Of a stretch of DNA of 64,000 nucleotides, positions 1 to 64,000 are shown in pieces. Origin of the DNA: Candidatus Altimarinota bacterium. Its GTDB lineage: Bacteria > Patescibacteriota > Gracilibacteria > UBA1369 > GCA-2718715. How positions within the stretch are numbered: the stretch's first letter is position 1; every line of letters starts with the position of its first letter. The DNA lies in NCBI GenBank assembly GCA_041242255.1, contig JBESAV010000001.1, forward strand, positions 288,001 to 352,000, read 5' to 3'. The notes under the pieces were generated by a model. That model was not told the DNA's origin. It searched no databases and saw nothing but the letters and a program-made list of their open reading frames with translations. Made by a program: the position numbers and the translations under genes.

Positions 1-2006
1 ACCCTAGCTAAAACTAAGCTAGATACAAACAATACCCCTGATACAGCTAAAAGTTCAGGTTTAAGCTCAATCATGCTCGCATCAAAGTTTGCAAAATCAA
101 CAGACGCTCCAAAAAATACAAAAGTAGCAATCCCAGGCAAAGTACCTAGGAAAGTTGCTAGCATGTACTGGACCCATTTCACTTTCAAAATACCACAGCC
201 ATAATTCACACCATCAAAGGGTAAATAAATCAGACGCATAATCATTACTGATTCAAAAGACCTATCTTTAAGCCTTTTCTTCCATTTCCCCAAAAAGCTA
301 CTCTCATCACCAATCAAATCTCCTCCCAAAAACCTTCCAGCTCCGTAAGCTACACTCGCTGACATATTTGCTCCAACTGTAGTCGCAGCAATTCCAACTA
401 TCGGTCCAAACAAAGCCCCAGACAAAACAGTAAGCAAAGTCCCAGGAAACAAAATCAAAGGCCGCAAAGTATAAACAAGAATATAAATCCCCACAGTAGT
501 TAGATCAGGATCTGAAAAGTAGTTAAAAAAGTCCTTCGCAATTTCTAAATTCGTTTTATCATATATATCCTTGTACCAAAAGAATCCATATATGAGGGTC
601 GCCCAAAACAAAGCCGCTACAAACTTCAATGCATTATCCTTCAGCCAGTTCTTGGCATATGTCTTCCACTCAGCTGATATAGCTCTGAGGTAATCATCAC
701 CAGCCTTCTTAAAGATTCTTGAGTAAGTAGGATAGGCAAAGATACTTGATGATAGTTTATGTAAGGATATCTTATTATCTATAGCCTGAACCACTACACC
801 AATCATCTCACCAGCATGAGGCCCAACTATTTCTGCTCCCAATATTTTACCTCTCAACCCTTTAACCACAAAAACAGCCTTACCAGATGTCTGCTCAGTT
901 TTAGAGCGATCAACTCTATCAAAATCCAAAACAATCTTAAAGATTTGATTCTCAGAGTGTTTATCTACAGCTTCTTCATAGGTCATCCCAACAGAAGCAA
1001 CTTCATTCTCCATATAAACAACTTTTGGCATAGCTTTTTTACTTGCAAAGCTAAAAGGTAAAAGAATATCTTTTACAACATTTCGACCTTGATGATCAGC
1101 ATTATGGGTTAGTTTATCTCGGCTACACACATCCCCAACTGCATAGATTCCCCGAGTACTAGTTTTATTTTTATCATTCACTAGGATTCCATTCTTATCG
1201 TGCTTCACTCCAGCTTTCTCTAAGTCCAAGTTATCAACATCCACAACTCTCCCCACAGCCATCAGTACCCGATCAAGCTCTATTTTTTCCTTACCCACAT
1301 AGGCAATCTGCCCTTCAACTTTTTCAATACTAGATCTAAAGTGTATTTTCACACCTTTAGCCTCTAGTTCATCTTTTACAAAATCACTAACCTCAGTATT
1401 ACTTTTACCTAAAAGCATATCTCCTCTGACAATTAAGTGAACTTCACTACCCAAGTTTGCAAAGGCCTCACCTAATTCACAAGCAATCACTCCGCCACCA
1501 ATTATTAAAAGCCTGGTTGGAATCTCCTTCAAATCAAATACACTTTTATTTGTAAGGATCTGGTCCTTCTTAAGACCCTCTACCTTTATAACTCTAGGCT
1601 CAGACCCAGTTGCAATCACAATTTTTTTGCCTCTGTAAGTTTTACCATTCACCACAATCAATTTCTTATCAACAAATCTAGCTTCACCCTTAACTACTTT
1701 TAAGCTCTTATAGTTCTTCTCAAGTGCTTCAGGTGACTCATGATCTAAAATCTCATTTACAATATTCTCTGCATATTTCATTGATTGGTCTAAGACTTTC
1801 TTTTCAACATCTATCCCAAACTTTTTCAGAACAGCCATTTCCTTGCCATACTTAATCAAGCTTTTTGATGGAATACATCCGTAATTAGTGCAATCTCCAC
1901 CCATCTTATGTTTTTCAATCAGTAAAACCTTCTTTTCAAGACCTGCTAAACCTAAAGCAACAGTCAGCCCCCCTGACCCCGCTCCTATTACAATTACATC
2001 AAACAT
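1..2006 (-). CDS. FAD-dependent pyridine nucleotide-disulfide oxidoreductase (Lpd/MerA-like) fused to a C-terminal VTT/DedA (TVP38/TMEM64) membrane domain; runs off left edge
   Basis: Manual translation from ATG at 2006: MFDVIVIGAGSGG (FAD fold), GGDCTNYGCIPSK (redox CxxxxC) and IIGGGVIACELG (NAD fold). It continues in frame into YTLRPLILFPGTLLTVLSGALFGP...MRLIYLPFDGVNYGCG (VTT motifs). Absent from the ORF track because it has no stop in the window. Confidence 0.88.
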   Translation of the reverse strand, partial: MFDVIVIGAGSGGLTVALGLAGLEKKVLLIEKHKMGGDCTNYGCIPSKSLIKYGKEMAVLKKFGIDVEKKVLDQSMKYAENIVNEILDHESPEALEKNYKSLKVVKGEARFVDKKLIVVNGKTYRGKKIVIATGSEPRVIKVEGLKKDQILTNKSVFDLKEIPTRLLIIGGGVIACELGEAFANLGSEVHLIVRGDMLLGKSNTEVSDFVKDELEAKGVKIHFRSSIEKVEGQIAYVGKEKIELDRVLMAVGRVVDVDNLDLEKAGVKHDKNGILVNDKNKTSTRGIYAVGDVCSRDKLTHNADHQGRNVVKDILLPFSFASKKAMPKVVYMENEVASVGMTYEEAVDKHSENQIFKIVLDFDRVDRSKTEQTSGKAVFVVKGLRGKILGAEIVGPHAGEMIGVVVQAIDNKISLHKLSSSIFAYPTYSRIFKKAGDDYLRAISAEWKTYAKNWLKDNALKFVAALFWATLIYGFFWYKDIYDKTNLEIAKDFFNYFSDPDLTTVGIYILVYTLRPLILFPGTLLTVLSGALFGPIVGIAATTVGANMSASVAYGAGRFLGGDLIGDESSFLGKWKKRLKDRSFESVMIMRLIYLPFDGVNYGCGILKVKWVQYMLATFLGTLPGIATFVFFGASVDFANFDASMIELKPELLAVSGVLFVSSLVLAR

Positions 2007-2114
2007 TAAATCTATTTATAAATTCATTCACAATTCTAGCTACTCTTAATTACATCTCCAAATTAATCTCCTAGCCAAAATGTGTTAAGTTTTGCAAGAA
2101 ATTAATACACTTAC

Positions 2115-2513
2115 ATGGCTACAAAAAAGAAAACAAAAAAACAATTTTACATGCCAAGAGCAGACTGGGCTCTAGCCTTTGCTCTAATCCTCAGCTTGAG
2201 GTTTGATCAGCAAATCATTGTACACGCAAGAACTCTTCTAGAAAAAGTATTTACATCTAAATACACTCAAGAAGTACTTACAAATATGCCAGAAGAGCAA
2301 TTCGTAAGTCTTCAACAGTCTTACACAAACCTAGACGCTCTCATCACTTTCGGATTAGGATTTTTAATCCCATCAGTAGCCCTTCTACTTGCTTTATCAG
2401 TAAGAGAAAAAGCTTCATCTAAAGTGCTTGTAGCCGTTACGATATTAAGTAGTTCATTGGTTATGATAACTTCTCTGATCTCAGCAATCGGATACATTTC
2501 TAGCCTAAGTTAA
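2115..2513 (+). CDS. hypothetical membrane protein
   Basis: 132 aa ORF with a basic N-terminus and about three hydrophobic segments, followed by a terminator. Confidence 0.7.
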   Translation: MATKKKTKKQFYMPRADWALAFALILSLRFDQQIIVHARTLLEKVFTSKYTQEVLTNMPEEQFVSLQQSYTNLDALITFGLGFLIPSVALLLALSVREKASSKVLVAVTILSSSLVMITSLISAIGYISSLS

Positions 2514-2521
2514 ACCCTCAG

Positions 2522-2549
2522 ACCCTCCTCTCGGAGGGTTTTTTCTTTT
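2522..2549 (+). terminator. rho-independent terminator
   Basis: Hairpin ACCCTCC-TCTC-GGAGGGT followed by a T-tract. Confidence 0.8.
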
Positions 2550-2593
2550 AAAATTCCAAAATTAAAATATAATCAGCGCAAAAACAATTTTTT

Positions 2594-3649
2594 ATGTCTT
2601 TGCCCATTTTATCTAGTTTCATCCATAAATTTAATCCTGAATACCTTCGGGAGATTTCCTCAAACCTTGAGCTTTATAAGCACCCAGATATATCCAAAAC
2701 ATTACAGCAGATCGTCCCAATTGCAGAAGGCGGAAAAAGAGTTCGTCCTTACCTAACATTCCTAATGGATTCATCTGAGAATGAATCAAACCACCAACCC
2801 TTCTATCAAGCTATAGAGCTAATTCATCTGTTTGCACTAATCCACGACGACATCATGGATGAATGTGATAATAGAAGAGGAGAGCCAACGATTCATTGTC
2901 ACTCTAGGCAGTTCTATCCAAACCTTCCAACAGCAAAAAACTCAAGAATAACAGAGTCTATCGCAATACTTGCCGGAGACTTAGTTTTTAGTTTAGCCGA
3001 AAAAAGTTTTGTGAATGGTATAAAAAAATCAACTCAGAAAGAAAATGCATTAAAAGCTTATGAGTATTTTTGCATGCTAAAAGAAGAGGTCATATATGGT
3101 CAGCTTCTAGATCTACATCTATCGGCCCAGAAAGAAGCTAGTCACCAAGAGGTCTACGATAAAACTTTCTATAAAACAGCCAGTTATACAGTGATCAAAC
3201 CATTACAGATTGGTTGTATACTAGCAGGTAGAGATGATCTCTTGGATTTCTGTCATGAGTTTGGAGAATCCCTTGGAGTTGCATTTCAGATTCAAGACGA
3301 TTACATAAATCTAACAGTCCCAGAGGAAATAACTGGAAAGCCTCAGTACAGTGATGTCCTAGAGGGGCAAAAAACCTTCTTTACAGTTTACCTTCAGGGG
3401 CACGAAGAAAAATCACATTGGGAGTATTATCAGTCATTACTTTCTAATAAAGAGCTCAATAAGGATCAATCCACCAATCTCAAATCAATTCTCACATCTA
3501 GTAATGCTTTGCAGGCAGGTCTTGAAGAATTCACAAAGCTCTACAGTAAAGCGGAAGATATTCTAGAATCAAATAAATCCAATCTATCTCAAGACTCATA
3601 CCAAGGTCTTAAAGAATTAGTTGAATACCTTAAGACACGTCGAAAATGA
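2594..3649 (+). CDS. crtE: polyprenyl (geranylgeranyl) diphosphate synthase
   Basis: GGKRVRP, ELIHLFALIHDDIMD..RRG (FARM), GQLLDL, KTASY and AFQIQDD (SARM); first gene of the crt operon. Confidence 0.88.
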   Translation: MSLPILSSFIHKFNPEYLREISSNLELYKHPDISKTLQQIVPIAEGGKRVRPYLTFLMDSSENESNHQPFYQAIELIHLFALIHDDIMDECDNRRGEPTIHCHSRQFYPNLPTAKNSRITESIAILAGDLVFSLAEKSFVNGIKKSTQKENALKAYEYFCMLKEEVIYGQLLDLHLSAQKEASHQEVYDKTFYKTASYTVIKPLQIGCILAGRDDLLDFCHEFGESLGVAFQIQDDYINLTVPEEITGKPQYSDVLEGQKTFFTVYLQGHEEKSHWEYYQSLLSNKELNKDQSTNLKSILTSSNALQAGLEEFTKLYSKAEDILESNKSNLSQDSYQGLKELVEYLKTRRK

Positions 3650-4530
3650 AACTCAATCCAAAGGATCTCACCTATTGCAAAAAAATTATGTCAGACTGCG
3701 GTCCAACATATTACTGGGCAACTAGGTTATTACCCCAAAAAATCCGAAATGCCACATATGTTTTATACGCATTTTATAGAGTTCCTGACGATATTGTAGA
3801 CCTTGCTCCAGCCAAACAAAAAGAAGATAAACTAAACCAATGGCTGTCAGATTGGGAAAGATCCAAGCAGAAGCCTCACAAAGTCAAAAGTCCTGTTTTA
3901 AGAGCGGCTCAAGTAATTCACAAAAAATTCAACATACCTTACAAGTATGCAGATGCTTTTCTAAAAGCTATGAAGCAAGATCTTACAAAATCTAGATACA
4001 ATAATTATCAAGAGCTAGCAGACTACATGTTTGGATCAGCAGCAGTTCCAGGGATAATGATGACCTACCTTGTAAAGCCTAATCCGGACAAAAAAACACT
4101 ACAGCAAGCCGAAGATCTAGGCCTAGCAATGCAGCTTACAAACTTTATCAGAGACATCAAAGAAGACATAGAAGATAGAGATAGAATATACATGCCCGTA
4201 GATGAAATGAAGCGATTCAATATTACAGAAGAGGATATCAAAAAGCACCGCTATCCAAATACATGGAAAAGCTTTATCTGCTTTCAAATCAATCGCTCCC
4301 ATGACCTGTATAAGAGTGGTTTCGAAGGACTTAAAAAGTTACCATTACATACTAGGTTTTGCATAAAACTTGCCGCTATTATGTACATGGATTATAACCG
4401 CCAAATTATTAAATCTGACTTTCAAGTATTTCATACAACCTATAAACTGTCCACAAGCAGAAAGTTTTTCTGTCTGATTAAAACCATATTAAATCTAACC
4501 ACCCCTCCAAGATGTCCAAAGCAATTATAA
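3646..4530 (+). CDS. crtB: phytoene synthase
   Basis: LYAFYRVPDDIVD and LGLAMQLTNFIRDIKED...RIYMP motifs; ATGA overlap with crtE. Confidence 0.92.
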   Translation: MKLNPKDLTYCKKIMSDCGPTYYWATRLLPQKIRNATYVLYAFYRVPDDIVDLAPAKQKEDKLNQWLSDWERSKQKPHKVKSPVLRAAQVIHKKFNIPYKYADAFLKAMKQDLTKSRYNNYQELADYMFGSAAVPGIMMTYLVKPNPDKKTLQQAEDLGLAMQLTNFIRDIKEDIEDRDRIYMPVDEMKRFNITEEDIKKHRYPNTWKSFICFQINRSHDLYKSGFEGLKKLPLHTRFCIKLAAIMYMDYNRQIIKSDFQVFHTTYKLSTSRKFFCLIKTILNLTTPPRCPKQL

Positions 4531-6017
4531 TCGGATCAGGTTTTGGTGGGTTAGCTTCAGCTTGTCTACTAGCTAAAGATGGATATGAAGTAGAAGTATT
4601 TGAGAAAAATGAGCAAGTAGGTGGTAGAGCCAGCCAAAAAGAAATAGACGGTTTTACTTTTGATATGGGGCCATCTTGGTATTTGATGCCAGACGTATTT
4701 GAGCATTTCTATAAGATACTAGGAGAAGATATCAATAAGCATCTAGAGCTCATCAAACTTTCACCAAGTTACAAGATCTGGTTTAAAGATACAGACCATG
4801 AACCTGTAGATATTTTTAGTGATTTAGAAAAAACCTTACCAATCTTAGAAAAGTTAGAGCCTGGTTGTACTCCTCAAGTTAAAGAATATTTACGTAGGGC
4901 TGAGTATCAGTACGAGGTAGCAATGCAAAATTTTGTGTATAAAAACTACGATAGTATATTTGATTTTTTAAATCTTCAAATGGCAGTTGAAGGGGCAAAG
5001 CTTTCAGTTTTCACAAAGATGCAGAAATACACTGAAAAGTTTTTCAAGACAGAAGAACTGCAGAAAATCATGCAATATACTCTAGTTTTCCTTGGAAGCT
5101 CTCCCTATAATACACCAGCTCTGTACAACATTATGAGTCACATAGATTTCAATATGGGTGTGTTTTACCCAAAAGGTGGGTTCCATGCAGTCGCTAAGTC
5201 TTTACAGGCTATAGCTGAAAAACATGGAGCAAAGATTCACTTAAATTCACCAGTTAAAAAAATAATCTCACATGAGGGTGAGGCTAAAGAAATTCAGCTA
5301 GAGGATGGGACAATTCATGAAGCTGACCTTATAGTCTCAAATGCTGATGTTTATCATACTGAAACAAAGCTTTTAGATCCAAGTGATCAGCAATATCCCC
5401 AAAAATATTGGAATAAAAAAGTGTCGGCACCTTCAGCTTTTATTATGTACCTTGGTTTAGATACTGAGTTGCCACAACTAAGGCATCACAACTTAATTTT
5501 CTCCAAAGATTGGAAGTCAAATTTCTCTCAAATTTTTGATGACCCACAGCTTCCCGAGGATCCATCTATTTACATCTGCAATCCAAATAAAACCGAGCCA
5601 GAAGTAGCACCTCAGGGTACAGAGAACTTATTCATACTAGTACCAATTGCTGCAGGACTAGAGCTTACTGATGCAGACAAAGAGCAATATACAAATCAAA
5701 TCCTTGATCTCCTTCAAGACGAGCTAGATATCCCAGAAATACGTAAAAAACTTCTTGTCCAAAAGATCTTTACCGGAGATGATTTCAAATCACGCTATAA
5801 TTCTTTCCAAGGTTCAGCCTTAGGTTTAGCCCATACTATGACCCAGACCGCACTTTTCAGACCTAGAAATTATTCCAAAAAAGTAAAAAACTTATACTAC
5901 ACAGGAGGAAACACAGTGCCTGGAATCGGAGTGCCAATGTGTTTTATAAGCGCTCAACTTATGTACAAAAGATTAAAAAACGATAAATCAGCTGGTCCAC
6001 TATCAAACATAAGTTAG
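4512..6017 (+). CDS. crtI: phytoene desaturase family (CrtI/CrtD-type) FAD oxidoreductase
   Basis: IIIGSGFGGL, FDMGPSWYLMPDVF, YPKGG and the C-terminal NLYYTGGNTVPGIGVPM signature. Confidence 0.9.
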   Translation: MSKAIIIGSGFGGLASACLLAKDGYEVEVFEKNEQVGGRASQKEIDGFTFDMGPSWYLMPDVFEHFYKILGEDINKHLELIKLSPSYKIWFKDTDHEPVDIFSDLEKTLPILEKLEPGCTPQVKEYLRRAEYQYEVAMQNFVYKNYDSIFDFLNLQMAVEGAKLSVFTKMQKYTEKFFKTEELQKIMQYTLVFLGSSPYNTPALYNIMSHIDFNMGVFYPKGGFHAVAKSLQAIAEKHGAKIHLNSPVKKIISHEGEAKEIQLEDGTIHEADLIVSNADVYHTETKLLDPSDQQYPQKYWNKKVSAPSAFIMYLGLDTELPQLRHHNLIFSKDWKSNFSQIFDDPQLPEDPSIYICNPNKTEPEVAPQGTENLFILVPIAAGLELTDADKEQYTNQILDLLQDELDIPEIRKKLLVQKIFTGDDFKSRYNSFQGSALGLAHTMTQTALFRPRNYSKKVKNLYYTGGNTVPGIGVPMCFISAQLMYKRLKNDKSAGPLSNIS

Positions 6018-6045
6018 CCCGCACAATTACCAAAGCCAATCAAAT

Positions 6046-6906
6046 ATGAACCCAATTCAATCCAACCTTAAATACCTTATCAAGATATCTCGTCCACGTT
6101 TTTGGATGTATGTATTTGGCCCAGCTTTTTTAGGAGTCCTTATTTCCCTTTTGCTACAAGGCAGAGTAGCTTTGACTAGTCAAAGCTTAATCACTCTTAT
6201 TTACTTCACTTTCCCAGCTAACTTACTGATTTACGGAATCAATGACATATTTGACGGCGACACTGATCAATACAACCCCAAAAAAGGAGGTTACGAGGCA
6301 GTTCATCAACAAAATCAAACCAAACTCTTGGCAACCATAATAACTCTTACCAACCTACCTTTTCTGATCTATCTAGCTTTCCAGAACTCCACTACCGTAA
6401 TTTTCACAGTTGCTTTTTTGTTCTTCAGCATTCAGTACTCCGCCACACCAATTCGCGCCAAATCCAAGCCAATTATAGACGGAATATTTAACTTCCTATA
6501 TGTAGCCCCAGCTCTGATAACACTTAGTCTCTCAAACCCCGAAGCTATCAATCAATCATCAGTACCACTAATTCTAGCCGGAACCTTCTGGTGTATGTCC
6601 ATGCATGCTTTTTCTGCTATTCCAGATATAGAGGCAGATACTAAAGCAGGACTAACCACCACAGCCGTTCTATTTCAAGAAAAAGGAACATTTGTTTACT
6701 GCTTCCTATTGTATCTAGCTACAGCAATTCTTACCACGATCTCCACAAGTCTAGCTTTATCAGCACCACTATATGTATATCCAGTTCTTATCATTTACAC
6801 TGGGTTAAACTCCCAAAAAACCTTCCAAATCTATAAGTATTTTCCATACTTGAACACATTTGTAGGTTTTCTAATTTCAATTCAATTAATCATTAAGCTG
6901 ATCTAA
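6046..6906 (+). CDS. lyeJ: UbiA-family prenyltransferase, lycopene elongase (LyeJ/CrtEb-like)
   Basis: SRPRFWMY, YFTFPANLLIYGINDIFD.DTD..NPKK, YSATPIRAK and MHAFSAIPDIEAD..AG..TTA motifs typical of lycopene elongases; directly follows crtI. Confidence 0.8.
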   Translation: MNPIQSNLKYLIKISRPRFWMYVFGPAFLGVLISLLLQGRVALTSQSLITLIYFTFPANLLIYGINDIFDGDTDQYNPKKGGYEAVHQQNQTKLLATIITLTNLPFLIYLAFQNSTTVIFTVAFLFFSIQYSATPIRAKSKPIIDGIFNFLYVAPALITLSLSNPEAINQSSVPLILAGTFWCMSMHAFSAIPDIEADTKAGLTTTAVLFQEKGTFVYCFLLYLATAILTTISTSLALSAPLYVYPVLIIYTGLNSQKTFQIYKYFPYLNTFVGFLISIQLIIKLI

Positions 6907-7448
6907 TGTTCAACCCACCTCCTACACCTATCCAAAACTTCAAAACCAATCAATCTTTCCAACTTGCTCCGTTAGTATCTGATGGAAAAACCCGTAACCA
7001 GCTAATCAAAGATATCTATGATTGCTGCTCAGAAGACCTTATTTATAAAACTCTCTTCCAAGATAGACACCCAGAAGGGTACAGTATAGAGCATGCTCAA
7101 GGGTTTTTAGACTATTCAGAAGAAGGTTGGATCAACCAAACTCATTTCATTTTTGGAATATTCCATCCCGAAACAAATCAACTTGTAGGAGCTATAGATA
7201 TAAAGTCTGCCAATAAAGAAAAAGCAGAAGTAGGTTACTGGCTCTCTAAACACTTCTCAGGTCTCATGACCAACGCCTTAATCGCCATAACAAAAATAGC
7301 CAAAAAAGCCGGCTATCAATCATTAGAAATTTATACCGAAGTATCTAATCAAAAGTCAGAAAGAGTCGTACAAAGAGCTGGATTTCAATTACAAGTAATC
7401 AAAAATGAAGAGGGGGAAGTTCGAAAATATCACCTACTTGAGCTCTAA
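6906..7448 (+). CDS. GNAT family N-acetyltransferase (RimJ/RimL-like)
   Basis: AEVGYWLS...GLMT and N.KSERVVQRAGF motifs. Confidence 0.8.
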   Translation: MFNPPPTPIQNFKTNQSFQLAPLVSDGKTRNQLIKDIYDCCSEDLIYKTLFQDRHPEGYSIEHAQGFLDYSEEGWINQTHFIFGIFHPETNQLVGAIDIKSANKEKAEVGYWLSKHFSGLMTNALIAITKIAKKAGYQSLEIYTEVSNQKSERVVQRAGFQLQVIKNEEGEVRKYHLLEL

Positions 7449-8209
7449 GTCTTCTGCATACTCTTAGCCGAAATAATTCTCACAACATTTCTTGGCAAAA
7501 ACCTAAGTCCAAAATGAAGTATAAAAGAAAGTCCAGGTCCAGGCACCACAATTGCTTTCCCTTTAAACAATCCCTGCAAGGCTTTTTCAGCTACAAACTC
7601 AGCCGAAGCCAGACCTGATTGAAAAGCTTTCACCCTGTCCATTCCAGCTACCTCAGAAAAGCCAGTCTCAACAGGTCCTGGACATAGGGCAGTCACTACA
7701 ACGTCATCATTTTTTAATTCCTCATGCAGGGCCTCTGATAAAGAAAGCACATAAGCCTTTGTTGCATAGTAAACAGCCATCCCTGGTCCAGGCAAAAACC
7801 CAGCTGAAGAGGCAACATTGAGCAAGTAACCAGTACCATCAACCTCTTTCAACACGGGTACAAACAAATGAGTTAATCTAGTCAGAGCATCAATATTTAG
7901 ACTAATCATTTTTGAGTCAGTCTCTATGGATCTACTTTCAAATTTTCCATGGCCCCCAAACCCAGCATTATTTACCAAAATTAAAACATTCAATCCTTTA
8001 CACGCTTCAAAAACTCGCTCGCAAGATCCAACTACAGTCAAATCTTCAGCTACCACCTTGCATTCAACATCCAGAGTAGAGGCAAGTTCTTTTAGTTTGT
8101 CTTCACTTCTCGCAACTAAAACTAAATTATATCCTTTATTTGCTAGTTTCTTAGCCATTTCCATCCCAATCCCAGACGAAGCCCCAGTTACAACAGCCCA
8201 CATATACAC
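7445..8209 (-). CDS. short-chain dehydrogenase/reductase
   Basis: TGASSGIG, LVNNAGFG, catalytic YYATK and LCPGPVET. Confidence 0.92.
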   Translation of the reverse strand: MYMWAVVTGASSGIGMEMAKKLANKGYNLVLVARSEDKLKELASTLDVECKVVAEDLTVVGSCERVFEACKGLNVLILVNNAGFGGHGKFESRSIETDSKMISLNIDALTRLTHLFVPVLKEVDGTGYLLNVASSAGFLPGPGMAVYYATKAYVLSLSEALHEELKNDDVVVTALCPGPVETGFSEVAGMDRVKAFQSGLASAEFVAEKALQGLFKGKAIVVPGPGLSFILHFGLRFLPRNVVRIISAKSMQKT

Positions 8210-8254
8210 TAATTAAATAATTAAATTCATTCTATCACCACTATATTAAAAACC

Positions 8255-8295
8255 AAACGCAACAAGGTTGCATTTATAAATAAAAATGCTACAAT
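8255..8295 (+). promoter_or_regulatory. Zur-box-like palindrome overlapping a sigma70 promoter of zur-znuACB
   Basis: AAAcGCAAC-AAG-GTTGCaTTT (8255-8275) overlaps -35 TTGCAT (8268-8273); extended -10 TGcTACAAT at 8287-8295. Confidence 0.75.
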
Positions 8296-8316
8296 CTCCC
8301 CACGTAACTTACAAAT

Positions 8317-8703
8317 ATGAGAAAAACCAAACTTACAAACTATCTTATTGAAATACTCCAAAGTTCTAACCAACCATTATCAATTCCAGAAATACTAGAA
8401 AAACTAAAGACAGATCATGATCTAGTACCCAACAAAACTACTCTCTACCGTCAGTTTGAAAAACTAACCCAAGCAGGCGAGGTTGAAGAAATCCTACTTA
8501 CAAATAACGTAACCCATTACGAGCTCAAGCAGGATCATCACCATCATTTTATCTGTAATGAGTGCGACACAATTAAGTGCCTGAAGGACCAAAAGCTAGA
8601 ACAAGAGATTCACAAGCTAGAACATTCATTAGAAGAGCAAGGATTTCAGATCACACAACATCAGTTCTCTTTTTCTGGACAATGCAAAACCTGCCAATCG
8701 TAA
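8317..8703 (+). CDS. zur: Fur-family transcriptional regulator, Zur
   Basis: TTLYR helix, HHHHFICNEC and C-terminal CKTC; heads the zinc ABC transporter operon. Confidence 0.85.
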   Translation: MRKTKLTNYLIEILQSSNQPLSIPEILEKLKTDHDLVPNKTTLYRQFEKLTQAGEVEEILLTNNVTHYELKQDHHHHFICNECDTIKCLKDQKLEQEIHKLEHSLEEQGFQITQHQFSFSGQCKTCQS

Positions 8704-8730
8704 AAATCAAACGTTTTAACCCAAATAAAC

Positions 8731-9771
8731 ATGAAAAAAACATTAATCATTATCTCAACCCTCCTATTACTATCAGGGTGTCAAGTAACAACCTCAACTG
8801 AAACTGAAACAGAAACTCAACAAAGCAAGTCTCAAAATATAGTCACTTCATTTTACCCACTCCAATTTATAGCAGAATCAATTGTAGGGGATCTAATGGA
8901 AGTAAGTAATGTCACCCAAGGTAAAGACCCTCATTCTTACAGCCTAACCCCTCAAGATATACAATCTTTACAAGATGCTGACTTATTTGTATTTCAAGGT
9001 GCCGGGTTAGAAAGTTGGGCCGAGAACATTGCTGAAAACCGTACTAAGCCCTCATTTGAGGTAGCTGAAAAGATTGAACTTTTAGCAACTGAAGACTCTC
9101 ATGATAGTCATAGTGACCACGAACAAGATCACCACTCTGATGAAGAAGATGATGGTCATGAAGACGACCACCATGACGAAGATCATCATTCAGATGAGGA
9201 CAGTCACACAGAAGAACATGACGAGCACGAAGATGAACATGGGCACAACCATGGAGAATTCGATCCTCACACCTGGTTAGATCCGATTCTTCTTCTTGAA
9301 AGTGCAGAGGAATTAACACAAGAAATTATAGCAATAGACCCAGCCAATCAAGAAATTTACGAGGCAAATCTTACAAATCTTTCTGAAAACTTATCACAAC
9401 TTGATAACTCATATTCAGTAGGACTTTCAGCTTGCTCAAACAAAGTAGCTATCTCCTCGCATGATGCCTTTTCATATGCTGAAGTGCGTTACGGTTTCAA
9501 ACTTTTCCCAATCAGCGGTTTATCTCCTCAGGACGAGCCGTCTAGCCAAGATCTTGAAAAGCTAATTACAGAAGCATCTGAACAAAACATTACACATATC
9601 CTAGAAGAAGAGTACAATAACGCCAGTTTCGCAGAAACAATTCAAAGAGAAACAGGACTACAAGTTTTACAAATCAATCCACTTGGATCAACACCTCAAG
9701 CTGGAAAAAATTACATAGAAGTAATGCAAGAAAACTTAAGTAGTTTCCAAGAAGCATTTCAATGTCAGTAA
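8731..9771 (+). CDS. znuA: zinc ABC transporter substrate-binding lipoprotein (ZnuA/AdcA)
   Basis: Lipobox LLSGC, DPHSY, DPHTWLDP, HDAFSY and a long His/Asp-rich loop. Confidence 0.92.
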   Translation: MKKTLIIISTLLLLSGCQVTTSTETETETQQSKSQNIVTSFYPLQFIAESIVGDLMEVSNVTQGKDPHSYSLTPQDIQSLQDADLFVFQGAGLESWAENIAENRTKPSFEVAEKIELLATEDSHDSHSDHEQDHHSDEEDDGHEDDHHDEDHHSDEDSHTEEHDEHEDEHGHNHGEFDPHTWLDPILLLESAEELTQEIIAIDPANQEIYEANLTNLSENLSQLDNSYSVGLSACSNKVAISSHDAFSYAEVRYGFKLFPISGLSPQDEPSSQDLEKLITEASEQNITHILEEEYNNASFAETIQRETGLQVLQINPLGSTPQAGKNYIEVMQENLSSFQEAFQCQ

Positions 9772-9780
9772 CAATAAAAA

Positions 9781-10509
9781 TTGAATACAATTCTAAAGTT
9801 TAATTCAGTCTCAGTAACAAAATCCAAAACTAATATCCTCCAAGATATTAGTTTTACCTTGAATCAAGGTGAATACGTAGGTTTAATAGGTCCAAATGGA
9901 GCCGGAAAAACTACACTCCTTAAAACAATTTTAAGGGTTCAAAAACCAACTTCAGGCCAAATCCAAGCTCCAAAAGCCTCAAAAATAGGTTATGTTCCAC
10001 AAAAAAACGTACACAATCTTTCCTCACCAATCTCTGTTCAAGAAGTGATCAGAACTGGCTTAAACCACTCTCATTTCTATATTTCTAAAAAAGACAAACT
10101 AGCTATCAAATCAGTTATTGAACGTGTTGGGCTTAGTACAGACTTCCTATCAAAGAATTTCCAAAAACTATCAGGTGGTCAACAACAAAGAGTATTAATA
10201 GCTAGGAGTTTGATTAACCAACCCGAGTTACTTTTGTTTGACGAGCCATTCAACGGGGTAGACCTTCCAACCCAAAATAAAATTTACACTCTTCTCAAGC
10301 AACTCAACCAAGAAGGAGTTACAATTATTTTCGTCTCACACGATATAAATACTATTACAGAAAAATGTAACCGTGTACTTTGCTTAGACCAAACTCTTCA
10401 TGAAGGTTGTCATCCAATATATCCAGAGTTTAAGTCGAAATGTGACCACAATCACACAAGAAGTTTTAATCAATCCCAACTGCCAATCCATCACCACAAC
10501 CACTCATGA
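9781..10509 (+). CDS. znuC: zinc ABC transporter ATP-binding protein
   Basis: GPNGAGKTT, LSGGQQQR, LLFDEP and VSHD; TTG start; His-rich tail. Confidence 0.92.
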   Translation: MNTILKFNSVSVTKSKTNILQDISFTLNQGEYVGLIGPNGAGKTTLLKTILRVQKPTSGQIQAPKASKIGYVPQKNVHNLSSPISVQEVIRTGLNHSHFYISKKDKLAIKSVIERVGLSTDFLSKNFQKLSGGQQQRVLIARSLINQPELLLFDEPFNGVDLPTQNKIYTLLKQLNQEGVTIIFVSHDINTITEKCNRVLCLDQTLHEGCHPIYPEFKSKCDHNHTRSFNQSQLPIHHHNHS

Positions 10510-11318
10510 TTGAATTTTTTACAAATCCTCTCCAGTACAATTTTTTCCAAATAGCCTTACTAGCTGGAGGATTGCTAGGTCTCATCGCTCCAATTCTTGG
10601 AAGTTTCATTGTTGTAGCAAGACAGTCAGTTATAAGTGATATGCTTTCCCACACAGCCTTAGCTGGAGTAGGTTTAGGAGTTTTATTAGGAACCGACCCT
10701 TCGATAACCTCACTCATCACAATTCTTATAAGTGGGTTTATTCTTTGGTTACTCCAAAAGCAAAACACCTCCCCTGAGTCAATCGCTATGGTCCTACTGA
10801 CCGGAGGACTAAGCTTAGCCATTCTTTTTATAAGCCTAGCTCCACAAACAAGCGTCAATCTAGAAAACTACCTTTTCGGTAATATCCTAACTCTAACTCA
10901 GTCTGAACTAGTCACAGTTCTTATAGTTCTATCACTGATTTTACTCACAACACTCCTGCAATGGAACAACCTCATCCGACTAGTCTACTCACCAGACTAT
11001 TACGAAAGTACTAGCTCCAAAAAACAAATGGTTGAGCTGTTATTTATACTAATGATTTCACTTTTAGTGGGAGTATCACTCAAAACAATAGGTGGTCTAC
11101 TAATTGGAGGTTTGTTTATCATCCCAGTTTTAGCAGCTCAGAACCTCTCTCAAAACTTCCGAAAAACAACCATCATCGCATCTTTCATTGGAGTTGTCTC
11201 AATAGTTACAGGTTTATTCAGTTCGTATCACCTAGATATTCCAACATCCAGCAGTATAATCCTTACCGCAATCATAATTTATATCTCAACAACTTTTTTA
11301 AGTTTTAAATCAAACTAA
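10506..11318 (+). CDS. znuB: zinc ABC transporter permease
   Basis: SDMLSHTALAG and YLFGNIL motifs; multiple TM segments. Confidence 0.92.
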   Translation: MIEFFTNPLQYNFFQIALLAGGLLGLIAPILGSFIVVARQSVISDMLSHTALAGVGLGVLLGTDPSITSLITILISGFILWLLQKQNTSPESIAMVLLTGGLSLAILFISLAPQTSVNLENYLFGNILTLTQSELVTVLIVLSLILLTTLLQWNNLIRLVYSPDYYESTSSKKQMVELLFILMISLLVGVSLKTIGGLLIGGLFIIPVLAAQNLSQNFRKTTIIASFIGVVSIVTGLFSSYHLDIPTSSSIILTAIIIYISTTFLSFKSN

Positions 11319-11657
11319 ATGTCACTTAAAGAGACTCAAAAGCAGGTCGACGACTGGATTAACTCTATCGGAGTCCGCTACTTTAATGAACTAACCAACC
11401 TAGGCCAATTAGTCGAAGAAGTAGGAGAATTATCAAGAATACTCATAAGAACCTACGGGGAGCAAAGTTTCAAAAAATCTGATCTAACCAAGGCCGATCT
11501 AGCCGATGAAATGGCCGATGTTCTGTTTGTATTAACCTGCCTAGCCAACCAAACAGGAGTTGATCTAGATCAAGCCTTCCAAAGAAATATGGCCAAGAAA
11601 ACCAATCGTGATAAAAATAGACATAAGCAAAATAAAAAACTCCAAAATGACAAATAA
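11319..11657 (+). CDS. MazG-like nucleotide pyrophosphohydrolase (YpjD-like)
   Basis: LVEEVGELSR...LADEMADVLFVL.CLANQTGVDL. Confidence 0.9.
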   Translation: MSLKETQKQVDDWINSIGVRYFNELTNLGQLVEEVGELSRILIRTYGEQSFKKSDLTKADLADEMADVLFVLTCLANQTGVDLDQAFQRNMAKKTNRDKNRHKQNKKLQNDK

Positions 11658-12078
11658 GAAATATAAAGATGAAGTACCAAATTGTTTCTATCGGGTTAGT
11701 GTCAAAGCTCTTATATTAGACGACCAGAAAAGATTCCTTCTAACTCAAGAAACCAATGGAAAGTGGGAGCTCCCAGGTGGAGGACTTGATCACGGTGAAA
11801 ACCCACAAGATGGACTCAAAAGAGAAATTTATGAAGAGTCAGGCTTAGAAGCCTACGACATTGCTAAGCAACCTTCGTATCTCATCACAACTACACACGA
11901 TAGAACTGGAACGCACATCCTAAATGTCTTATATCAAGCAAAGTTAAAAGACCTAAATTTTACCCCATCAAGAGAGTGCGCTGCTCTAAAGTTTTTCACC
12001 AAAGAAGAAGCTCTCCAAGAAAACCTCTACAACAATGTAAAAGCTTTTCTCCAAGAATTTGATATCAACAAACATTAG
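11647..12078 (+). CDS. NUDIX hydrolase
   Basis: Nudix box WELPGGGLDHGENPQDGLKREIYEESGL; start placed at ATG 11647, overlapping the upstream stop. Confidence 0.88.
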   Translation: MTNKKYKDEVPNCFYRVSVKALILDDQKRFLLTQETNGKWELPGGGLDHGENPQDGLKREIYEESGLEAYDIAKQPSYLITTTHDRTGTHILNVLYQAKLKDLNFTPSRECAALKFFTKEEALQENLYNNVKAFLQEFDINKH

Positions 12079-12079
12079 T

Positions 12080-12475
12080 ATGAAAATTTACTTTGCTGGA
12101 TCAATACGAGGCGGAACTCAAGATAAAGATCTATATCTTGAAATTATCAAACAACTTCAAAATCACGGAGAAGTCCTCACCGAACACTTGTGGACCAAAG
12201 AATTCAAAGAGCTTACAGAGAAGGAGATTCATGACAGAGATATCGATTGGATTCTACATTCGGACATGCTCATAGCTGAAGTAACTACACCAAGTTTGGG
12301 TGTAGGTTATGAGTTAGGTAGGGCTTTAGAAAACGATGTTCCAGTGGTCACCCTATTTCGCCCTTCAGAAGGCAAAAAGCTATCAGCCATGATAGTCGGC
12401 GCTCCAAATTTTCAAAACTACACATATCAGACTTTACAAGAAGTAAAGTTAATTTTAGACAAAGTCTTCGGATAA
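12080..12475 (+). CDS. nucleoside 2-deoxyribosyltransferase / 2'-deoxynucleoside 5'-phosphate N-hydrolase (DNPH1/Rcl-like)
   Basis: KIYFAGSIRGG, VLTEH, IHDRDIDW and AEVTTPSLGVGYELGRA; start at ATG 12080. Confidence 0.88.
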   Translation: MKIYFAGSIRGGTQDKDLYLEIIKQLQNHGEVLTEHLWTKEFKELTEKEIHDRDIDWILHSDMLIAEVTTPSLGVGYELGRALENDVPVVTLFRPSEGKKLSAMIVGAPNFQNYTYQTLQEVKLILDKVFG

Positions 12476-12529
12476 ATTTACTCCAAATTAAATATCATGC
12501 TAAGTTCACATTATATTTAATCAACTAAT

Positions 12530-13162
12530 ATGAAAAAACTTTTAATCCTAATCAGCTCAGTAGCTTTACTAGCCGGGTGCCAATCCCAACCAGCTCCACC
12601 AGTAACGAGTGATATGGACCAAGTTCCACCAATGACAACTACAACCGATGAGACAGATAGTGTGGAAACACAAGGGCAAAACAATCCAGTTATCGGAGGG
12701 TATTCAGATGAAGATGCAGAGTGGGAAACAGTTGAATCGGCTATACTTGCAGAATCTCCAAATGCAACTATCTCCTCATTTTACATGCCTGAAATTATGG
12801 GTAAAATCTACGCTTCAGCAGTAACCAACATAGAGTTTGATCAATTCTCTGAAACAGAGTTAAGTACTCTAACTGTTTATGAATACAATCTTGTAAGTCA
12901 AAATCTTTCTAAAATCTACGAGCAAGATCAAGAAGAATATATTAGTTTAGCCGGATCAGATGGAGTTAACCTTTTATTCAAAGGTGTTGTAAGCGTTGAT
13001 TATTCTCCAGGTTTATGTGCTCAGATCTGGAACAGTACAACAGCCTCTTACTACAAACTTAACTTAGAAGATCCATCCAAGTTAGAGGACTACCAAGTAG
13101 GACAAACACTCATTGAAAGAGCCAATAAAATGCAAGCAGACTGTAAAGCTTCAGCACGATAG
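12530..13162 (+). CDS. hypothetical lipoprotein
   Basis: MKK plus hydrophobic core and lipobox LLAGC; Pro/Thr linker; two C-terminal Cys. Confidence 0.78.
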   Translation: MKKLLILISSVALLAGCQSQPAPPVTSDMDQVPPMTTTTDETDSVETQGQNNPVIGGYSDEDAEWETVESAILAESPNATISSFYMPEIMGKIYASAVTNIEFDQFSETELSTLTVYEYNLVSQNLSKIYEQDQEEYISLAGSDGVNLLFKGVVSVDYSPGLCAQIWNSTTASYYKLNLEDPSKLEDYQVGQTLIERANKMQADCKASAR

Positions 13163-13183
13163 TTTTTACAACAATAAGTCATT

Positions 13184-13212
13184 AAGGCAGTAAGGCAACT
13201 TGCTGTCTTTTT
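13184..13212 (+). terminator. rho-independent terminator
   Basis: AAGGCAGTAAG-GCAA-CTTGCTGTCTT hairpin with GNRA loop and T-tract. Confidence 0.78.
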
Positions 13213-13257
13213 AAAAATCTTCCAAAATGTTATAATTAAGTGAAATAAACTCACAAA

Positions 13258-14742
13258 ATGTCACATAAGAAAGCACTCTTAATCATCTTAGACGGTTGGG
13301 GACACGCCCCAGATCCGACAGTTTCTGCCATCGATCAAGCGGACACACCTTTTATTGATTCCTTATATGACAATTATCCGCACACCTTTATCCACGCAGA
13401 TGGAGAGCATGTAGGTCTACCAAAAGGCCAAATGGGTAACAGTGAAGTCGGACACATGACCATTGGTGCTGGAAGAGTAATCGATCAAGATTTAGTTAAA
13501 ATTTCTAAATCAATCCAAAACCAAACTCTCCAAGATCAACCAGCTCTCAAAGATGCAATCCAATATGCCAAAGAAAATAATAAAAATATCCACATTTTAG
13601 GCCTTCTCAGCGACGGAGGTATCCATTCCCACATAAGTCACCTTGAAGGATTGCTAGACGTCTTAGAGGCCCAAAAAACACCTCCTGTTTTCATCCACGC
13701 TTTCACAGACGGTCGCGATACTGATCCAAAGTCTAGTCCTGCTTTCATAAAGCAGATTCAGACCCATATCCAAGGGACCAATGCTCGTCTAGCTTCTATC
13801 ATCGGAAGGTACTTCGCCATGGACCGAGACCAAAGATGGCCTCGCATCAAGCAAGCCTACGATCTTTTAACTCAAGGGAGAGGAGAGCAAACCTACAATC
13901 CAATCCAAACCATCCAGCAAAGACATCAAGACGGACAAACTGACGAGTTCTTAGAACCAATCTCGGTTCTAGATCCAGAAACAAAAACCCAACCAACTAT
14001 CCAAGAAGGAGACGTCGTAATCTTCTTTAACTACCGAACCGACAGAGGTCGCCAACTTACCCAAGTACTTACACAAGAACAAAAAGAAGATATGAAGCCT
14101 CTAGATCTTCACTATCTAACCATGACAGTTTACGACCCAGACTTCAAAAACGTTCAGCCTATCTTCACCAAAGACAACATCCAAGACACTCTCGGCGAAA
14201 AAATATCTAAAGCTGGACTCAAGCAGGTCCGCATTGCCGAAACCGAAAAAGCCCCACACGTAACCTTCTTTTTCAATGGAGGACACGAACAACCATTCCC
14301 AGGTGAAACCCGCAAAATCTGCCAATCTCCAAAAGTAGCCACCTACGACCTTCAGCCAGAAATGAGCGCTGACTGCGTCACCGAAACCACCATCAGGACA
14401 ATCCAAGAAGAATCCCCAGAATTCATCCTCGTAAACTACGCCAATGCCGACATGGTCGGCCACACTGGAAGCATGGAAGCCGCCATCCAAGCCTGCCAAG
14501 CCATCGATCAAGATCTAAAAGAGGTTGTAGCAGAAGCCCAAAAAGCCGGCTACTCAATCATCATCACAGCCGACCACGGAAACTGCGACAAGATGAAAAA
14601 CGAAGACGGAACCATAAACACCGCCCACACCACCAACCTTGTCCCACTTATCTGCATCTCAGATACAGAGCAAGATCTTGAAAAGGTCAAAGATTTATCG
14701 ATGATAAAGTCTTTAATTATTAAAATTATTGATATAATATGA
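13258..14742 (+). CDS. gpmI: 2,3-bisphosphoglycerate-independent phosphoglycerate mutase
   Basis: ILDGWG, GQMGNSEVGH, DGRDT, GRYFAMDRD, AETEK, DMVGHTG and TADHGN. Confidence 0.96.
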   Translation: MSHKKALLIILDGWGHAPDPTVSAIDQADTPFIDSLYDNYPHTFIHADGEHVGLPKGQMGNSEVGHMTIGAGRVIDQDLVKISKSIQNQTLQDQPALKDAIQYAKENNKNIHILGLLSDGGIHSHISHLEGLLDVLEAQKTPPVFIHAFTDGRDTDPKSSPAFIKQIQTHIQGTNARLASIIGRYFAMDRDQRWPRIKQAYDLLTQGRGEQTYNPIQTIQQRHQDGQTDEFLEPISVLDPETKTQPTIQEGDVVIFFNYRTDRGRQLTQVLTQEQKEDMKPLDLHYLTMTVYDPDFKNVQPIFTKDNIQDTLGEKISKAGLKQVRIAETEKAPHVTFFFNGGHEQPFPGETRKICQSPKVATYDLQPEMSADCVTETTIRTIQEESPEFILVNYANADMVGHTGSMEAAIQACQAIDQDLKEVVAEAQKAGYSIIITADHGNCDKMKNEDGTINTAHTTNLVPLICISDTEQDLEKVKDLSMIKSLIIKIIDII

Positions 14743-14762
14743 GCTAAATCATAATATAGAGT

Positions 14763-15467
14763 TTGTTTTCAGTAGAAAGTACGTTAGAAGATCTCAAAAA
14801 CATGTTTGCTGGAAGAGTCAAAAGTGTATTTTGGGTTTCTTTCTTAATATCGTGGGTGATAGCTAATTGGAGCGCTGTCTACACCACTATTTTTGTTGAA
14901 CAAGCATTAATATTAGAGCTCAGAAAAATGACAAAGGTAGAGTATATAATTAGTTTCTACCCGACTTATTTAGAAAGAGCTATTTATTTAGGAATTGCTC
15001 CGCTGTTAGGTAGCTTTATATGTGTTTATTTTGTACCAAAAGTAGATAGAGAATACTCAAACTGGCATAGCCAGAGCAAAAATAACAAAGAACTAGATCG
15101 TCTATCTGATGCTAAAAAGCATGAAGAAAAAAAGAAAGAAATCTTGTCTGGTATAGCGAAGGTTACAAAAGAAAGCAAAGAGATATCTTCAGAGTTAAAT
15201 GATGAAGAAAAATGGGATTTAGAATTTGAAAAAAATAAAGATTTTATTTTTTTTGAAGAAGCACTTACAAAACTTGGGCATAATTATTATTCAAAAAGAA
15301 GAATAAGGGGAGAGAACCCTTATGACATATTTAATCCTAAGGAATTACTTTTTTTAGACACTAATGAGTTAATAAAAATTTTTGAAAACGACCAAATGAG
15401 TCCTGGTCCTAATTATACTTATGAGATCACAAAGAAGGGAAAGTACTTTTTAATGAAAACATCTTAA
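14763..15467 (+). CDS. hypothetical membrane-anchored protein of atypical composition
   Basis: 234 aa ORF with two N-terminal TM segments, a coiled-coil and a C-terminal EITKKG winged-helix-like end; TTG start is uncertain. Confidence 0.65.
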   Translation: MFSVESTLEDLKNMFAGRVKSVFWVSFLISWVIANWSAVYTTIFVEQALILELRKMTKVEYIISFYPTYLERAIYLGIAPLLGSFICVYFVPKVDREYSNWHSQSKNNKELDRLSDAKKHEEKKKEILSGIAKVTKESKEISSELNDEEKWDLEFEKNKDFIFFEEALTKLGHNYYSKRRIRGENPYDIFNPKELLFLDTNELIKIFENDQMSPGPNYTYEITKKGKYFLMKTS

Positions 15468-15473
15468 TTTAAC

Positions 15474-15565
15474 TGGCGGAAAGGGAGGGATTCGAACCCT
15501 CGAAACCACTTTCGTAGTTTAACTCCTTAGCAGGGAGCCCCGTTCGGCCACTCCGGCACCTTTCC
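15474..15565 (-). tRNA. tRNA-Ser(GCT)
   Basis: Reverse complement GGAAAGGTGCCGGAGTGG...CT-GCT-AA anticodon loop, long variable arm, GGTTCGAATCC and encoded CCA. Confidence 0.95.
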
Positions 15566-15670
15566 GTTACGCCTCTAAGAGGTCTTGTTTAGCTTAGCTT
15601 ATAAAAGGAATATTTAAAACCTAAACCAATTCTATCTGAACTTACAATCTAAACTGCAAGTAAAGTAAAC

Positions 15671-15760
15671 TGGCGGAGAGACAGGGATTCGAACCCTGGA
15701 GACCATTGCTGGCCTGCTGGTTTTCAAGACCAGTGCATTCGACCACTCTGCCATCTCTCC
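15671..15760 (-). tRNA. tRNA-Ser(TGA)
   Basis: Reverse complement GGAGAGATGGCAGAGTGG...CTGGT-CT-TGA-AA-ACCAG, long variable arm, GGTTCGAATCC and encoded CCA. Confidence 0.95.
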
Positions 15761-15916
15761 CTATTTGAATGTCCAATTTACGCTGACAAATATATACAAA
15801 CAGCCTCTCTTTGTCTATACATTCTTACATATTTTAACCATAACACCATTTTACAATTTTTAAACTTCTGTTAAACCAAAGTCTATTTAATGTTCTTAGA
15901 TTTAACTTTTAAAGTC

Positions 15917-16582
15917 ATGCCTCAATTTATCTACTCCTACAGCTCCACACTCTTACCACCATCTCTTCAAAAAGAGATAAACTCACTCAGTCCCACTAAA
16001 CTTCAAAGCATTTATGAAATACCCTCAAATCATAAGTGCTTTTTAATTTTATACACTGATTCATCACGAAACTTCTTCCAGGAAGAAATCAAACACATCA
16101 AAAAGCAAAACCCAAACTTAACAGTAGTTCTACTTATAGATTCGCCGCATAGAAAACTCTACCGAGATTATTTATCTGCTCAGGTAGATTACCCAATCCA
16201 TATTCATGAAAAGCATTCAAACTTCTTAACCAATTTCAAATTCATTTTATCAGAATCCAAAGAACAATATCCAATACTCAAATTAGGTGGATTAGAGCTA
16301 AATCCAAATACAAAGTCAGTCAGCCTAGACTCACAACCTATCAAACTTAGAAAAAAAGAATATGATCTACTAAAATACCTTCTCCAAAACCAGAATTCCT
16401 TAGTAACCAAAACTGAGCTTCTAGAAAAGGTATGGAATTACAGATACGACGTTTTCACAAAAACAGTTGATACTCACATCCATCATCTAAAAAAGAAGAT
16501 CAACAAACACCAAAACATACTATCCACAATCTACGGAGAAGGGTACAGACTTAGTTCAAGTTCACTCCTGGAGACCACGTAA
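15917..16582 (+). CDS. OmpR/PhoB-type winged-helix regulator with degenerate receiver domain
   Basis: C-terminal LRKKEYDLLKYL...TKTELLEKVW...TVDTHIHHLKKK...TIYGEGY; start may be 15890 or 15917. Confidence 0.82.
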   Translation: MPQFIYSYSSTLLPPSLQKEINSLSPTKLQSIYEIPSNHKCFLILYTDSSRNFFQEEIKHIKKQNPNLTVVLLIDSPHRKLYRDYLSAQVDYPIHIHEKHSNFLTNFKFILSESKEQYPILKLGGLELNPNTKSVSLDSQPIKLRKKEYDLLKYLLQNQNSLVTKTELLEKVWNYRYDVFTKTVDTHIHHLKKKINKHQNILSTIYGEGYRLSSSSLLETT

Positions 16583-17788
16583 GTATTCTTTAGCTTTTTC
16601 TAGCTGTACATCAACTTCACCGTCTAGATCTTCTTCCGTGAAATCAACCAATATATCAGGTTTAATACCTTCTTTATCAATATCAGTTCCCATAGGCGTA
16701 AGCCATTTAGATACTGTCAGTCGAAGTGTAGAATTATCACTAAAAGGTATAAGCTCTTGCACAGTTCCTTTACCATAAGTTTCAGTTCCGATCACAATAC
16801 CTCTTCCAGTATCTTGAATAGCTCCAGCCACTATCTCAGAAGCTGACGCAGAAGCGCCGTTTACTAGTACAACCAATGGTATATCAGTGATACGAGCTTT
16901 CCCAGAGGCATAGATCTCACTTTCAAGTTTTGCTGAAGATTCTTGGATATTTACAATCTTAGTTCCTTCTTCAACAAGGTCTCCAAGCATATCAACTGCA
17001 GTACTCAGGTATCCACCGCCATTAAACCTAAGGTCCATTATCAAACCATCTGGCTGATCAACCAATATTTGGTTCACAGCTTCCAAAAACTCAGCTTCAG
17101 TATCATCACTAAACTGATTTACAGAGATGTAGAAGTATTCATTTTCTTCATCCTCAAGCAGTTCTGTATAAACACTTGGTACCTCAATCGTGTCTCGAAC
17201 AATAGAAATATCTCGTTTGCTAGAGTATAGATCTTCAATATTTTCTACTACTCCAAGTTCAACTCTAGTCCCTTTCTCTCCTCTTATTCTGCTTATTACT
17301 TCTAGAAGTTCTTGCCCTCTTATATCATTACCATCTACAGAAACAATAATATCACCAGCCATAAGTCCAGCCGCTTCTGCAGGTGAACCTTTAAGAGGCG
17401 TTACAACTTCCAGGTAACCATTTTCATCAGTCAACTCAGCCCCAATTCCTTCTAGTTCAGAATCCAAACTACTCAAGAAAATCTGACTTTCTTCTTCCGA
17501 GTAGTACTCAGAGTGAGGATCACCCAAAGACTGAACAAAACCCTTAAGTGCTCCATCAATCGCTCGATCTTTATCAATATTATCATGTCCAACAAAAGAT
17601 TCCTGTATGACTTCCCAAACTTCCTCAAAGTGACTCATATCAATCCCTTCGCAACAATCCTCAAGTGATACAAAATCTTTTCCAGAAGTACCAGGGGATA
17701 GTACACCTTTATCATTCGCACTCGCTCCAGCAAAAAAGGCAATAGCTACCATTCCTCCAACTAAAAGGTTTCTTTGTAAACTTTTCAT
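16562..17788 (-). CDS. ctpA: S41 family carboxyl-terminal processing protease
   Basis: Signal peptide, DPHSEY, PDZ (GIGA), DLRFNGGG, SASASEIVAGA and GKGTVQ. Confidence 0.93.
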   Translation of the reverse strand: MKSLQRNLLVGGMVAIAFFAGASANDKGVLSPGTSGKDFVSLEDCCEGIDMSHFEEVWEVIQESFVGHDNIDKDRAIDGALKGFVQSLGDPHSEYYSEEESQIFLSSLDSELEGIGAELTDENGYLEVVTPLKGSPAEAAGLMAGDIIVSVDGNDIRGQELLEVISRIRGEKGTRVELGVVENIEDLYSSKRDISIVRDTIEVPSVYTELLEDEENEYFYISVNQFSDDTEAEFLEAVNQILVDQPDGLIMDLRFNGGGYLSTAVDMLGDLVEEGTKIVNIQESSAKLESEIYASGKARITDIPLVVLVNGASASASEIVAGAIQDTGRGIVIGTETYGKGTVQELIPFSDNSTLRLTVSKWLTPMGTDIDKEGIKPDILVDFTEEDLDGEVDVQLEKAKEYLRGLQE

Positions 17789-17859
17789 CTATCTAAAACA
17801 TATTATCAATGTCTCAATTGTAGAGGTCTCACCCAAAATATCAACCAAGGCCAACCAAC

Positions 17860-20124
17860 CTAACCAATCTTCTCAATCGGAGCAATACTTATGGCTAGTT
17901 TTTTATTACCAACAGCCCGATCATCAAATTTTATAGAAACAACTCCTCCTATCACCGCCACAACTGTTCCTTCTCCAAATTTAGGATGTCTAACCCTGTC
18001 ACCTGTTGCATAATTTCCAATATCTGCAGCATCTGGATTGTAAGCTGGTTTAGGATCTGCCCCAGAATCTTTCCCTATATAACCAGAGTTAAAGTTGTAA
18101 CCACCTCCACTGACACTTTCAGTTGGGATTTTCTTGCGTCCCATTGCATCAACCTTCACAAGTCCAGGGACTTCTCGACCACCAAAGTGCTGTGAGTTAC
18201 TCATCACAAGCTTTTCAGGAATATCACTTAAAAACTGTGATGGAGCATTAGCCTGGATTTCCCCAAATAACATTCTTTGCTTAGCAAAGCTCAACGTCAA
18301 CGACTCCTCAGCTCTAGTTACACCTACATACATCAGCCTTCTTTCTTCTTCCATTTGCTCAGGATCTAACATGCTCCTAGAACTTGGAAATACACCTTCC
18401 TCCATCCCAACCATGAACACATGCGGGAACTCAAGACCCTTAGCAGCATGTAAAGTCATCAAAGTAACTGAAGACGCATTTTCTTCAACTTGATCAGCAT
18501 CTGAGATCAAAGCTACTTCTTCCAAGAAAACAGTTAAAGACATTCCTCCCTCTAGACTATCGTACTTAGATGCAACTGACACTAGCTCTGAAATATTCTC
18601 CAATCTCGACTCAGCCTCAACAGTATTTTCTTCCTTTAGCATATCTCCGTAACCAGTTTCTTCAACCACGTATTTGATCACACTCGAAGCTGATTCAATC
18701 TTAGCCATACCAATTAATTTCCTTAACATCACAACGAATCTTTCTAGATCATCTTTTTTCGAGTCCGATAAAGTATCTATTTCACGAACTCTCTCCAACG
18801 CTCTAAATACGCTAATTCCTCTTTCAGCTGCAAATGTATTTATTTTATTTATAGTTGTAGCTCCCAGTTTTCTGGAAGGCACATTTATAACCCGAAGTAG
18901 GCTTATTGAGTCATCAGGGTTTAGTAAAACCTTTAAGTAAGACATTATATCCTTAATCTCTTTTCTTTCGTAGAACTTTATCCCACCAACAATCCTGTAA
19001 GGTATTCCATACTTCAAAAGTACTTCCTCTAGTACACGCGACTGTGCATTGGTTCTGTAAAGGATTGCAAAGTCTCCATAGTCAGGCGCCTCGTATTTGC
19101 TAAGTATTTTTCCGATTTGATTCACAACATGTACTCCTTCCTCTCTCTCATTATAGGCTTCATAAATCCAAATATCTTCTCCTTCAGAGTTATCAGTCCA
19201 CAACTTCTTCTCTTTTCTTTTCTGATTTTTAACAATCACATTATGAGCCGCTTCAAGGATCTTCTTAGTAGATCTATAGTTTTGTTCCAAAAGAATTACC
19301 TTACAGTCCGGAAAATCTTTCTCAAAATCAAGAATATTCTGCATATTTGCTCCTCTCCAGCTATAGATACTTTGATCAGAATCACCAATAACCATCAAGT
19401 TCCTAAACTTAGACGCCAACTGCCTCACCAAAACATACTGGGCATGATTTGTATCTTGATATTCATCTACACACAGGTATCTAAATTTGTTCTGATAATA
19501 CTCTAAGATTTCAGGATGCTTTTTGAAAAGCTCAACCACTTTCATAATAATATCATCAAAATCCAATGCGTTATTTATCCTTAATTGATCTTGATAGTGG
19601 TCATATACATCCGCAACTTTTTGACTAAAATAATCCATTGCATGTGTCGCAAACTCAACTGGTCCTATTAAATTATTTTTAGCATTTGAAATAGCATACA
19701 AAACAGACTTTGGGTTCATTTGCTTTTCATCCATTTGCATAGATTTCATAATTCTCTTCACCAAAACTTTCTGATCCGTCGTATCATAAATTACAAAATT
19801 ATTCTCCATATCCAACTCGTGTAAATGCTTTCGTAAAATCCTTACACAGATCGAATGAAAAGTCCCAATCACTGGACGGTATCCAGGTGTCCCATCAAGT
19901 AAACCAGAAACTCTTTCTTGCATTTCCATGGCAGCTTTATTTGTAAAAGTCACAGCCATTATATTATCTCCAGGTATACCTTTTTCTTGAATCAAATGTG
20001 CAATTCTGTGGGTTAATGCCTTGGTCTTACCACTTCCCGCACCAGCTACAACTAAAAGTGGTCCATCCACATGCAAAACGGCCTGTTTTTGCTTTTCGTT
20101 AAGACCTTTTATTAAGTCAGAAAT
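17860..20124 (-). CDS. pcrA: ATP-dependent DNA helicase PcrA/UvrD
   Basis: AGAGSGKT, VDEYQDTN, GDSDQSIYSWRGA, LEQNYRST, TLHAAKGLEF, EERRLMYV and a C-terminal Tudor-like domain. The conserved LNEKQKQAV lies upstream of the track's TTG (20076), so the start is placed at ATT 20124. Confidence 0.93.
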   Translation of the reverse strand: MSDLIKGLNEKQKQAVLHVDGPLLVVAGAGSGKTKALTHRIAHLIQEKGIPGDNIMAVTFTNKAAMEMQERVSGLLDGTPGYRPVIGTFHSICVRILRKHLHELDMENNFVIYDTTDQKVLVKRIMKSMQMDEKQMNPKSVLYAISNAKNNLIGPVEFATHAMDYFSQKVADVYDHYQDQLRINNALDFDDIIMKVVELFKKHPEILEYYQNKFRYLCVDEYQDTNHAQYVLVRQLASKFRNLMVIGDSDQSIYSWRGANMQNILDFEKDFPDCKVILLEQNYRSTKKILEAAHNVIVKNQKRKEKKLWTDNSEGEDIWIYEAYNEREEGVHVVNQIGKILSKYEAPDYGDFAILYRTNAQSRVLEEVLLKYGIPYRIVGGIKFYERKEIKDIMSYLKVLLNPDDSISLLRVINVPSRKLGATTINKINTFAAERGISVFRALERVREIDTLSDSKKDDLERFVVMLRKLIGMAKIESASSVIKYVVEETGYGDMLKEENTVEAESRLENISELVSVASKYDSLEGGMSLTVFLEEVALISDADQVEENASSVTLMTLHAAKGLEFPHVFMVGMEEGVFPSSRSMLDPEQMEEERRLMYVGVTRAEESLTLSFAKQRMLFGEIQANAPSQFLSDIPEKLVMSNSQHFGGREVPGLVKVDAMGRKKIPTESVSGGGYNFNSGYIGKDSGADPKPAYNPDAADIGNYATGDRVRHPKFGEGTVVAVIGGVVSIKFDDRAVGNKKLAISIAPIEKIG

Positions 20125-20195
20125 CGTAAATTGTGTTAAAATTAATCTAAAGATATTGTATGATCAAAACCTTTATTCAATCAACCTAAATATAA

Positions 20196-20918
20196 ATGTC
20201 CAAACAAAGACTCGACAAATACCTTGTCGAAACATCCCAGATAGAAAACCGATCCAAGGTTAAAAACCTTATTCGACAAAACTTAATTCGAGTTAATAAT
20301 CAAAACGTAACCAAGCCAGGTTACCTCATAGACCCATCTCAAGACACTATCACCATCAAGCCTCACACAAATTACGTCAGTCGATCAGCATTCAAACTTG
20401 AAGGAGCACTTAACCAACTAAAACTAAACATAGAAGGTAAATCATGTGCAGACATCGGAGCATCCACCGGGGGGTTTACTCAGGTTTTACTACAACATAA
20501 TCCAGAAATAGTTTATGCCATCGATGTAGGTCATAGTCAGCTTCACCCAGATGTATCTGGAGACCCAAGAGTAAAAAACATCGAAAAAACAAATGCCAAA
20601 TCCGATCTACCAATACCAGAGGTAGACTTAATGGTAGCAGATCTAAGTTTTATTTCGGCTCATAAATACACCCTAAATCTTTTCAAATATATCAATCAAG
20701 ATGGAGCTTTACTTCTACTTTTCAAACCCCAGTTTGAAGTTGGAAAAGAAAATCTAAAACCAAATGGAGTTGTTAAATCCCAAAAACCAGTCCAACAAGC
20801 AATTCAAGACTTTGAAAGTTTCCTCCATAAAAATAAATTATTCCTAAGGAGAATAATCCAAACCCAACTCACTGGAAAAAAAGGAAACCAAGAGTACTTC
20901 TTTTTGATCACTAGATAA
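20196..20918 (+). CDS. tlyA: TlyA family RNA methyltransferase
   Basis: S4 domain RLDKYL, YVSRSAFKL, DIGASTGGFT, KPQFE and GKKGNQEY. Confidence 0.92.
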   Translation: MSKQRLDKYLVETSQIENRSKVKNLIRQNLIRVNNQNVTKPGYLIDPSQDTITIKPHTNYVSRSAFKLEGALNQLKLNIEGKSCADIGASTGGFTQVLLQHNPEIVYAIDVGHSQLHPDVSGDPRVKNIEKTNAKSDLPIPEVDLMVADLSFISAHKYTLNLFKYINQDGALLLLFKPQFEVGKENLKPNGVVKSQKPVQQAIQDFESFLHKNKLFLRRIIQTQLTGKKGNQEYFFLITR

Positions 20919-20952
20919 TTTATAATCAGATTACATTTTTTAATTTAAACCT

Positions 20953-21489
20953 ATGCCAAGGTTTCTAGTTGCTGCATTAATTGCAACATTATTATTAGTT
21001 GGTTGTTCTCAAACTCAACTTGAAACAAATCCAACTGAACAAGTTGATACAATCCAAGTTGAGTCAGACATGCCAGACTCAGAAGAGTCAGAAAAAGAAA
21101 TGGAAGATACTGAAATGTCTTCAGAAACAGACCAAGCTGAAACAAATTCAGACTCAGAGGAGGAATCTGAAGCAACTTCATCATCAGCTGTATACACAGC
21201 TTATTCTCCAAATGCATTAGCTGAGTATGAAGGAAAAAACAAAGTAATCTTCTTTCATGCAAACTGGTGCTCAACTTGTAGAGCTCTTGACGCAGAACTA
21301 TCTGAGAAATTCTCAGAGCTTCCAGCTGATACTGTAGTATTAAAAGCGGATTACGATTCAGAAACAGACCTAAGAGCAAAATACGGCGTTAACGCACAGC
21401 ATACTTTAGTCTTTGTTGATGACGAAGGAAACTCTACTAGATCAAATCTCTTGGGGGCAAATTTTACAAAATTACAGTCAGAACTATAG
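20953..21489 (+). CDS. thioredoxin-fold lipoprotein
   Basis: Lipobox LLVGC, acidic Ser/Glu linker and FFHANWCSTC. Confidence 0.85.
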   Translation: MPRFLVAALIATLLLVGCSQTQLETNPTEQVDTIQVESDMPDSEESEKEMEDTEMSSETDQAETNSDSEEESEATSSSAVYTAYSPNALAEYEGKNKVIFFHANWCSTCRALDAELSEKFSELPADTVVLKADYDSETDLRAKYGVNAQHTLVFVDDEGNSTRSNLLGANFTKLQSEL

Positions 21490-21504
21490 ATAAACAAATC
21501 TTAT

Positions 21505-21533
21505 AAAAGCCCCAAAACCTAAAGGGGCTTTTT
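21505..21533 (+). terminator. rho-independent terminator
   Basis: AAAAGCCCC-loop-GGGGCTTTTT. Confidence 0.7.
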
Positions 21534-21625
21534 AGTTATAAAACAATTTTACAAATAAGCACGCCCACATACTGCCACACACAAATCTACATGCTATAAT
21601 TATTTGATAATTTAAAGTGCAAATT

Positions 21626-22282
21626 ATGGAGTTTTATTTGGACACCGCAAACCTAGAAGAGATCAAAAAATATATTGATCTAGGTATAGTCGATGGAGTG
21701 ACCACAAACCCTTCTCTTATAGCCAAAGAAAAAGGAGTCGATTACTCTCAACGAATAAAAGAGATAACCCAGATTGTATCTGGCCCAGTAAGCGCAGAAG
21801 TAATCGCTACTGATTATGAAGGAATGCTTAAAGAAGCTGATCATTACAACTCCATCGCCCCAAACGTATTCGTAAAACTTCCATGCACTCCAAATGGAAT
21901 CAAAGCACTTAAGACACTAAAATCCAAAGGGATAAAAGTTAATATGACTCTTGTTTTCACTGCATCTCAAGCCATAATCTGTGCCAAAAATGGAGCAGAC
22001 TTAATCAGCCCATTTATAGGTAGGTTAGATGATATCTCAAGAGACGGTCTGCATCTTATAAATGAACTTTGTCTAATTTGGGCACAATACAATTTCAAGT
22101 CAAAAATCCTAGTAGCAAGTATAAGAAGTCCACAACACGTTGTTGAATCAGCTAAGATGGGAGCCCATGTTGCAACCATTCCACCAAAATTAATCGATAA
22201 ATTACTCGGACATCCACTTACTGACGAAGGATTAGAAAATTTTTTAAAAGACTACCAAGCCTCTAAAGCCAGTCAATCATGA
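21626..22282 (+). CDS. tal: transaldolase (FSA/TalC-type)
   Basis: YLDTAN, GVTTNPSL, VKLP (Schiff-base Lys), SPFIGRLDD and ASIR. Confidence 0.92.
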   Translation: MEFYLDTANLEEIKKYIDLGIVDGVTTNPSLIAKEKGVDYSQRIKEITQIVSGPVSAEVIATDYEGMLKEADHYNSIAPNVFVKLPCTPNGIKALKTLKSKGIKVNMTLVFTASQAIICAKNGADLISPFIGRLDDISRDGLHLINELCLIWAQYNFKSKILVASIRSPQHVVESAKMGAHVATIPPKLIDKLLGHPLTDEGLENFLKDYQASKASQS

Positions 22283-24198
22283 GTTTAACTAGCAACACCT
22301 TAACCCCGGACCAGCTCAGTCAACTAAATGTCTTCACAAAGGCTTGTAGACAATCAATATTAAAGATGGTCACCAACGCACAGAGCGGACATCCAGGTGG
22401 GTCACTTTCATCGATAGACTTTTTATCAACCTTATATCTAACCAGAATTATTCATACAGGTGAAACAGTGGTCGTATCCAATGGACATATTTCTCCAGCA
22501 GTTTACTCTATTCTTGCTGAATTAGGTTATGTCTCAAAAAAAGACGTAGTTGAAAATTTCAGAAAACTAGGCTCAATTTTCGAAGGTCATGTCACTCGGC
22601 ACGTACCAGGAGTTACCTTTGGTACTGGTCCTCTCGGAGTAGGAGTTTCAGCAGCGTCAGGTTTTGCCCTAGCCGAAAAACAAAATAAAACTGGAAAACA
22701 AGTTTTTGCATTACTAGGTGATGGAGAAGCTCAAGAGGGACAAGTTTACGAGATGATGCACTTCGCAGCTAAATATGATCTAGATAACTTTATTGTTTTA
22801 GTTGATAGCAATCGAGTCCAACTAACCGATTCATTAGAAAAAGTTATGCCAATTGACATAGCATCACATTTTAAATCAGCTGGTTGGAATATACTTGAAG
22901 CCGATGGACATAATTTTCATGAAATAAACTTTGCACTCGACCAAGCCGTAGAATTCAAAGGTGCTCCAACTGTTATCCTAATGAATTCAATCATGGGGCA
23001 AGGCTCATCTCTCATGCAACCAGAAGGTGAAAGTAACAAAGCTACCTGGCATGGTAAAGCCCCATCTCAAGAAGATATCCAAGCTGATATAGACAGTCTT
23101 GAACTCACTCCAGAAGAAAATCAAATTATTCAAGAAATCAAAAACTCAATCGAATGGACTCCAGAAAAACCACAATTTACATCGCCTCTTTCAATACTAG
23201 ATGTAAACACGGGTACTCCCAAACAATATCCAGTTGATAAAGTAATAGATTGCCGTTCAGCTTACGGGAACGCTTTATTAGATTTAGCAGACAAAAACAA
23301 AAATATTATAGCAGTTACGGCTGACCTTAGAGGTTCAGTTAAAACAAAGGCTTTATCAGAGAAACATCCAGAGCAACATTTTGACGTAGGAATCGCCGAA
23401 CAACAAATGCTCTCATTGACTGGTGGTATTTCACTATCAAACCTGATCCCATTCTGCTCAACTTTCGGTGCCTTCATGACATCTAGGGCAAAAGATCAAG
23501 CTAGAGTAAACGACATAAACCAAACCAATGTAAAAATGGTCGCTACTCACTGCGGTCTTTCCGTAGGAGAGGATGGCCCAACTCATCAAGCAATAGATGA
23601 TATTGGATCAATGCAAGGATTATTAAATACAATGGTCATCGAGCCAGTTGATGCAAATCAATGTGATAAAATTACCAGGTTTATAGCCAGTCATTATGGA
23701 AACTTTTATGTTCGAATGGGACGCCACAAGTTCAACCCAATCACCAAAAAAGATGGAACACCATTCTACGATGAAAATTATATATTCAAATACGGTAAGT
23801 CTGATCTTATCCGCCAAGGGAATGATCTAACAATTATTGCCTCTGGAGCATGTGTTTCTGAAGCTATCAAAGCAATTGAGTTCGTTGAAGAGGACTATCC
23901 AGATATTAGTATCGATTTGATAGCGATAAGCTCTCTCAAAGTAATTGACGAAAACATTTTAAGCTCTTTATCTAAAACCAAAAAGCTCATAACAGTCGAA
24001 GATCACACTCCTGTCTCAGGTTTCAATGCTGTACTTTCGCAAGCAATACTAAAAAGTCACATTAAACTAGATGCCTACGAAACCTTAGGAGTAGAGGAAT
24101 ACCAGCTTTCTGGTAAGTGGCATGAGTTATATGCTGAAGCAGGAATAGACAATCAAGCAATCTACACACAGGTAGAGACAATTTTGAATTTGGTTTAA
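22279..24198 (+). CDS. tkt: transketolase
   Basis: SGHPGGSLS, SNGH, GDGEAQEG (TPP motif), GIAEQ and GEDGPTHQ. Confidence 0.92.
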   Translation: MSLTSNTLTPDQLSQLNVFTKACRQSILKMVTNAQSGHPGGSLSSIDFLSTLYLTRIIHTGETVVVSNGHISPAVYSILAELGYVSKKDVVENFRKLGSIFEGHVTRHVPGVTFGTGPLGVGVSAASGFALAEKQNKTGKQVFALLGDGEAQEGQVYEMMHFAAKYDLDNFIVLVDSNRVQLTDSLEKVMPIDIASHFKSAGWNILEADGHNFHEINFALDQAVEFKGAPTVILMNSIMGQGSSLMQPEGESNKATWHGKAPSQEDIQADIDSLELTPEENQIIQEIKNSIEWTPEKPQFTSPLSILDVNTGTPKQYPVDKVIDCRSAYGNALLDLADKNKNIIAVTADLRGSVKTKALSEKHPEQHFDVGIAEQQMLSLTGGISLSNLIPFCSTFGAFMTSRAKDQARVNDINQTNVKMVATHCGLSVGEDGPTHQAIDDIGSMQGLLNTMVIEPVDANQCDKITRFIASHYGNFYVRMGRHKFNPITKKDGTPFYDENYIFKYGKSDLIRQGNDLTIIASGACVSEAIKAIEFVEEDYPDISIDLIAISSLKVIDENILSSLSKTKKLITVEDHTPVSGFNAVLSQAILKSHIKLDAYETLGVEEYQLSGKWHELYAEAGIDNQAIYTQVETILNLV

Positions 24199-24236
24199 AC
24201 TTTGTTAGAATCAACCAAGAAGATAACCAAAACAAC

Positions 24237-24839
24237 ATGTTCAGTTTACCACCTTTAAAGTTCGAGTACGATGCTCTCGAACCACACATAGATGCAAAGA
24301 CTATGAAGATCCATCATTCTAAGCATCACCAGGGATATATCAACAAGCTAAATGCTTCTTTAGAAGGTCACTCAGACCTCCAAAGTAAAGGCATTGTTGA
24401 ACTCCTTACTGATTGGATGAATACTCCTGATGAAATAAAAGAATCAGTCCGAAACAACGGAGGTGGTCACCATAACCACTCAATTTTTTGGAGCATTTTA
24501 TCTCCAGAAAAGAAAGAAATTCCAGAGTCTCTCTCAAAGGCAATAAACGAAGACTTTGGTAGTCTAGAAAAAATGAAAGAAGAATTTACAAAAGCTGCTT
24601 CAAGCCGATTTGGAAGCGGATGGGCGTGGGTTGTAGTAGAAGCTGGAAAGCTAAAAGTAATCTCAACACCAAACCAAGATTCACCACTTATGGATGGACT
24701 AAAGCCAATCCTTGGGCTGGACGTATGGGAACATGCCTATTACCTCAACTACCAGAACCGAAGAGGAGACTACATCGAACATTTCTGGAATCTTGTAGAT
24801 TGGGATCAAGTTAACACTTATTACCAAGATGCTACCTAG
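24237..24839 (+). CDS. sodA: superoxide dismutase (Mn/Fe family, Mn-type signature)
   Basis: HHSKHH, NNGGGHHNH, TPNQD and DVWEHAYY. Confidence 0.95.
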   Translation: MFSLPPLKFEYDALEPHIDAKTMKIHHSKHHQGYINKLNASLEGHSDLQSKGIVELLTDWMNTPDEIKESVRNNGGGHHNHSIFWSILSPEKKEIPESLSKAINEDFGSLEKMKEEFTKAASSRFGSGWAWVVVEAGKLKVISTPNQDSPLMDGLKPILGLDVWEHAYYLNYQNRRGDYIEHFWNLVDWDQVNTYYQDAT

Positions 24840-25623
24840 AAATTACGAAGAAAGCCTCCATTGTGTTGAGAAAGCCTGCCAAATAGCAGGTCTTTCTTTT
24901 AAATACATAGATTCTCAAAAAATATTGGCTAAAGTAACTTACCAATCTGGAAAAGAGTTGTATTTTTTACACAATAAAAACCCCTTTAACTCATACATGT
25001 CAGCCCGGATATGCCAGGATAAAAGTCTCCAGCACACGCTTTATCAAAAAAACGGCATAAAGCATCCCAAAACTAAAAGTTATTTTAGCCCTCTTGCTCC
25101 AAAGTCATTTTCTAAATACAAAAAGTTTCATTCACTCAAAGAAGTAGAGACAGACATACTCTCAAACTTTTCATTCCCTTTTATATTAAAGAAAAATCAA
25201 TCTTCACTCTCCAAAGACGTATTTAAGGTTATGACTAAGCAAGAGCTTGAAGAGCTATTGAAAAAGTACTTCCAACCCAATAAACATGAGATTTTAGTGA
25301 TCCAGGAGTATATCCAGGGTAGAGAAGTAAGAGTAATATCTCTAAAAGGTAACCCTTTACTTGCCTACACAAAAGGAACAAAGTTCAGTCTAACAGACTT
25401 AAAACCACTCAAACTAAACACAGAAGAATTTGAAGGTATATCAGCTCAAATCTACAAACATCTACATGTCGACTTTTCAGGAATTGATCTTATCCAAAAT
25501 GAAAAAGGTATATTTGTAATAGAAACAAACTCAAACCCAGCTTGTTTTTACTACAATAAACACAATGGCAGAGATGACTTTATTCAAGTTTATCTAAAAT
25601 GTCTTCAGGAATATCAAAATTAG
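24829..25623 (+). CDS. ATP-grasp ligase (RimK-like)
   Basis: DKSLQ...HPKT, FPFILK, IQEYIQG.EVR and GIDLI...IETNSNP. Confidence 0.78.
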   Translation: MLPRNYEESLHCVEKACQIAGLSFKYIDSQKILAKVTYQSGKELYFLHNKNPFNSYMSARICQDKSLQHTLYQKNGIKHPKTKSYFSPLAPKSFSKYKKFHSLKEVETDILSNFSFPFILKKNQSSLSKDVFKVMTKQELEELLKKYFQPNKHEILVIQEYIQGREVRVISLKGNPLLAYTKGTKFSLTDLKPLKLNTEEFEGISAQIYKHLHVDFSGIDLIQNEKGIFVIETNSNPACFYYNKHNGRDDFIQVYLKCLQEYQN

Positions 25624-26329
25624 AATGCACCTCTGAAACATCATCATCTTCTTCTATCGCATCCACAATTGATAGTATTTTTTTTGCAGTCTCCTCGTCT
25701 TTAACCTCAACATAGTTATTTGGAATATAGCTAGTCTTAGCCTCAGAGACATTGTACCCTGCATCTTTAATCTTGTTCTTTATATCTATAAGGTCTTTAT
25801 AGTCACAATAAACAACCATTTCACCATCCTCTACACTATCAAATTCTTCCACTCCAAGTTCAATAAGTTCTAGTTGAACCTCATCAGAATCACCTTTAAA
25901 TTTCAAAGTAATAATTCCTTTCTTCTCAAACATATAAGCTACACTACCAGGCTCCGCCCAGTTTGCACCTTTCTTGGTGATAATAGCTTTCACATTAGAT
26001 ACAGTCCTGTTCTTATTATCAGTAATTGCTTCAACCATAAAAGCTGTTCCACCAGGTCCATAAGCTTCATACATAACCTCATGCATCTGCATACCATCCA
26101 TACCTTCTCCAGAACCTTTGGCTATTGCTCTATCAATATTATCATTAGGTACATTCTCCGCTTTTGCATTTTCAATAGCAGTCCTCAAAGATGGGTTCAT
26201 ATCTGGATCTGCCCCTTCTTTCGCAGCATTAGCAATCAATTTTGCATGTTTAGTAAAAATCTTACCTCTTTTTTTATCATTTGCAGTCTTCTTATGTTTA
26301 ATCGAGTGCCATTTCGAATGTCCAGCCAT
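25580..26329 (-). CDS. yebC: YebC/PmpR family protein
   Basis: MAGHSKW, YEAYGPGG, TDNKNRT and DDDVSEVHSN. Confidence 0.96.
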   Translation of the reverse strand: MAGHSKWHSIKHKKTANDKKRGKIFTKHAKLIANAAKEGADPDMNPSLRTAIENAKAENVPNDNIDRAIAKGSGEGMDGMQMHEVMYEAYGPGGTAFMVEAITDNKNRTVSNVKAIITKKGANWAEPGSVAYMFEKKGIITLKFKGDSDEVQLELIELGVEEFDSVEDGEMVVYCDYKDLIDIKNKIKDAGYNVSEAKTSYIPNNYVEVKDEETAKKILSIVDAIEEDDDVSEVHSNFDIPEDILDKLE

Positions 26330-26434
26330 AACTAATATTAAATCTTACGGCTAGTTTAAAGGCAGAGCACCTTTTTATCAAGGACTTAAAAATAATCCAA
26401 AACATATATTCTTAATTTACCAAGTAATCATATA

Positions 26435-26463
26435 TTGACGGTGAGAGAGCCCTCACCTACAAT
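26435..26463 (+). promoter_or_regulatory. lexA promoter with palindromic operator candidate
   Basis: TTGACG-N17-TACAAT, with the perfect inverted repeat GGTGAG-N6-CTCACC (26440-26457) filling the spacer. Confidence 0.75.
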
Positions 26464-26486
26464 GGGTGTGTATATAACCACCAAAC

Positions 26487-27104
26487 ATGGAAGATTTAAC
26501 TTCAAGGCAAGAGCAGGTCCTCAACTTTATTGAGGATTACCAGCTCGACCACGGTAAGTCACCCACTATCCGTGAGATAAAAGAGTTTCTAGATGTATCT
26601 TCAGATAATAGTGTTTTAAAACATCTTAAAGCTCTAGAAAAGAAAGGCTACATAGAAAAGGACGATACCCCTAGAGGTATCAAGCTCCTAGAGAGCATTA
26701 AGCAAAAGTTATCCGCAGAGACTTTCTCCATACCTCTACTAGGTTTCATACCAGCCGGTGGTCCTGTAGGAGCTGAGGAATATGTCGAAGATTATGTAAC
26801 ATTAGATACATCCAATATCAAAAATCCAACCAAGTGCTTCATGCTTTCCGTAACAGGTCAAAGTATGATCGACGCTGGTATCTTCGAAGGTGATCTTTTA
26901 GTTGTAGATTCTTCACGCCAACCCAAAGTAGGAGATATAGTTATTGCTTTAGTTGATAATGAAAATACTGTTAAAAGACTTATTCAAGACTCAAATGGTA
27001 ATTTCTTACTCAAAGCAGAGAACAAAGACTACAACGACATTATCCCAGTAGAGGAACTACAAATCCAAGGAGTCGTAGTAAGCCTCCAAAGAAGTTACTA
27101 CTAA
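26487..27104 (+). CDS. lexA: SOS repressor LexA
   Basis: LTSRQ..VL, SPTIREI, HLKALEKKGYI, PAG cleavage site, GQSM (Ser) and TVKR (Lys). Confidence 0.95.
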   Translation: MEDLTSRQEQVLNFIEDYQLDHGKSPTIREIKEFLDVSSDNSVLKHLKALEKKGYIEKDDTPRGIKLLESIKQKLSAETFSIPLLGFIPAGGPVGAEEYVEDYVTLDTSNIKNPTKCFMLSVTGQSMIDAGIFEGDLLVVDSSRQPKVGDIVIALVDNENTVKRLIQDSNGNFLLKAENKDYNDIIPVEELQIQGVVVSLQRSYY

Positions 27105-27213
27105 AATACATTTCTAACCCAACCAACATGTTCTTATTATTATTTCTTGAAAGCTTAAAGCCAATACCTCAAAGAAGAGATATTCGTACAGATCTTCATT
27201 ATTACCGTTTAGC

Positions 27214-29784
27214 TTAAGGCCTTAAGGTATCGATAACATCCTTTAAATACTGTAGACTTTGTAGAGGAGTAGTCTCATTTATGTTGATATCCTTCATCAT
27301 TGCCTGCAGTTTTATTAATTGTTCGTTTTTATCATCAAACAAGCTAGTTTGTGTTTTATCATAGTTGTTTAAGCTTTTATGCTCACGATTTTTCTGATTC
27401 ATAAATTCTCGCATATAATCTTTACTTCGATTAATCACATCTAATGGCACTCCTGCACTTTCTGCAACCTCTATCCCATAACTTCTATCTATTCCACCAG
27501 GTACTATCTTGTGTAAGAAAATAGGTTTGCCATTATCATCATGAGTAACCGAAATAGAAAAGTTACTTACTCCTTCTATGTTCTCTGCATGCTCAACAAG
27601 TTCATGGTAGTGTGTTGCAAATAAGGTCCTACCTTTTATTTGGTTATTCAAGAAATCTGTTATTGATTTAGCCAGACTCAAACCATCACTCGTCGAAGTA
27701 CCTCGACCAACTTCATCCATAATAATCAAGCTTCTTTCGGTAGCATTGGTCAGTATGTAAGCAGTCTCAGTCATCTCCACCATAAATGTACTTTGGCCTC
27801 TACTTAGGTTGTCTGATGCCCCAACTCTAGAATATATTTGATCAACCACTCCAATTTTGGCTAAACCAGCAGGAACAAATGAACCAATTTGAGCCAACAG
27901 ACAAATCAAAGCATTTTGCCGTAAAAAAGTCGATTTACCACCCATATTTGGTCCAGTTATTATCTGCACATTACAATCACCACCAAACTCACAGTCATTT
28001 GGTATAAATTCATGTTTACCAACTATCTGCTCAATAACCACATGACGTCCATTCTCAATCTCTAAAATATTCTCCTCTACAATCTCTGGTTTACAGTAGT
28101 TTTGAGCTTTAGCTAATTCAGCAAATGAAAAGGTAACATCCAAAAATGAAATCACTTCAGAGCATTTCTGAATCAATGAATCAAATCGCTTCAATTCATC
28201 AAGTAAATCCATATACAAATTATACTCTAGCTCTCTAACTCTATCTTGAGCGTTTAAAACCTTCTCCTCATATTCCTTGAGCTCAGGTGTAATATATCTC
28301 TCACTGTTAGTCAGAGTTTGCTTTCGTATAAAGTAATCAGGAACCTTATCAACCTTTCCTTTTGATACTTCGAGATAATAACCAAAAACCTTATTAAAGC
28401 CTAGTTTTAGCGTACTGATATCATTTTTCTCAGATTCTTCTCTTTGTATTTTCAACAGATAATCTTTTCCGTTCTTTAGTAAATCCCTTAGCTGATCGAC
28501 CTCATCATTAAAACTATCCACAAAAATACCACCTTCACGAATACTAATTTTAGCATCTTCAGACTTAATACATCCCAGTTTTTCTATCATTTTATCAACC
28601 AGAGGAAGCTCATTCAGCTTTTGATCCATTAAAGAGTTCCACCAGATGAAACCCTTCATTTCATTAATTTTCTCAAGAGAATGTCTGATCGCAATCAAAT
28701 CTTTCGGAGAAGCAGTCAAAGCACAAATTCTAGCAAACAGTCGATCTAAATCATAAATTCCCCTCAAGGTGTCGCTAAGTTTCTCAGTTTTATCCATGCT
28801 AAGATCCATAAAAACTTCCACCATATTCTGCCTTTCATTGATTAATTCAATATTCTTTAAAGGCCTCAGCAGCCAACTTCTGAGCTTTCTTCCACCCATA
28901 GCAGTTTTCGTATAATCAATTTTACCGACTAAGCTATTTTCTTTAGAACCATCCATCAAAGTATAAAAAACCTCCAAGTTCATCAAACTAGACTTATCCA
29001 ATTCAAAGTAGTCATCTGACTCACCAAGAGTAATCACCTTTTGTATTGCTCCAAGATTAAAGCCAATCACATTTTTTAGATAAGCTGCAGCAAGCACACA
29101 CGGCTTCAAAGCTTCTTCATCATTTATAAAACTGATTTTTTTATCAAGAGCTTCCAACACTTCAGTAGAGTCCTTAACCAAATAGCGACTTATTAGTACT
29201 CCCTCAAGATTTTTCGAAAAACTATAGAACTCAGGCAAGTCATATAGCTCAGACTGCACAACTATTTCTTTAGCAGTATACTTCACAATAACTGCTTCTA
29301 GATCATCAAAGCTTGAAATGTTCCTTAAAAAAATTTCACCAGTAGAAATATCAACTATACAAGATCTGAGGTCTCCAATCTTTCCATCTAATACTACTAA
29401 AAACTGATTTTCCTTAGCTTCAAGATTTAACTCACTAGTGTTTGTGCTCGGAGTTAAAACCTGTTTAACCTTTCTTTCTACAATTCCTTTAGCTTTAGGA
29501 TCAGAAACCTGCTCGCAAACAGCCACTTTTTTTCCTTTTTGATTAAGCTTAGCTATATAACTTTCAGCTGAATGATAAGGAATACCACACATTGGCAAGG
29601 CATCTTCACCTTTAGACCGAGAAGTTAAAGTAATATCAAGTATACCAGCTGCTTCAACTGCATCATCACCAAACATTTCGTAGAAATCCCCAAGTCGAAA
29701 AAACAAAATACAGTCTTCATACTCAGACTTTATCTCATAATATTGCTTCATCATTGGGGTAAGCTTTTTTCCTGTAGCAGCCAT
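27214..29784 (-). CDS. mutS: DNA mismatch repair protein MutS
   Basis: TPMMKQY, GDFYEMF, GPNMGGKST, DEVGRGTS, ATHYHEL and SYGIEVA; start may be 29784 or 29808. Confidence 0.96.
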   Translation of the reverse strand: MAATGKKLTPMMKQYYEIKSEYEDCILFFRLGDFYEMFGDDAVEAAGILDITLTSRSKGEDALPMCGIPYHSAESYIAKLNQKGKKVAVCEQVSDPKAKGIVERKVKQVLTPSTNTSELNLEAKENQFLVVLDGKIGDLRSCIVDISTGEIFLRNISSFDDLEAVIVKYTAKEIVVQSELYDLPEFYSFSKNLEGVLISRYLVKDSTEVLEALDKKISFINDEEALKPCVLAAAYLKNVIGFNLGAIQKVITLGESDDYFELDKSSLMNLEVFYTLMDGSKENSLVGKIDYTKTAMGGRKLRSWLLRPLKNIELINERQNMVEVFMDLSMDKTEKLSDTLRGIYDLDRLFARICALTASPKDLIAIRHSLEKINEMKGFIWWNSLMDQKLNELPLVDKMIEKLGCIKSEDAKISIREGGIFVDSFNDEVDQLRDLLKNGKDYLLKIQREESEKNDISTLKLGFNKVFGYYLEVSKGKVDKVPDYFIRKQTLTNSERYITPELKEYEEKVLNAQDRVRELEYNLYMDLLDELKRFDSLIQKCSEVISFLDVTFSFAELAKAQNYCKPEIVEENILEIENGRHVVIEQIVGKHEFIPNDCEFGGDCNVQIITGPNMGGKSTFLRQNALICLLAQIGSFVPAGLAKIGVVDQIYSRVGASDNLSRGQSTFMVEMTETAYILTNATERSLIIMDEVGRGTSTSDGLSLAKSITDFLNNQIKGRTLFATHYHELVEHAENIEGVSNFSISVTHDDNGKPIFLHKIVPGGIDRSYGIEVAESAGVPLDVINRSKDYMREFMNQKNREHKSLNNYDKTQTSLFDDKNEQLIKLQAMMKDININETTPLQSLQYLKDVIDTLRP

Positions 29785-29906
29785 GAATTTCACAGATTTA
29801 TAATTCAATCACAACTATGAACTAACAAATAATCGAAGTAAAGTTCTATCACTTAAAAGTATTAGACATTCCCCAAAAACTCCCTCAAAATATTCAAAAA
29901 CAATTC

Positions 29907-31676
29907 ATGCAAAAAATCCAAAAACTCCCAAACGATCTCATAAACAAAATAGCGGCCGGTGAAGTAGTAGAAAGACCAGCTTCAATAGTAAAAGAGCTAA
30001 TAGAAAACTCCCTAGATGCGAAAGCCACACAAATCACAATAATCTTAGAAGAGGGAGGTATAAATAGAATAAAAATAATAGATAACGGTCTTGGGCTAGC
30101 TTCTGACCAACTTCCGCTAGTCTTTGAAAGACATGCAACTTCAAAAATAAACTCACTCCAAGAACTAGAAAATAACTCAAGTTTAGGGTTTAGAGGTGAA
30201 GCACTAGCCAGTACAGCCTCCGTAGCCAAAGTTACCTTCCAAAGCTTCCCAGAAGGGCAAAAGTCAGGTTATCAGATTGACCATAACGGTGAGATCAAGC
30301 CAGTAGCAATAACTAAAGGTACTCACATCGAGATCAGAGATCTATTTTACAACGTACCAGTCCGAAAAAAATATTTAAAAAACACTTCAACCGAGTACAA
30401 ATACTGCCTAAAAGTCATCCAAGAGTATGCACTCTGTCACCCAGAGGTAGCTTTCACTCTTGAACATAACCAAAAAGAAATATTTAGTTATTCCTCTACA
30501 GATAGAATAAATCGAATCACCCAAATCCACGGATCAGACTTTTCAAGCAAGCTTTTACCAGTTTTCTACTCAGGTGCAGATCTAAAGATTGAAGGTTTTA
30601 TTGGAAAGCCCGAGTTAGCAATATCCAAAAAACCAACTCAACACTTTTTAGTAAACGGAAGACCAATCAAAACTAACACTTTCAACTACTCAGTTAAACA
30701 AGCCTTTGGATCCCTAATTTTCCCACAAGAAAAGCCTCAGTTTTTTCTATGGTTAGAGTTAGACCCCAAAGATGTTGATATGAATGTCCACCCTAGAAAA
30801 ATCGAGGCACGTTTCCATTTCGAAGGAATAATTTTCCGCAAGATAATCCGAGCAGTCAAAGACGCCCTCCAAAAAAATGACCTCACCAAAAAGCTAAACC
30901 TCCACAAATCATCAGCTGAAAGCTTTATCCCAAAACCAAACTACAGCACCAGTAAGCACCAGTCTCAATCAATTAGTTTTCCTTCTCATAAGTCTTATAA
31001 CATTCAAGGGAGTAAAGGTTCTTTGATAAATTATTTCAACCAAAACCACTCTCAAAATAGACCAACTCAATCTCTTTCTGACCAAACCCAGAAACCAACT
31101 CTAATGCCTTTAGTCCAAATAGAAAATTCTTACATTCTCTGCCAAAGCCCAAGCGCTCTGGTTATTATCGATCAACATGCAGCACATGAACGCGTTCTTT
31201 ACGAAAAATTCAAAGCCGAAGCAAATTCACAGGAACCAAGATCTCAAGAGTTACTTACACCAATCCAGATCCAATTAAGCTCAACTCAGATTGAAACCCT
31301 AAAGCATTCCACAGAAACTTTCCAAAAGATTGGGTTCAACATATCTGTAATAGGTGAAAATCAAATAGCAGTAACATCCATACCTTTAAAGTTTAGCAAT
31401 AACGACTTAGACACGGTTATCCAAAGCCTACTCAATGACATTGAAGATAATTCTGACTTCCAGAACTTATCTGATATAGAAGATATTGTTATAAACTATG
31501 CCGCCTGCAGGGGAGCCATAAAGTTCGGCCAACCACTCACAAAAGATGAAATGATAGCCCTTATTCAAGAAATGGAAAAAATCCAACATAAACAATACTC
31601 ATGTCCTCATGGGAGACCATCCAAAATAGAAATAACTTTTCAAGACCTCGAAAAGCAATTTAAGCGGACTAAATAA
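29907..31676 (+). CDS. mutL: DNA mismatch repair endonuclease MutL
   Basis: IAAGEVVERP, GFRGEALAS, DQHAAHER, ACR and CPHGRP. Confidence 0.96.
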   Translation: MQKIQKLPNDLINKIAAGEVVERPASIVKELIENSLDAKATQITIILEEGGINRIKIIDNGLGLASDQLPLVFERHATSKINSLQELENNSSLGFRGEALASTASVAKVTFQSFPEGQKSGYQIDHNGEIKPVAITKGTHIEIRDLFYNVPVRKKYLKNTSTEYKYCLKVIQEYALCHPEVAFTLEHNQKEIFSYSSTDRINRITQIHGSDFSSKLLPVFYSGADLKIEGFIGKPELAISKKPTQHFLVNGRPIKTNTFNYSVKQAFGSLIFPQEKPQFFLWLELDPKDVDMNVHPRKIEARFHFEGIIFRKIIRAVKDALQKNDLTKKLNLHKSSAESFIPKPNYSTSKHQSQSISFPSHKSYNIQGSKGSLINYFNQNHSQNRPTQSLSDQTQKPTLMPLVQIENSYILCQSPSALVIIDQHAAHERVLYEKFKAEANSQEPRSQELLTPIQIQLSSTQIETLKHSTETFQKIGFNISVIGENQIAVTSIPLKFSNNDLDTVIQSLLNDIEDNSDFQNLSDIEDIVINYAACRGAIKFGQPLTKDEMIALIQEMEKIQHKQYSCPHGRPSKIEITFQDLEKQFKRTK

Positions 31677-31688
31677 AGCACTTTCAGT

Positions 31689-31773
31689 TTGACTAATCAA
31701 AGTAAAGCGTCTAATATCCACTCACTTTCTGCTCTAGGCAAAGCCTCGGGCTAATCATTTAACCAAAGAAAGC
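31689..31773 (+). promoter_or_regulatory. rpsF promoter and structured 5' leader (S6:S18-leader-like)
   Basis: TTGACT-N17-TAATAT; outer stem CTTTCT (31725-31730) with AGAAAG (31767-31772) next to the ATG; inner hairpin GCTCTAGGC-AAA-GCCTCGGGC. Confidence 0.5.
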
Positions 31774-32325
31774 ATGAAGTACGAATTAATGTACATTTTG
31801 TCTCCATCTCTTACGGAGCAAAAAAGAAACAAGTCAATCAAGCAAATTGATGATATCCTAAAAGAAAACAAAGCTGAAGTTTTCCACGTAGATGACTGGG
31901 GTAAAAGAGACCTAGCCTACACTATCAAAGGAAACAATGAAGCTTACTACATCATTTACTACTTTGACGTAAAAGATGCCTCTTTCTTACCAGAACTAGA
32001 AGAAGAAATGAAACTTGATCCAGGGGTACTAAGACACATCATCATCAAAAGAGATGACAATTTCGAAGTAAAAGATTTCTCAGAAGTTGATGAAGACGAA
32101 AACAAAAGAGATATGTCTCCAGGAAGACTTAAAACAAAGAAGTCACCAATCACAAACGAGAAAGCAATCGACTACAAAAACCTTAAAGTACTTAGACAGT
32201 ACATCTCTAGATACGGAAAAATCGTTGCTAGAAGATATACAAAAGTAAATCTAAGAGAACAGAAAAAACTTGCTAAAAGCGTAAAAAGAGCAAGACACAT
32301 GGCTTTATTACCATTCGTAAGATAA
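31774..32325 (+). CDS. rpsF-rpsR: fused ribosomal proteins bS6 and bS18
   Basis: N-terminal MKYELMYIL...WGKRDLAYTIK...VLRHIIIK (S6), then in frame IDYKNL..LRQYIS..GKI..RR.T...QKKLAKSVKRARHMALLPF (S18). Confidence 0.93.
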   Translation: MKYELMYILSPSLTEQKRNKSIKQIDDILKENKAEVFHVDDWGKRDLAYTIKGNNEAYYIIYYFDVKDASFLPELEEEMKLDPGVLRHIIIKRDDNFEVKDFSEVDEDENKRDMSPGRLKTKKSPITNEKAIDYKNLKVLRQYISRYGKIVARRYTKVNLREQKKLAKSVKRARHMALLPFVR

Positions 32326-32348
32326 TTCTAAACTATTATCGATTCTAC

Positions 32349-32376
32349 AAACCTCTCCCTAAATGAGAGGTTTTTT
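32349..32376 (+). terminator. rho-independent terminator
   Basis: AAACCTCTC-loop-GAGAGGTTTTTT. Confidence 0.8.
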
Positions 32377-32465
32377 GTTGCCAAAAATAAACATTATGCT
32401 GATCTAAGCATATATAGAGACTGAGCGTAGGTTTTTATGTTATAATACTTAGATAACAAATCACT

Positions 32466-32984
32466 ATGAATTCAGAAAAAAATATCAATAAAGCCACCCA
32501 AATAGAGATGAACAAAAAGAAACAAATCATCCTAGAGTGGGAAACAGCTCTTTATACTGAATACGAAAGAGGATTCTGGTGGTATGTAATTGCCTCAGCT
32601 ATCGCAATTGCCACAATAGTTCTTAGTCTAATCTTTGGATCTAAAACCTTTGCTTTAGTTATTTTCCTAATTTCAATTTCGTACCTAATTCTATCTAAAA
32701 AAGAAGTTCCGCATGTCCAAGCTAAGATTACATCGCTTGGTGTGCAATTTGGTGATCAATTCCATAAATACACTGATATTGATTATTTCTGGATAGAAAA
32801 ACATCTACCATCATTCCAATCCCTACATCTTTCAAAATCTAAATCTAAAATAGCAGATATTGAAATTCAATTTTACGATTTTACAGATAAGGAGATTATC
32901 AACACCCTACAAAGGTTTATCCCTTATCATCCCGATAAACATCCAAGCCTAATTGATCACTTAGTCCATATCCTCAAGTTATGA
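32466..32984 (+). CDS. conserved CPR-type membrane protein (DUF5673-like; 2 TM plus small soluble domain)
   Basis: LEW...Y..YERGFWWY, two TM helices, then ITSLGVQFGDQFHKYTDIDYFWI. Confidence 0.65.
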   Translation: MNSEKNINKATQIEMNKKKQIILEWETALYTEYERGFWWYVIASAIAIATIVLSLIFGSKTFALVIFLISISYLILSKKEVPHVQAKITSLGVQFGDQFHKYTDIDYFWIEKHLPSFQSLHLSKSKSKIADIEIQFYDFTDKEIINTLQRFIPYHPDKHPSLIDHLVHILKL

Positions 32985-34504
32985 ACAACGAAATACCAAA
33001 ACTAAATCAACCAGAAACCCTAAAATCAGAAGAAAACTTCGATAAAAATTTCGAACAATTTTTCCTTTCTAATCAGCCATTTCTTCACGAAAAACACGAA
33101 ACCAAATCAGAACTCAAAGCAACCTACGCATCCTTTAATACAAGTATATACCCGTTATTTATTAAGCTATCTCAAGGGAAAGAGAGCTCTGAACAAATTA
33201 CTGAAGAGCTAAATTATTTAGCTAGCCAGGTAATGGCCCAAACTGCACTTGCTTTAGGGTATGATCCAAATCAAAAAATAGAATTAGCTACATCAGATAT
33301 CTTAACTATCAATGCAAATCTAGGCATATTAGTTAAATCAATTCAACAAGATTTGAAATCAGAAAAAAGTTTTTCAGAAATCAAAGAATCTATTAATAGT
33401 TTATTCAACAAAAACATAGACGAAAAAACAAGTAACAAACAAAAACAAGAGTTTATCCAAAAATCTACATCTAATTCCATAGAGGATTTCAACTCACCAA
33501 AAAGCCAGTTGATCCTTTCAACTATGAATGAAGAGGATATCATAACTTTAACTAACCTGCTTCTAAAAGATCCATCTCAAAATCAGCAAAAGATACTACA
33601 CCTTGCTCATAATCTCCCAACTTCAAACCTTACTCTAATTTCTGCTCAGGTTTTAGATAAAGTTAACCAAGATCCTACCAACAAAGCATATCAGGATTTA
33701 TTTCAAAAAATAAACAGCCAAACTTCCCACACAGAGCAAGAGTTTCAAAAAGAATTCACTAAAAACCTAGCCAAAATCGACCCAAAATTCGACTATGGTC
33801 GAGGCTGGGAAGGTTTCTCTCAAAATAGAATCTTCCTTGGAGTAGCATACGTATGGTCAATGATAACCTTCCTAAGTAATCTCTTACAAGCTGGATCACT
33901 AGCTATGGGAAGTGAAAGAAAGAAAAATGCTGGAGTAATCCTTAAGTCTTTAGCCTTAGCCGCTGGTGCCGGAGGAATCATGGGGGTAACTGGAACAGCA
34001 ATATTAACCGGAAAACCCCCTTTAAAAGTAGCCGAAAACTACTTATCTAAGGCCTTTGACTATTTAACTCTTACCAAAGAAGACGTTGATTCTATGAGTG
34101 TACAGGAGACTAAAACCAAGGTTCCACGTTTCCTAGATCAATCAGGTCCATACATTGCGTCTATTTTTACTGATAATGACATCATCCAAGCCTTAACTTC
34201 AACTAATACTCTTATCAATGGAGATGAGCAACTCACTGATAAAAACGCAAACGAGAAACTAAACACTCTTTATGAAGAGATCAGAAAGAAGTCGCCAGAA
34301 AAAGCAGAGTTCTTCAAAAAGAACTATATCAATACTTCCAAAAGCAACTCTCAAAAAGCACTCCTCATAGCTTATTTCCTACAGAAGAGTTACTTAAGAG
34401 AGGGAGTTGGTATAACTACCAGGGATTCATTTATGAGCAAGTTCAAAGAAAATCCAGATAAATATCCAAAAATAGAGGATTTTAAAGCTCTTCAAAATGA
34501 ATAA
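32981..34504 (+). CDS. hypothetical helical protein with central hydrophobic Gly/Ala-rich hairpin
   Basis: 507 aa ORF; ATGA overlap with the upstream gene. Confidence 0.75.
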   Translation: MNNEIPKLNQPETLKSEENFDKNFEQFFLSNQPFLHEKHETKSELKATYASFNTSIYPLFIKLSQGKESSEQITEELNYLASQVMAQTALALGYDPNQKIELATSDILTINANLGILVKSIQQDLKSEKSFSEIKESINSLFNKNIDEKTSNKQKQEFIQKSTSNSIEDFNSPKSQLILSTMNEEDIITLTNLLLKDPSQNQQKILHLAHNLPTSNLTLISAQVLDKVNQDPTNKAYQDLFQKINSQTSHTEQEFQKEFTKNLAKIDPKFDYGRGWEGFSQNRIFLGVAYVWSMITFLSNLLQAGSLAMGSERKKNAGVILKSLALAAGAGGIMGVTGTAILTGKPPLKVAENYLSKAFDYLTLTKEDVDSMSVQETKTKVPRFLDQSGPYIASIFTDNDIIQALTSTNTLINGDEQLTDKNANEKLNTLYEEIRKKSPEKAEFFKKNYINTSKSNSQKALLIAYFLQKSYLREGVGITTRDSFMSKFKENPDKYPKIEDFKALQNE

Positions 34505-35600
34505 TCAATTCTCCACCAGTTTAGCTGAGCTAAGTCTTGCTTACGTAGACCCAAGTCAGAAGTCAAAAGCCTTCCAATGGCTAACCCCAGCCCCATCTTT
34601 CTTAGATGAAACTAAATCAAAAGAGATAATTTCGGAACTACCAGACCAACTTCAGACTCAACTTTTGAGTAATCAAGACCTCATAAATTTTTTCAGAGAT
34701 GATGTTAGAGCCTTCAAACTCTACACTGAAATGCTCCCATCCAATCAGATCCTTTCTGATCAAGATCTAGATGATCACATTACTATTGAGGAGTTTAACC
34801 AGTTCTTTAAAGAAAACTACATTTCTACAGAAGCTTATAAATTACCTCCAAAAAAACTTAAAGAATATCAACCAACCGATCCGAATGGTGAGTCCCAAAC
34901 TTGGGAAAGTTATCTAAGCAAACAAGCCCAACTCCAAGAGTCTTCTCAAAGCACTCAGGTTAAACCAAACTTCAGCTTAAAATATTTTTATACAAACCTT
35001 TTACCATCAAGCAGAATAGAATTTTTAAATGAGAAGCTAAATCCCCAAGAACAAACTTTCCAAACAAACAGTTTTTCGCCATCTCTTCAAGCTAACCTAT
35101 CAGAGTTACCAGAATTAAACACTTTGTCAGAACAACCTAGTCCTCAATTCTCAATAATAAAACAGCCAGCCAGTACTCAGGCTACAACAAACTACTCCAT
35201 CAAGGCCAATCAACCACAATCTAATCTAGAAGTCTCAAAGGAGACAATTTCAAAGGATTTAAATATAACTCAAGACATTGATGTTGGTTTTTCGCAAGCG
35301 CAAGTTCCCATGGTAGAAACTCTCGAACTTCAAAATCAAATAGCTATTGAAAATCAGTCTCAACTTAATAATCTTTCACAATCTAAAGAAACAGCTCAAC
35401 AGAGCCAACAAGCTGGGCCTCAAAATATACAAGACCCCTCAAAAAACAAAATCATCCTACAAAATGCATTAAACCAATCACAAAGCCCACAAAATAGACA
35501 AAAAGGCATAAATTATGCTAAAATAATAGGATATTCATCAGCTGGACTACTAACAACCGGTAGTAGCGCCCTAGCAATATTTAACACCTTATTTGGATGA
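34497..35600 (+). CDS. hypothetical Gln/Ser-rich protein with C-terminal membrane anchor
   Basis: 367 aa ORF ending IIGYSSAGLLTTGSSALAIFNTLFG; overlaps both neighbours. Confidence 0.72.
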   Translation: MNNQFSTSLAELSLAYVDPSQKSKAFQWLTPAPSFLDETKSKEIISELPDQLQTQLLSNQDLINFFRDDVRAFKLYTEMLPSNQILSDQDLDDHITIEEFNQFFKENYISTEAYKLPPKKLKEYQPTDPNGESQTWESYLSKQAQLQESSQSTQVKPNFSLKYFYTNLLPSSRIEFLNEKLNPQEQTFQTNSFSPSLQANLSELPELNTLSEQPSPQFSIIKQPASTQATTNYSIKANQPQSNLEVSKETISKDLNITQDIDVGFSQAQVPMVETLELQNQIAIENQSQLNNLSQSKETAQQSQQAGPQNIQDPSKNKIILQNALNQSQSPQNRQKGINYAKIIGYSSAGLLTTGSSALAIFNTLFG

Positions 35601-37549
35601 GACAAATGTTAAAGAAATTAATCAGCGCAGAAAGTATCAAGATTATTACTTTTCTTGGGTGTGCAATCTTTACTATTTGTTTCACACAAATTGACACAAA
35701 CCACACAGCTTTCGCTCAAAATCAAAATCAAACACAAACTCAGGATGCAAGCAATCAAACTCCAACCGGTGCATCAGTTGATACCGCAACAGCTATTCAA
35801 AATCAAAATTCAATCCTAGCTACATATGACGAAACCCTTCAGTCGGTTTCATCTCTGCTTACTTTTGTTGTAAGAGCTTTCAATTATCTGTTGTGGCCAA
35901 TCCTATTTTTGATAGGTGGTCTCATGGATAACTCCCTGATTTTTGGCCCTGGTGTCGAAGATAGGCTTTACCTTATTTGGAGCCAAATCCGTAACCTAAT
36001 CAACCTTCTCTTTGCTGTAGTTCTGATCGGAGTAGCTATATACAACGTCCTTGGATTAAGCAAAGACGGAAATTACAGCCTTAAAACATTTTTACCAAGC
36101 ATGGTAGTGACTCTTGTTTTAGTAAACTTCTCTTTCTTTGGAGTAAGACTAGCTCTAGATGCTGCTAATGTAGCGACCACAGCCGTATTTGCTTTACCAA
36201 ATGCTGTTGAGCAACAGTTTAGTCCAGAAAGACGACAAACCATTGAAGAAGGGCTTTGTAATAACGAAGCCATCAAAGACATCCAGGATGCTACCAACTC
36301 AACCAACGCCGCTAATCTAACGGAGGCTACTACCAGAATTTGTAATGGAACAATTTTTTCAGAAAACGGTCTAGCTCAGTTCCAATCATTAGATAAAAAC
36401 AACATGGCATTAGTCATGGCAATTTCGTTTAACCGTGTTGCCGATATCCTAGAGCCAAGCCAACTCACGATTTCAAATCCAAGCCTAATTAACCTAGCAA
36501 TAAATCTTTTAATAGTAATCTTGCTGCAAATTGCATACATTTCTGGATTCTTTGCACTCTTCGCAGTACTTGTAGCCCGAGTTATTGCTATGTGGATTGT
36601 TACAATTGCCTCTCCACTTCTAGTCCTAAAGATTGGAATGAGCAAAGCTAACATCCCAGGTATGAGCTTCCTAGATTCAATCGACTTAGAGAAAATGTTC
36701 GTAAAGCATGCAACAGCCCCAATCAAGATCGGTTTAGCCATGAGTGTAGGGTATATGATGCTAGATGTATTCCAAAGTGTTGGATCTCCAAGCTTATACT
36801 TCCCATTAGGTGACGATTTTTCTAACGTATTCTCAGGTGTAAGCAGCATTAACGAGCTTTTCGTAGCTGCGGTTGCTATTGCCATCGTTTGGAAAGTCAG
36901 CTTTGACGCAGCCGATGATACCTTTGCAAGTTCAATCACAAACAAATATAGAAGCTGGGCCCAAGGCCTAGGTCTCCAAGTTAGAGACTTACTAATACAA
37001 AGAACCCCAATTATACCTCAAGCCAGTAGTAAAGAAGGTGGTGGTAAAGCTTTATCTTTAGGGCAAATTGGTAAGGCTCCAAGCAAACTAATAAGTGATG
37101 CTGGTGAAAAATTTGATAAAGTTACAGGTAACAGCAAAGCAAATTCAATCACAGCTAGAAATCTACAAAGTCAGCCTGGTAGAGTTTTAACTGATGCCGA
37201 CTCAAGTAAAATTACTAACCTAAGCAAAAAAGAGACAAGAATTCTGGCAAATGGTATAATGGCTTCAGACGATCCTGCATATAAGAATGCTTTTGATTCA
37301 GCCAATAAAGCCCAAATTACTAGAGGTCTAGAGCAAATCCGTCGAAGAGAAGTCCTTCAGAAAAATGACTATAATGGACTAGATGCACTTATAAAAGAGA
37401 TTAAAGAAAGCAAAGAGGAAGATATGAGTAACTCTCAAGCTTTAGAACGAGCACGAGAATTCTTAAGGAAAGATAGTGAAAAACCTGTCTATAGAAAAGC
37501 TGATTACGATAAGGATTACAAGCGTATAAATTCAGACGATAATGAATAA
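35597..37549 (+). CDS. polytopic membrane protein, VirB6/TrbL-like (CPR type)
   Basis: Signal peptide ending AFA, IWSQIRNLINLLF, LVLVNFSFF and RVIAMWIVTIASPL; many TM segments and a soluble C-terminal tail. Confidence 0.6.
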   Translation: MRQMLKKLISAESIKIITFLGCAIFTICFTQIDTNHTAFAQNQNQTQTQDASNQTPTGASVDTATAIQNQNSILATYDETLQSVSSLLTFVVRAFNYLLWPILFLIGGLMDNSLIFGPGVEDRLYLIWSQIRNLINLLFAVVLIGVAIYNVLGLSKDGNYSLKTFLPSMVVTLVLVNFSFFGVRLALDAANVATTAVFALPNAVEQQFSPERRQTIEEGLCNNEAIKDIQDATNSTNAANLTEATTRICNGTIFSENGLAQFQSLDKNNMALVMAISFNRVADILEPSQLTISNPSLINLAINLLIVILLQIAYISGFFALFAVLVARVIAMWIVTIASPLLVLKIGMSKANIPGMSFLDSIDLEKMFVKHATAPIKIGLAMSVGYMMLDVFQSVGSPSLYFPLGDDFSNVFSGVSSINELFVAAVAIAIVWKVSFDAADDTFASSITNKYRSWAQGLGLQVRDLLIQRTPIIPQASSKEGGGKALSLGQIGKAPSKLISDAGEKFDKVTGNSKANSITARNLQSQPGRVLTDADSSKITNLSKKETRILANGIMASDDPAYKNAFDSANKAQITRGLEQIRRREVLQKNDYNGLDALIKEIKESKEEDMSNSQALERAREFLRKDSEKPVYRKADYDKDYKRINSDDNE

Positions 37550-40500
37550 TACCAACAACTTAAATCCACGGGAAAACCCAAACACTCCAACAGGCCTGGA
37601 AGAGCAAAGCGACCCCTCTCAGACCTTAGAGCTACTTCAGAACTCGACCAGTGAAAATATTGAAGGTCTTTTAGATGATCCAGATGGCCTACAAACCTTA
37701 AATATTCAGTCAGAAAAACTCAAAACAGACATAGAAGAGTTAAATGCATCCATCAATCCAATCTCACAAAAAGTTGAACAGGAATTCTCACAAAATTTCC
37801 CAGATCTAAATCAAGACCAACTCAACTGGATCCAAATCTACTTCCTTAAATTTAAAGATGCAAACAAGATCAAAAACAACATTATTCAAACCAAAGCTTT
37901 TCCTGAAATAGATGAAAATCTTCTAGAGGAAACCATCCAGAATCTTTTAGACGACGAGGATATAAAAACTTTGCCCGAACTTTACACAAAACTTACACAA
38001 AAAGAAAAAGAGATCCAAGACGCCATAAGCTCACTAAACCAAGGTATTGAAGATTTAAAGACTCTTGATTACTTAGTCAAAAAGTTCACTGAAGAAACTG
38101 GAATCCATTTCAATAACAACCTAAAAGCTTATTGTACAGTAAAAACAATTAATGCAGAGGGAGAAACTGAAGACCTTACCATGACCGTCATTCAGTCAAA
38201 ACTAGTCCAAAACCAAGCAGTATTCAAAGTAAAGTATGTTGATCCTATAACAGTAGATGAAGTAGAAAAAGTTTTTACTTCAGAACAACTTAAAAATTTA
38301 CTTTTCCACGGACAAGCCCTCAATATGGAGATAAACAGTCCTAAAGACATCAATCATTATCTAGATCTAGACAGGTTAGGATTAAATATCACTAAAAATT
38401 CATTAGACTACGTTAATTCAGACAACCAAGTCTCTCGAATACAAGTAGTCCAAAAATTCAAACAGAAAATTGAGCTTTCTGAAGAAGTTTTTATCAACTC
38501 AGAGAAAAAATCCACTCTAACTCTTGCAGAGTTCCTAAAGTGGGCCACTCTCCACAAGGCTATGCCAACTTTAAACCATGACCAATTACAAGAGGCAACA
38601 TCAAAACTTCCAGATTTAATTTCAAGCAAAACATCATATCCTAGAGAAGATATCTCAAACTACAATATTCAGGTAGGATCAAGTTTCAACTCACCTATAG
38701 ATCAACTTCCTATTACAATCACAAGCCTAGACTCTGATCAAATTACTTACAATTATGGTCCAGACCTACAACTAAAAGCTACAAATTCAATGTTCTTAAG
38801 AACTTTAATGAAAGGCTTATACATACCAGTTCTACCTGCACTAGCTCAAGAAGATAGTTCTGACTCAAACGACACAAATGAGGAGCGAGATGGGTCTCTT
38901 CCACCAAACCAAGACCTTCCTCAAGATAATGATCAGCCACCTGAAACAGAAGATCAATCAAGTGAATCATCTAAGAAAAATGTTCAGCAATACGAGTTCG
39001 GATCTCCACCAAATCCACTTGATATATCGACTTGGACAGGATTAATTGGTAAGGTCTTAACTTTCAATGGTCACATTACATATCTTTCTTATACTGACTG
39101 GTCAGAGACTTTAATTCCAAAAATTGTAGATAATATCCGTACTTCTCTCAAAAATAAAAGCCAGCTGAAAATGGGTAAAAACTTCAAAAATCTACCTCTA
39201 ATCGGTGATGATATGGCTGATATTGAATCAGCTGCAAAGCGTGAACAAGTCGAAGCAGCCAAGTCCGTACTAGATCGAATAGGTAATTGGAGAAAAGTAC
39301 AAGATATCATATGTTCCACCGATGATATATTTCAATTTATAGCTGCCACCAACTTTCTAAAGGACAAAGGTTATCTACCAACTTACAATGAACGTTATCT
39401 TCAAAACGTAAATAGACTAGCTGGAAACCTAGGTATGCCAACCTTTGATATACCAGATGATATTCAAGCAAATAGGTCCATTATTGATAAATATCTAATT
39501 GATTTTTACGATAGTCTTCTCGATCCAGGTGATGGGATAAGAATGATCAATAGCAACAAATCCAATGAGGAAAGTTCCATCCAAGAGTACAAACGTCAGT
39601 CTAGTGAGATCTTTTCTCAAAACCCAAACTGGGGGTTAACCAAGCTTCACAGTATCTTAACCGATTACCGTGCCGGAAAAGAAATCGATCCACATGAGTA
39701 CAAAGGTTATCTACTTGGTGCCTATGACTCAGGGGAGGTAGGTGAAGTTGAACTACTGACCTACTTCGTCCTAGGTAATACCATAAAAGATTCCAACGGA
39801 GACACCTTAGTGAAAGGTTACGAAGCTCTTGTCGCAAGCCTAAAAAAAGAATTCATCGGATTCAACCTTCTGCTAGACCAAAACTTAGAAGAATTATCTA
39901 GTTTTTTCGATAAAAACATTTTAGTTTCAGGGGCAATTCCTGAGCCTACAGGAGGCGGTTCTGCCAGTACTCTAGAGCAAAGATTTGGAGCCAAGAAAGC
40001 TGAAATGATCACAAATTACGTATACTTTACCAACCTCAGCGTAAAAGTTACCAAAAAACAAAATGAGTACCTTAAAGATAGAGCTCTCAAGAAAGAACAC
40101 GCCGGTTACAGCATTTTCTCTCAAGATTTCTCTAGCCTCTACAAGGATTTTGCCTTCATACCACCAACTTCTTCATCAGCACTTACTACAGAACAAGTAG
40201 TACAAAGTTTTAAAACGTTCCCTCAAGTTCTAAAAGCCTATTCAGATGTAGCTAAAGCAGGTGAGTCAGAGTACATAAACGATCCAAGCAAATTTGCGGG
40301 TTATAAAGGTCGTATAAAAAACTCCCTTATGTCCTATATCTTAATCGAAGGAGCTTATACAGACCGGGTACAACCAAGGAAAGGCTCTAAAGCAGGTGGG
40401 GACATTAATGACCAAGAAAAGAAAGGTACAAAATCCAAAAGAGAACAATCCCGCAAATTTATCACAGAGGTCCTAGTAGACTGCCTTGGTCCATCTCAGG

Positions 40501-40646
40501 AAGACTCAATCAACCAGCTTTTCAAAGCTTATAGTAAAGAAAACGACAAACACCATGAAACCTTCTACCAAGATATAACATCTATCTTCCAGCAGATCGA
40601 TCCAGATAAGTTATTCGAAAGCCTCAAGAGACACAGTATAGGCTAG
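37542..40646 (+). CDS. large hypothetical soluble protein
   Basis: 1034 aa ORF with a coiled-coil N-terminus and an acidic/Pro linker; no recognised motif. Confidence 0.78.
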   Translation: MNNTNNLNPRENPNTPTGLEEQSDPSQTLELLQNSTSENIEGLLDDPDGLQTLNIQSEKLKTDIEELNASINPISQKVEQEFSQNFPDLNQDQLNWIQIYFLKFKDANKIKNNIIQTKAFPEIDENLLEETIQNLLDDEDIKTLPELYTKLTQKEKEIQDAISSLNQGIEDLKTLDYLVKKFTEETGIHFNNNLKAYCTVKTINAEGETEDLTMTVIQSKLVQNQAVFKVKYVDPITVDEVEKVFTSEQLKNLLFHGQALNMEINSPKDINHYLDLDRLGLNITKNSLDYVNSDNQVSRIQVVQKFKQKIELSEEVFINSEKKSTLTLAEFLKWATLHKAMPTLNHDQLQEATSKLPDLISSKTSYPREDISNYNIQVGSSFNSPIDQLPITITSLDSDQITYNYGPDLQLKATNSMFLRTLMKGLYIPVLPALAQEDSSDSNDTNEERDGSLPPNQDLPQDNDQPPETEDQSSESSKKNVQQYEFGSPPNPLDISTWTGLIGKVLTFNGHITYLSYTDWSETLIPKIVDNIRTSLKNKSQLKMGKNFKNLPLIGDDMADIESAAKREQVEAAKSVLDRIGNWRKVQDIICSTDDIFQFIAATNFLKDKGYLPTYNERYLQNVNRLAGNLGMPTFDIPDDIQANRSIIDKYLIDFYDSLLDPGDGIRMINSNKSNEESSIQEYKRQSSEIFSQNPNWGLTKLHSILTDYRAGKEIDPHEYKGYLLGAYDSGEVGEVELLTYFVLGNTIKDSNGDTLVKGYEALVASLKKEFIGFNLLLDQNLEELSSFFDKNILVSGAIPEPTGGGSASTLEQRFGAKKAEMITNYVYFTNLSVKVTKKQNEYLKDRALKKEHAGYSIFSQDFSSLYKDFAFIPPTSSSALTTEQVVQSFKTFPQVLKAYSDVAKAGESEYINDPSKFAGYKGRIKNSLMSYILIEGAYTDRVQPRKGSKAGGDINDQEKKGTKSKREQSRKFITEVLVDCLGPSQEDSINQLFKAYSKENDKHHETFYQDITSIFQQIDPDKLFESLKRHSIG

Positions 40647-42433
40647 TTAAGCTCATGTTTCTTGTATTCTTTTGAAATTCTTTCTACAAAGTCATCCAAT
40701 CCTTCTACTTCCTGAGATTTTGTTTTGTAGTTTCTCACGCTCACTGTTTTATCATTCATCTCTTGTTCTCCCACCACCAGGATGTAGTTGATATGAGCTT
40801 TTTCAGCGTTCCTAATTCGTTTTCCGAGACTATCTCCGCTTGAATCAATTTCAGCTCTTAAACCAGCATCTCGCAAGCGAGAAAGCACTTCTTGACCGTA
40901 TTCCTCAAACTTCTCAATAACTGGTACAACTACAACCTGTCTCGGAGCTAACCAAAGAGGGAAGACTCCGGCAAAGTGTTCAATCATAACTCCCATAAAC
41001 CTCTCTAATGACCCAGATATAGCTCTGTGAATCACTACGGGTCTTTCTTTTTCATTTTCTTCATTAATATATGAAAGATCAAATCTCTCAGGTAACTGGA
41101 AATCAAGTTGGACTGTAGCCAATTGCCACTCACGTCCAATTGCATCCTTAAACATAAAGTCTAGTTTAGGACCATAGAAAGCTGCCTCTCCTTCAATTCT
41201 TTTATAGTTTAAATCCTCATTCACAAGTATGTCTTCCAAAGCCTTTTCAGCATCATCCCAAACTGAAGCTTCTCCCAAGTACTTATCAGGAGTCTCAGGA
41301 TCTCTAACAGATAAACTTATCCAATACTCATCTGCCATCCCAAGCGTCCCATAAAATTCTTTAATAATTTCTACAATAGTCTTAACTTCCTCTTCAATTT
41401 GACCAACTCTACAGAAAAGATGTCCATCATCTTGAGTAATAGCTCTAACACGTGTTAAACCAGAAAGTTGCCCTGACTTCTCATTTCTATAAACAGTAGC
41501 AGGCTCAAAATATCTAACCGGCATATCTCTATAACTCCAATGATTATCCGCAAAAATCTGCATATGATGTGGACAATTCATCGGCTTCATACAAAAACTT
41601 TCACTTTCATGGCTTCCATCTACTCGGAAAAGCTCATCCCCAAACTTAGCGGCGTGCCCAGAAGTTTCATACAAGTCCATTTTGGCAATATGGGGGGTCC
41701 AAACTCTTTGGTAACCTCTTTTCCCATGTAGCTCCCATAGGTAATTCTCAACTTCTTGTCTAATAATCATCCCATTCGGCTTCAAAAGAGGCAATCCAGC
41801 TCCCACTAAGTCCGAAATAGTAAATAAGTCCAACTTAGCTCCCAACTTCCTGTGGTCTCTCTTCTCAGCTTCTTTTAGCATATTCAAATAATCATTCAGC
41901 TCATCTTTAGTTTCAAAAAGGTAACCATAAACTCTTTGCAACATTTTATTGTTTTCGTCACCTTTGAAATATGCACCAGCAATCTTAGCCAGCTTAAAGT
42001 AACCAATGTCACCAGTATGCTCAGTATGCCCACCCTTACATAGGTCTACAAATTTAACATCACCCTTTCTATCAACATTCTCATAAAAAGTAACAGTCTT
42101 TTTCCCTTTCTCTTTAAGCTCATCAATCACATCGATTTTATAAACTTGCCCAGTTTTCTCTAAAAACTCTTTTGCTTCATCTATATCCACAACTTTTTCT
42201 ACGAACTCTTGTTTCTGTTTCTGGATCTGCTTCATTCTTTTCTCAAGTAGTTTCAAATCCTCTGGGATCAAAGTTCTAGGTAGATCAAAATCATAGTAAA
42301 ACCCATTCTCTACTGGAGGACCAAAAGCTAGCTTAGCTTCAGGAAACATCTCAAGAACAGCCTGTGCAAGAACGTGAGCTGCAGAGTGACGCATTTTATA
42401 TACTTGATCGTGAACTACTTCAGAATTAGACAT
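40643..42433 (-). CDS. thrS: threonine--tRNA ligase (short form lacking the TGS domain)
   Basis: RHSAAH, DLCKGGH, RDHRKLG, KPMNCP, GEAAFYGPK and HRAISGSLERF. Confidence 0.97.
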   Translation of the reverse strand: MSNSEVVHDQVYKMRHSAAHVLAQAVLEMFPEAKLAFGPPVENGFYYDFDLPRTLIPEDLKLLEKRMKQIQKQKQEFVEKVVDIDEAKEFLEKTGQVYKIDVIDELKEKGKKTVTFYENVDRKGDVKFVDLCKGGHTEHTGDIGYFKLAKIAGAYFKGDENNKMLQRVYGYLFETKDELNDYLNMLKEAEKRDHRKLGAKLDLFTISDLVGAGLPLLKPNGMIIRQEVENYLWELHGKRGYQRVWTPHIAKMDLYETSGHAAKFGDELFRVDGSHESESFCMKPMNCPHHMQIFADNHWSYRDMPVRYFEPATVYRNEKSGQLSGLTRVRAITQDDGHLFCRVGQIEEEVKTIVEIIKEFYGTLGMADEYWISLSVRDPETPDKYLGEASVWDDAEKALEDILVNEDLNYKRIEGEAAFYGPKLDFMFKDAIGREWQLATVQLDFQLPERFDLSYINEENEKERPVVIHRAISGSLERFMGVMIEHFAGVFPLWLAPRQVVVVPVIEKFEEYGQEVLSRLRDAGLRAEIDSSGDSLGKRIRNAEKAHINYILVVGEQEMNDKTVSVRNYKTKSQEVEGLDDFVERISKEYKKHELN

Positions 42434-42608
42434 TTTTTACTTTTAATTTACTAAAGACAGTCTATTTATTTAACTAACATTTGTCCAATAAAAGCCACTT
42501 CTTTCTATACTCTTCAAAAATTAGGGTCGGCATGTTCCTTTAAGTTTACCATCAATTCTCTTTACTATCCAGTAAAAACCCCTCAGTATAACCAAAAAAC
42601 ATCTCAAA

Positions 42609-43763
42609 ATGCTTCTCAACCAACTCCAACTTTCCAATTTCCGTAACCTAAAAGAAGTAGATATAAAGTTAGAGAATCCCTCAGCAATAACGATCTTTCT
42701 AGGAAAAAACGCTAATGGGAAAACTAATCTCCTCGAGTCAATCTACCTTTTATCTTTCCCTAAGTCATTCCGAGGACATAGCTTAACCGACATGATCAAT
42801 TTTGATCAAAATTACTTCAATATCCAAGCCAACTTCACTCAGTCAGATCAAGATTCATCAAACTCAGACCTAGAAAACCAAATCCAAACCAAATCCCTAC
42901 AGTTCGGATACCAAACCAACCCATCTAAAAAAGTTTATCGCCACAACAAAGTCGAGGTAGATTTATCTGATTATATAGTTCACCTTCAGGCTGTAATTTT
43001 CACTCCAGAAGATATCGAGTTAGTCCATGGAAGCCCTCAGGATAGAAGAAAAGCCATAAACCAAATTCTAGGTCAATTCAACGCTGAATACCTAATCAAC
43101 TACTCCAGCTTCCAAAAATGCCTCCGCCAGAGAAACGCTCTTCTCAAAAGAATCCGCTCTAAACAAGCCAAACCCTCAGAACTAGCCTTTTGGAATAACC
43201 AGTTCATCACTCTCGCCAGCAAAATTCACCAAAGTCGTAAAGACCTATTCGAATACTTCCAGTCAGAAATATCTTCAAAGTACAAACACATTTCTGATAA
43301 GGAAGAAAAAATTCAACTCAAGTTTGATTACCATGGCAAACAGTACGAAGCACAATTCGATGAGTATAAAGAAATCATAGAGTTCCAATTAAACTCTCTC
43401 GCTCAAGATGAGGTCAGGCGTGGTTATACATTATGTGGCCCTCAAAAAGATGATTGGGGCTTTTACATTGATAAACTCCCAGCTGATAAATTCGCTTCTA
43501 GAGGGGAAAAGCGAAGCCTAATCCTGGCTTTCAAAATGGTAGAGCTAGATTACCTTCAGTCCAAGACCCAAAGACAACCTATCCTACTTTTAGACGATGT
43601 CTTCTCAGAGTTAGACAAAACTCGCCGAACTAAGCTCCTTGAACTCTGCCAAAATTATCAAACATTTATATCTACAGTAGAAAAATCATATTTTTCCGAA
43701 TCAAACACTCCGATCCAAGTCTACCAAGTTGAGAAGGGGACTGTTTTAAGCTATAATGATTAG
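42609..43763 (+). CDS. recF: DNA replication/repair protein RecF
   Basis: NFRN, GKNANGKTNLLE, QRNALL, SRGEKR and LLDDVFSELD. Confidence 0.95.
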   Translation: MLLNQLQLSNFRNLKEVDIKLENPSAITIFLGKNANGKTNLLESIYLLSFPKSFRGHSLTDMINFDQNYFNIQANFTQSDQDSSNSDLENQIQTKSLQFGYQTNPSKKVYRHNKVEVDLSDYIVHLQAVIFTPEDIELVHGSPQDRRKAINQILGQFNAEYLINYSSFQKCLRQRNALLKRIRSKQAKPSELAFWNNQFITLASKIHQSRKDLFEYFQSEISSKYKHISDKEEKIQLKFDYHGKQYEAQFDEYKEIIEFQLNSLAQDEVRRGYTLCGPQKDDWGFYIDKLPADKFASRGEKRSLILAFKMVELDYLQSKTQRQPILLLDDVFSELDKTRRTKLLELCQNYQTFISTVEKSYFSESNTPIQVYQVEKGTVLSYND

Positions 43764-43778
43764 ATATAAAAAAGCCGA

Positions 43779-44654
43779 GTGTTCCAATCAATACAAGAAT
43801 TCTTTCTGATCAATCAAGAAGCTTTAAAGCTAACAATTTTCTCGAGCTTATTTAGTTTAGTCCCAATTCTAATCTGGGCCACCATTTTCCTATATAAGCA
43901 CAACGAGAAAAGAGAACTCGTAGTGAGAACCTTTGCTTTCGGGGGGCTTATGGTACTCCCTTTTATGTTATACAGAAAACTATGGGATTATTTTCCATTC
44001 TTGAATCTAGACAGTTTAGTTGCCTCATACTCTTCTGAGCCTATTCAGATTCTAAATTTCAGCCTACAAATATCTCTTGCCACAGCAGTTTTATTTGCCA
44101 GTTTAGGGTGCATAGAAGAATTCCTTAAGCACAAAGTAGCCAGTTCAATCGATCACTCAGAGATAAACTGTATCGATGATGCAATTGAATTCAGTATAAT
44201 AGCCGCATTAGGGTTTTCATTTGCAGAAAACACATTCTACTTCATTGAAGTCTGGAAATCCTTTGGTCCTTCCATGTTATATAAAGTAGTTATCTTTAGG
44301 TCCCTTTTTGCAACTTTCGCCCACATCCTCTTCTCAAGTATATATGGTTACCACTTCGGTTTAGCCTTATTTGCTGATCCAATACTAAAAAACCCAAAAG
44401 AACATTCGCTCTACAAGCGTTTATCCTTCTGGATTCATAATTTCTTTCACGTTAGAACCAATATCGTATTTAAGGATTTCCAGATGATATTTGGCCTAAT
44501 AATTGCCTCTTTTTCTCATGGTTTTTATAACATCCTCCTAGAGATGAAAAACACCATATTCCTTTTCCCATTCTTAGTCCTAGGTTTCTCGTATATCATG
44601 AAACTCATCTCAGACGAGAAAAACCTTAAGATTTATACAACTAACGACTCCTAA
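43779..44654 (+). CDS. prsW: PrsW family intramembrane metalloprotease
   Basis: IEEFLK, ALGFSFAEN, AHILF and HGFYN; GTG start. Confidence 0.87.
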   Translation: MFQSIQEFFLINQEALKLTIFSSLFSLVPILIWATIFLYKHNEKRELVVRTFAFGGLMVLPFMLYRKLWDYFPFLNLDSLVASYSSEPIQILNFSLQISLATAVLFASLGCIEEFLKHKVASSIDHSEINCIDDAIEFSIIAALGFSFAENTFYFIEVWKSFGPSMLYKVVIFRSLFATFAHILFSSIYGYHFGLALFADPILKNPKEHSLYKRLSFWIHNFFHVRTNIVFKDFQMIFGLIIASFSHGFYNILLEMKNTIFLFPFLVLGFSYIMKLISDEKNLKIYTTNDS

Positions 44655-45930
44655 TTGAAGTGATGTTTGTTGATATATCAGTACAAACAGCATCACAGTA
44701 CTGAACGTTGTCTACAAAACACTCTCCACTTGCCGTAAATCTAACTACCACAGTTTCACTTGGTCTATCTTCTAAAACAGAAGGTATACTCATTACACCA
44801 GCGTTATACTTGTTCAGGTCAAGTGCACCATAACGGTAGAAGTTCGTAATTCGTGGGTGAGAATAATCAATCTCCATTCCACTAAGAATTTCCACTGCAA
44901 AATCAGTCATATCGGGCCATCTAGATTCAAGTACAACAGCTTTTTCAAGATTTCCAGAACCATCAACACCATCAAATCTAATCTGAGTTCTGTTTGGATC
45001 TTCTAACCTATATCTAGTTGCCCCATATTCTAAGCTCAAATCTGGTCGTGATATCATTCCTCCTTGATCAATATGAATTCTAATGTTTGTACTAGCAAAT
45101 CCTGATGTAGATGGTGGATTTAGTACATAATTAATCTCACTGAACAAATAATTAGCTTTGGTTGTCATTGCAGGTGTACATTGTATCCCCATATCAACAG
45201 GCATGTCAGGAGCCATATCCATTCCGGCATCCATTCCCATATCAGCAGGCATATCAGGATCCATGTCCATTCCGGCACCCATTTCCATATCAGCAGGCAT
45301 ATCAGGATCCATGTCCATTCCGGCATCCATTCCCATGTCAGCAGGCATGTCAGGATCCATGTCCATTCCGGCATCCATTCCCATGTCAGCAGGTATATCA
45401 GGATCCATATCCATTCCGGCATCCATTCCCATGTCAGCAGGCATGTCAGGATCCATGTCCATTCCGGCATCCATTCCCATGTCAATAGGCATGTCAATCA
45501 TTGCATTCTCGCAAAATCTTCCCCCCTCCATTTTATACTGTTCTTCAAGTTCTTTAATTTGACCTTCAGGACATTGTTCAACAATACACATTGGAGTTCC
45601 CATATCACTCGTATACTGAGGAGCACGTTCATCAGGGCAAACATCTACCATGTCTGAACAAAAAGAACCTTCTCCCGCCTTACGAAACTCTTCATCTTGC
45701 TCTTCAAATCCATCTTTTTCACATAAAACTCTCAAACATAAGTTCTTTCCATCCTCTACTTTAAACGGAGTTCTATCATCAGGGCACTCTCCCAAAACAT
45801 TATCAAAAGCTTTTGAATCATATTCACATGAAGCAAGAGCTCCAGTAAGACTCATAAGCAGTATTAAGGCGTTTTTTTGTGGAAATTCAAATTTATCTCT
45901 AAATCTATCAATTCTTTCAAAATTATTCAT
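44641..45930 (-). CDS. Cys-rich lipoprotein with DMGMDAG tandem-repeat linker (paralog A)
   Basis: Lipobox ALASC, Cys-rich N-domain, six 16-aa repeats and a C-terminal domain shared with 45923..46921. Confidence 0.82.
   Translation of the reverse strand: MNNFERIDRFRDKFEFPQKNALILLMSLTGALASCEYDSKAFDNVLGECPDDRTPFKVEDGKNLCLRVLCEKDGFEEQDEEFRKAGEGSFCSDMVDVCPDERAPQYTSDMGTPMCIVEQCPEGQIKELEEQYKMEGGRFCENAMIDMPIDMGMDAGMDMDPDMPADMGMDAGMDMDPDIPADMGMDAGMDMDPDMPADMGMDAGMDMDPDMPADMEMGAGMDMDPDMPADMGMDAGMDMAPDMPVDMGIQCTPAMTTKANYLFSEINYVLNPPSTSGFASTNIRIHIDQGGMISRPDLSLEYGATRYRLEDPNRTQIRFDGVDGSGNLEKAVVLESRWPDMTDFAVEILSGMEIDYSHPRITNFYRYGALDLNKYNAGVMSIPSVLEDRPSETVVVRFTASGECFVDNVQYCDAVCTDISTNITSIRSR
45187..45483 (-). 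repeat. coding tandem repeat, 6 x 48 bp (DMGMDAGMDMDPDMPA)
   Basis: Six units read directly from 45483 to 45196, plus a partial DMG; few substitutions. Confidence 0.95.
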
Positions 45931-46921
45931 TAGTAAGAAGATTATATTGATTAGTCAGTGAATTACATAGACTCTCACAGTATTCTACTCCATCTACAAC
46001 ACATACTCCAGCAGCAGGAAATTCTATAACAGTAGATCCATTATAAGTCATACTACTTGGAATACTTTTGGTTCCTGAGTTTACAATACTTAAATCTAAA
46101 GCACCATAATTTTCAATCTCTATAACTCCAGGCATCGCTCTGTTGATAACAAAACCTTCATTCAGTTCAATAGCCACATCAGACATATCAGGCTGATTTA
46201 CAGTAATCACAGTTATAAAATCTGCATTGTTAAACCTAAGCTGAGTTCTGTCAGTTGCTAGCTTATATCTATTCGCACCTTCAATCATAAAGTCTTCCCT
46301 TACATTTCCTCCATTCGCATCTTGGTATACAACTCTAACATCAGGAGAGACATAACTATCAGTACTTGGTGGATTTAAAGCTTTGTTAATCTGGTCATTA
46401 ATTAACTGTGTTTTGCTAGTCATTTCATCTGTACACACAATAGGCATAAACATATCGATCTCCATATCAGGAGTCATATCCATTCCAGCGTCCATTCCCA
46501 TATCCATATCAGCAGGCAAATCAGGAGTCATATCCATTCCAGCATCCATTCCCATATCAATAGGCATATCAGGAGTCATATCTATTCCAGCATCCATTCC
46601 CATATCAGCAGGCATATCAGGAGCCATGTCCATTCCAGCGTCCACTCCCATATCTGGAGAGCTCCCAGTACAAACTTTATAATCATTGAAATTAGTTTCT
46701 TCACTTGGTAGACAGCTATCATCAGCTCTACAATACTCAGTACCATCTTCTTCAGTCCCATATGGTTCTACCTCTTTTTCATTACAAGGTGCTTTTTCAA
46801 ACTCAGGGTAAGCAGTATGTAAAAACAAACATGCTTGTGACTGACTTAATGCAGCTAGTAGCATTAACCTTTGCATAAAAGGGCTAACCTTTACTCCACT
46901 CATTTTTTCTAATCTATTCAT
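45923..46921 (-). CDS. putative lipoprotein with DMGMDAG tandem-repeat linker (paralog B)
   Basis: Hydrophobic leader ending SQAC, four repeats, and a C-terminal domain with LNPPST, YGALDL, SIPS and C.VD.V.YC...C as in paralog A. Confidence 0.8.
   Translation of the reverse strand: MNRLEKMSGVKVSPFMQRLMLLAALSQSQACLFLHTAYPEFEKAPCNEKEVEPYGTEEDGTEYCRADDSCLPSEETNFNDYKVCTGSSPDMGVDAGMDMAPDMPADMGMDAGIDMTPDMPIDMGMDAGMDMTPDLPADMDMGMDAGMDMTPDMEIDMFMPIVCTDEMTSKTQLINDQINKALNPPSTDSYVSPDVRVVYQDANGGNVREDFMIEGANRYKLATDRTQLRFNNADFITVITVNQPDMSDVAIELNEGFVINRAMPGVIEIENYGALDLSIVNSGTKSIPSSMTYNGSTVIEFPAAGVCVVDGVEYCESLCNSLTNQYNLLTNE
46451..46654 (-). repeat. coding tandem repeat, about 4 x 48 bp (DMGMDAGMDMTPDMPx)
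   Basis: Four units with one 6-bp (DM) insertion; same unit family as 45187-45483. Confidence 0.92.
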
Positions 46922-47003
46922 AATGAATAATTAACTTTGCCATATATTAATCGTATTTTAAGTTTTGTCAAGTGGTGGTAGATAGGTCAATTCATACAAA
47001 TAT

Positions 47004-47037
47004 AAAAAAAGACCCCATCTCAACACGGGATCTTTTT
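47004..47037 (-). terminator. rho-independent terminator of rplJL
   Basis: Imperfect GATCCC/GGGGTC hairpin with T7 on the minus strand, just after the rplL stop. Confidence 0.7.
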
Positions 47038-47059
47038 ACATCTTTAAGAAAAGAGAAAA

Positions 47060-47461
47060 CTATTTAAGTTCAACAGTTGCTCCAGCTTCTTCAAGTTGTT
47101 TTTTAAGCTCTTCAGCTTCAGCAGTATCAACACCTTCTTTAACTGCTTTAGGTGCTCCATCAACAAGTTCTTTAGCCTCTTTTAGACCAAGACCAGTGAT
47201 TTCTCTTACAGCTTTAATTACTGCAATTTTTTGACCTCCAGCAGCAGCAAGAACTACGTCTTTCTTACCGCTGTCAGCAGCACCAGCGTCTCCACCAGCT
47301 GCAGGAGCAGCCATAGCTACAGGGGCAGCAGCAGATACACCGAATTCTTCTTCCATTACTTTAACTAGGTCAGCTAGTTCTAAAACGCTAAGTTTTTTAA
47401 CCGCGTCTAGGATAGATTGAGCGTCTTTACTCAATTCTGGTAATTTTTTTTCGTCAGACAT
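47060..47461 (-). CDS. rplL: 50S ribosomal protein L7/L12
   Basis: [31 protein letters not shown] and [11 protein letters not shown]. Confidence 0.98.
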
Positions 47462-47502
47462 GATTTAAAATTAATATTTTATAAAATTTATAGAAAATTA
47501 GG

Positions 47503-48027
47503 TTATTCACCTTTATCAGCAATAGCTTGAAGTGTACCAACAAACTGTCGCATTGTACCGTGTAGAACACCGTGGAATCCTGAGATTGGAGCGTTGAGAC
47601 TTCCGACAAGACTCGCGTATAGTTCTGATCTGGTAGGAGTGTTTGCATATAAAACTGCTTTTTCTCTACCAAAAGCCTTACCTTCCATGATACCACCAGT
47701 AAGTGATAGTTGTTCATGGTCTTTAGCAAGACTATGGATTTGTTGTGGTCCAGATAAACCTTCATCGTAACTAAAAACAGCAGCAATAGGTCCTTCCATC
47801 ACATCATCTGGAATTTCAGAGACACCATTCTTGTCAGCTGCAAGCTTGATCAAAGTTTTCTTAGCCACAACAAGCTCAGCACCTTCTTCTCTAAGAGCGT
47901 TTCTAACTTTAGTAACGTCTTGAACTGAAAGTCCAGAGTATTGAGTGAAAAAAACAGATTTAGCATCCCCAAACTTTTGCTCTAGTGAGGCAAGAATTTC
48001 CTTTTTTCTATCTTTTGAGATAGCCAT
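47503..48027 (-). CDS. rplJ: 50S ribosomal protein L10
   Basis: YSGLSV, VAKKTL and GPIA; immediately upstream of rplL. Confidence 0.96.
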   Translation of the reverse strand: MAISKDRKKEILASLEQKFGDAKSVFFTQYSGLSVQDVTKVRNALREEGAELVVAKKTLIKLAADKNGVSEIPDDVMEGPIAAVFSYDEGLSGPQQIHSLAKDHEQLSLTGGIMEGKAFGREKAVLYANTPTRSELYASLVGSLNAPISGFHGVLHGTMRQFVGTLQAIADKGE

Positions 48028-48046
48028 GAGAAGCTAAATTAAAAAA

Positions 48047-48157
48047 TCTACTGTCGTAGACTTCCGAGTACCTGAGAAACAAATGTTTCCGGCCAGCCTT
48101 TAAACTTATCTCGGCAGGTTTTACAGCCCAAAGGGTCATACCTACTGTCTACGACGC
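48047..48157 (-). ncRNA. L10 leader (ribosomal protein autoregulatory RNA)
   Basis: Minus strand GTCGTAGACAGTAGGT...TAAAACCTGCCGAG...GTCTACGAC: L10-leader core with a closing long-range stem; TTGACG/TATATT promoter just upstream. Confidence 0.8.
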
Positions 48158-48273
48158 GGTCAATATATATACATTTGATTACCCCGTCAAGACTTATTCT
48201 TTTTCTTATAACCAAATACTTACTTTTACTACTAATTATGGTACAATATATAGATATTATTAATTTGGGATGA

Positions 48274-49569
48274 ATGACTGACCAAAATCTGACTCCAGAA
48301 AACAACAAGAAATCTCTGTTTAGTACCGAGAGTAAATCAGCTAATCAGGCCGATTTAAATGAGCTTGGTTTTGATTCATCGATTCAACAAGTAGAACAGG
48401 GGGCTCAACCCAAAAATCCAAAAGACTTCTTTAAGACAGACAACGATACGGTGATTAAGAACATAGTTGAAAACAAAATTAATCCCAATAAAAACAAATC
48501 ATTCACCGAAAGCAATAAAGATCTATTGGATGAATTCTCTGAAATAGATAAAAGGCTAAACCTCAAGATAGATTCCTTAGAGGTTATTCAGCAAAAAAAG
48601 AAAACCTCTAGGTTAATTTTTCTGATCTTATTAGTTTTTGCTGCTATTTCAATTACCGCAGCACTTTATTTTAATGGAGCATTCTCTGATCAAGATGTAG
48701 AAACTCCACTTGAACAAGCTCAAGCTCAGTTTTGGCAAATCAAATCTGAATTAGTCCTAAACCAAACTAAGCAAGCTTCTATTCTTATCAACCAGTTAGC
48801 ATTCCAAGCTTCAGAATTCCAAAAACTATACAATCAATCAATATCCGAGTTTGAGTCTTCAAGCAATCAAAACTCAGCTAAACAAGAGCTTCAATCTAAG
48901 CAAACTCAAATCAACCAAACTCTCACTGAGTTAAAAGATGTTTTATCAAAAGCACAGTCAAACTATGGAAGTAACGAAGAATTCCACGAAGCTTACGTAG
49001 AATATATAGCAAGCCAACTTGCCAATCTTGACCCAGAGGCAAATTCAGCAAGTCTTAGTTTACTTGAGTCAGAACAACTATTACGAGATAGCTCTAAGTT
49101 AGTTCGAAACCAAGATTTATTAGCTTCTATCAATCAAGCTAATCTTACTCAACAAACTCAAGCTGATCTTCTTGAAACTTTACGATCAATTTTTAGAACA
49201 ACCAACTTAAACTACGTGACAGACCTTGCAAACTTTACTTTAACAAGAATAGAGCTGACCAGAATTTTCTCTGAGTTATCCAAGATAGCAACCGAGTTCG
49301 ATCCTAATTTCTCACCATTCAATATTAGTGAGAATTCAATGATAAATTTCAATAACTACACAATCACCGCCAACAATACAGTAAGTGTAACTGCTGATAT
49401 TCAGACATCTGATCAAAATCTATTCTCGCTTGTAGCCAACCTTGATGATGCAATCAGTAATTCTCCACTATTTCAAAATATTTCTCGAACAACTTATTCC
49501 AAAAACCTTTCCCCAGAGGGGGAGTTCACCTCAAGCGTAAACTTAGACATTAATCTAGAAGAGCTATAA
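48274..49569 (+). CDS. PilN-like type IV pilus alignment protein (extended)
   Basis: Cytoplasmic N-terminus, single TM, long coiled-coil and a C-terminal alpha/beta domain; position before pilO/B/C. Confidence 0.55.
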   Translation: MTDQNLTPENNKKSLFSTESKSANQADLNELGFDSSIQQVEQGAQPKNPKDFFKTDNDTVIKNIVENKINPNKNKSFTESNKDLLDEFSEIDKRLNLKIDSLEVIQQKKKTSRLIFLILLVFAAISITAALYFNGAFSDQDVETPLEQAQAQFWQIKSELVLNQTKQASILINQLAFQASEFQKLYNQSISEFESSSNQNSAKQELQSKQTQINQTLTELKDVLSKAQSNYGSNEEFHEAYVEYIASQLANLDPEANSASLSLLESEQLLRDSSKLVRNQDLLASINQANLTQQTQADLLETLRSIFRTTNLNYVTDLANFTLTRIELTRIFSELSKIATEFDPNFSPFNISENSMINFNNYTITANNTVSVTADIQTSDQNLFSLVANLDDAISNSPLFQNISRTTYSKNLSPEGEFTSSVNLDINLEEL

Positions 49570-50174
49570 TGGCATTAGAAAAAGCACAAAAAGAAAGATT
49601 AGTTGCAATCATTTACACAGTTTCAGCTGTAGTACTTGGTTTAGTGGCAATTTTCATGCTGTTTTCAGCCTTTCAATCTGTCCAATCTCAAAGAAAGCAG
49701 ATTGAAGCCCTACAAGCTCAAGCTCAAACAACTCAAACAGAAATTCTCGAGCTTACCAGGCAGATTAAAACTTCAAAAGAAAGTGCGGAAGCTTTCATTC
49801 CATCTAACTTCGAAGAATTCTTCAATCCTGATACATCTAATAGTCAACTCACAAGAATGTTTGATGAATTAGAAACAAGATACCAGTCAAATGGCCAAAC
49901 TTTCTTAATAAACTCAATCAGTTATGGACAAGCCACATCTTCAGATGAGTCTCAGACTCAAGCCGTAAGAGCTAATCTATCTCTATCAACCTCTCAGGAA
50001 AATCTTTTAACATTCCTTAGGGATATCGAAAAGACTAGTCTTTCCCCTGAAGAAGCCTTTTATTACTTGGATCCTCAATCACTGAATTTTTCAAATGTAA
50101 CTGCCGATACCATTGGAGAAGAAATCAGTGTTGATCTACAAGTAGATATATTACTCAGAAAAAACAATGGATAA
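49569..50174 (+). CDS. PilO-like type IV pilus protein
   Basis: N-terminal TM, coiled-coil and NLLTFLRDIE motif; operon context. Confidence 0.6.
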   Translation: MALEKAQKERLVAIIYTVSAVVLGLVAIFMLFSAFQSVQSQRKQIEALQAQAQTTQTEILELTRQIKTSKESAEAFIPSNFEEFFNPDTSNSQLTRMFDELETRYQSNGQTFLINSISYGQATSSDESQTQAVRANLSLSTSQENLLTFLRDIEKTSLSPEEAFYYLDPQSLNFSNVTADTIGEEISVDLQVDILLRKNNG

Positions 50175-51660
50175 TCAAAACTTTAATCAGTCTCAGCAAG
50201 CTCAAAGTCCAGCTAACCCTGGGTTGACACCTCCTACACCACCTTCTCTTCAACCTACACAACCAAACCCACAGTCAGCCCAACCAAATCAACCTGATCC
50301 CCAACCTCAAATGCCTCAACCACAGCCAGTTTCTCAGCAGGCTCAAGCTCAACAATCTCCAGCCCCTAGCCAACCTCAACCACAAAAACCAATCCCAGTT
50401 CAAGATTCCCTGGAGGATAATCCTAAGTTTAATGATCTTAAAAGAGCTATTTTAAGTAACAATGTCCCACAAATAGTCCTTTTGATAATAAGTTTAGCCT
50501 TAGACCTCAGAGCATCTGATATCCACATAGAGCCACTGGAAGATATTGTTCGGATTAGATATAGAGTAGATGGAGTACTTCAAAAAATCGTTGAATACCC
50601 AATGAATGTGCATCCAGCAGTAGTTTCCAGAATTAAGATCATGTCTAGTCTTAAGATAGATGAGTCTCGTATTCCACAAGATGGACGTACCAATGTGACT
50701 ACTCAAGATGGTAGAGAGATGGATTTAAGGGTCTCAACTTTCCCAACAGTAAATACTGAAAAGATCGTGATGCGTATCCAAGATAAATCCCGTGAAATTC
50801 CACAACTAGAAAAACTAGGTATTACAGGTAATAGTCTTAAGTTCCTAAACAGAGCTCTAAAAATGCCAAATGGTATTATCCTAACGTCTGGTCCAACCGG
50901 TTCAGGTAAAACTACCACATTATATGCTTGTTTAACCAAGCTTAATAAAGTCGGAGTAAATATCCTTACAATTGAAGATCCAGTTGAGATTCAGCTTGAT
51001 GGTTTAAATCAATCTCAGGTGAAAAGTGATATTGGGTATAAGTTTTCAACCGGTCTAAGGTCGGCTTTACGTCAGGATCCAGATATCATGATGGTAGGGG
51101 AGATTCGTGATAAAGAAACTATAAACGTAGCAATCGAGTCAGCTCTTACAGGTCATTTGGTCTTCTCAACTATTCATACCAATAGTGCCGTAGAAACTCT
51201 TACTCGTATTCTAAATATGGGAGTTCCAGCTTATTTAATAGCTTCAACAGTCGATACTATCATCGCTCAAAGATTGGTCCGACTACTCGATCCAGAAACA
51301 AGAGTTGTTGATACTCCTTCAGCCGAAGTTCTAGAAGCAGCTAAGAAAGCAATCGAAACCCTTCCAGACTCAGAAAAAGCTAATTATCCAAACATTGATT
51401 TTGAAAACCCAGTTTTCTATAAACCAGACCCAAGACTTCCAGATGGAAAGGGTTATAAGGGAAGAGTTGGTCTATACGAGATAATGTCCTTTAATCAAAG
51501 ACTCAAAAACGCTGTCTTGCAAGGGAAAAACACTCTTGAAATTCAGCAAATCGCCCAGGAAGAAGGTATGGTTACTTTAGAGCAATCCGGAGTTATCAGA
51601 GCTCTAGAAGGTAAGACCTCTCTTAGTGAAGTTTACCGTGTAGCTAACCAATCTGACTGA
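50167..51660 (+). CDS. pilB: type IV pilus assembly ATPase (PilB/GspE)
   Basis: ASDIHIEP, PQDGR, GPTGSGKTTTLY, TIEDPVE, LRQDPD, GEIRD and TGHLVFSTIH. Confidence 0.93.
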   Translation: MDNQNFNQSQQAQSPANPGLTPPTPPSLQPTQPNPQSAQPNQPDPQPQMPQPQPVSQQAQAQQSPAPSQPQPQKPIPVQDSLEDNPKFNDLKRAILSNNVPQIVLLIISLALDLRASDIHIEPLEDIVRIRYRVDGVLQKIVEYPMNVHPAVVSRIKIMSSLKIDESRIPQDGRTNVTTQDGREMDLRVSTFPTVNTEKIVMRIQDKSREIPQLEKLGITGNSLKFLNRALKMPNGIILTSGPTGSGKTTTLYACLTKLNKVGVNILTIEDPVEIQLDGLNQSQVKSDIGYKFSTGLRSALRQDPDIMMVGEIRDKETINVAIESALTGHLVFSTIHTNSAVETLTRILNMGVPAYLIASTVDTIIAQRLVRLLDPETRVVDTPSAEVLEAAKKAIETLPDSEKANYPNIDFENPVFYKPDPRLPDGKGYKGRVGLYEIMSFNQRLKNAVLQGKNTLEIQQIAQEEGMVTLEQSGVIRALEGKTSLSEVYRVANQSD

Positions 51661-52931
51661 TGAAAAAAGCTAAAGATTTTAGTCTTAAAGAAGCAACCCA
51701 AAGGAACACCTTCCAAATAGAAGGTCTTTCAGACGAAAAAATTGCTAAAGCAAAAAAAGACGAGATTTTTTTAGAAATAGTCGATGACCAAGAATTAGCT
51801 GCAGGCTTTCTAAAAGACAAAGGTCGATCAGAAACTCAGAATTTTTTCCAATCAAAGTTCGGGATAGATTTAAATAAATTCCTAAAAAGAGGAATTCCGA
51901 TCAAAGATAAAAGTATTTTCTACGAACTTATTTCAACCATGCTAACCGCAGGTATATCCATTATTCAAGCTATCAAAATTTTCTCTGACCAAACAACTAA
52001 TAAATATTTCAAAAAAGTAACTCAAGAAATTGCCCAAAAATTAGAAACCGGTAAAAGTTTCTCCGAAACTTTAAATGATTATCAACATATCTTCTCAGAG
52101 TCTGAAATAGGAATGGTAAGTTCAGGAGAGGTAACTGGTAAACTAAATGAAGTCCTAAAAAGACTATCCAAGGAGCTAGAAGAGGGAGTTGAACTTAGAG
52201 CAAAGATAAGATCAGCTTTAATCTATCCGGTTATAGTTTTTGTGTTTGTTATACTTACGGTATATGCAATGTTACGGTTTGTAATACCTCAGATCAAAGA
52301 GTTATTCTCTACTACAGGCCTTGAGCTACCTGCAATCACAGAATTCTTAATTTTAGTCAGTGATATTGTCATCAATAACACATTCTTTGCTGGGGTTACC
52401 TTAGCTATCCTAGCGGCATTCATAGTTTTAACCTATTCGAATCCCAAAACCAGGTTTTATTATCATTTATTATTTTTAAAGATTCCTGTTCTCAAAGATT
52501 TCTTACATTATATAAACCAAGCAAAATTTTCTAGAAACATTTCCAACCTCCTAAACGCTGGAGTTTCAGTGATAGACTCTTTAGTGATTACCTCAAAAGG
52601 TCTATCAAACCTTGTTTACAGGCAGAGGGTATACTTAACCTCAAAAGATGTAGCTCAAGGTATAACAATATCTGAAAGTATACAGGATTCCCCACTTTTC
52701 TCTGGGCTAACCACTAATATGATTGCCATTGGAGAAAGAACCGCTCAAATAGACGATCTAGCAGCTAAAATATCCAAATACTATGATATGAAGACCAAAG
52801 AAATGGCTGAAAATTTCTCAAAACTTATCCAGCCATTTATAATACTTTTTGTAGGTACTCTAGTTGGAGTTGTAGTACTTGCCATTATGCTTCCAATGAC
52901 AGAACTTCTAAGTGGAATTGACTCACTGTAG
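51660..52931 (+). CDS. pilC: type IV pilus platform protein (PilC/GspF)
   Basis: Two T2SSF domains (GEVTGKL, IGERTAQ), ALIYP and three TM segments. Confidence 0.92.
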   Translation: MKKAKDFSLKEATQRNTFQIEGLSDEKIAKAKKDEIFLEIVDDQELAAGFLKDKGRSETQNFFQSKFGIDLNKFLKRGIPIKDKSIFYELISTMLTAGISIIQAIKIFSDQTTNKYFKKVTQEIAQKLETGKSFSETLNDYQHIFSESEIGMVSSGEVTGKLNEVLKRLSKELEEGVELRAKIRSALIYPVIVFVFVILTVYAMLRFVIPQIKELFSTTGLELPAITEFLILVSDIVINNTFFAGVTLAILAAFIVLTYSNPKTRFYYHLLFLKIPVLKDFLHYINQAKFSRNISNLLNAGVSVIDSLVITSKGLSNLVYRQRVYLTSKDVAQGITISESIQDSPLFSGLTTNMIAIGERTAQIDDLAAKISKYYDMKTKEMAENFSKLIQPFIILFVGTLVGVVVLAIMLPMTELLSGIDSL

Positions 52932-52989
52932 TGTTGCTAAAAAGCTAGAAATAGTTTATAATAATAAGATAAATAATTAACATTAATTT

Positions 52990-53490
52990 ATGAACATGCC
53001 TATCAAAAAAGGTTTCACGCTTATCGAGCTACTTATTGTAGTAGCAATCATCGGTATCCTTGCCGTTGCACTTGTACCAACAATTACAGATGCACCAGCC
53101 AGAGCAAGAGATGCAGCTAGAAAAGCTGCTGTTAACAGTATCCTTTCATCACTTGAGTCATACAACATCGACAACGGAAGATATCCAAATGGAAACTTCT
53201 GTATTGATGAAACTCTAGTAGTAGCTACTCCTTCTAGTGATGGGGAAGAGTTGGTTACTGATTACCTAAATGGAAACCCACCTTCTCAAGTAGCTCCAGC
53301 TTCTGCAACAATTTGTTCAGATGGTTCTAACTCTTACGTTAGGTACGAAGGAGATGGAACTTCATATACAGTTTACATGGAGTTAGAGAATGACGGTAAT
53401 AACAGTGTGAATTATACAGCTTCAGGGTCTAATACATTAGAGGCTTCAGGAACAGCAACGAATACTGAAGTTTTCGCAGTAGAAAGATAA
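52990..53490 (+). CDS. type IV pilin
   Basis: Class III signal KKG/FTLIELLIVVAIIGIL, ARARDAARK and a Cys pair. Confidence 0.93.
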   Translation: MNMPIKKGFTLIELLIVVAIIGILAVALVPTITDAPARARDAARKAAVNSILSSLESYNIDNGRYPNGNFCIDETLVVATPSSDGEELVTDYLNGNPPSQVAPASATICSDGSNSYVRYEGDGTSYTVYMELENDGNNSVNYTASGSNTLEASGTATNTEVFAVER

Positions 53491-53516
53491 TCTAAAACTC
53501 AAACTTAAGAACAATT

Positions 53517-53540
53517 AGACCCCAAACTGGGGTCTTTTTT
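53517..53540 (+). terminator. rho-independent terminator
   Basis: AGACCCCA-AAC-TGGGGTCT-TTTTT. Confidence 0.85.
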
Positions 53541-53666
53541 AATAAATAAAACAAAATACGCTCTTCGCAAGCGGAAAGGCCTTTGATTAGACGAAAAACA
53601 CCTATTTGTATAACTAGATCTTTCCACTTTTGCTATAATATAATGATACTTAAAAATTATCACATT

Positions 53667-56600
53667 TTGTCTAAGTTCAAGTTAAAGAAAGCATTGCACG
53701 GCCTAAGCGATACATACTTCAAGAAAAGTATTATTGGTGTACTCCTTGTTGCCATGATTTTACAAGCTTTTTACTTAGATCCATTACAGGTTGGAACTAT
53801 GAATGCTAGCCTTCAGGCAACTGCTTCCATTTATTCTGATCAAGCTCCATCTAACTTAGTACTTATCCTTGTAGAGAAAGATCTTTTTGAAGATCAAGAT
53901 GATTATACCAATCAGTACACTGAAAACTATTCAGAAGTTTCAAGTTCTTCAATTCAGGAAAGAATTGAGAGATACGCCAGAGACATCCAAAGATCCAGTT
54001 ATTTTCAAGAGTCAGATCTAGACACTGAGGTTACTATCATACCAGTTAGCCAGTTTCAGGCTCCAGCTGAAATTGCTTCCTTATTGAAGCAAGCTTACCA
54101 CCAAAACCTAGATCAATTAGAAGATTCACAGCTTTCAGGGGTAGTACTTATGGGAGAAGTGCCTTTACCAGTAGTGAATAAGTCTGGAAACCTATTCACA
54201 TCCCTTTATCCATATACTGATTTTGAGGATCCTTCATTTGTATTAGATAACCAAAACCAGTACTTCATTCCAACTCAAGTAAATAACCCAATCCCTGAGG
54301 TTTGGCATGGTGTAATTAACTTAGATTCTCCCCAAGCAATTTCTGAGTACTTAGATAAAAACCACTTATACTACGAAGGAGTAGAAGATTTCCAAGACTT
54401 CGATCAAAGTATTTTTTTCTCAGAGCCAGTTCACGATGCCAGTTCTTTCAATCAAGATCTTTACTCATCCTACCTGACTTACACAAGTGTGATAGAAGAG
54501 TTCGCCTACAATAGGTTCAGCAGAAAGCTCTTGGATTTCTTAGGACAAAACTCAAGTGGTTTCGTGGCAGAGGCAATTCGAGCCGGACAATCCAACCAGT
54601 CAGATCAGATAAAAGTCCCAGATATTTTCACTAGGTCCAATATAGAGAAGTTTGTTACCCCACTGACAGATGTTTTCACTGTAGCCTTAAGAGATCAAAG
54701 AGATGCTCTTCTCTCAACTGGAAGATATCAAGATTCCCAATATAATTCAGGCTTACTAGGTATCGCCAAGCTAGATGAGCTATCTTCACTATACCTTAAA
54801 GAAGTTAATCAAATTTTAGAAAATGAGATCGATGATATTTTAGATGATATCCAGCAAGACATTAACCTAGTTCAAGGTGCCCGACTAACTCCAGTTTTAC
54901 AGTTTGAAAATCAAGACGGTGACATTGTAGACCAACAACTAGATCCAATCTACTTCGTAAATCACTCCAGACAAGGAGACCTACTTCAACTTTATCTAAA
55001 TCTGGTACCAGGTTTAGCTCAATCTACTGCAAACCTACCAACTGATGAAATCCTTGATATCTTATTCGCTAACCCGAATAGCCCACTCGGACAAGAAGAT
55101 CTTATCCAAAATGCCACTTTGAAGATTAATGGAACAAGGTTTCAAGATATAAACACTCCCGCTCAATGTAGACTTTTCAGGGGAGGAGGTACTACAAACC
55201 CACTTGATAAAACAGTTAGAACTCATAGGGGGCTAGTCATAGATCGAGACCCAGAAAGCCCACAAACAGAAGTTTGTTACAATCCATTTGATCCTGATGA
55301 TCCAGAAGAAACATGGACAAAGGTAGACAGATCTCCAGGTTTACTTAATCTAAGGGATAACGTTTACAAATGTACTACTTTTGCCGGTAGAGATCTTCAA
55401 GATTTCCATAGAATGGACGAAGTTCAGCTTGATTATCAAAGCCCATTAACAGCACAAAGCTGTAATGGAATGAGAACAACACAAGACTATCTTGACCTTT
55501 TAAAAGTTGAATACGCAAGGACAGATTCAGAAGCTGAATTAAATCAAGCTATTCAAGAACTTAATTCAATTCCAAATTACCAAGATTTAACTTTAGCCAC
55601 ATACCAAGGCCAGACAATCACACTTGGCCAATTCTTATCAATACTTCCAACTTACAGGTCAGTCCAATTAACCCAAAATCAATCATTTGATTGGCACGCT
55701 TTCAGCTCGCAGATCTTAGCCAACCCAGTTAGGAATGAATTTTCAGTAAATTTACAGAGCACTGCTAACCCTGAGCTTAGATCACTAAGGCTAGAGGTTC
55801 AGCAGTACCAAACCAGCAAAAACATACCAAGTTTAGTTAAACATGCTGACCCAACTCCAGGAATCATATCAAATGCATATGATGCTATTAATCCTGATCT
55901 CCCAATCAATGCAACCAGGTATGTAACCTTCATGGACAAAAATGGTGAATCCCAAGAACTAGTGTATCCAAATCTTTTCAAGGCAGATTCTTATGCCGAT
56001 TTCTTACAAGATGTTTCCCAGTTAGAGTCAGCTCTAACTAGGTTATCTAAAACCAACCAAGATTATACAGGCAGGCTAACTAATCTAATCTCGTTACCAC
56101 AAGATCAGTATCAATCTGATCAACTAGTGGGAGCAAACAGTGCTAAAGTAGAGTATTTCACCAATTGGCTAACATATGACCTAAATCAGAAATACGAACA
56201 AGCTCATTCTCTTATCTTATCAAAGGATAGACCTTTTACCCTAAATAATTTCTCAGACAGCTTTGAAATAACTCATTTAACAGGTAATACCACTAATTCA
56301 AATTTAGATTTCAACATCTTAGATTTTACCGACTTCGATCAAATCTTACCTCCGGAAGACTCATTAGAAGGACAACACAAAGCTCAGACCCAAGAAGAGT
56401 TAATTCAATCACAACAGTCAGCGGCTGATGATTCAATAGATTTATTTACTTATTTTACTGATTATCTTCCGTCATGGTATGAAGAGCAGCAAAGTCGAAT
56501 TTCTCAGATCATCAGTCCTGAAAAACCTGAAATATCAACTGCCGACGAACTTTTCGGATCTGAAGACGTTACTCCAGATTTAGTTCAGGTAACAGCATCT

Positions 56601-59600
56601 TCTGTAGTACCAACAACTTCATCGCCTCTCGAGCTTAATTTAACCCTAGTTAATCAGGAAGGTATCAAGTCACTCCAATCAATATCACAAACAGTAACTT
56701 CAAATTTGCCTCAAAGTACTCAGGATCAACTTGATCAAGACCCAGAGACCCCAGGGGTGCAAGTGAACTATTTCTCAGGGGAGTCCACAATCGTATTCGA
56801 GGTCGATCAACCAGGTGACTATACAATTACATTCCCAACAAACAGTTATAGTTTCTCAATATACGAAGACCCACAGTTAAACATCGATCTATCTCAGAGC
56901 ACAACCCAAGCCTCTCCCGATTCCGAGATAGAAGTCTCAATAACACTACAAGAGGGAGGACAACTAATTAACTTCCCAAAACCAACTCTCAGTCTAGATA
57001 CTACTACCACAAGGTCCTCCCTGGTTTATACAGGCGATTCACCTTCAGGTGATACTGTCCACACATACACTTTAACGCCAGGTACTAAATCAGGTCAGAT
57101 AAACTTATCAACTTCTTTGCCAGCTATGTCAGTAGCTCCAGCAGGTACTTCCCTAACAGTAAGTCCAGCTGACCCAGCTAAAGTTAAATTCACAAATTCA
57201 AAAACGAAAATAAACTCAACCTCAACCACTGAAGTGGAAGCAGTCATCGTAGATGAATATGACAACCCAATCCTTCAAAACTTTCAAAACCTCCAGATCC
57301 AATACGATCAAACTTCTAGCCTTCAGATCTTCCCTCAAGAGGTAGACTTCAACCTAGGAAAGGCTACCTTACAGTTCCAAGCACAACCTTTGAGCTTCGG
57401 AAATATATTTTTCCAGATAACAGATGGCTCTAGTCTCCAAGGATTCCATCAGCTCCAAATCTCTTCTCAACTTAGTTTAGACAGAGTTGGTCCAGATTTG
57501 AATTCTTTGATTTTTAACTCATTTACCTCAACTCCACAGCTTCAAAATGAAGCTTATAGATCAATTTTTACTGATTCGAAAGTTCAAGCCTCTTCAACCC
57601 TCACTACATCCCTTGATGATACCCTTCCTTATCTATACATCCACCCTAGTGGAGGAGTCTTACAGCCAAGCCCTGATTTAGTTTCATCTCAGACGACTTT
57701 CCAGTCAGGTGTATTTACAACAATTTTCAATGATAATCAAAACCAACAAATTGTTGAATTATCCACAAATCTAAGTAATAAAATTTTATCCAATCAAGCT
57801 CAGCCTGATCAAATAAACTTCACTTCACTAAATCCAAATTTAGAACTAACCGAAACAAACATATCTTTACAAGGACAGAATCTTGTAGAAATAAACCCAA
57901 ACCAAACCATTCAGTCAATCAATGAACAGGTTTACCTTCAGATAGTCGACAACACCTACTACTCAGTCAATCTTATCTATCAAGGGCAGGCCTTCGCAAA
58001 CCTTACTTTCCAGCCAACCTCTTCTAATGAGGTCACTATAAAGCCAAACAGCCGAAACCCAAATCTAGAGTACAAACTCCAGACAACACTACCATCTTCC
58101 TCCCAGCCTTTAGGTTACAAATTTTATAATCCTAAAGTTCTTCTCGATTCATCTCAATTGCCATCTAGTTTCGATGTGCGATCACATGACTCACTCGAAA
58201 CTCCACAAGTTGGATTAGTTCAAGGATCTAAGCTTTTACATTTGTTGTCTTCAGGAACACCTATCGGTGAGGCAAATCGCCCTCACTTATCAGAAGCAGG
58301 GATAGTTCTAGGTGATCCATTAATTTCCTTACCAAAACTCAACAATTCATCACTTTCAAACATGAACTTTGATGAGACAATAGGCCAATTCGTATCTAGA
58401 AAAAGCGACTCACAACTAGTAGATATATTATCCCTACCAGAATCCAATAAAACAGTTATAGCCTATCAAGACGGTACAGTTGGGCTCCTCGACAATGAAA
58501 CGCTTCGGTACTTACCAGAGTTTCTCAATGTTCCTAACGGAATCAAATCACTCCATGTCGCTAACTTCCAAAACAACCAAGAAACAATAGTCTTCCTAAC
58601 TGATCAAGAGTGTGTTCAAGGAGATAGCTGTATCTATGTCTTTAATGACTTCACTCAAGATTCTAAAACCGGTCAGACTCAGCTAGTATCTCCAAATCTA
58701 AGTTCTCAAGATGGGTATGAGCTAGACCGAAACAATCTATCAACCCTAAATCGTCTAGACCTCAATCTAAGCACAAAAGTATCCCAGATCTTAATCCAAG
58801 ACATGAATAATGATGATCTTGATGACCTTATCTTAGAGGCAGAAGATCAGATACTATATCTTTTCTGGAACCAAGAGGGCCAAATTTTACCAACCCCAAA
58901 TGCCTTGGGTCATACTCGTATCCCTTTCCAAGAAGAAGAATACTTACTACAAAAAATCCTTATAAATAACATCAGCACTCCTCAAGAACCTACAGCCACT
59001 TTAAGTATTCCAACAAATCCAAGCCAAACTACAACGACTTTCCAAACTCCATCTGGCCCAATCCAATCTAATCAGATCCAGGAAAGCCAAGCCTTAGATT
59101 TTTATAATTTATCAAGCTTAGCCTCCTTGCAAAACTCAACAGCTAGAGTTAGAGATATAGACGGAAACACCCTTGAGTCAGGTGATATACTCGAATACAC
59201 AATCACTCTCAACAACTCATCAACTACCTCATATCAAAATCTCAAGCTAAGCGTCCCAATTCCATCAAATCAAGTTTTAACAACTTCAAGTTTAAATCCA
59301 TCTTCAGCAAGTTTTATCCAAACAACCAACCAATCAAATCGTAAAACTCTTATTTCAGGAATCAACTTAGCAAGCCAGGGGACAACTATAGTTTCATTCC
59401 GAACAACCTACCAAAGGCCAACCACTTCAGATCAATCAATTATCAAGGTTAATCAACCAGAACAAGAAAATATATTACCTGTCCAAGACGGCTACCCAGA
59501 TCTCAAAATCCTTCTTCCTGAGTCAGATTCAATAACCTATTTCTATTCAGATTATGATTCATCTAACAATGTCTTATCTTTCCGAAGGTTCGACCAACAA

Positions 59601-62600
59601 CAAACTCCTCAAGCTCAAAACCCAAACCAAACAACTCTAGAGTCAGTCTTAAACCTACCTGCCAACCCAACCAATCAAACAACTGACCAACAAGAACAAG
59701 TAGCTAACTCACTAGCTGAACAAACCATCAAAAATGATTCTAATAATGATGGAATTATAGACATCTATGATGGGTCAGATTCATTAAACAGTGCAGGTAG
59801 TAAAGTAGAAAACCTAGTAAAAGATCTCTCTTGCGGAGACGGTGGTTGTCTTGCTGTTCCAAAAAACGAAGCTTTCCTTGTACCTGGAGATATACCTGGA
59901 ACTGAGTTACCAGCCTTTGCATGGGGGTGTCCACCATCACCAACCGGAGCCTTTATACCATTTTGGCCACCACAACCATATCAGGCATGTAGTGGAGGAA
60001 GAATTTATATTTCTCCAACTCTCACAGGAGAGTTCGCTGGATCAGTTTGTATTGGTCCCCATCTGCTAGGAGTTTGTTATACATTTAGTATTACTGATCT
60101 TGGTGCCTTGTGTGATGCTATCAACAAGAAGCTTCAAGACGTCATAACTAAAGCTTCAGACTTTGTAGAAACAAGTTCCGGTGGTGCCATCACAGTTGGT
60201 GGAGGATCAGGTCAAAGCCAACAATCCAACATACAAATACCAGGTTTCCCTGCAGTACTTACCAAATGGGTAACTAACCAATGGAAGGAAATTAACCAAA
60301 AATTATTAGATCCACCTGATATCAATATTATTTACCCAGATCCTCAATCAGTAGTTGGTTATGTCACACCAATAAACTCTCAAGACCAAAGAAATTATTT
60401 CTTCACAGACCCTTATCCAAATTGTAATTCTGAAGAAGATTTCAGAAATAATCCATCTCAATGTGGGAATTTATCCACATATAATGATGTCTTAGTAGCT
60501 AAGCAAACAGCAAAGTCTAGAGCAGAGTTCAACAGTGCCGACGACCTCCAAAGTATTCTTGAGGAAGTTGCTTTGATGCCATTGTTCGACATCAATTACC
60601 AAACTGTTTACGTAAATTATCCATGGATAGAAGAAAAAGAGCTTACCAAGTACAAAACTCAATTAATCTCACTCCAAGACCAAATCAAACTAGAAATATT
60701 CGTAAAAGGTTCACAATGGGGTTGTTTTGCTAACACAGATTATGATTCGATAACCAGCATACAAACAGCACTTGATAATGGAGACTTCCTACAATCAATC
60801 GCATCAGTTTCTAACCAAGGAGGTAATGTGCAAACTGCCTGTATTAGACTTGCAGCAGGTTTAGAAGGTATTGACCTCAATATCAAAGAAAACCTTCAAA
60901 GAATCACAGAGTACAGAGAGATTCCAAAAAATATTGTTCGAGTAGAAAACTTCGTAGCAAACTATGCTGATCAAATCTTACAATACGCTGAAATTATTCT
61001 TACAAACACTCTAGGTTGGCTAACAGAAAATACTTCCGCCTTGGTTCAATGGGAACAAGCCATCCATGATGTTGAGGCCATGGTAGAAGAGCTAAAAATA
61101 ATTCTAAACTTCTCTTCAGACTTCATGGAATCATGTGATGATTGTAGATCTAACCGAACTAACGATGGAATACAATCATTAATAACCCTTTTTGCAAACT
61201 TAGCCCCAGATCTTCCAGTCATTGAAATTCCGTCTTGGCCAGACATAACTTTAGATGTTTCTGAAGTCAAAGCAGGGGTAGACATAACTCTCCCAGATTT
61301 TGAATTCAAGAAAGATCCAATCACACTCCCAGATCTAGACCTTCAGTTTGCACTTCCAGACACTCCAGATGCAGCTTTGGGACTTCAAGGTTCAGGAGTT
61401 GATATAGATGGCTTTGATTTAGAGCTCTACCTAGATGCCTTCCAAGTTCCACTTCTGCCTGAACCACCAAACCTTGATGAGCTTGAAATAATGCAAGATC
61501 TTCCAGAGCTTCCATCTTTAGAAATCCCACAGTTACCAAGCCTTCCAAAACCACCATCTATCAAAAACTTTAGTACAAACTTCACTAAACAAGTTGAGCC
61601 GACTATCAAAGTTCTCACAAGACTAGTTAGAATCTACTGTCTAATCTCCAAAGGTTTAGTTCCAATGCCAGAGTCTCAAATTAAGGATCAAATTGAAACA
61701 ATGACCAACAGACCTCTTACACCAGTCCTTCCAGTTGATGTTAGTTTCCAACTACCAAACGACGCTCTCCAAGCACAATATATCGAAGAAATAATTTTCA
61801 AACTTACAACTCAGTTGAATCTTGAGTTTGACCAAATTCAAGAAAACTCTCAGCAGTTAGCAGATCAACTAAACTCGTTCTCTTCTAACATAACTGATCA
61901 AATCGAGGATGGACTAGAGGAAAACTTTGATTTCCTTGATCAAGGAGAAGTAAACCTACTCGGAGACGATCTAACAGAAACAATCGAAAATCTTCCAGAA
62001 ACAACTTCATTCTCAGATGCTATTCACTCTATGGATCAGCTAGCACAGTCTCTCAATAATCAGATCCCTAAAGAAATAAACTTAACAGCTACATCTCAAG
62101 CTTTTGTCCCAAATAAAGCAAATTCAACCCTAACTCTACAAGAGTACAAATCTCACCCAATAGTAGCCCAAAAACTATCTCAACCAGATACGAGAACCCA
62201 ATTCGCATCCATCACAAAACCAAGTCTCCAAACGCCTATCAAGTCAGATTCTTTCCAGTTAACAAACAGTTACATAGCTCAAGCTACTTCAATTCAATCT
62301 GAACTGCCAACCTACGATCCAGAGGAGGGAGTTTACACAATTGATGAACAAGGGAATGTTCAAAAGTTGATCGCCTACAACACACCAACTCAATCACAAA
62401 ATCAGGTAGAGATAGTAGACCTAGATGATGATGGCGATGAAGACATTATCTACTCACTTGAAAATTCTCTCTACATCAAGCAAAACAATCACGTCCAGAC
62501 CAACCAATCCTCAAGCATCTCATCTCCAAGGATATTCCAACTTGAAGACCTAACCAATGAGTTAGATTTAGATTCCCTCAAAACACCTGATATAAATTTC

Positions 62601-64000
62601 AATTTCCAACACAATCAGGTTAGTTTCTCTTTACCATCAAATCTTCTAGATAAACCTCTCCTACTTGATACTTACAAAACAACTATTACTGATACAGAAA
62701 GCTATCAAAGGTATTTGATTGTTCCAGAAGAATTAGATCAAGACATTTCAGAAGATGAATTCGACAAGGTCATACGAGTAAATTCAAACAATTCAGTTAG
62801 CTTACCTCTCTCTAACGGTAACTATCTTGCTAGACTTTCTTTGATTACCGAAACCAGAACTCACATCCTCCAATCAAATATTGCTCTTACACCAAACACA
62901 TGTGGCGATAACATCCCACCAAACATCCAACTAAATTCAGACCAAGAAGTAGATGTTCCATTATTTAGCACTTATACCGTTGATGTCAGTCAGACTTATG
63001 ACTCAGAGTCCAGCATCAGTCAGATTTACATAGACAACAACCTTACCTCAGATTCAGACCAAGATGGTGATCCAACCAATGATAACAATCTCCAAGGTCA
63101 AGAAAACCCTGCAACTGCAATTTTCCAATTAGGTCCATTCAACCAAATCCAGACTCGCCGATACAATATCCACGCAGAAGATATAAATGGAAACACCAGC
63201 AATGTTATATTAACCATAAACGTGGTCCCACCTGGTATCACGATCACAAAAGGCCAAGACAATCAGATCAACGGTCAGCTTGATCCTATCTCAGGAAACA
63301 CACCAATTACTTTAATAAGACAAAGAAATGGTGTGCTTGCTCCTATCGCAAATCTTGCTACAGATGCCAGCGGACAATTCCAGTTCCAACCAGATAACAG
63401 CTCAACTTCAGTCGTAGTAAAAGATATCAATAATCGTGATTTATTTAGAATCAACAAAATCACAGGGACAATCCAAACTCTTGATCCATCAGCTACTCTG
63501 GAATTCACACCATGGAATCCATCTGAAGAAAACCCTTCGAATACATCAATAACTCTAAATCTTAATGATCAACCATTAACAAGAGTTCAAAAAATCTCTG
63601 ACAGTGCTATCTTACCAATTTTATCTGATCAGCCAGTTTCAGAAAGACAGCTCAATCAACTAGGTGTATACGTTCAAGATACCAACCCAAACGCTTGGTC
63701 TGCCCAGCTAACTGAAAGCCAAGTTATTATTTCTGAAACACCTCAGTCAGACCCAGCTCTAGTAGTAACCTCAGACGGCCAATTTAACCTATTGGATGAT
63801 AACCTAAGCATAGATATATCTTCAGTAGATTCTATTAATGACCTACAGACTTATGACGTTTATGGAGACAGCATTCTACAATTCTCAATATTCGTAAATC
63901 CAGCTAATGACCTACAGGTTCAGGACCCAACCGAAATCCAAACAACTTCAACTAGAACAATCAGGTATACTCCACCTCAACCAGAGTTCCAAGATCTACA
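53667..64000 (+). CDS. giant secreted/surface protein (at least 3444 aa, runs off right edge) with peptidase C25-like N-terminus, Ig-like/DUF11 and FG-GAP-like modules
   Basis: Frame from TTG 53667 (or ATG 53643) reads through wherever I spot-checked it, and the track shows no closed ORF in this frame. Motifs: N-terminal hydrophobic segment, LSGVVLMGEVPLP...YPYTDFED...PEVWHGVI, DMNNDDLDD, GDILEYTITL and DLDDDGDED. Extended -10 TGCTATAAT at 53631. Confidence 0.85.
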   Translation, partial: MSKFKLKKALHGLSDTYFKKSIIGVLLVAMILQAFYLDPLQVGTMNASLQATASIYSDQAPSNLVLILVEKDLFEDQDDYTNQYTENYSEVSSSSIQERIERYARDIQRSSYFQESDLDTEVTIIPVSQFQAPAEIASLLKQAYHQNLDQLEDSQLSGVVLMGEVPLPVVNKSGNLFTSLYPYTDFEDPSFVLDNQNQYFIPTQVNNPIPEVWHGVINLDSPQAISEYLDKNHLYYEGVEDFQDFDQSIFFSEPVHDASSFNQDLYSSYLTYTSVIEEFAYNRFSRKLLDFLGQNSSGFVAEAIRAGQSNQSDQIKVPDIFTRSNIEKFVTPLTDVFTVALRDQRDALLSTGRYQDSQYNSGLLGIAKLDELSSLYLKEVNQILENEIDDILDDIQQDINLVQGARLTPVLQFENQDGDIVDQQLDPIYFVNHSRQGDLLQLYLNLVPGLAQSTANLPTDEILDILFANPNSPLGQEDLIQNATLKINGTRFQDINTPAQCRLFRGGGTTNPLDKTVRTHRGLVIDRDPESPQTEVCYNPFDPDDPEETWTKVDRSPGLLNLRDNVYKCTTFAGRDLQDFHRMDEVQLDYQSPLTAQSCNGMRTTQDYLDLLKVEYARTDSEAELNQAIQELNSIPNYQDLTLATYQGQTITLGQFLSILPTYRSVQLTQNQSFDWHAFSSQILANPVRNEFSVNLQSTANPELRSLRLEVQQYQTSKNIPSLVKHADPTPGIISNAYDAINPDLPINATRYVTFMDKNGESQELVYPNLFKADSYADFLQDVSQLESALTRLSKTNQDYTGRLTNLISLPQDQYQSDQLVGANSAKVEYFTNWLTYDLNQKYEQAHSLILSKDRPFTLNNFSDSFEITHLTGNTTNSNLDFNILDFTDFDQILPPEDSLEGQHKAQTQEELIQSQQSAADDSIDLFTYFTDYLPSWYEEQQSRISQIISPEKPEISTADELFGSEDVTPDLVQVTASSVVPTTSSPLELNLTLVNQEGIKSLQSISQTVTSNLPQSTQDQLDQDPETPGVQVNYFSGESTIVFEVDQPGDYTITFPTNSYSFSIYEDPQLNIDLSQSTTQASPDSEIEVSITLQEGGQLINFPKPTLSLDTTTTRSSLVYTGDSPSGDTVHTYTLTPGTKSGQINLSTSLPAMSVAPAGTSLTVSPADPAKVKFTNSKTKINSTSTTEVEAVIVDEYDNPILQNFQNLQIQYDQTSSLQIFPQEVDFNLGKATLQFQAQPLSFGNIFFQITDGSSLQGFHQLQISSQLSLDRVGPDLNSLIFNSFTSTPQLQNEAYRSIFTDSKVQASSTLTTSLDDTLPYLYIHPSGGVLQPSPDLVSSQTTFQSGVFTTIFNDNQNQQIVELSTNLSNKILSNQAQPDQINFTSLNPNLELTETNISLQGQNLVEINPNQTIQSINEQVYLQIVDNTYYSVNLIYQGQAFANLTFQPTSSNEVTIKPNSRNPNLEYKLQTTLPSSSQPLGYKFYNPKVLLDSSQLPSSFDVRSHDSLETPQVGLVQGSKLLHLLSSGTPIGEANRPHLSEAGIVLGDPLISLPKLNNSSLSNMNFDETIGQFVSRKSDSQLVDILSLPESNKTVIAYQDGTVGLLDNETLRYLPEFLNVPNGIKSLHVANFQNNQETIVFLTDQECVQGDSCIYVFNDFTQDSKTGQTQLVSPNLSSQDGYELDRNNLSTLNRLDLNLSTKVSQILIQDMNNDDLDDLILEAEDQILYLFWNQEGQILPTPNALGHTRIPFQEEEYLLQKILINNISTPQEPTATLSIPTNPSQTTTTFQTPSGPIQSNQIQESQALDFYNLSSLASLQNSTARVRDIDGNTLESGDILEYTITLNNSSTTSYQNLKLSVPIPSNQVLTTSSLNPSSASFIQTTNQSNRKTLISGINLASQGTTIVSFRTTYQRPTTSDQSIIKVNQPEQENILPVQDGYPDLKILLPESDSITYFYSDYDSSNNVLSFRRFDQQQTPQAQNPNQTTLESVLNLPANPTNQTTDQQEQVANSLAEQTIKNDSNNDGIIDIYDGSDSLNSAGSKVENLVKDLSCGDGGCLAVPKNEAFLVPGDIPGTELPAFAWGCPPSPTGAFIPFWPPQPYQACSGGRIYISPTLTGEFAGSVCIGPHLLGVCYTFSITDLGALCDAINKKLQDVITKASDFVETSSGGAITVGGGSGQSQQSNIQIPGFPAVLTKWVTNQWKEINQKLLDPPDINIIYPDPQSVVGYVTPINSQDQRNYFFTDPYPNCNSEEDFRNNPSQCGNLSTYNDVLVAKQTAKSRAEFNSADDLQSILEEVALMPLFDINYQTVYVNYPWIEEKELTKYKTQLISLQDQIKLEIFVKGSQWGCFANTDYDSITSIQTALDNGDFLQSIASVSNQGGNVQTACIRLAAGLEGIDLNIKENLQRITEYREIPKNIVRVENFVANYADQILQYAEIILTNTLGWLTENTSALVQWEQAIHDVEAMVEELKIILNFSSDFMESCDDCRSNRTNDGIQSLITLFANLAPDLPVIEIPSWPDITLDVSEVKAGVDITLPDFEFKKDPITLPDLDLQFALPDTPDAALGLQGSGVDIDGFDLELYLDAFQVPLLPEPPNLDELEIMQDLPELPSLEIPQLPSLPKPPSIKNFSTNFTKQVEPTIKVLTRLVRIYCLISKGLVPMPESQIKDQIETMTNRPLTPVLPVDVSFQLPNDALQAQYIEEIIFKLTTQLNLEFDQIQENSQQLADQLNSFSSNITDQIEDGLEENFDFLDQGEVNLLGDDLTETIENLPETTSFSDAIHSMDQLAQSLNNQIPKEINLTATSQAFVPNKANSTLTLQEYKSHPIVAQKLSQPDTRTQFASITKPSLQTPIKSDSFQLTNSYIAQATSIQSELPTYDPEEGVYTIDEQGNVQKLIAYNTPTQSQNQVEIVDLDDDGDEDIIYSLENSLYIKQNNHVQTNQSSSISSPRIFQLEDLTNELDLDSLKTPDINFNFQHNQVSFSLPSNLLDKPLLLDTYKTTITDTESYQRYLIVPEELDQDISEDEFDKVIRVNSNNSVSLPLSNGNYLARLSLITETRTHILQSNIALTPNTCGDNIPPNIQLNSDQEVDVPLFSTYTVDVSQTYDSESSISQIYIDNNLTSDSDQDGDPTNDNNLQGQENPATAIFQLGPFNQIQTRRYNIHAEDINGNTSNVILTINVVPPGITITKGQDNQINGQLDPISGNTPITLIRQRNGVLAPIANLATDASGQFQFQPDNSSTSVVVKDINNRDLFRINKITGTIQTLDPSATLEFTPWNPSEENPSNTSITLNLNDQPLTRVQKISDSAILPILSDQPVSERQLNQLGVYVQDTNPNAWSAQLTESQVIISETPQSDPALVVTSDGQFNLLDDNLSIDISSVDSINDLQTYDVYGDSILQFSIFVNPANDLQVQDPTEIQTTSTRTIRYTPPQPEFQDL

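Follow-up and report, generated by a model that had tools for sequence, protein, structure and literature searches.

Two adjacent genes, here called A and B, encode what we consider, on balance, probably to be native, long-resident and co-expressed surface lipoproteins of an adhesin-like kind, whose shared stalk of Asp-led tetrads would be a product of convergence. They lie in a window of 64 kb (the whole stretch of DNA that was analysed, with 37% GC) that holds a type IV pilus cluster and many orphan membrane proteins, and in which no rRNA was found. The lineage is not a TGA-recoded one, as TGA ends 6 of the 34 genes. The pair is flanked by rplL on one side and by prsW/recF on the other, and rplJ was also identified; for an S6-S18 fusion, considered as a marker of taxonomy, no description was found in the literature searched. 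In a database search an identical A protein was present on four contigs, the longest of 1,000,477 nt. This length, the GC content, the pilus cluster and the orphan membrane proteins are at most indirect signs of a member of the Candidate Phyla Radiation (CPR).

Both genes have the same orientation, the start of B overlapping the stop of A by 8 nt and the 3' end of B overlapping a convergent prsW-family gene by 14 nt. The initial annotation had proposed an operon with its own promoter, and for this operon-like pair a good candidate is indeed present (Table 1). No site other than that at 46971-46944 combines a perfect -35 element with a matching -10 element on either strand of the 64-kb window, and among 20000 shuffles of the 84-nt spacer a promoter this strict arose by chance in 72, by a criterion set after the site had been seen; a loose scan gave no excess of sites (7, versus 12.0 +/- 3.9 in shuffles). 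Two terminator-like sites were found versus 1.3 +/- 1.2 in shuffles, and it is by position, not by this count, that the hairpin after rplL plausibly separates the pair from the ribosomal operon. The AT-rich codons that had been likened to those of the neighbouring genes proved native in both respects: in each of the three parts of both genes, synonymous third positions have a GC of 0.13-0.25, and the codon likeness of the non-repeat parts is 0.18, against 0.05-0.18 for 18 other genes of the window.

Table 1. Features of the gene pair and its upstream region, in window coordinates.
Feature	Coordinates	Strand	Extent	Remark
Gene A (P0001)	45923..46921	-	332 aa	probable stalked surface lipoprotein
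Gene B (P0002)	44641..45930	-	429 aa	stalked surface lipoprotein
Terminator-like hairpin after rplL	47006..47037	-		13-pair stem + T tail
Sigma-70-type promoter candidate	46944..46971	-		23 nt 5' of gene A; 10/12 consensus
A leader	46829..46921	-	residues 1-31	ends at Cys31; non-canonical lipobox, signal peptidase I site also possible
B leader	45826..45930	-	residues 1-35	canonical lipobox Cys35; lipoprotein pattern passed
A N-domain	46670..46786	-	residues 46-84	one acidic four-Cys segment
B N-module 1	45658..45786	-	residues 49-91	four Cys
B N-module 2	45511..45639	-	residues 98-140	four Cys
A stalk	46448..46657	-	residues 89-158	~4 units of 16 aa; Asp every fourth residue
B stalk	45187..45495	-	residues 146-248	~6.4 units of 16 aa
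A C-domain (head)	45926..46435	-	residues 163-332	four Cys; orphan
B C-domain (head)	44644..45180	-	residues 251-429	orphan

A lipoprotein-type leader had been assigned to each protein, and this holds for B but not fully for A: a PROSITE-type lipoprotein pattern matches B at Cys35 and fails in A at Cys31. The latter is an odd, unpaired Cys at the place equivalent to the lipobox Cys of B, and from this parity and position only we infer that A would be lipidated there. The non-canonical leader of A counts against our preferred reading. The N-domains, described beforehand as Cys-rich and divergent, are both. The two four-Cys modules of B are tandem copies (score 73, z 10.6, 0 of 1000 shuffles scoring as high), and the single segment of A aligns significantly with neither, 327 and 409 of 1000 shuffles scoring as high; homology between the A and B N-domains found no support in this test. 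Relatives of the N-modules were found neither in the 33 loci fetched from GTDB (see below) nor in the window, Pfam, NCBIfam or PHROGs.

The stalk is the most regular part of the pair. Tandem Repeats Finder returned four rows for the whole 64 kb, all of them inside A and B, with a period of 48 bp; A holds 3.9 copies at 88% matches and B holds 6.4 copies at 93%, and the 16-aa repeat of Asp, Met, Gly and Pro that had been read in both is thus present; 16 of the 17 Asp-Asp gaps in the A stalk equal 4. It is also the best-conserved part (13 of 14 residues, pN/pS ~0.15): between A and B the units have pS 0.51 and pN 0.079, with pN 0.445 in the head, and a comparison of the majority units shows changes at 4-5 of the 6 synonymous sites and at 2 of the 36 non-synonymous ones (Fisher p 1.8e-3 to 1.4e-4), a test that has only 6 synonymous sites per unit and in which units are not independent. 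Since the stalk is better conserved than the rest of the pair, the comparison demonstrates, at the level of sequence, that the stalk and its Asp-every-fourth pattern are held by purifying selection. The stalks would also have become more alike if A and B had exchanged units in the past. A database variant of B (P0003) has two stalk units fewer, and this short array may be a collapse of the assembly, as units 1 and 3 of B do not differ in DNA sequence. A repeat search matched 3 of 4976 candidates at near lengths and 0 of 1193 longer candidates, the latter count being weak evidence. The stalk was modelled as coil at low confidence (pLDDT 41 for the full-length A model). In acidity the pair does not stand apart from other exported proteins of the window: net acidic charge per 100 aa is 11.7 in A and 12.4 in B, and 12.5-16.8 in CtpA-like, thioredoxin-like and ZnuA-like proteins.

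The composition of the stalk raises the main rival explanation, that of a Met-based sink for metals or oxidants, which we regard as rather unlikely. Met makes up 8.7% of A and 10.0% of B, whereas it does not exceed 3.7% in any of the remaining 32 of the 34 genes tabulated, and the selection on the stalk unit would fit such a function, as would the carotenoid enzymes encoded in the same window, the Met/Asp-rich insert with the core motif in L020, a cupredoxin-like lipoprotein whose copper ligands were assessed by eye, and the MXKDX-repeat Met-rich peptides that serve as hypochlorite sinks with MsrPQ (the available part of PMC8315932). However, the Met positions behave as hydrophobic slots that accept Val, Ile or Leu (4 of 50 changed, a frequency similar to that of changes at Asp, 1 of 40, and at Gly, 1 of 20), and the look-alike stalks of P0004 and L025 hold Val, Leu or Thr in those slots. 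Furthermore, no msr, cop or cus gene adjoins the pair, three Msr motifs were not found within the 64-kb window, and a sink would leave the folded head and the N-modules unexplained. The reading of A and B as surface-display lipoproteins is itself not without difficulty here, as a generic spacer needs neither 30% Met nor conservation above that of the head.

The head had been presented as a shared, unrecognised, Cys-bounded C-domain, and no family or fold match was found for it. Between A and B, 66 of 171 residues are identical (39%), including four invariant Cys. Among 1.84 billion representatives no homologue was found beyond A and B or the variant of B; seven weaker matches, of which five were inspected, were short matches to long repeat proteins, and in a word search the one match among 154 candidates was B's own variant. 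A profile of the domain against PDB sequences gave nothing credible (best E 0.88), and neither did scans of A and B with Pfam, NCBIfam and PHROGs; tblastn of B, with the low-complexity filter on, found no match in plasmids and phages. An Atlas search with the C-domain reached at best 0.84, to clusters without names, and was treated as noise. The B head was modelled from two sequences, at low confidence (pLDDT 60.8, pTM 0.55), as a helix, a beta-rich core and a helix; a fold search with this model gave at best Z 4.9 (rmsd 4.1, 98 aligned), 0 of 48161 chains having Z>=5, and Foldseek against PDB and BFVD gave 0 matches at E<=0.001, an absence that does not prove a new fold. A and B are thus orphans and not the ordinary, widespread CPR proteins of known function that had been named as a refutation. 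The head is a candidate attachment factor.

The stalk does have look-alikes. DMG/DAG-rich stalks had been called a myxobacterial hallmark, and as far as resemblance goes this stands, but they are not the property of myxobacteria alone. By a census that used one pattern and gives raw counts, without correction for the number of genomes in each phylum, 33 GTDB loci carry the core motif. Of these, 4 are titled as of Myxococcota lineage, 19 belong to one unrelated actinobacterial C-terminal tail family and 0 are titled CPR; one of the 33 is an Acidimicrobiaceae lipoprotein, and the contexts of the motif include L020 and an insertion in an enzyme. Five loci have the motif in the stalk of what looks like an exported protein, three of them titled Myxococcota and one being L032, a lipoprotein from a genome of 54% GC and unassigned lineage that may be Bradymonadia-like. 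Of the 33 loci, L032 alone matches 10 residues exactly, in its stalk (the record is 8 kb, and four of its ORFs have no families). L025, titled Myxococcota, has an Asp-every-fourth stalk after its lipobox, gaps of 4 making up 11 of its 15 Asp-Asp gaps and 27 of 32 in P0004, and with whole B the top Atlas match was to a cluster whose commonest phylum is Myxococcota (0.85, a lead only). The myxobacterial resemblance is real, but limited to the low-complexity stalk. Most likely the Asp-tetrad stalk is convergent and has arisen independently in several phyla, which would account for its myxobacterial look.

An ancient transfer of a lipoprotein gene or stalk fragment from Myxococcota/Bradymonadia, followed by duplication and full codon amelioration, appears highly improbable. 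The layout of lipobox, Asp/Met stalk and Cys-rich parts is that of the L032 and L025 proteins, and the position of the pair, 3' of rplL and under a promoter candidate of its own, is one that an inserted module could have. However, the domain order differs, the Cys modules of A and B coming before the stalk, the C-domain has no Myxococcota relative, the codons are native and the repeat has 50-67% DNA identity to the two motif copies of L032, with other Gly and Ala codons. The transfer put forward in the initial annotation finds no support in the folded parts.

That annotation had also raised mimicry, in which the stalk would imitate Myxococcota/Bradymonadia stalks such that a host or predator treats the cell as self or permits docking. 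We hold this to be very unlikely and direct support for it was not obtained, although the exact-sequence selection on the stalk, the share of Myxococcota titles and the 10-residue match among the exported stalks, and the Atlas lead would suit it. Against it, no reader of such stalks was found in the available parts of the literature searched (10.1101/2023.06.07.544157 and PMC11980579), the former's main text having neither the motif term nor the word 'repeat', supplements aside. The hosts listed for CPR lineages in the available part of PMC12592800 are Actinobacteriota, Gamma- and Betaproteobacteria and methanogens, not Myxococcota. The motif arose in Actinomycetota too, and the 33 fetched loci contain nothing that is similar to the head or the N-modules. 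There is a similarly slim chance that the stalk, kept under selection in a small, host-dependent bacterium, copies Myxococcota/Bradymonadia stalks that a myxobacterial system uses as signals for sorting, self-recognition or prey discrimination. In that case the bacterium would live as a parasite of a predatory myxobacterium, or hide from one as camouflaged prey, and its stalk would hint at a recognition code not yet described. Mimicry would also reveal a class of host or predator new for such bacteria.

Given that the head has no relatives, family or fold match, the term adhesin is taken from architecture alone: by analogy, the order of lipobox, Cys modules, repeat and Cys-bounded domain suggests an adhesin-like protein. 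In the surface-display reading that we prefer, the leader would be cleaved and the N-terminal Cys lipidated (by sequence pattern in B, more tentatively in A), with small disulfide-bonded N-modules close to the membrane. An acidic, Pro-containing stalk of 70-100 residues, held open by charge repulsion, would carry the disulfide-closed head of ~175 residues away from the cell, reaching up to ~22-32 nm if fully polyproline-II-like and far less if coiled. The partner bound by the head would lie outside the cell, most probably on a host or neighbouring cell's surface. The stalk would not be a free spacer, its Asp pattern presumably setting its shape or binding cations, and changes in unit number by slippage or unequal recombination, a proposed cause for the variant seen, would tune the reach. 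Neither stalked surface lipoproteins nor orphan surface proteins are rare, and this ordinary reading is therefore of modest weight; what it contributes is an unrecognised head domain, together with a repeat stalk whose conservation, unusually, exceeds that of the domains on either side. The occurrence of Asp-every-fourth stalks in several phyla may be the more general side result. As such stalks recur and no description of them was found in the available parts of the literature searched, supplements aside, the regular, selected 16-mer of A and B is a handy test peptide for the role of these stalks.

Of the known systems, MrpX/BcrX (MXKDX repeat), which accompany MsrPQ, are like A and B exported, repeat-built and rich in Met and Asp; they are short peptides of an msrPQ operon under an ECF sigma factor (available part of PMC8315932), whereas A and B contain folded domains and a repeat that lacks Lys, with no msr gene beside them in the window and no such family match. 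MYXO-CTERM domains comprise a C-terminal Cys motif, a transmembrane helix and an Arg cluster (available part of PMC11980579). No NCBIfam match of this type was obtained for A and B at E<=1, their C-termini lack a hydrophobic helix, and the match to NF045523 lies in the stalk only (10.9 bits, cut-off 500). The PrsW-family neighbour was considered as a myxosortase-type processor and dropped, as the gene is convergent and A and B lack a C-terminal sorting segment; the available parts of the sorting papers (10.1101/2023.06.07.544157, PMC11980579) make no mention of PrsW. The Myxococcota-type exported proteins (L025, L002, L016, P0004 and the unassigned L032) have in common with A and B a lipobox or signal peptide, an Asp-tetrad stalk and short words. 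Their folded domains (lamin-tail, Ig-like, Cys-rich repeats, esterase) are unrelated, their stalks are irregular tetrads where that of A and B is a regular 16-mer with Pro, L002 ends, as judged by eye, in a sorting-like segment that is absent from A and B, and their genomes are of high or medium GC, unlike the low-GC A and B. The staphylococcal MSCRAMMs (SdrC, SdrD, ClfA, ClfB; NF000535, NF012181, NF033609, NF033845) match B within the stalk only, through their Ser-Asp regions, at E 1.4e-5 to 2.8e-3 and 15-23 bits against cut-offs of 999-2500, a compositional match. They are anchored by a C-terminal LPXTG, and A and B by a predicted N-terminal lipid; the repeat of A and B is a Met-rich 16-mer of Asp-led tetrads without Ser, and there is no Ig-like A region. 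MSCRAMMs carry a long, acidic, low-complexity repeat between anchor and folded head, and so do A and B.

Genes A and B (proteins P0001 and P0002) are a real feature of this genome, a pair of probable orphan stalked lipoproteins in which the Met/Asp tetrad pattern of the stalk is selected. As the initial annotation held, they are minus-strand paralogues; the stop codon of A lies on the start of B in an 8-nt overlap, and their C-domains have 66 of 171 residues and four cysteines in common. The promoter proposed for the pair fared less evenly: no site in the window other than the candidate joins a perfect -35 to a -10 that fits, a combination yielded by 72 of 20,000 spacer shuffles under a criterion set post hoc, but a loose scan of the window returned 7 sites against 12.0 +/- 3.9 in shuffles, and thus no excess. 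The neighbouring rplJ-rplL is isolated, with rplK-rplA not upstream and rpoB not downstream, and the pair comes after rplL.

Coordinates of the gene pair, of other features of the window and of matched GTDB loci (L numbers)
Feature	Position	Strand	Description
Gene A	46921-45923	-	332 aa
Gene B	45930-44641	-	429 aa
Hairpin	47037-47006		closes rplL, upstream of A
Promoter candidate	46971-46944		after rplL hairpin
rplJ-rplL	47060-48027	-
Carotenoid-type cluster	2594-6906	+	polyprenyl synthase, phytoene-synthase-like, CrtI-family desaturase, UbiA-type prenyltransferase
Three further lipoproteins	8731-9771, 12530-13162, 20953-21489	+	canonical leaders, acidic linkers; one ZnuA-like, His/Asp loop with seven Asp-led tetrads
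S6-S18 fusion	31774-32325	+	183 aa; ribosomal S6 (1-94) and S18 (125-182), both above cut-off
Five co-oriented ORFs	32466-40646	+	172-1034 aa, some with membrane segments
Type IV pilus cluster	48274-53490	+	PilB/GspE-like ATPase, PilC/GspF-like protein, pilin, two unassigned ORFs
Giant ORF	53583-64000	+	>3450 aa, extends past window end
L032 lipoproteins	1796-4300, 6363-7457	-	two in 8 kb; Asp-rich stalk directly after lipobox, then long Cys-rich repeat region in one, esterase domain in other
L020	2136-2819	+	Acidimicrobiaceae lipoprotein, cupredoxin-like by eye, Met/Asp-rich insert with core motif
L001, L003, L007, L009, L010, L012-L014, L017-L019, L021-L023, L026, L029-L031, L033	match at about 4001-4030		actinobacterial family; widespread membrane proteins, C-terminal tail of Asp-led Gly-rich tetrads

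Within the 64-kb window, tandem arrays occur in A and B alone; they have a period of 48 (3.9 copies in A, 6.4 in B) and encode the 16-residue repeat stalk initially noted in both. The stalk is a series of Asp-led tetrads, with an Asp-Asp gap of four in 16 of 17 cases in A, and its 14-residue cores are 85% identical between the two proteins, as compared to 39% for the heads (C-domains), and the N-domains show no detectable similarity. Comparison of 24 A-B unit pairs gives pS 0.51 and pN 0.079. Between the majority units, 4-5 of 6 synonymous sites and 2 of 36 non-synonymous sites are changed (p 1.8e-3 to 1.4e-4). Behind these figures are few synonymous sites and non-independent units, and an old exchange may have taken place between the two genes. 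Judged from these sequences, the synonymous sites of the stalk have diverged while its residues stayed. The ratio is weaker within A alone (0.34), and the units inside each gene use gene-specific codons in common, as would be expected of repeated slippage or conversion. A database form of B (P0003) has exactly two stalk units fewer; since units 1 and 3 of B are identical in DNA, true length variation cannot be distinguished from an assembly collapse. By textbook rise values, the stalk would span about 22 nm (A) or 32 nm (B) at full extension and a few nm as a random coil.

Methionine makes up 8.7% of A and 10.0% of B, and at most 3.7% in the other 32 of the 34 genes. A stalk acting as a methionine-based sink has a precedent in MXKDX peptides with MsrPQ (accessible text of PMC8315932), and the Met/Asp-rich insert in the cupredoxin-like lipoprotein of L020 speaks for it as well; against it, other hydrophobic residues can replace Met (4 of 50 Met positions have Val, Ile or Leu; 1 of 40 Asp and 1 of 20 Gly positions are changed) and neither an msr nor a copper gene adjoins the pair, and we consider it unlikely.

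Because third-position synonymous GC is 0.13-0.25 and the codon likeness of the non-repeat parts, at 0.18, falls within the range of 18 other window genes (0.05-0.18, of which it is the upper limit), A and B look native to the genome, and the AT-rich codon usage claimed at the outset is borne out. Their acidity is on par with that of other exported proteins of the window. A CPR affiliation of the genome is suggested by its GC of 37%, the type IV pilus cluster, the orphan membrane proteins and the occurrence of protein A on a 1.0-Mb contig as well; TGA serves as a stop codon for 6 of the 34 genes. An old transfer of the gene would call for a homologous folded domain, none of which was found for the C-domain among 1.84 billion representatives or for the N-modules in the 33 motif-bearing GTDB loci, the window, Pfam, NCBIfam and PHROGs, and is quite improbable.

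By a PROSITE-type lipobox pattern, B carries the canonical motif and the A leader does not, so that the lipoprotein leader ascribed to each stands for B. For A, lipidation is favoured by Cys31, the odd one of nine cysteines, as Cys35 is of thirteen in B. The N-domain of B is a tandem pair of four-Cys modules (z 10.6), to which the one four-Cys segment of A gave no significant alignment.

The head is an orphan domain on sequence grounds, in line with the unrecognised C-domain initially described. A profile of the two C-domains returned, from 1.84 billion representatives, nine matches at E<=0.001, namely A, a B variant and seven weak, short ones (all five inspected are long repeat proteins); widespread CPR homologues of known function were not among them. 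Pfam, NCBIfam, PHROGs, PDB sequences, plasmids and phages gave no credible match to A or B. A low-confidence AlphaFold model of the C-domain from two sequences has a helix/beta-rich core/helix arrangement (pLDDT 60.8), with which a fold search found no match (best Z 4.9, rmsd 4.1, 98 aligned); full-length A modelled at pLDDT 41 and was unusable. Elsewhere in the window, the giant ORF had no Pfam match at E<=0.01 and one weak DUF11-type repeat, a convincing family match was not found for the five co-oriented ORFs, and no description of an S6-S18 fusion was found in the literature searched, including the accessible text of PMC9297842 and PMC6744442.

A single scan of GTDB genomes with one pattern, D-M-G-x-D-A-G-x-D-M, counted per locus and not per phylum size, gave 33 loci against 0.4-3.2 by chance. 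The motif had been called a myxobacterial hallmark; four loci carry the title Myxococcota or Kofleriaceae (the Kofleriaceae locus, which we take to be Myxococcota, has it in a C-terminal tail), but 19 belong to a single actinobacterial family whose C-terminal tail is rich in Gly and Asp. One member of that family (L013) had no Pfam match. Nine loci are scattered, several apparently off-frame, and one (L032) is from a 54%-GC genome; none is CPR-titled, and the source genome is absent. Read by eye, five loci have the motif within the stalk of what looks like an exported protein: three Myxococcota, L032 and the cupredoxin-like Acidimicrobiaceae lipoprotein. L032 has the only exact 10-residue match, directly after the lipobox; its DNA is 50-67% identical to the A/B stalks and its codons differ. 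A protein repeat search added one lamin-tail protein whose tetrad stalk is similar. In the Atlas, a Myxococcota-dominated cluster ranked first for whole B at 0.85, which is no more than a lead, and it did not do so when the C-domain was used by itself. The myxobacterial likeness is thus real, limited to a low-complexity segment and found in other phyla too. The proposed mimicry or host origin is possible, but its support goes no further than the likeness of that segment. Mimicry of a myxobacterial stalk would account for selection on its exact sequence, yet it requires both a reader and a host, and no sign of either was found; we regard it as improbable.

No published description of such a repeat, of these proteins or of a Myxococcota host of CPR bacteria was found, with most subscription papers outside reach. 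The accessible text of PMC12592800 lists Actinobacteriota, Gamma- and Betaproteobacteria and methanogens as CPR hosts and correlates two Myxococcota OTUs, among many, with Saccharimonadales; that of 10.1101/2024.12.19.629468 gives no host link. MYXO-CTERM proteins are present in Bradymonadales, Asp-tetrad stalks going unmentioned in the accessible text (10.1101/2023.06.07.544157); neither this text nor that of PMC11980579, on myxobacterial sorting, describes a reader for them.

The most likely reading, held with modest confidence, is attachment through the head, which would be the attachment part of a stalked lipoprotein, the tetrad pattern having been selected for stalk shape or cation binding; we infer both steps. 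With a lipid anchor, small disulfide modules, an acidic Pro-containing stalk and a disulfide-closed head, the layout matches a stalked surface-display protein, and it is the stalk of B that scores, far below cut-off, on the Ser-Asp regions in models of staphylococcal adhesins.
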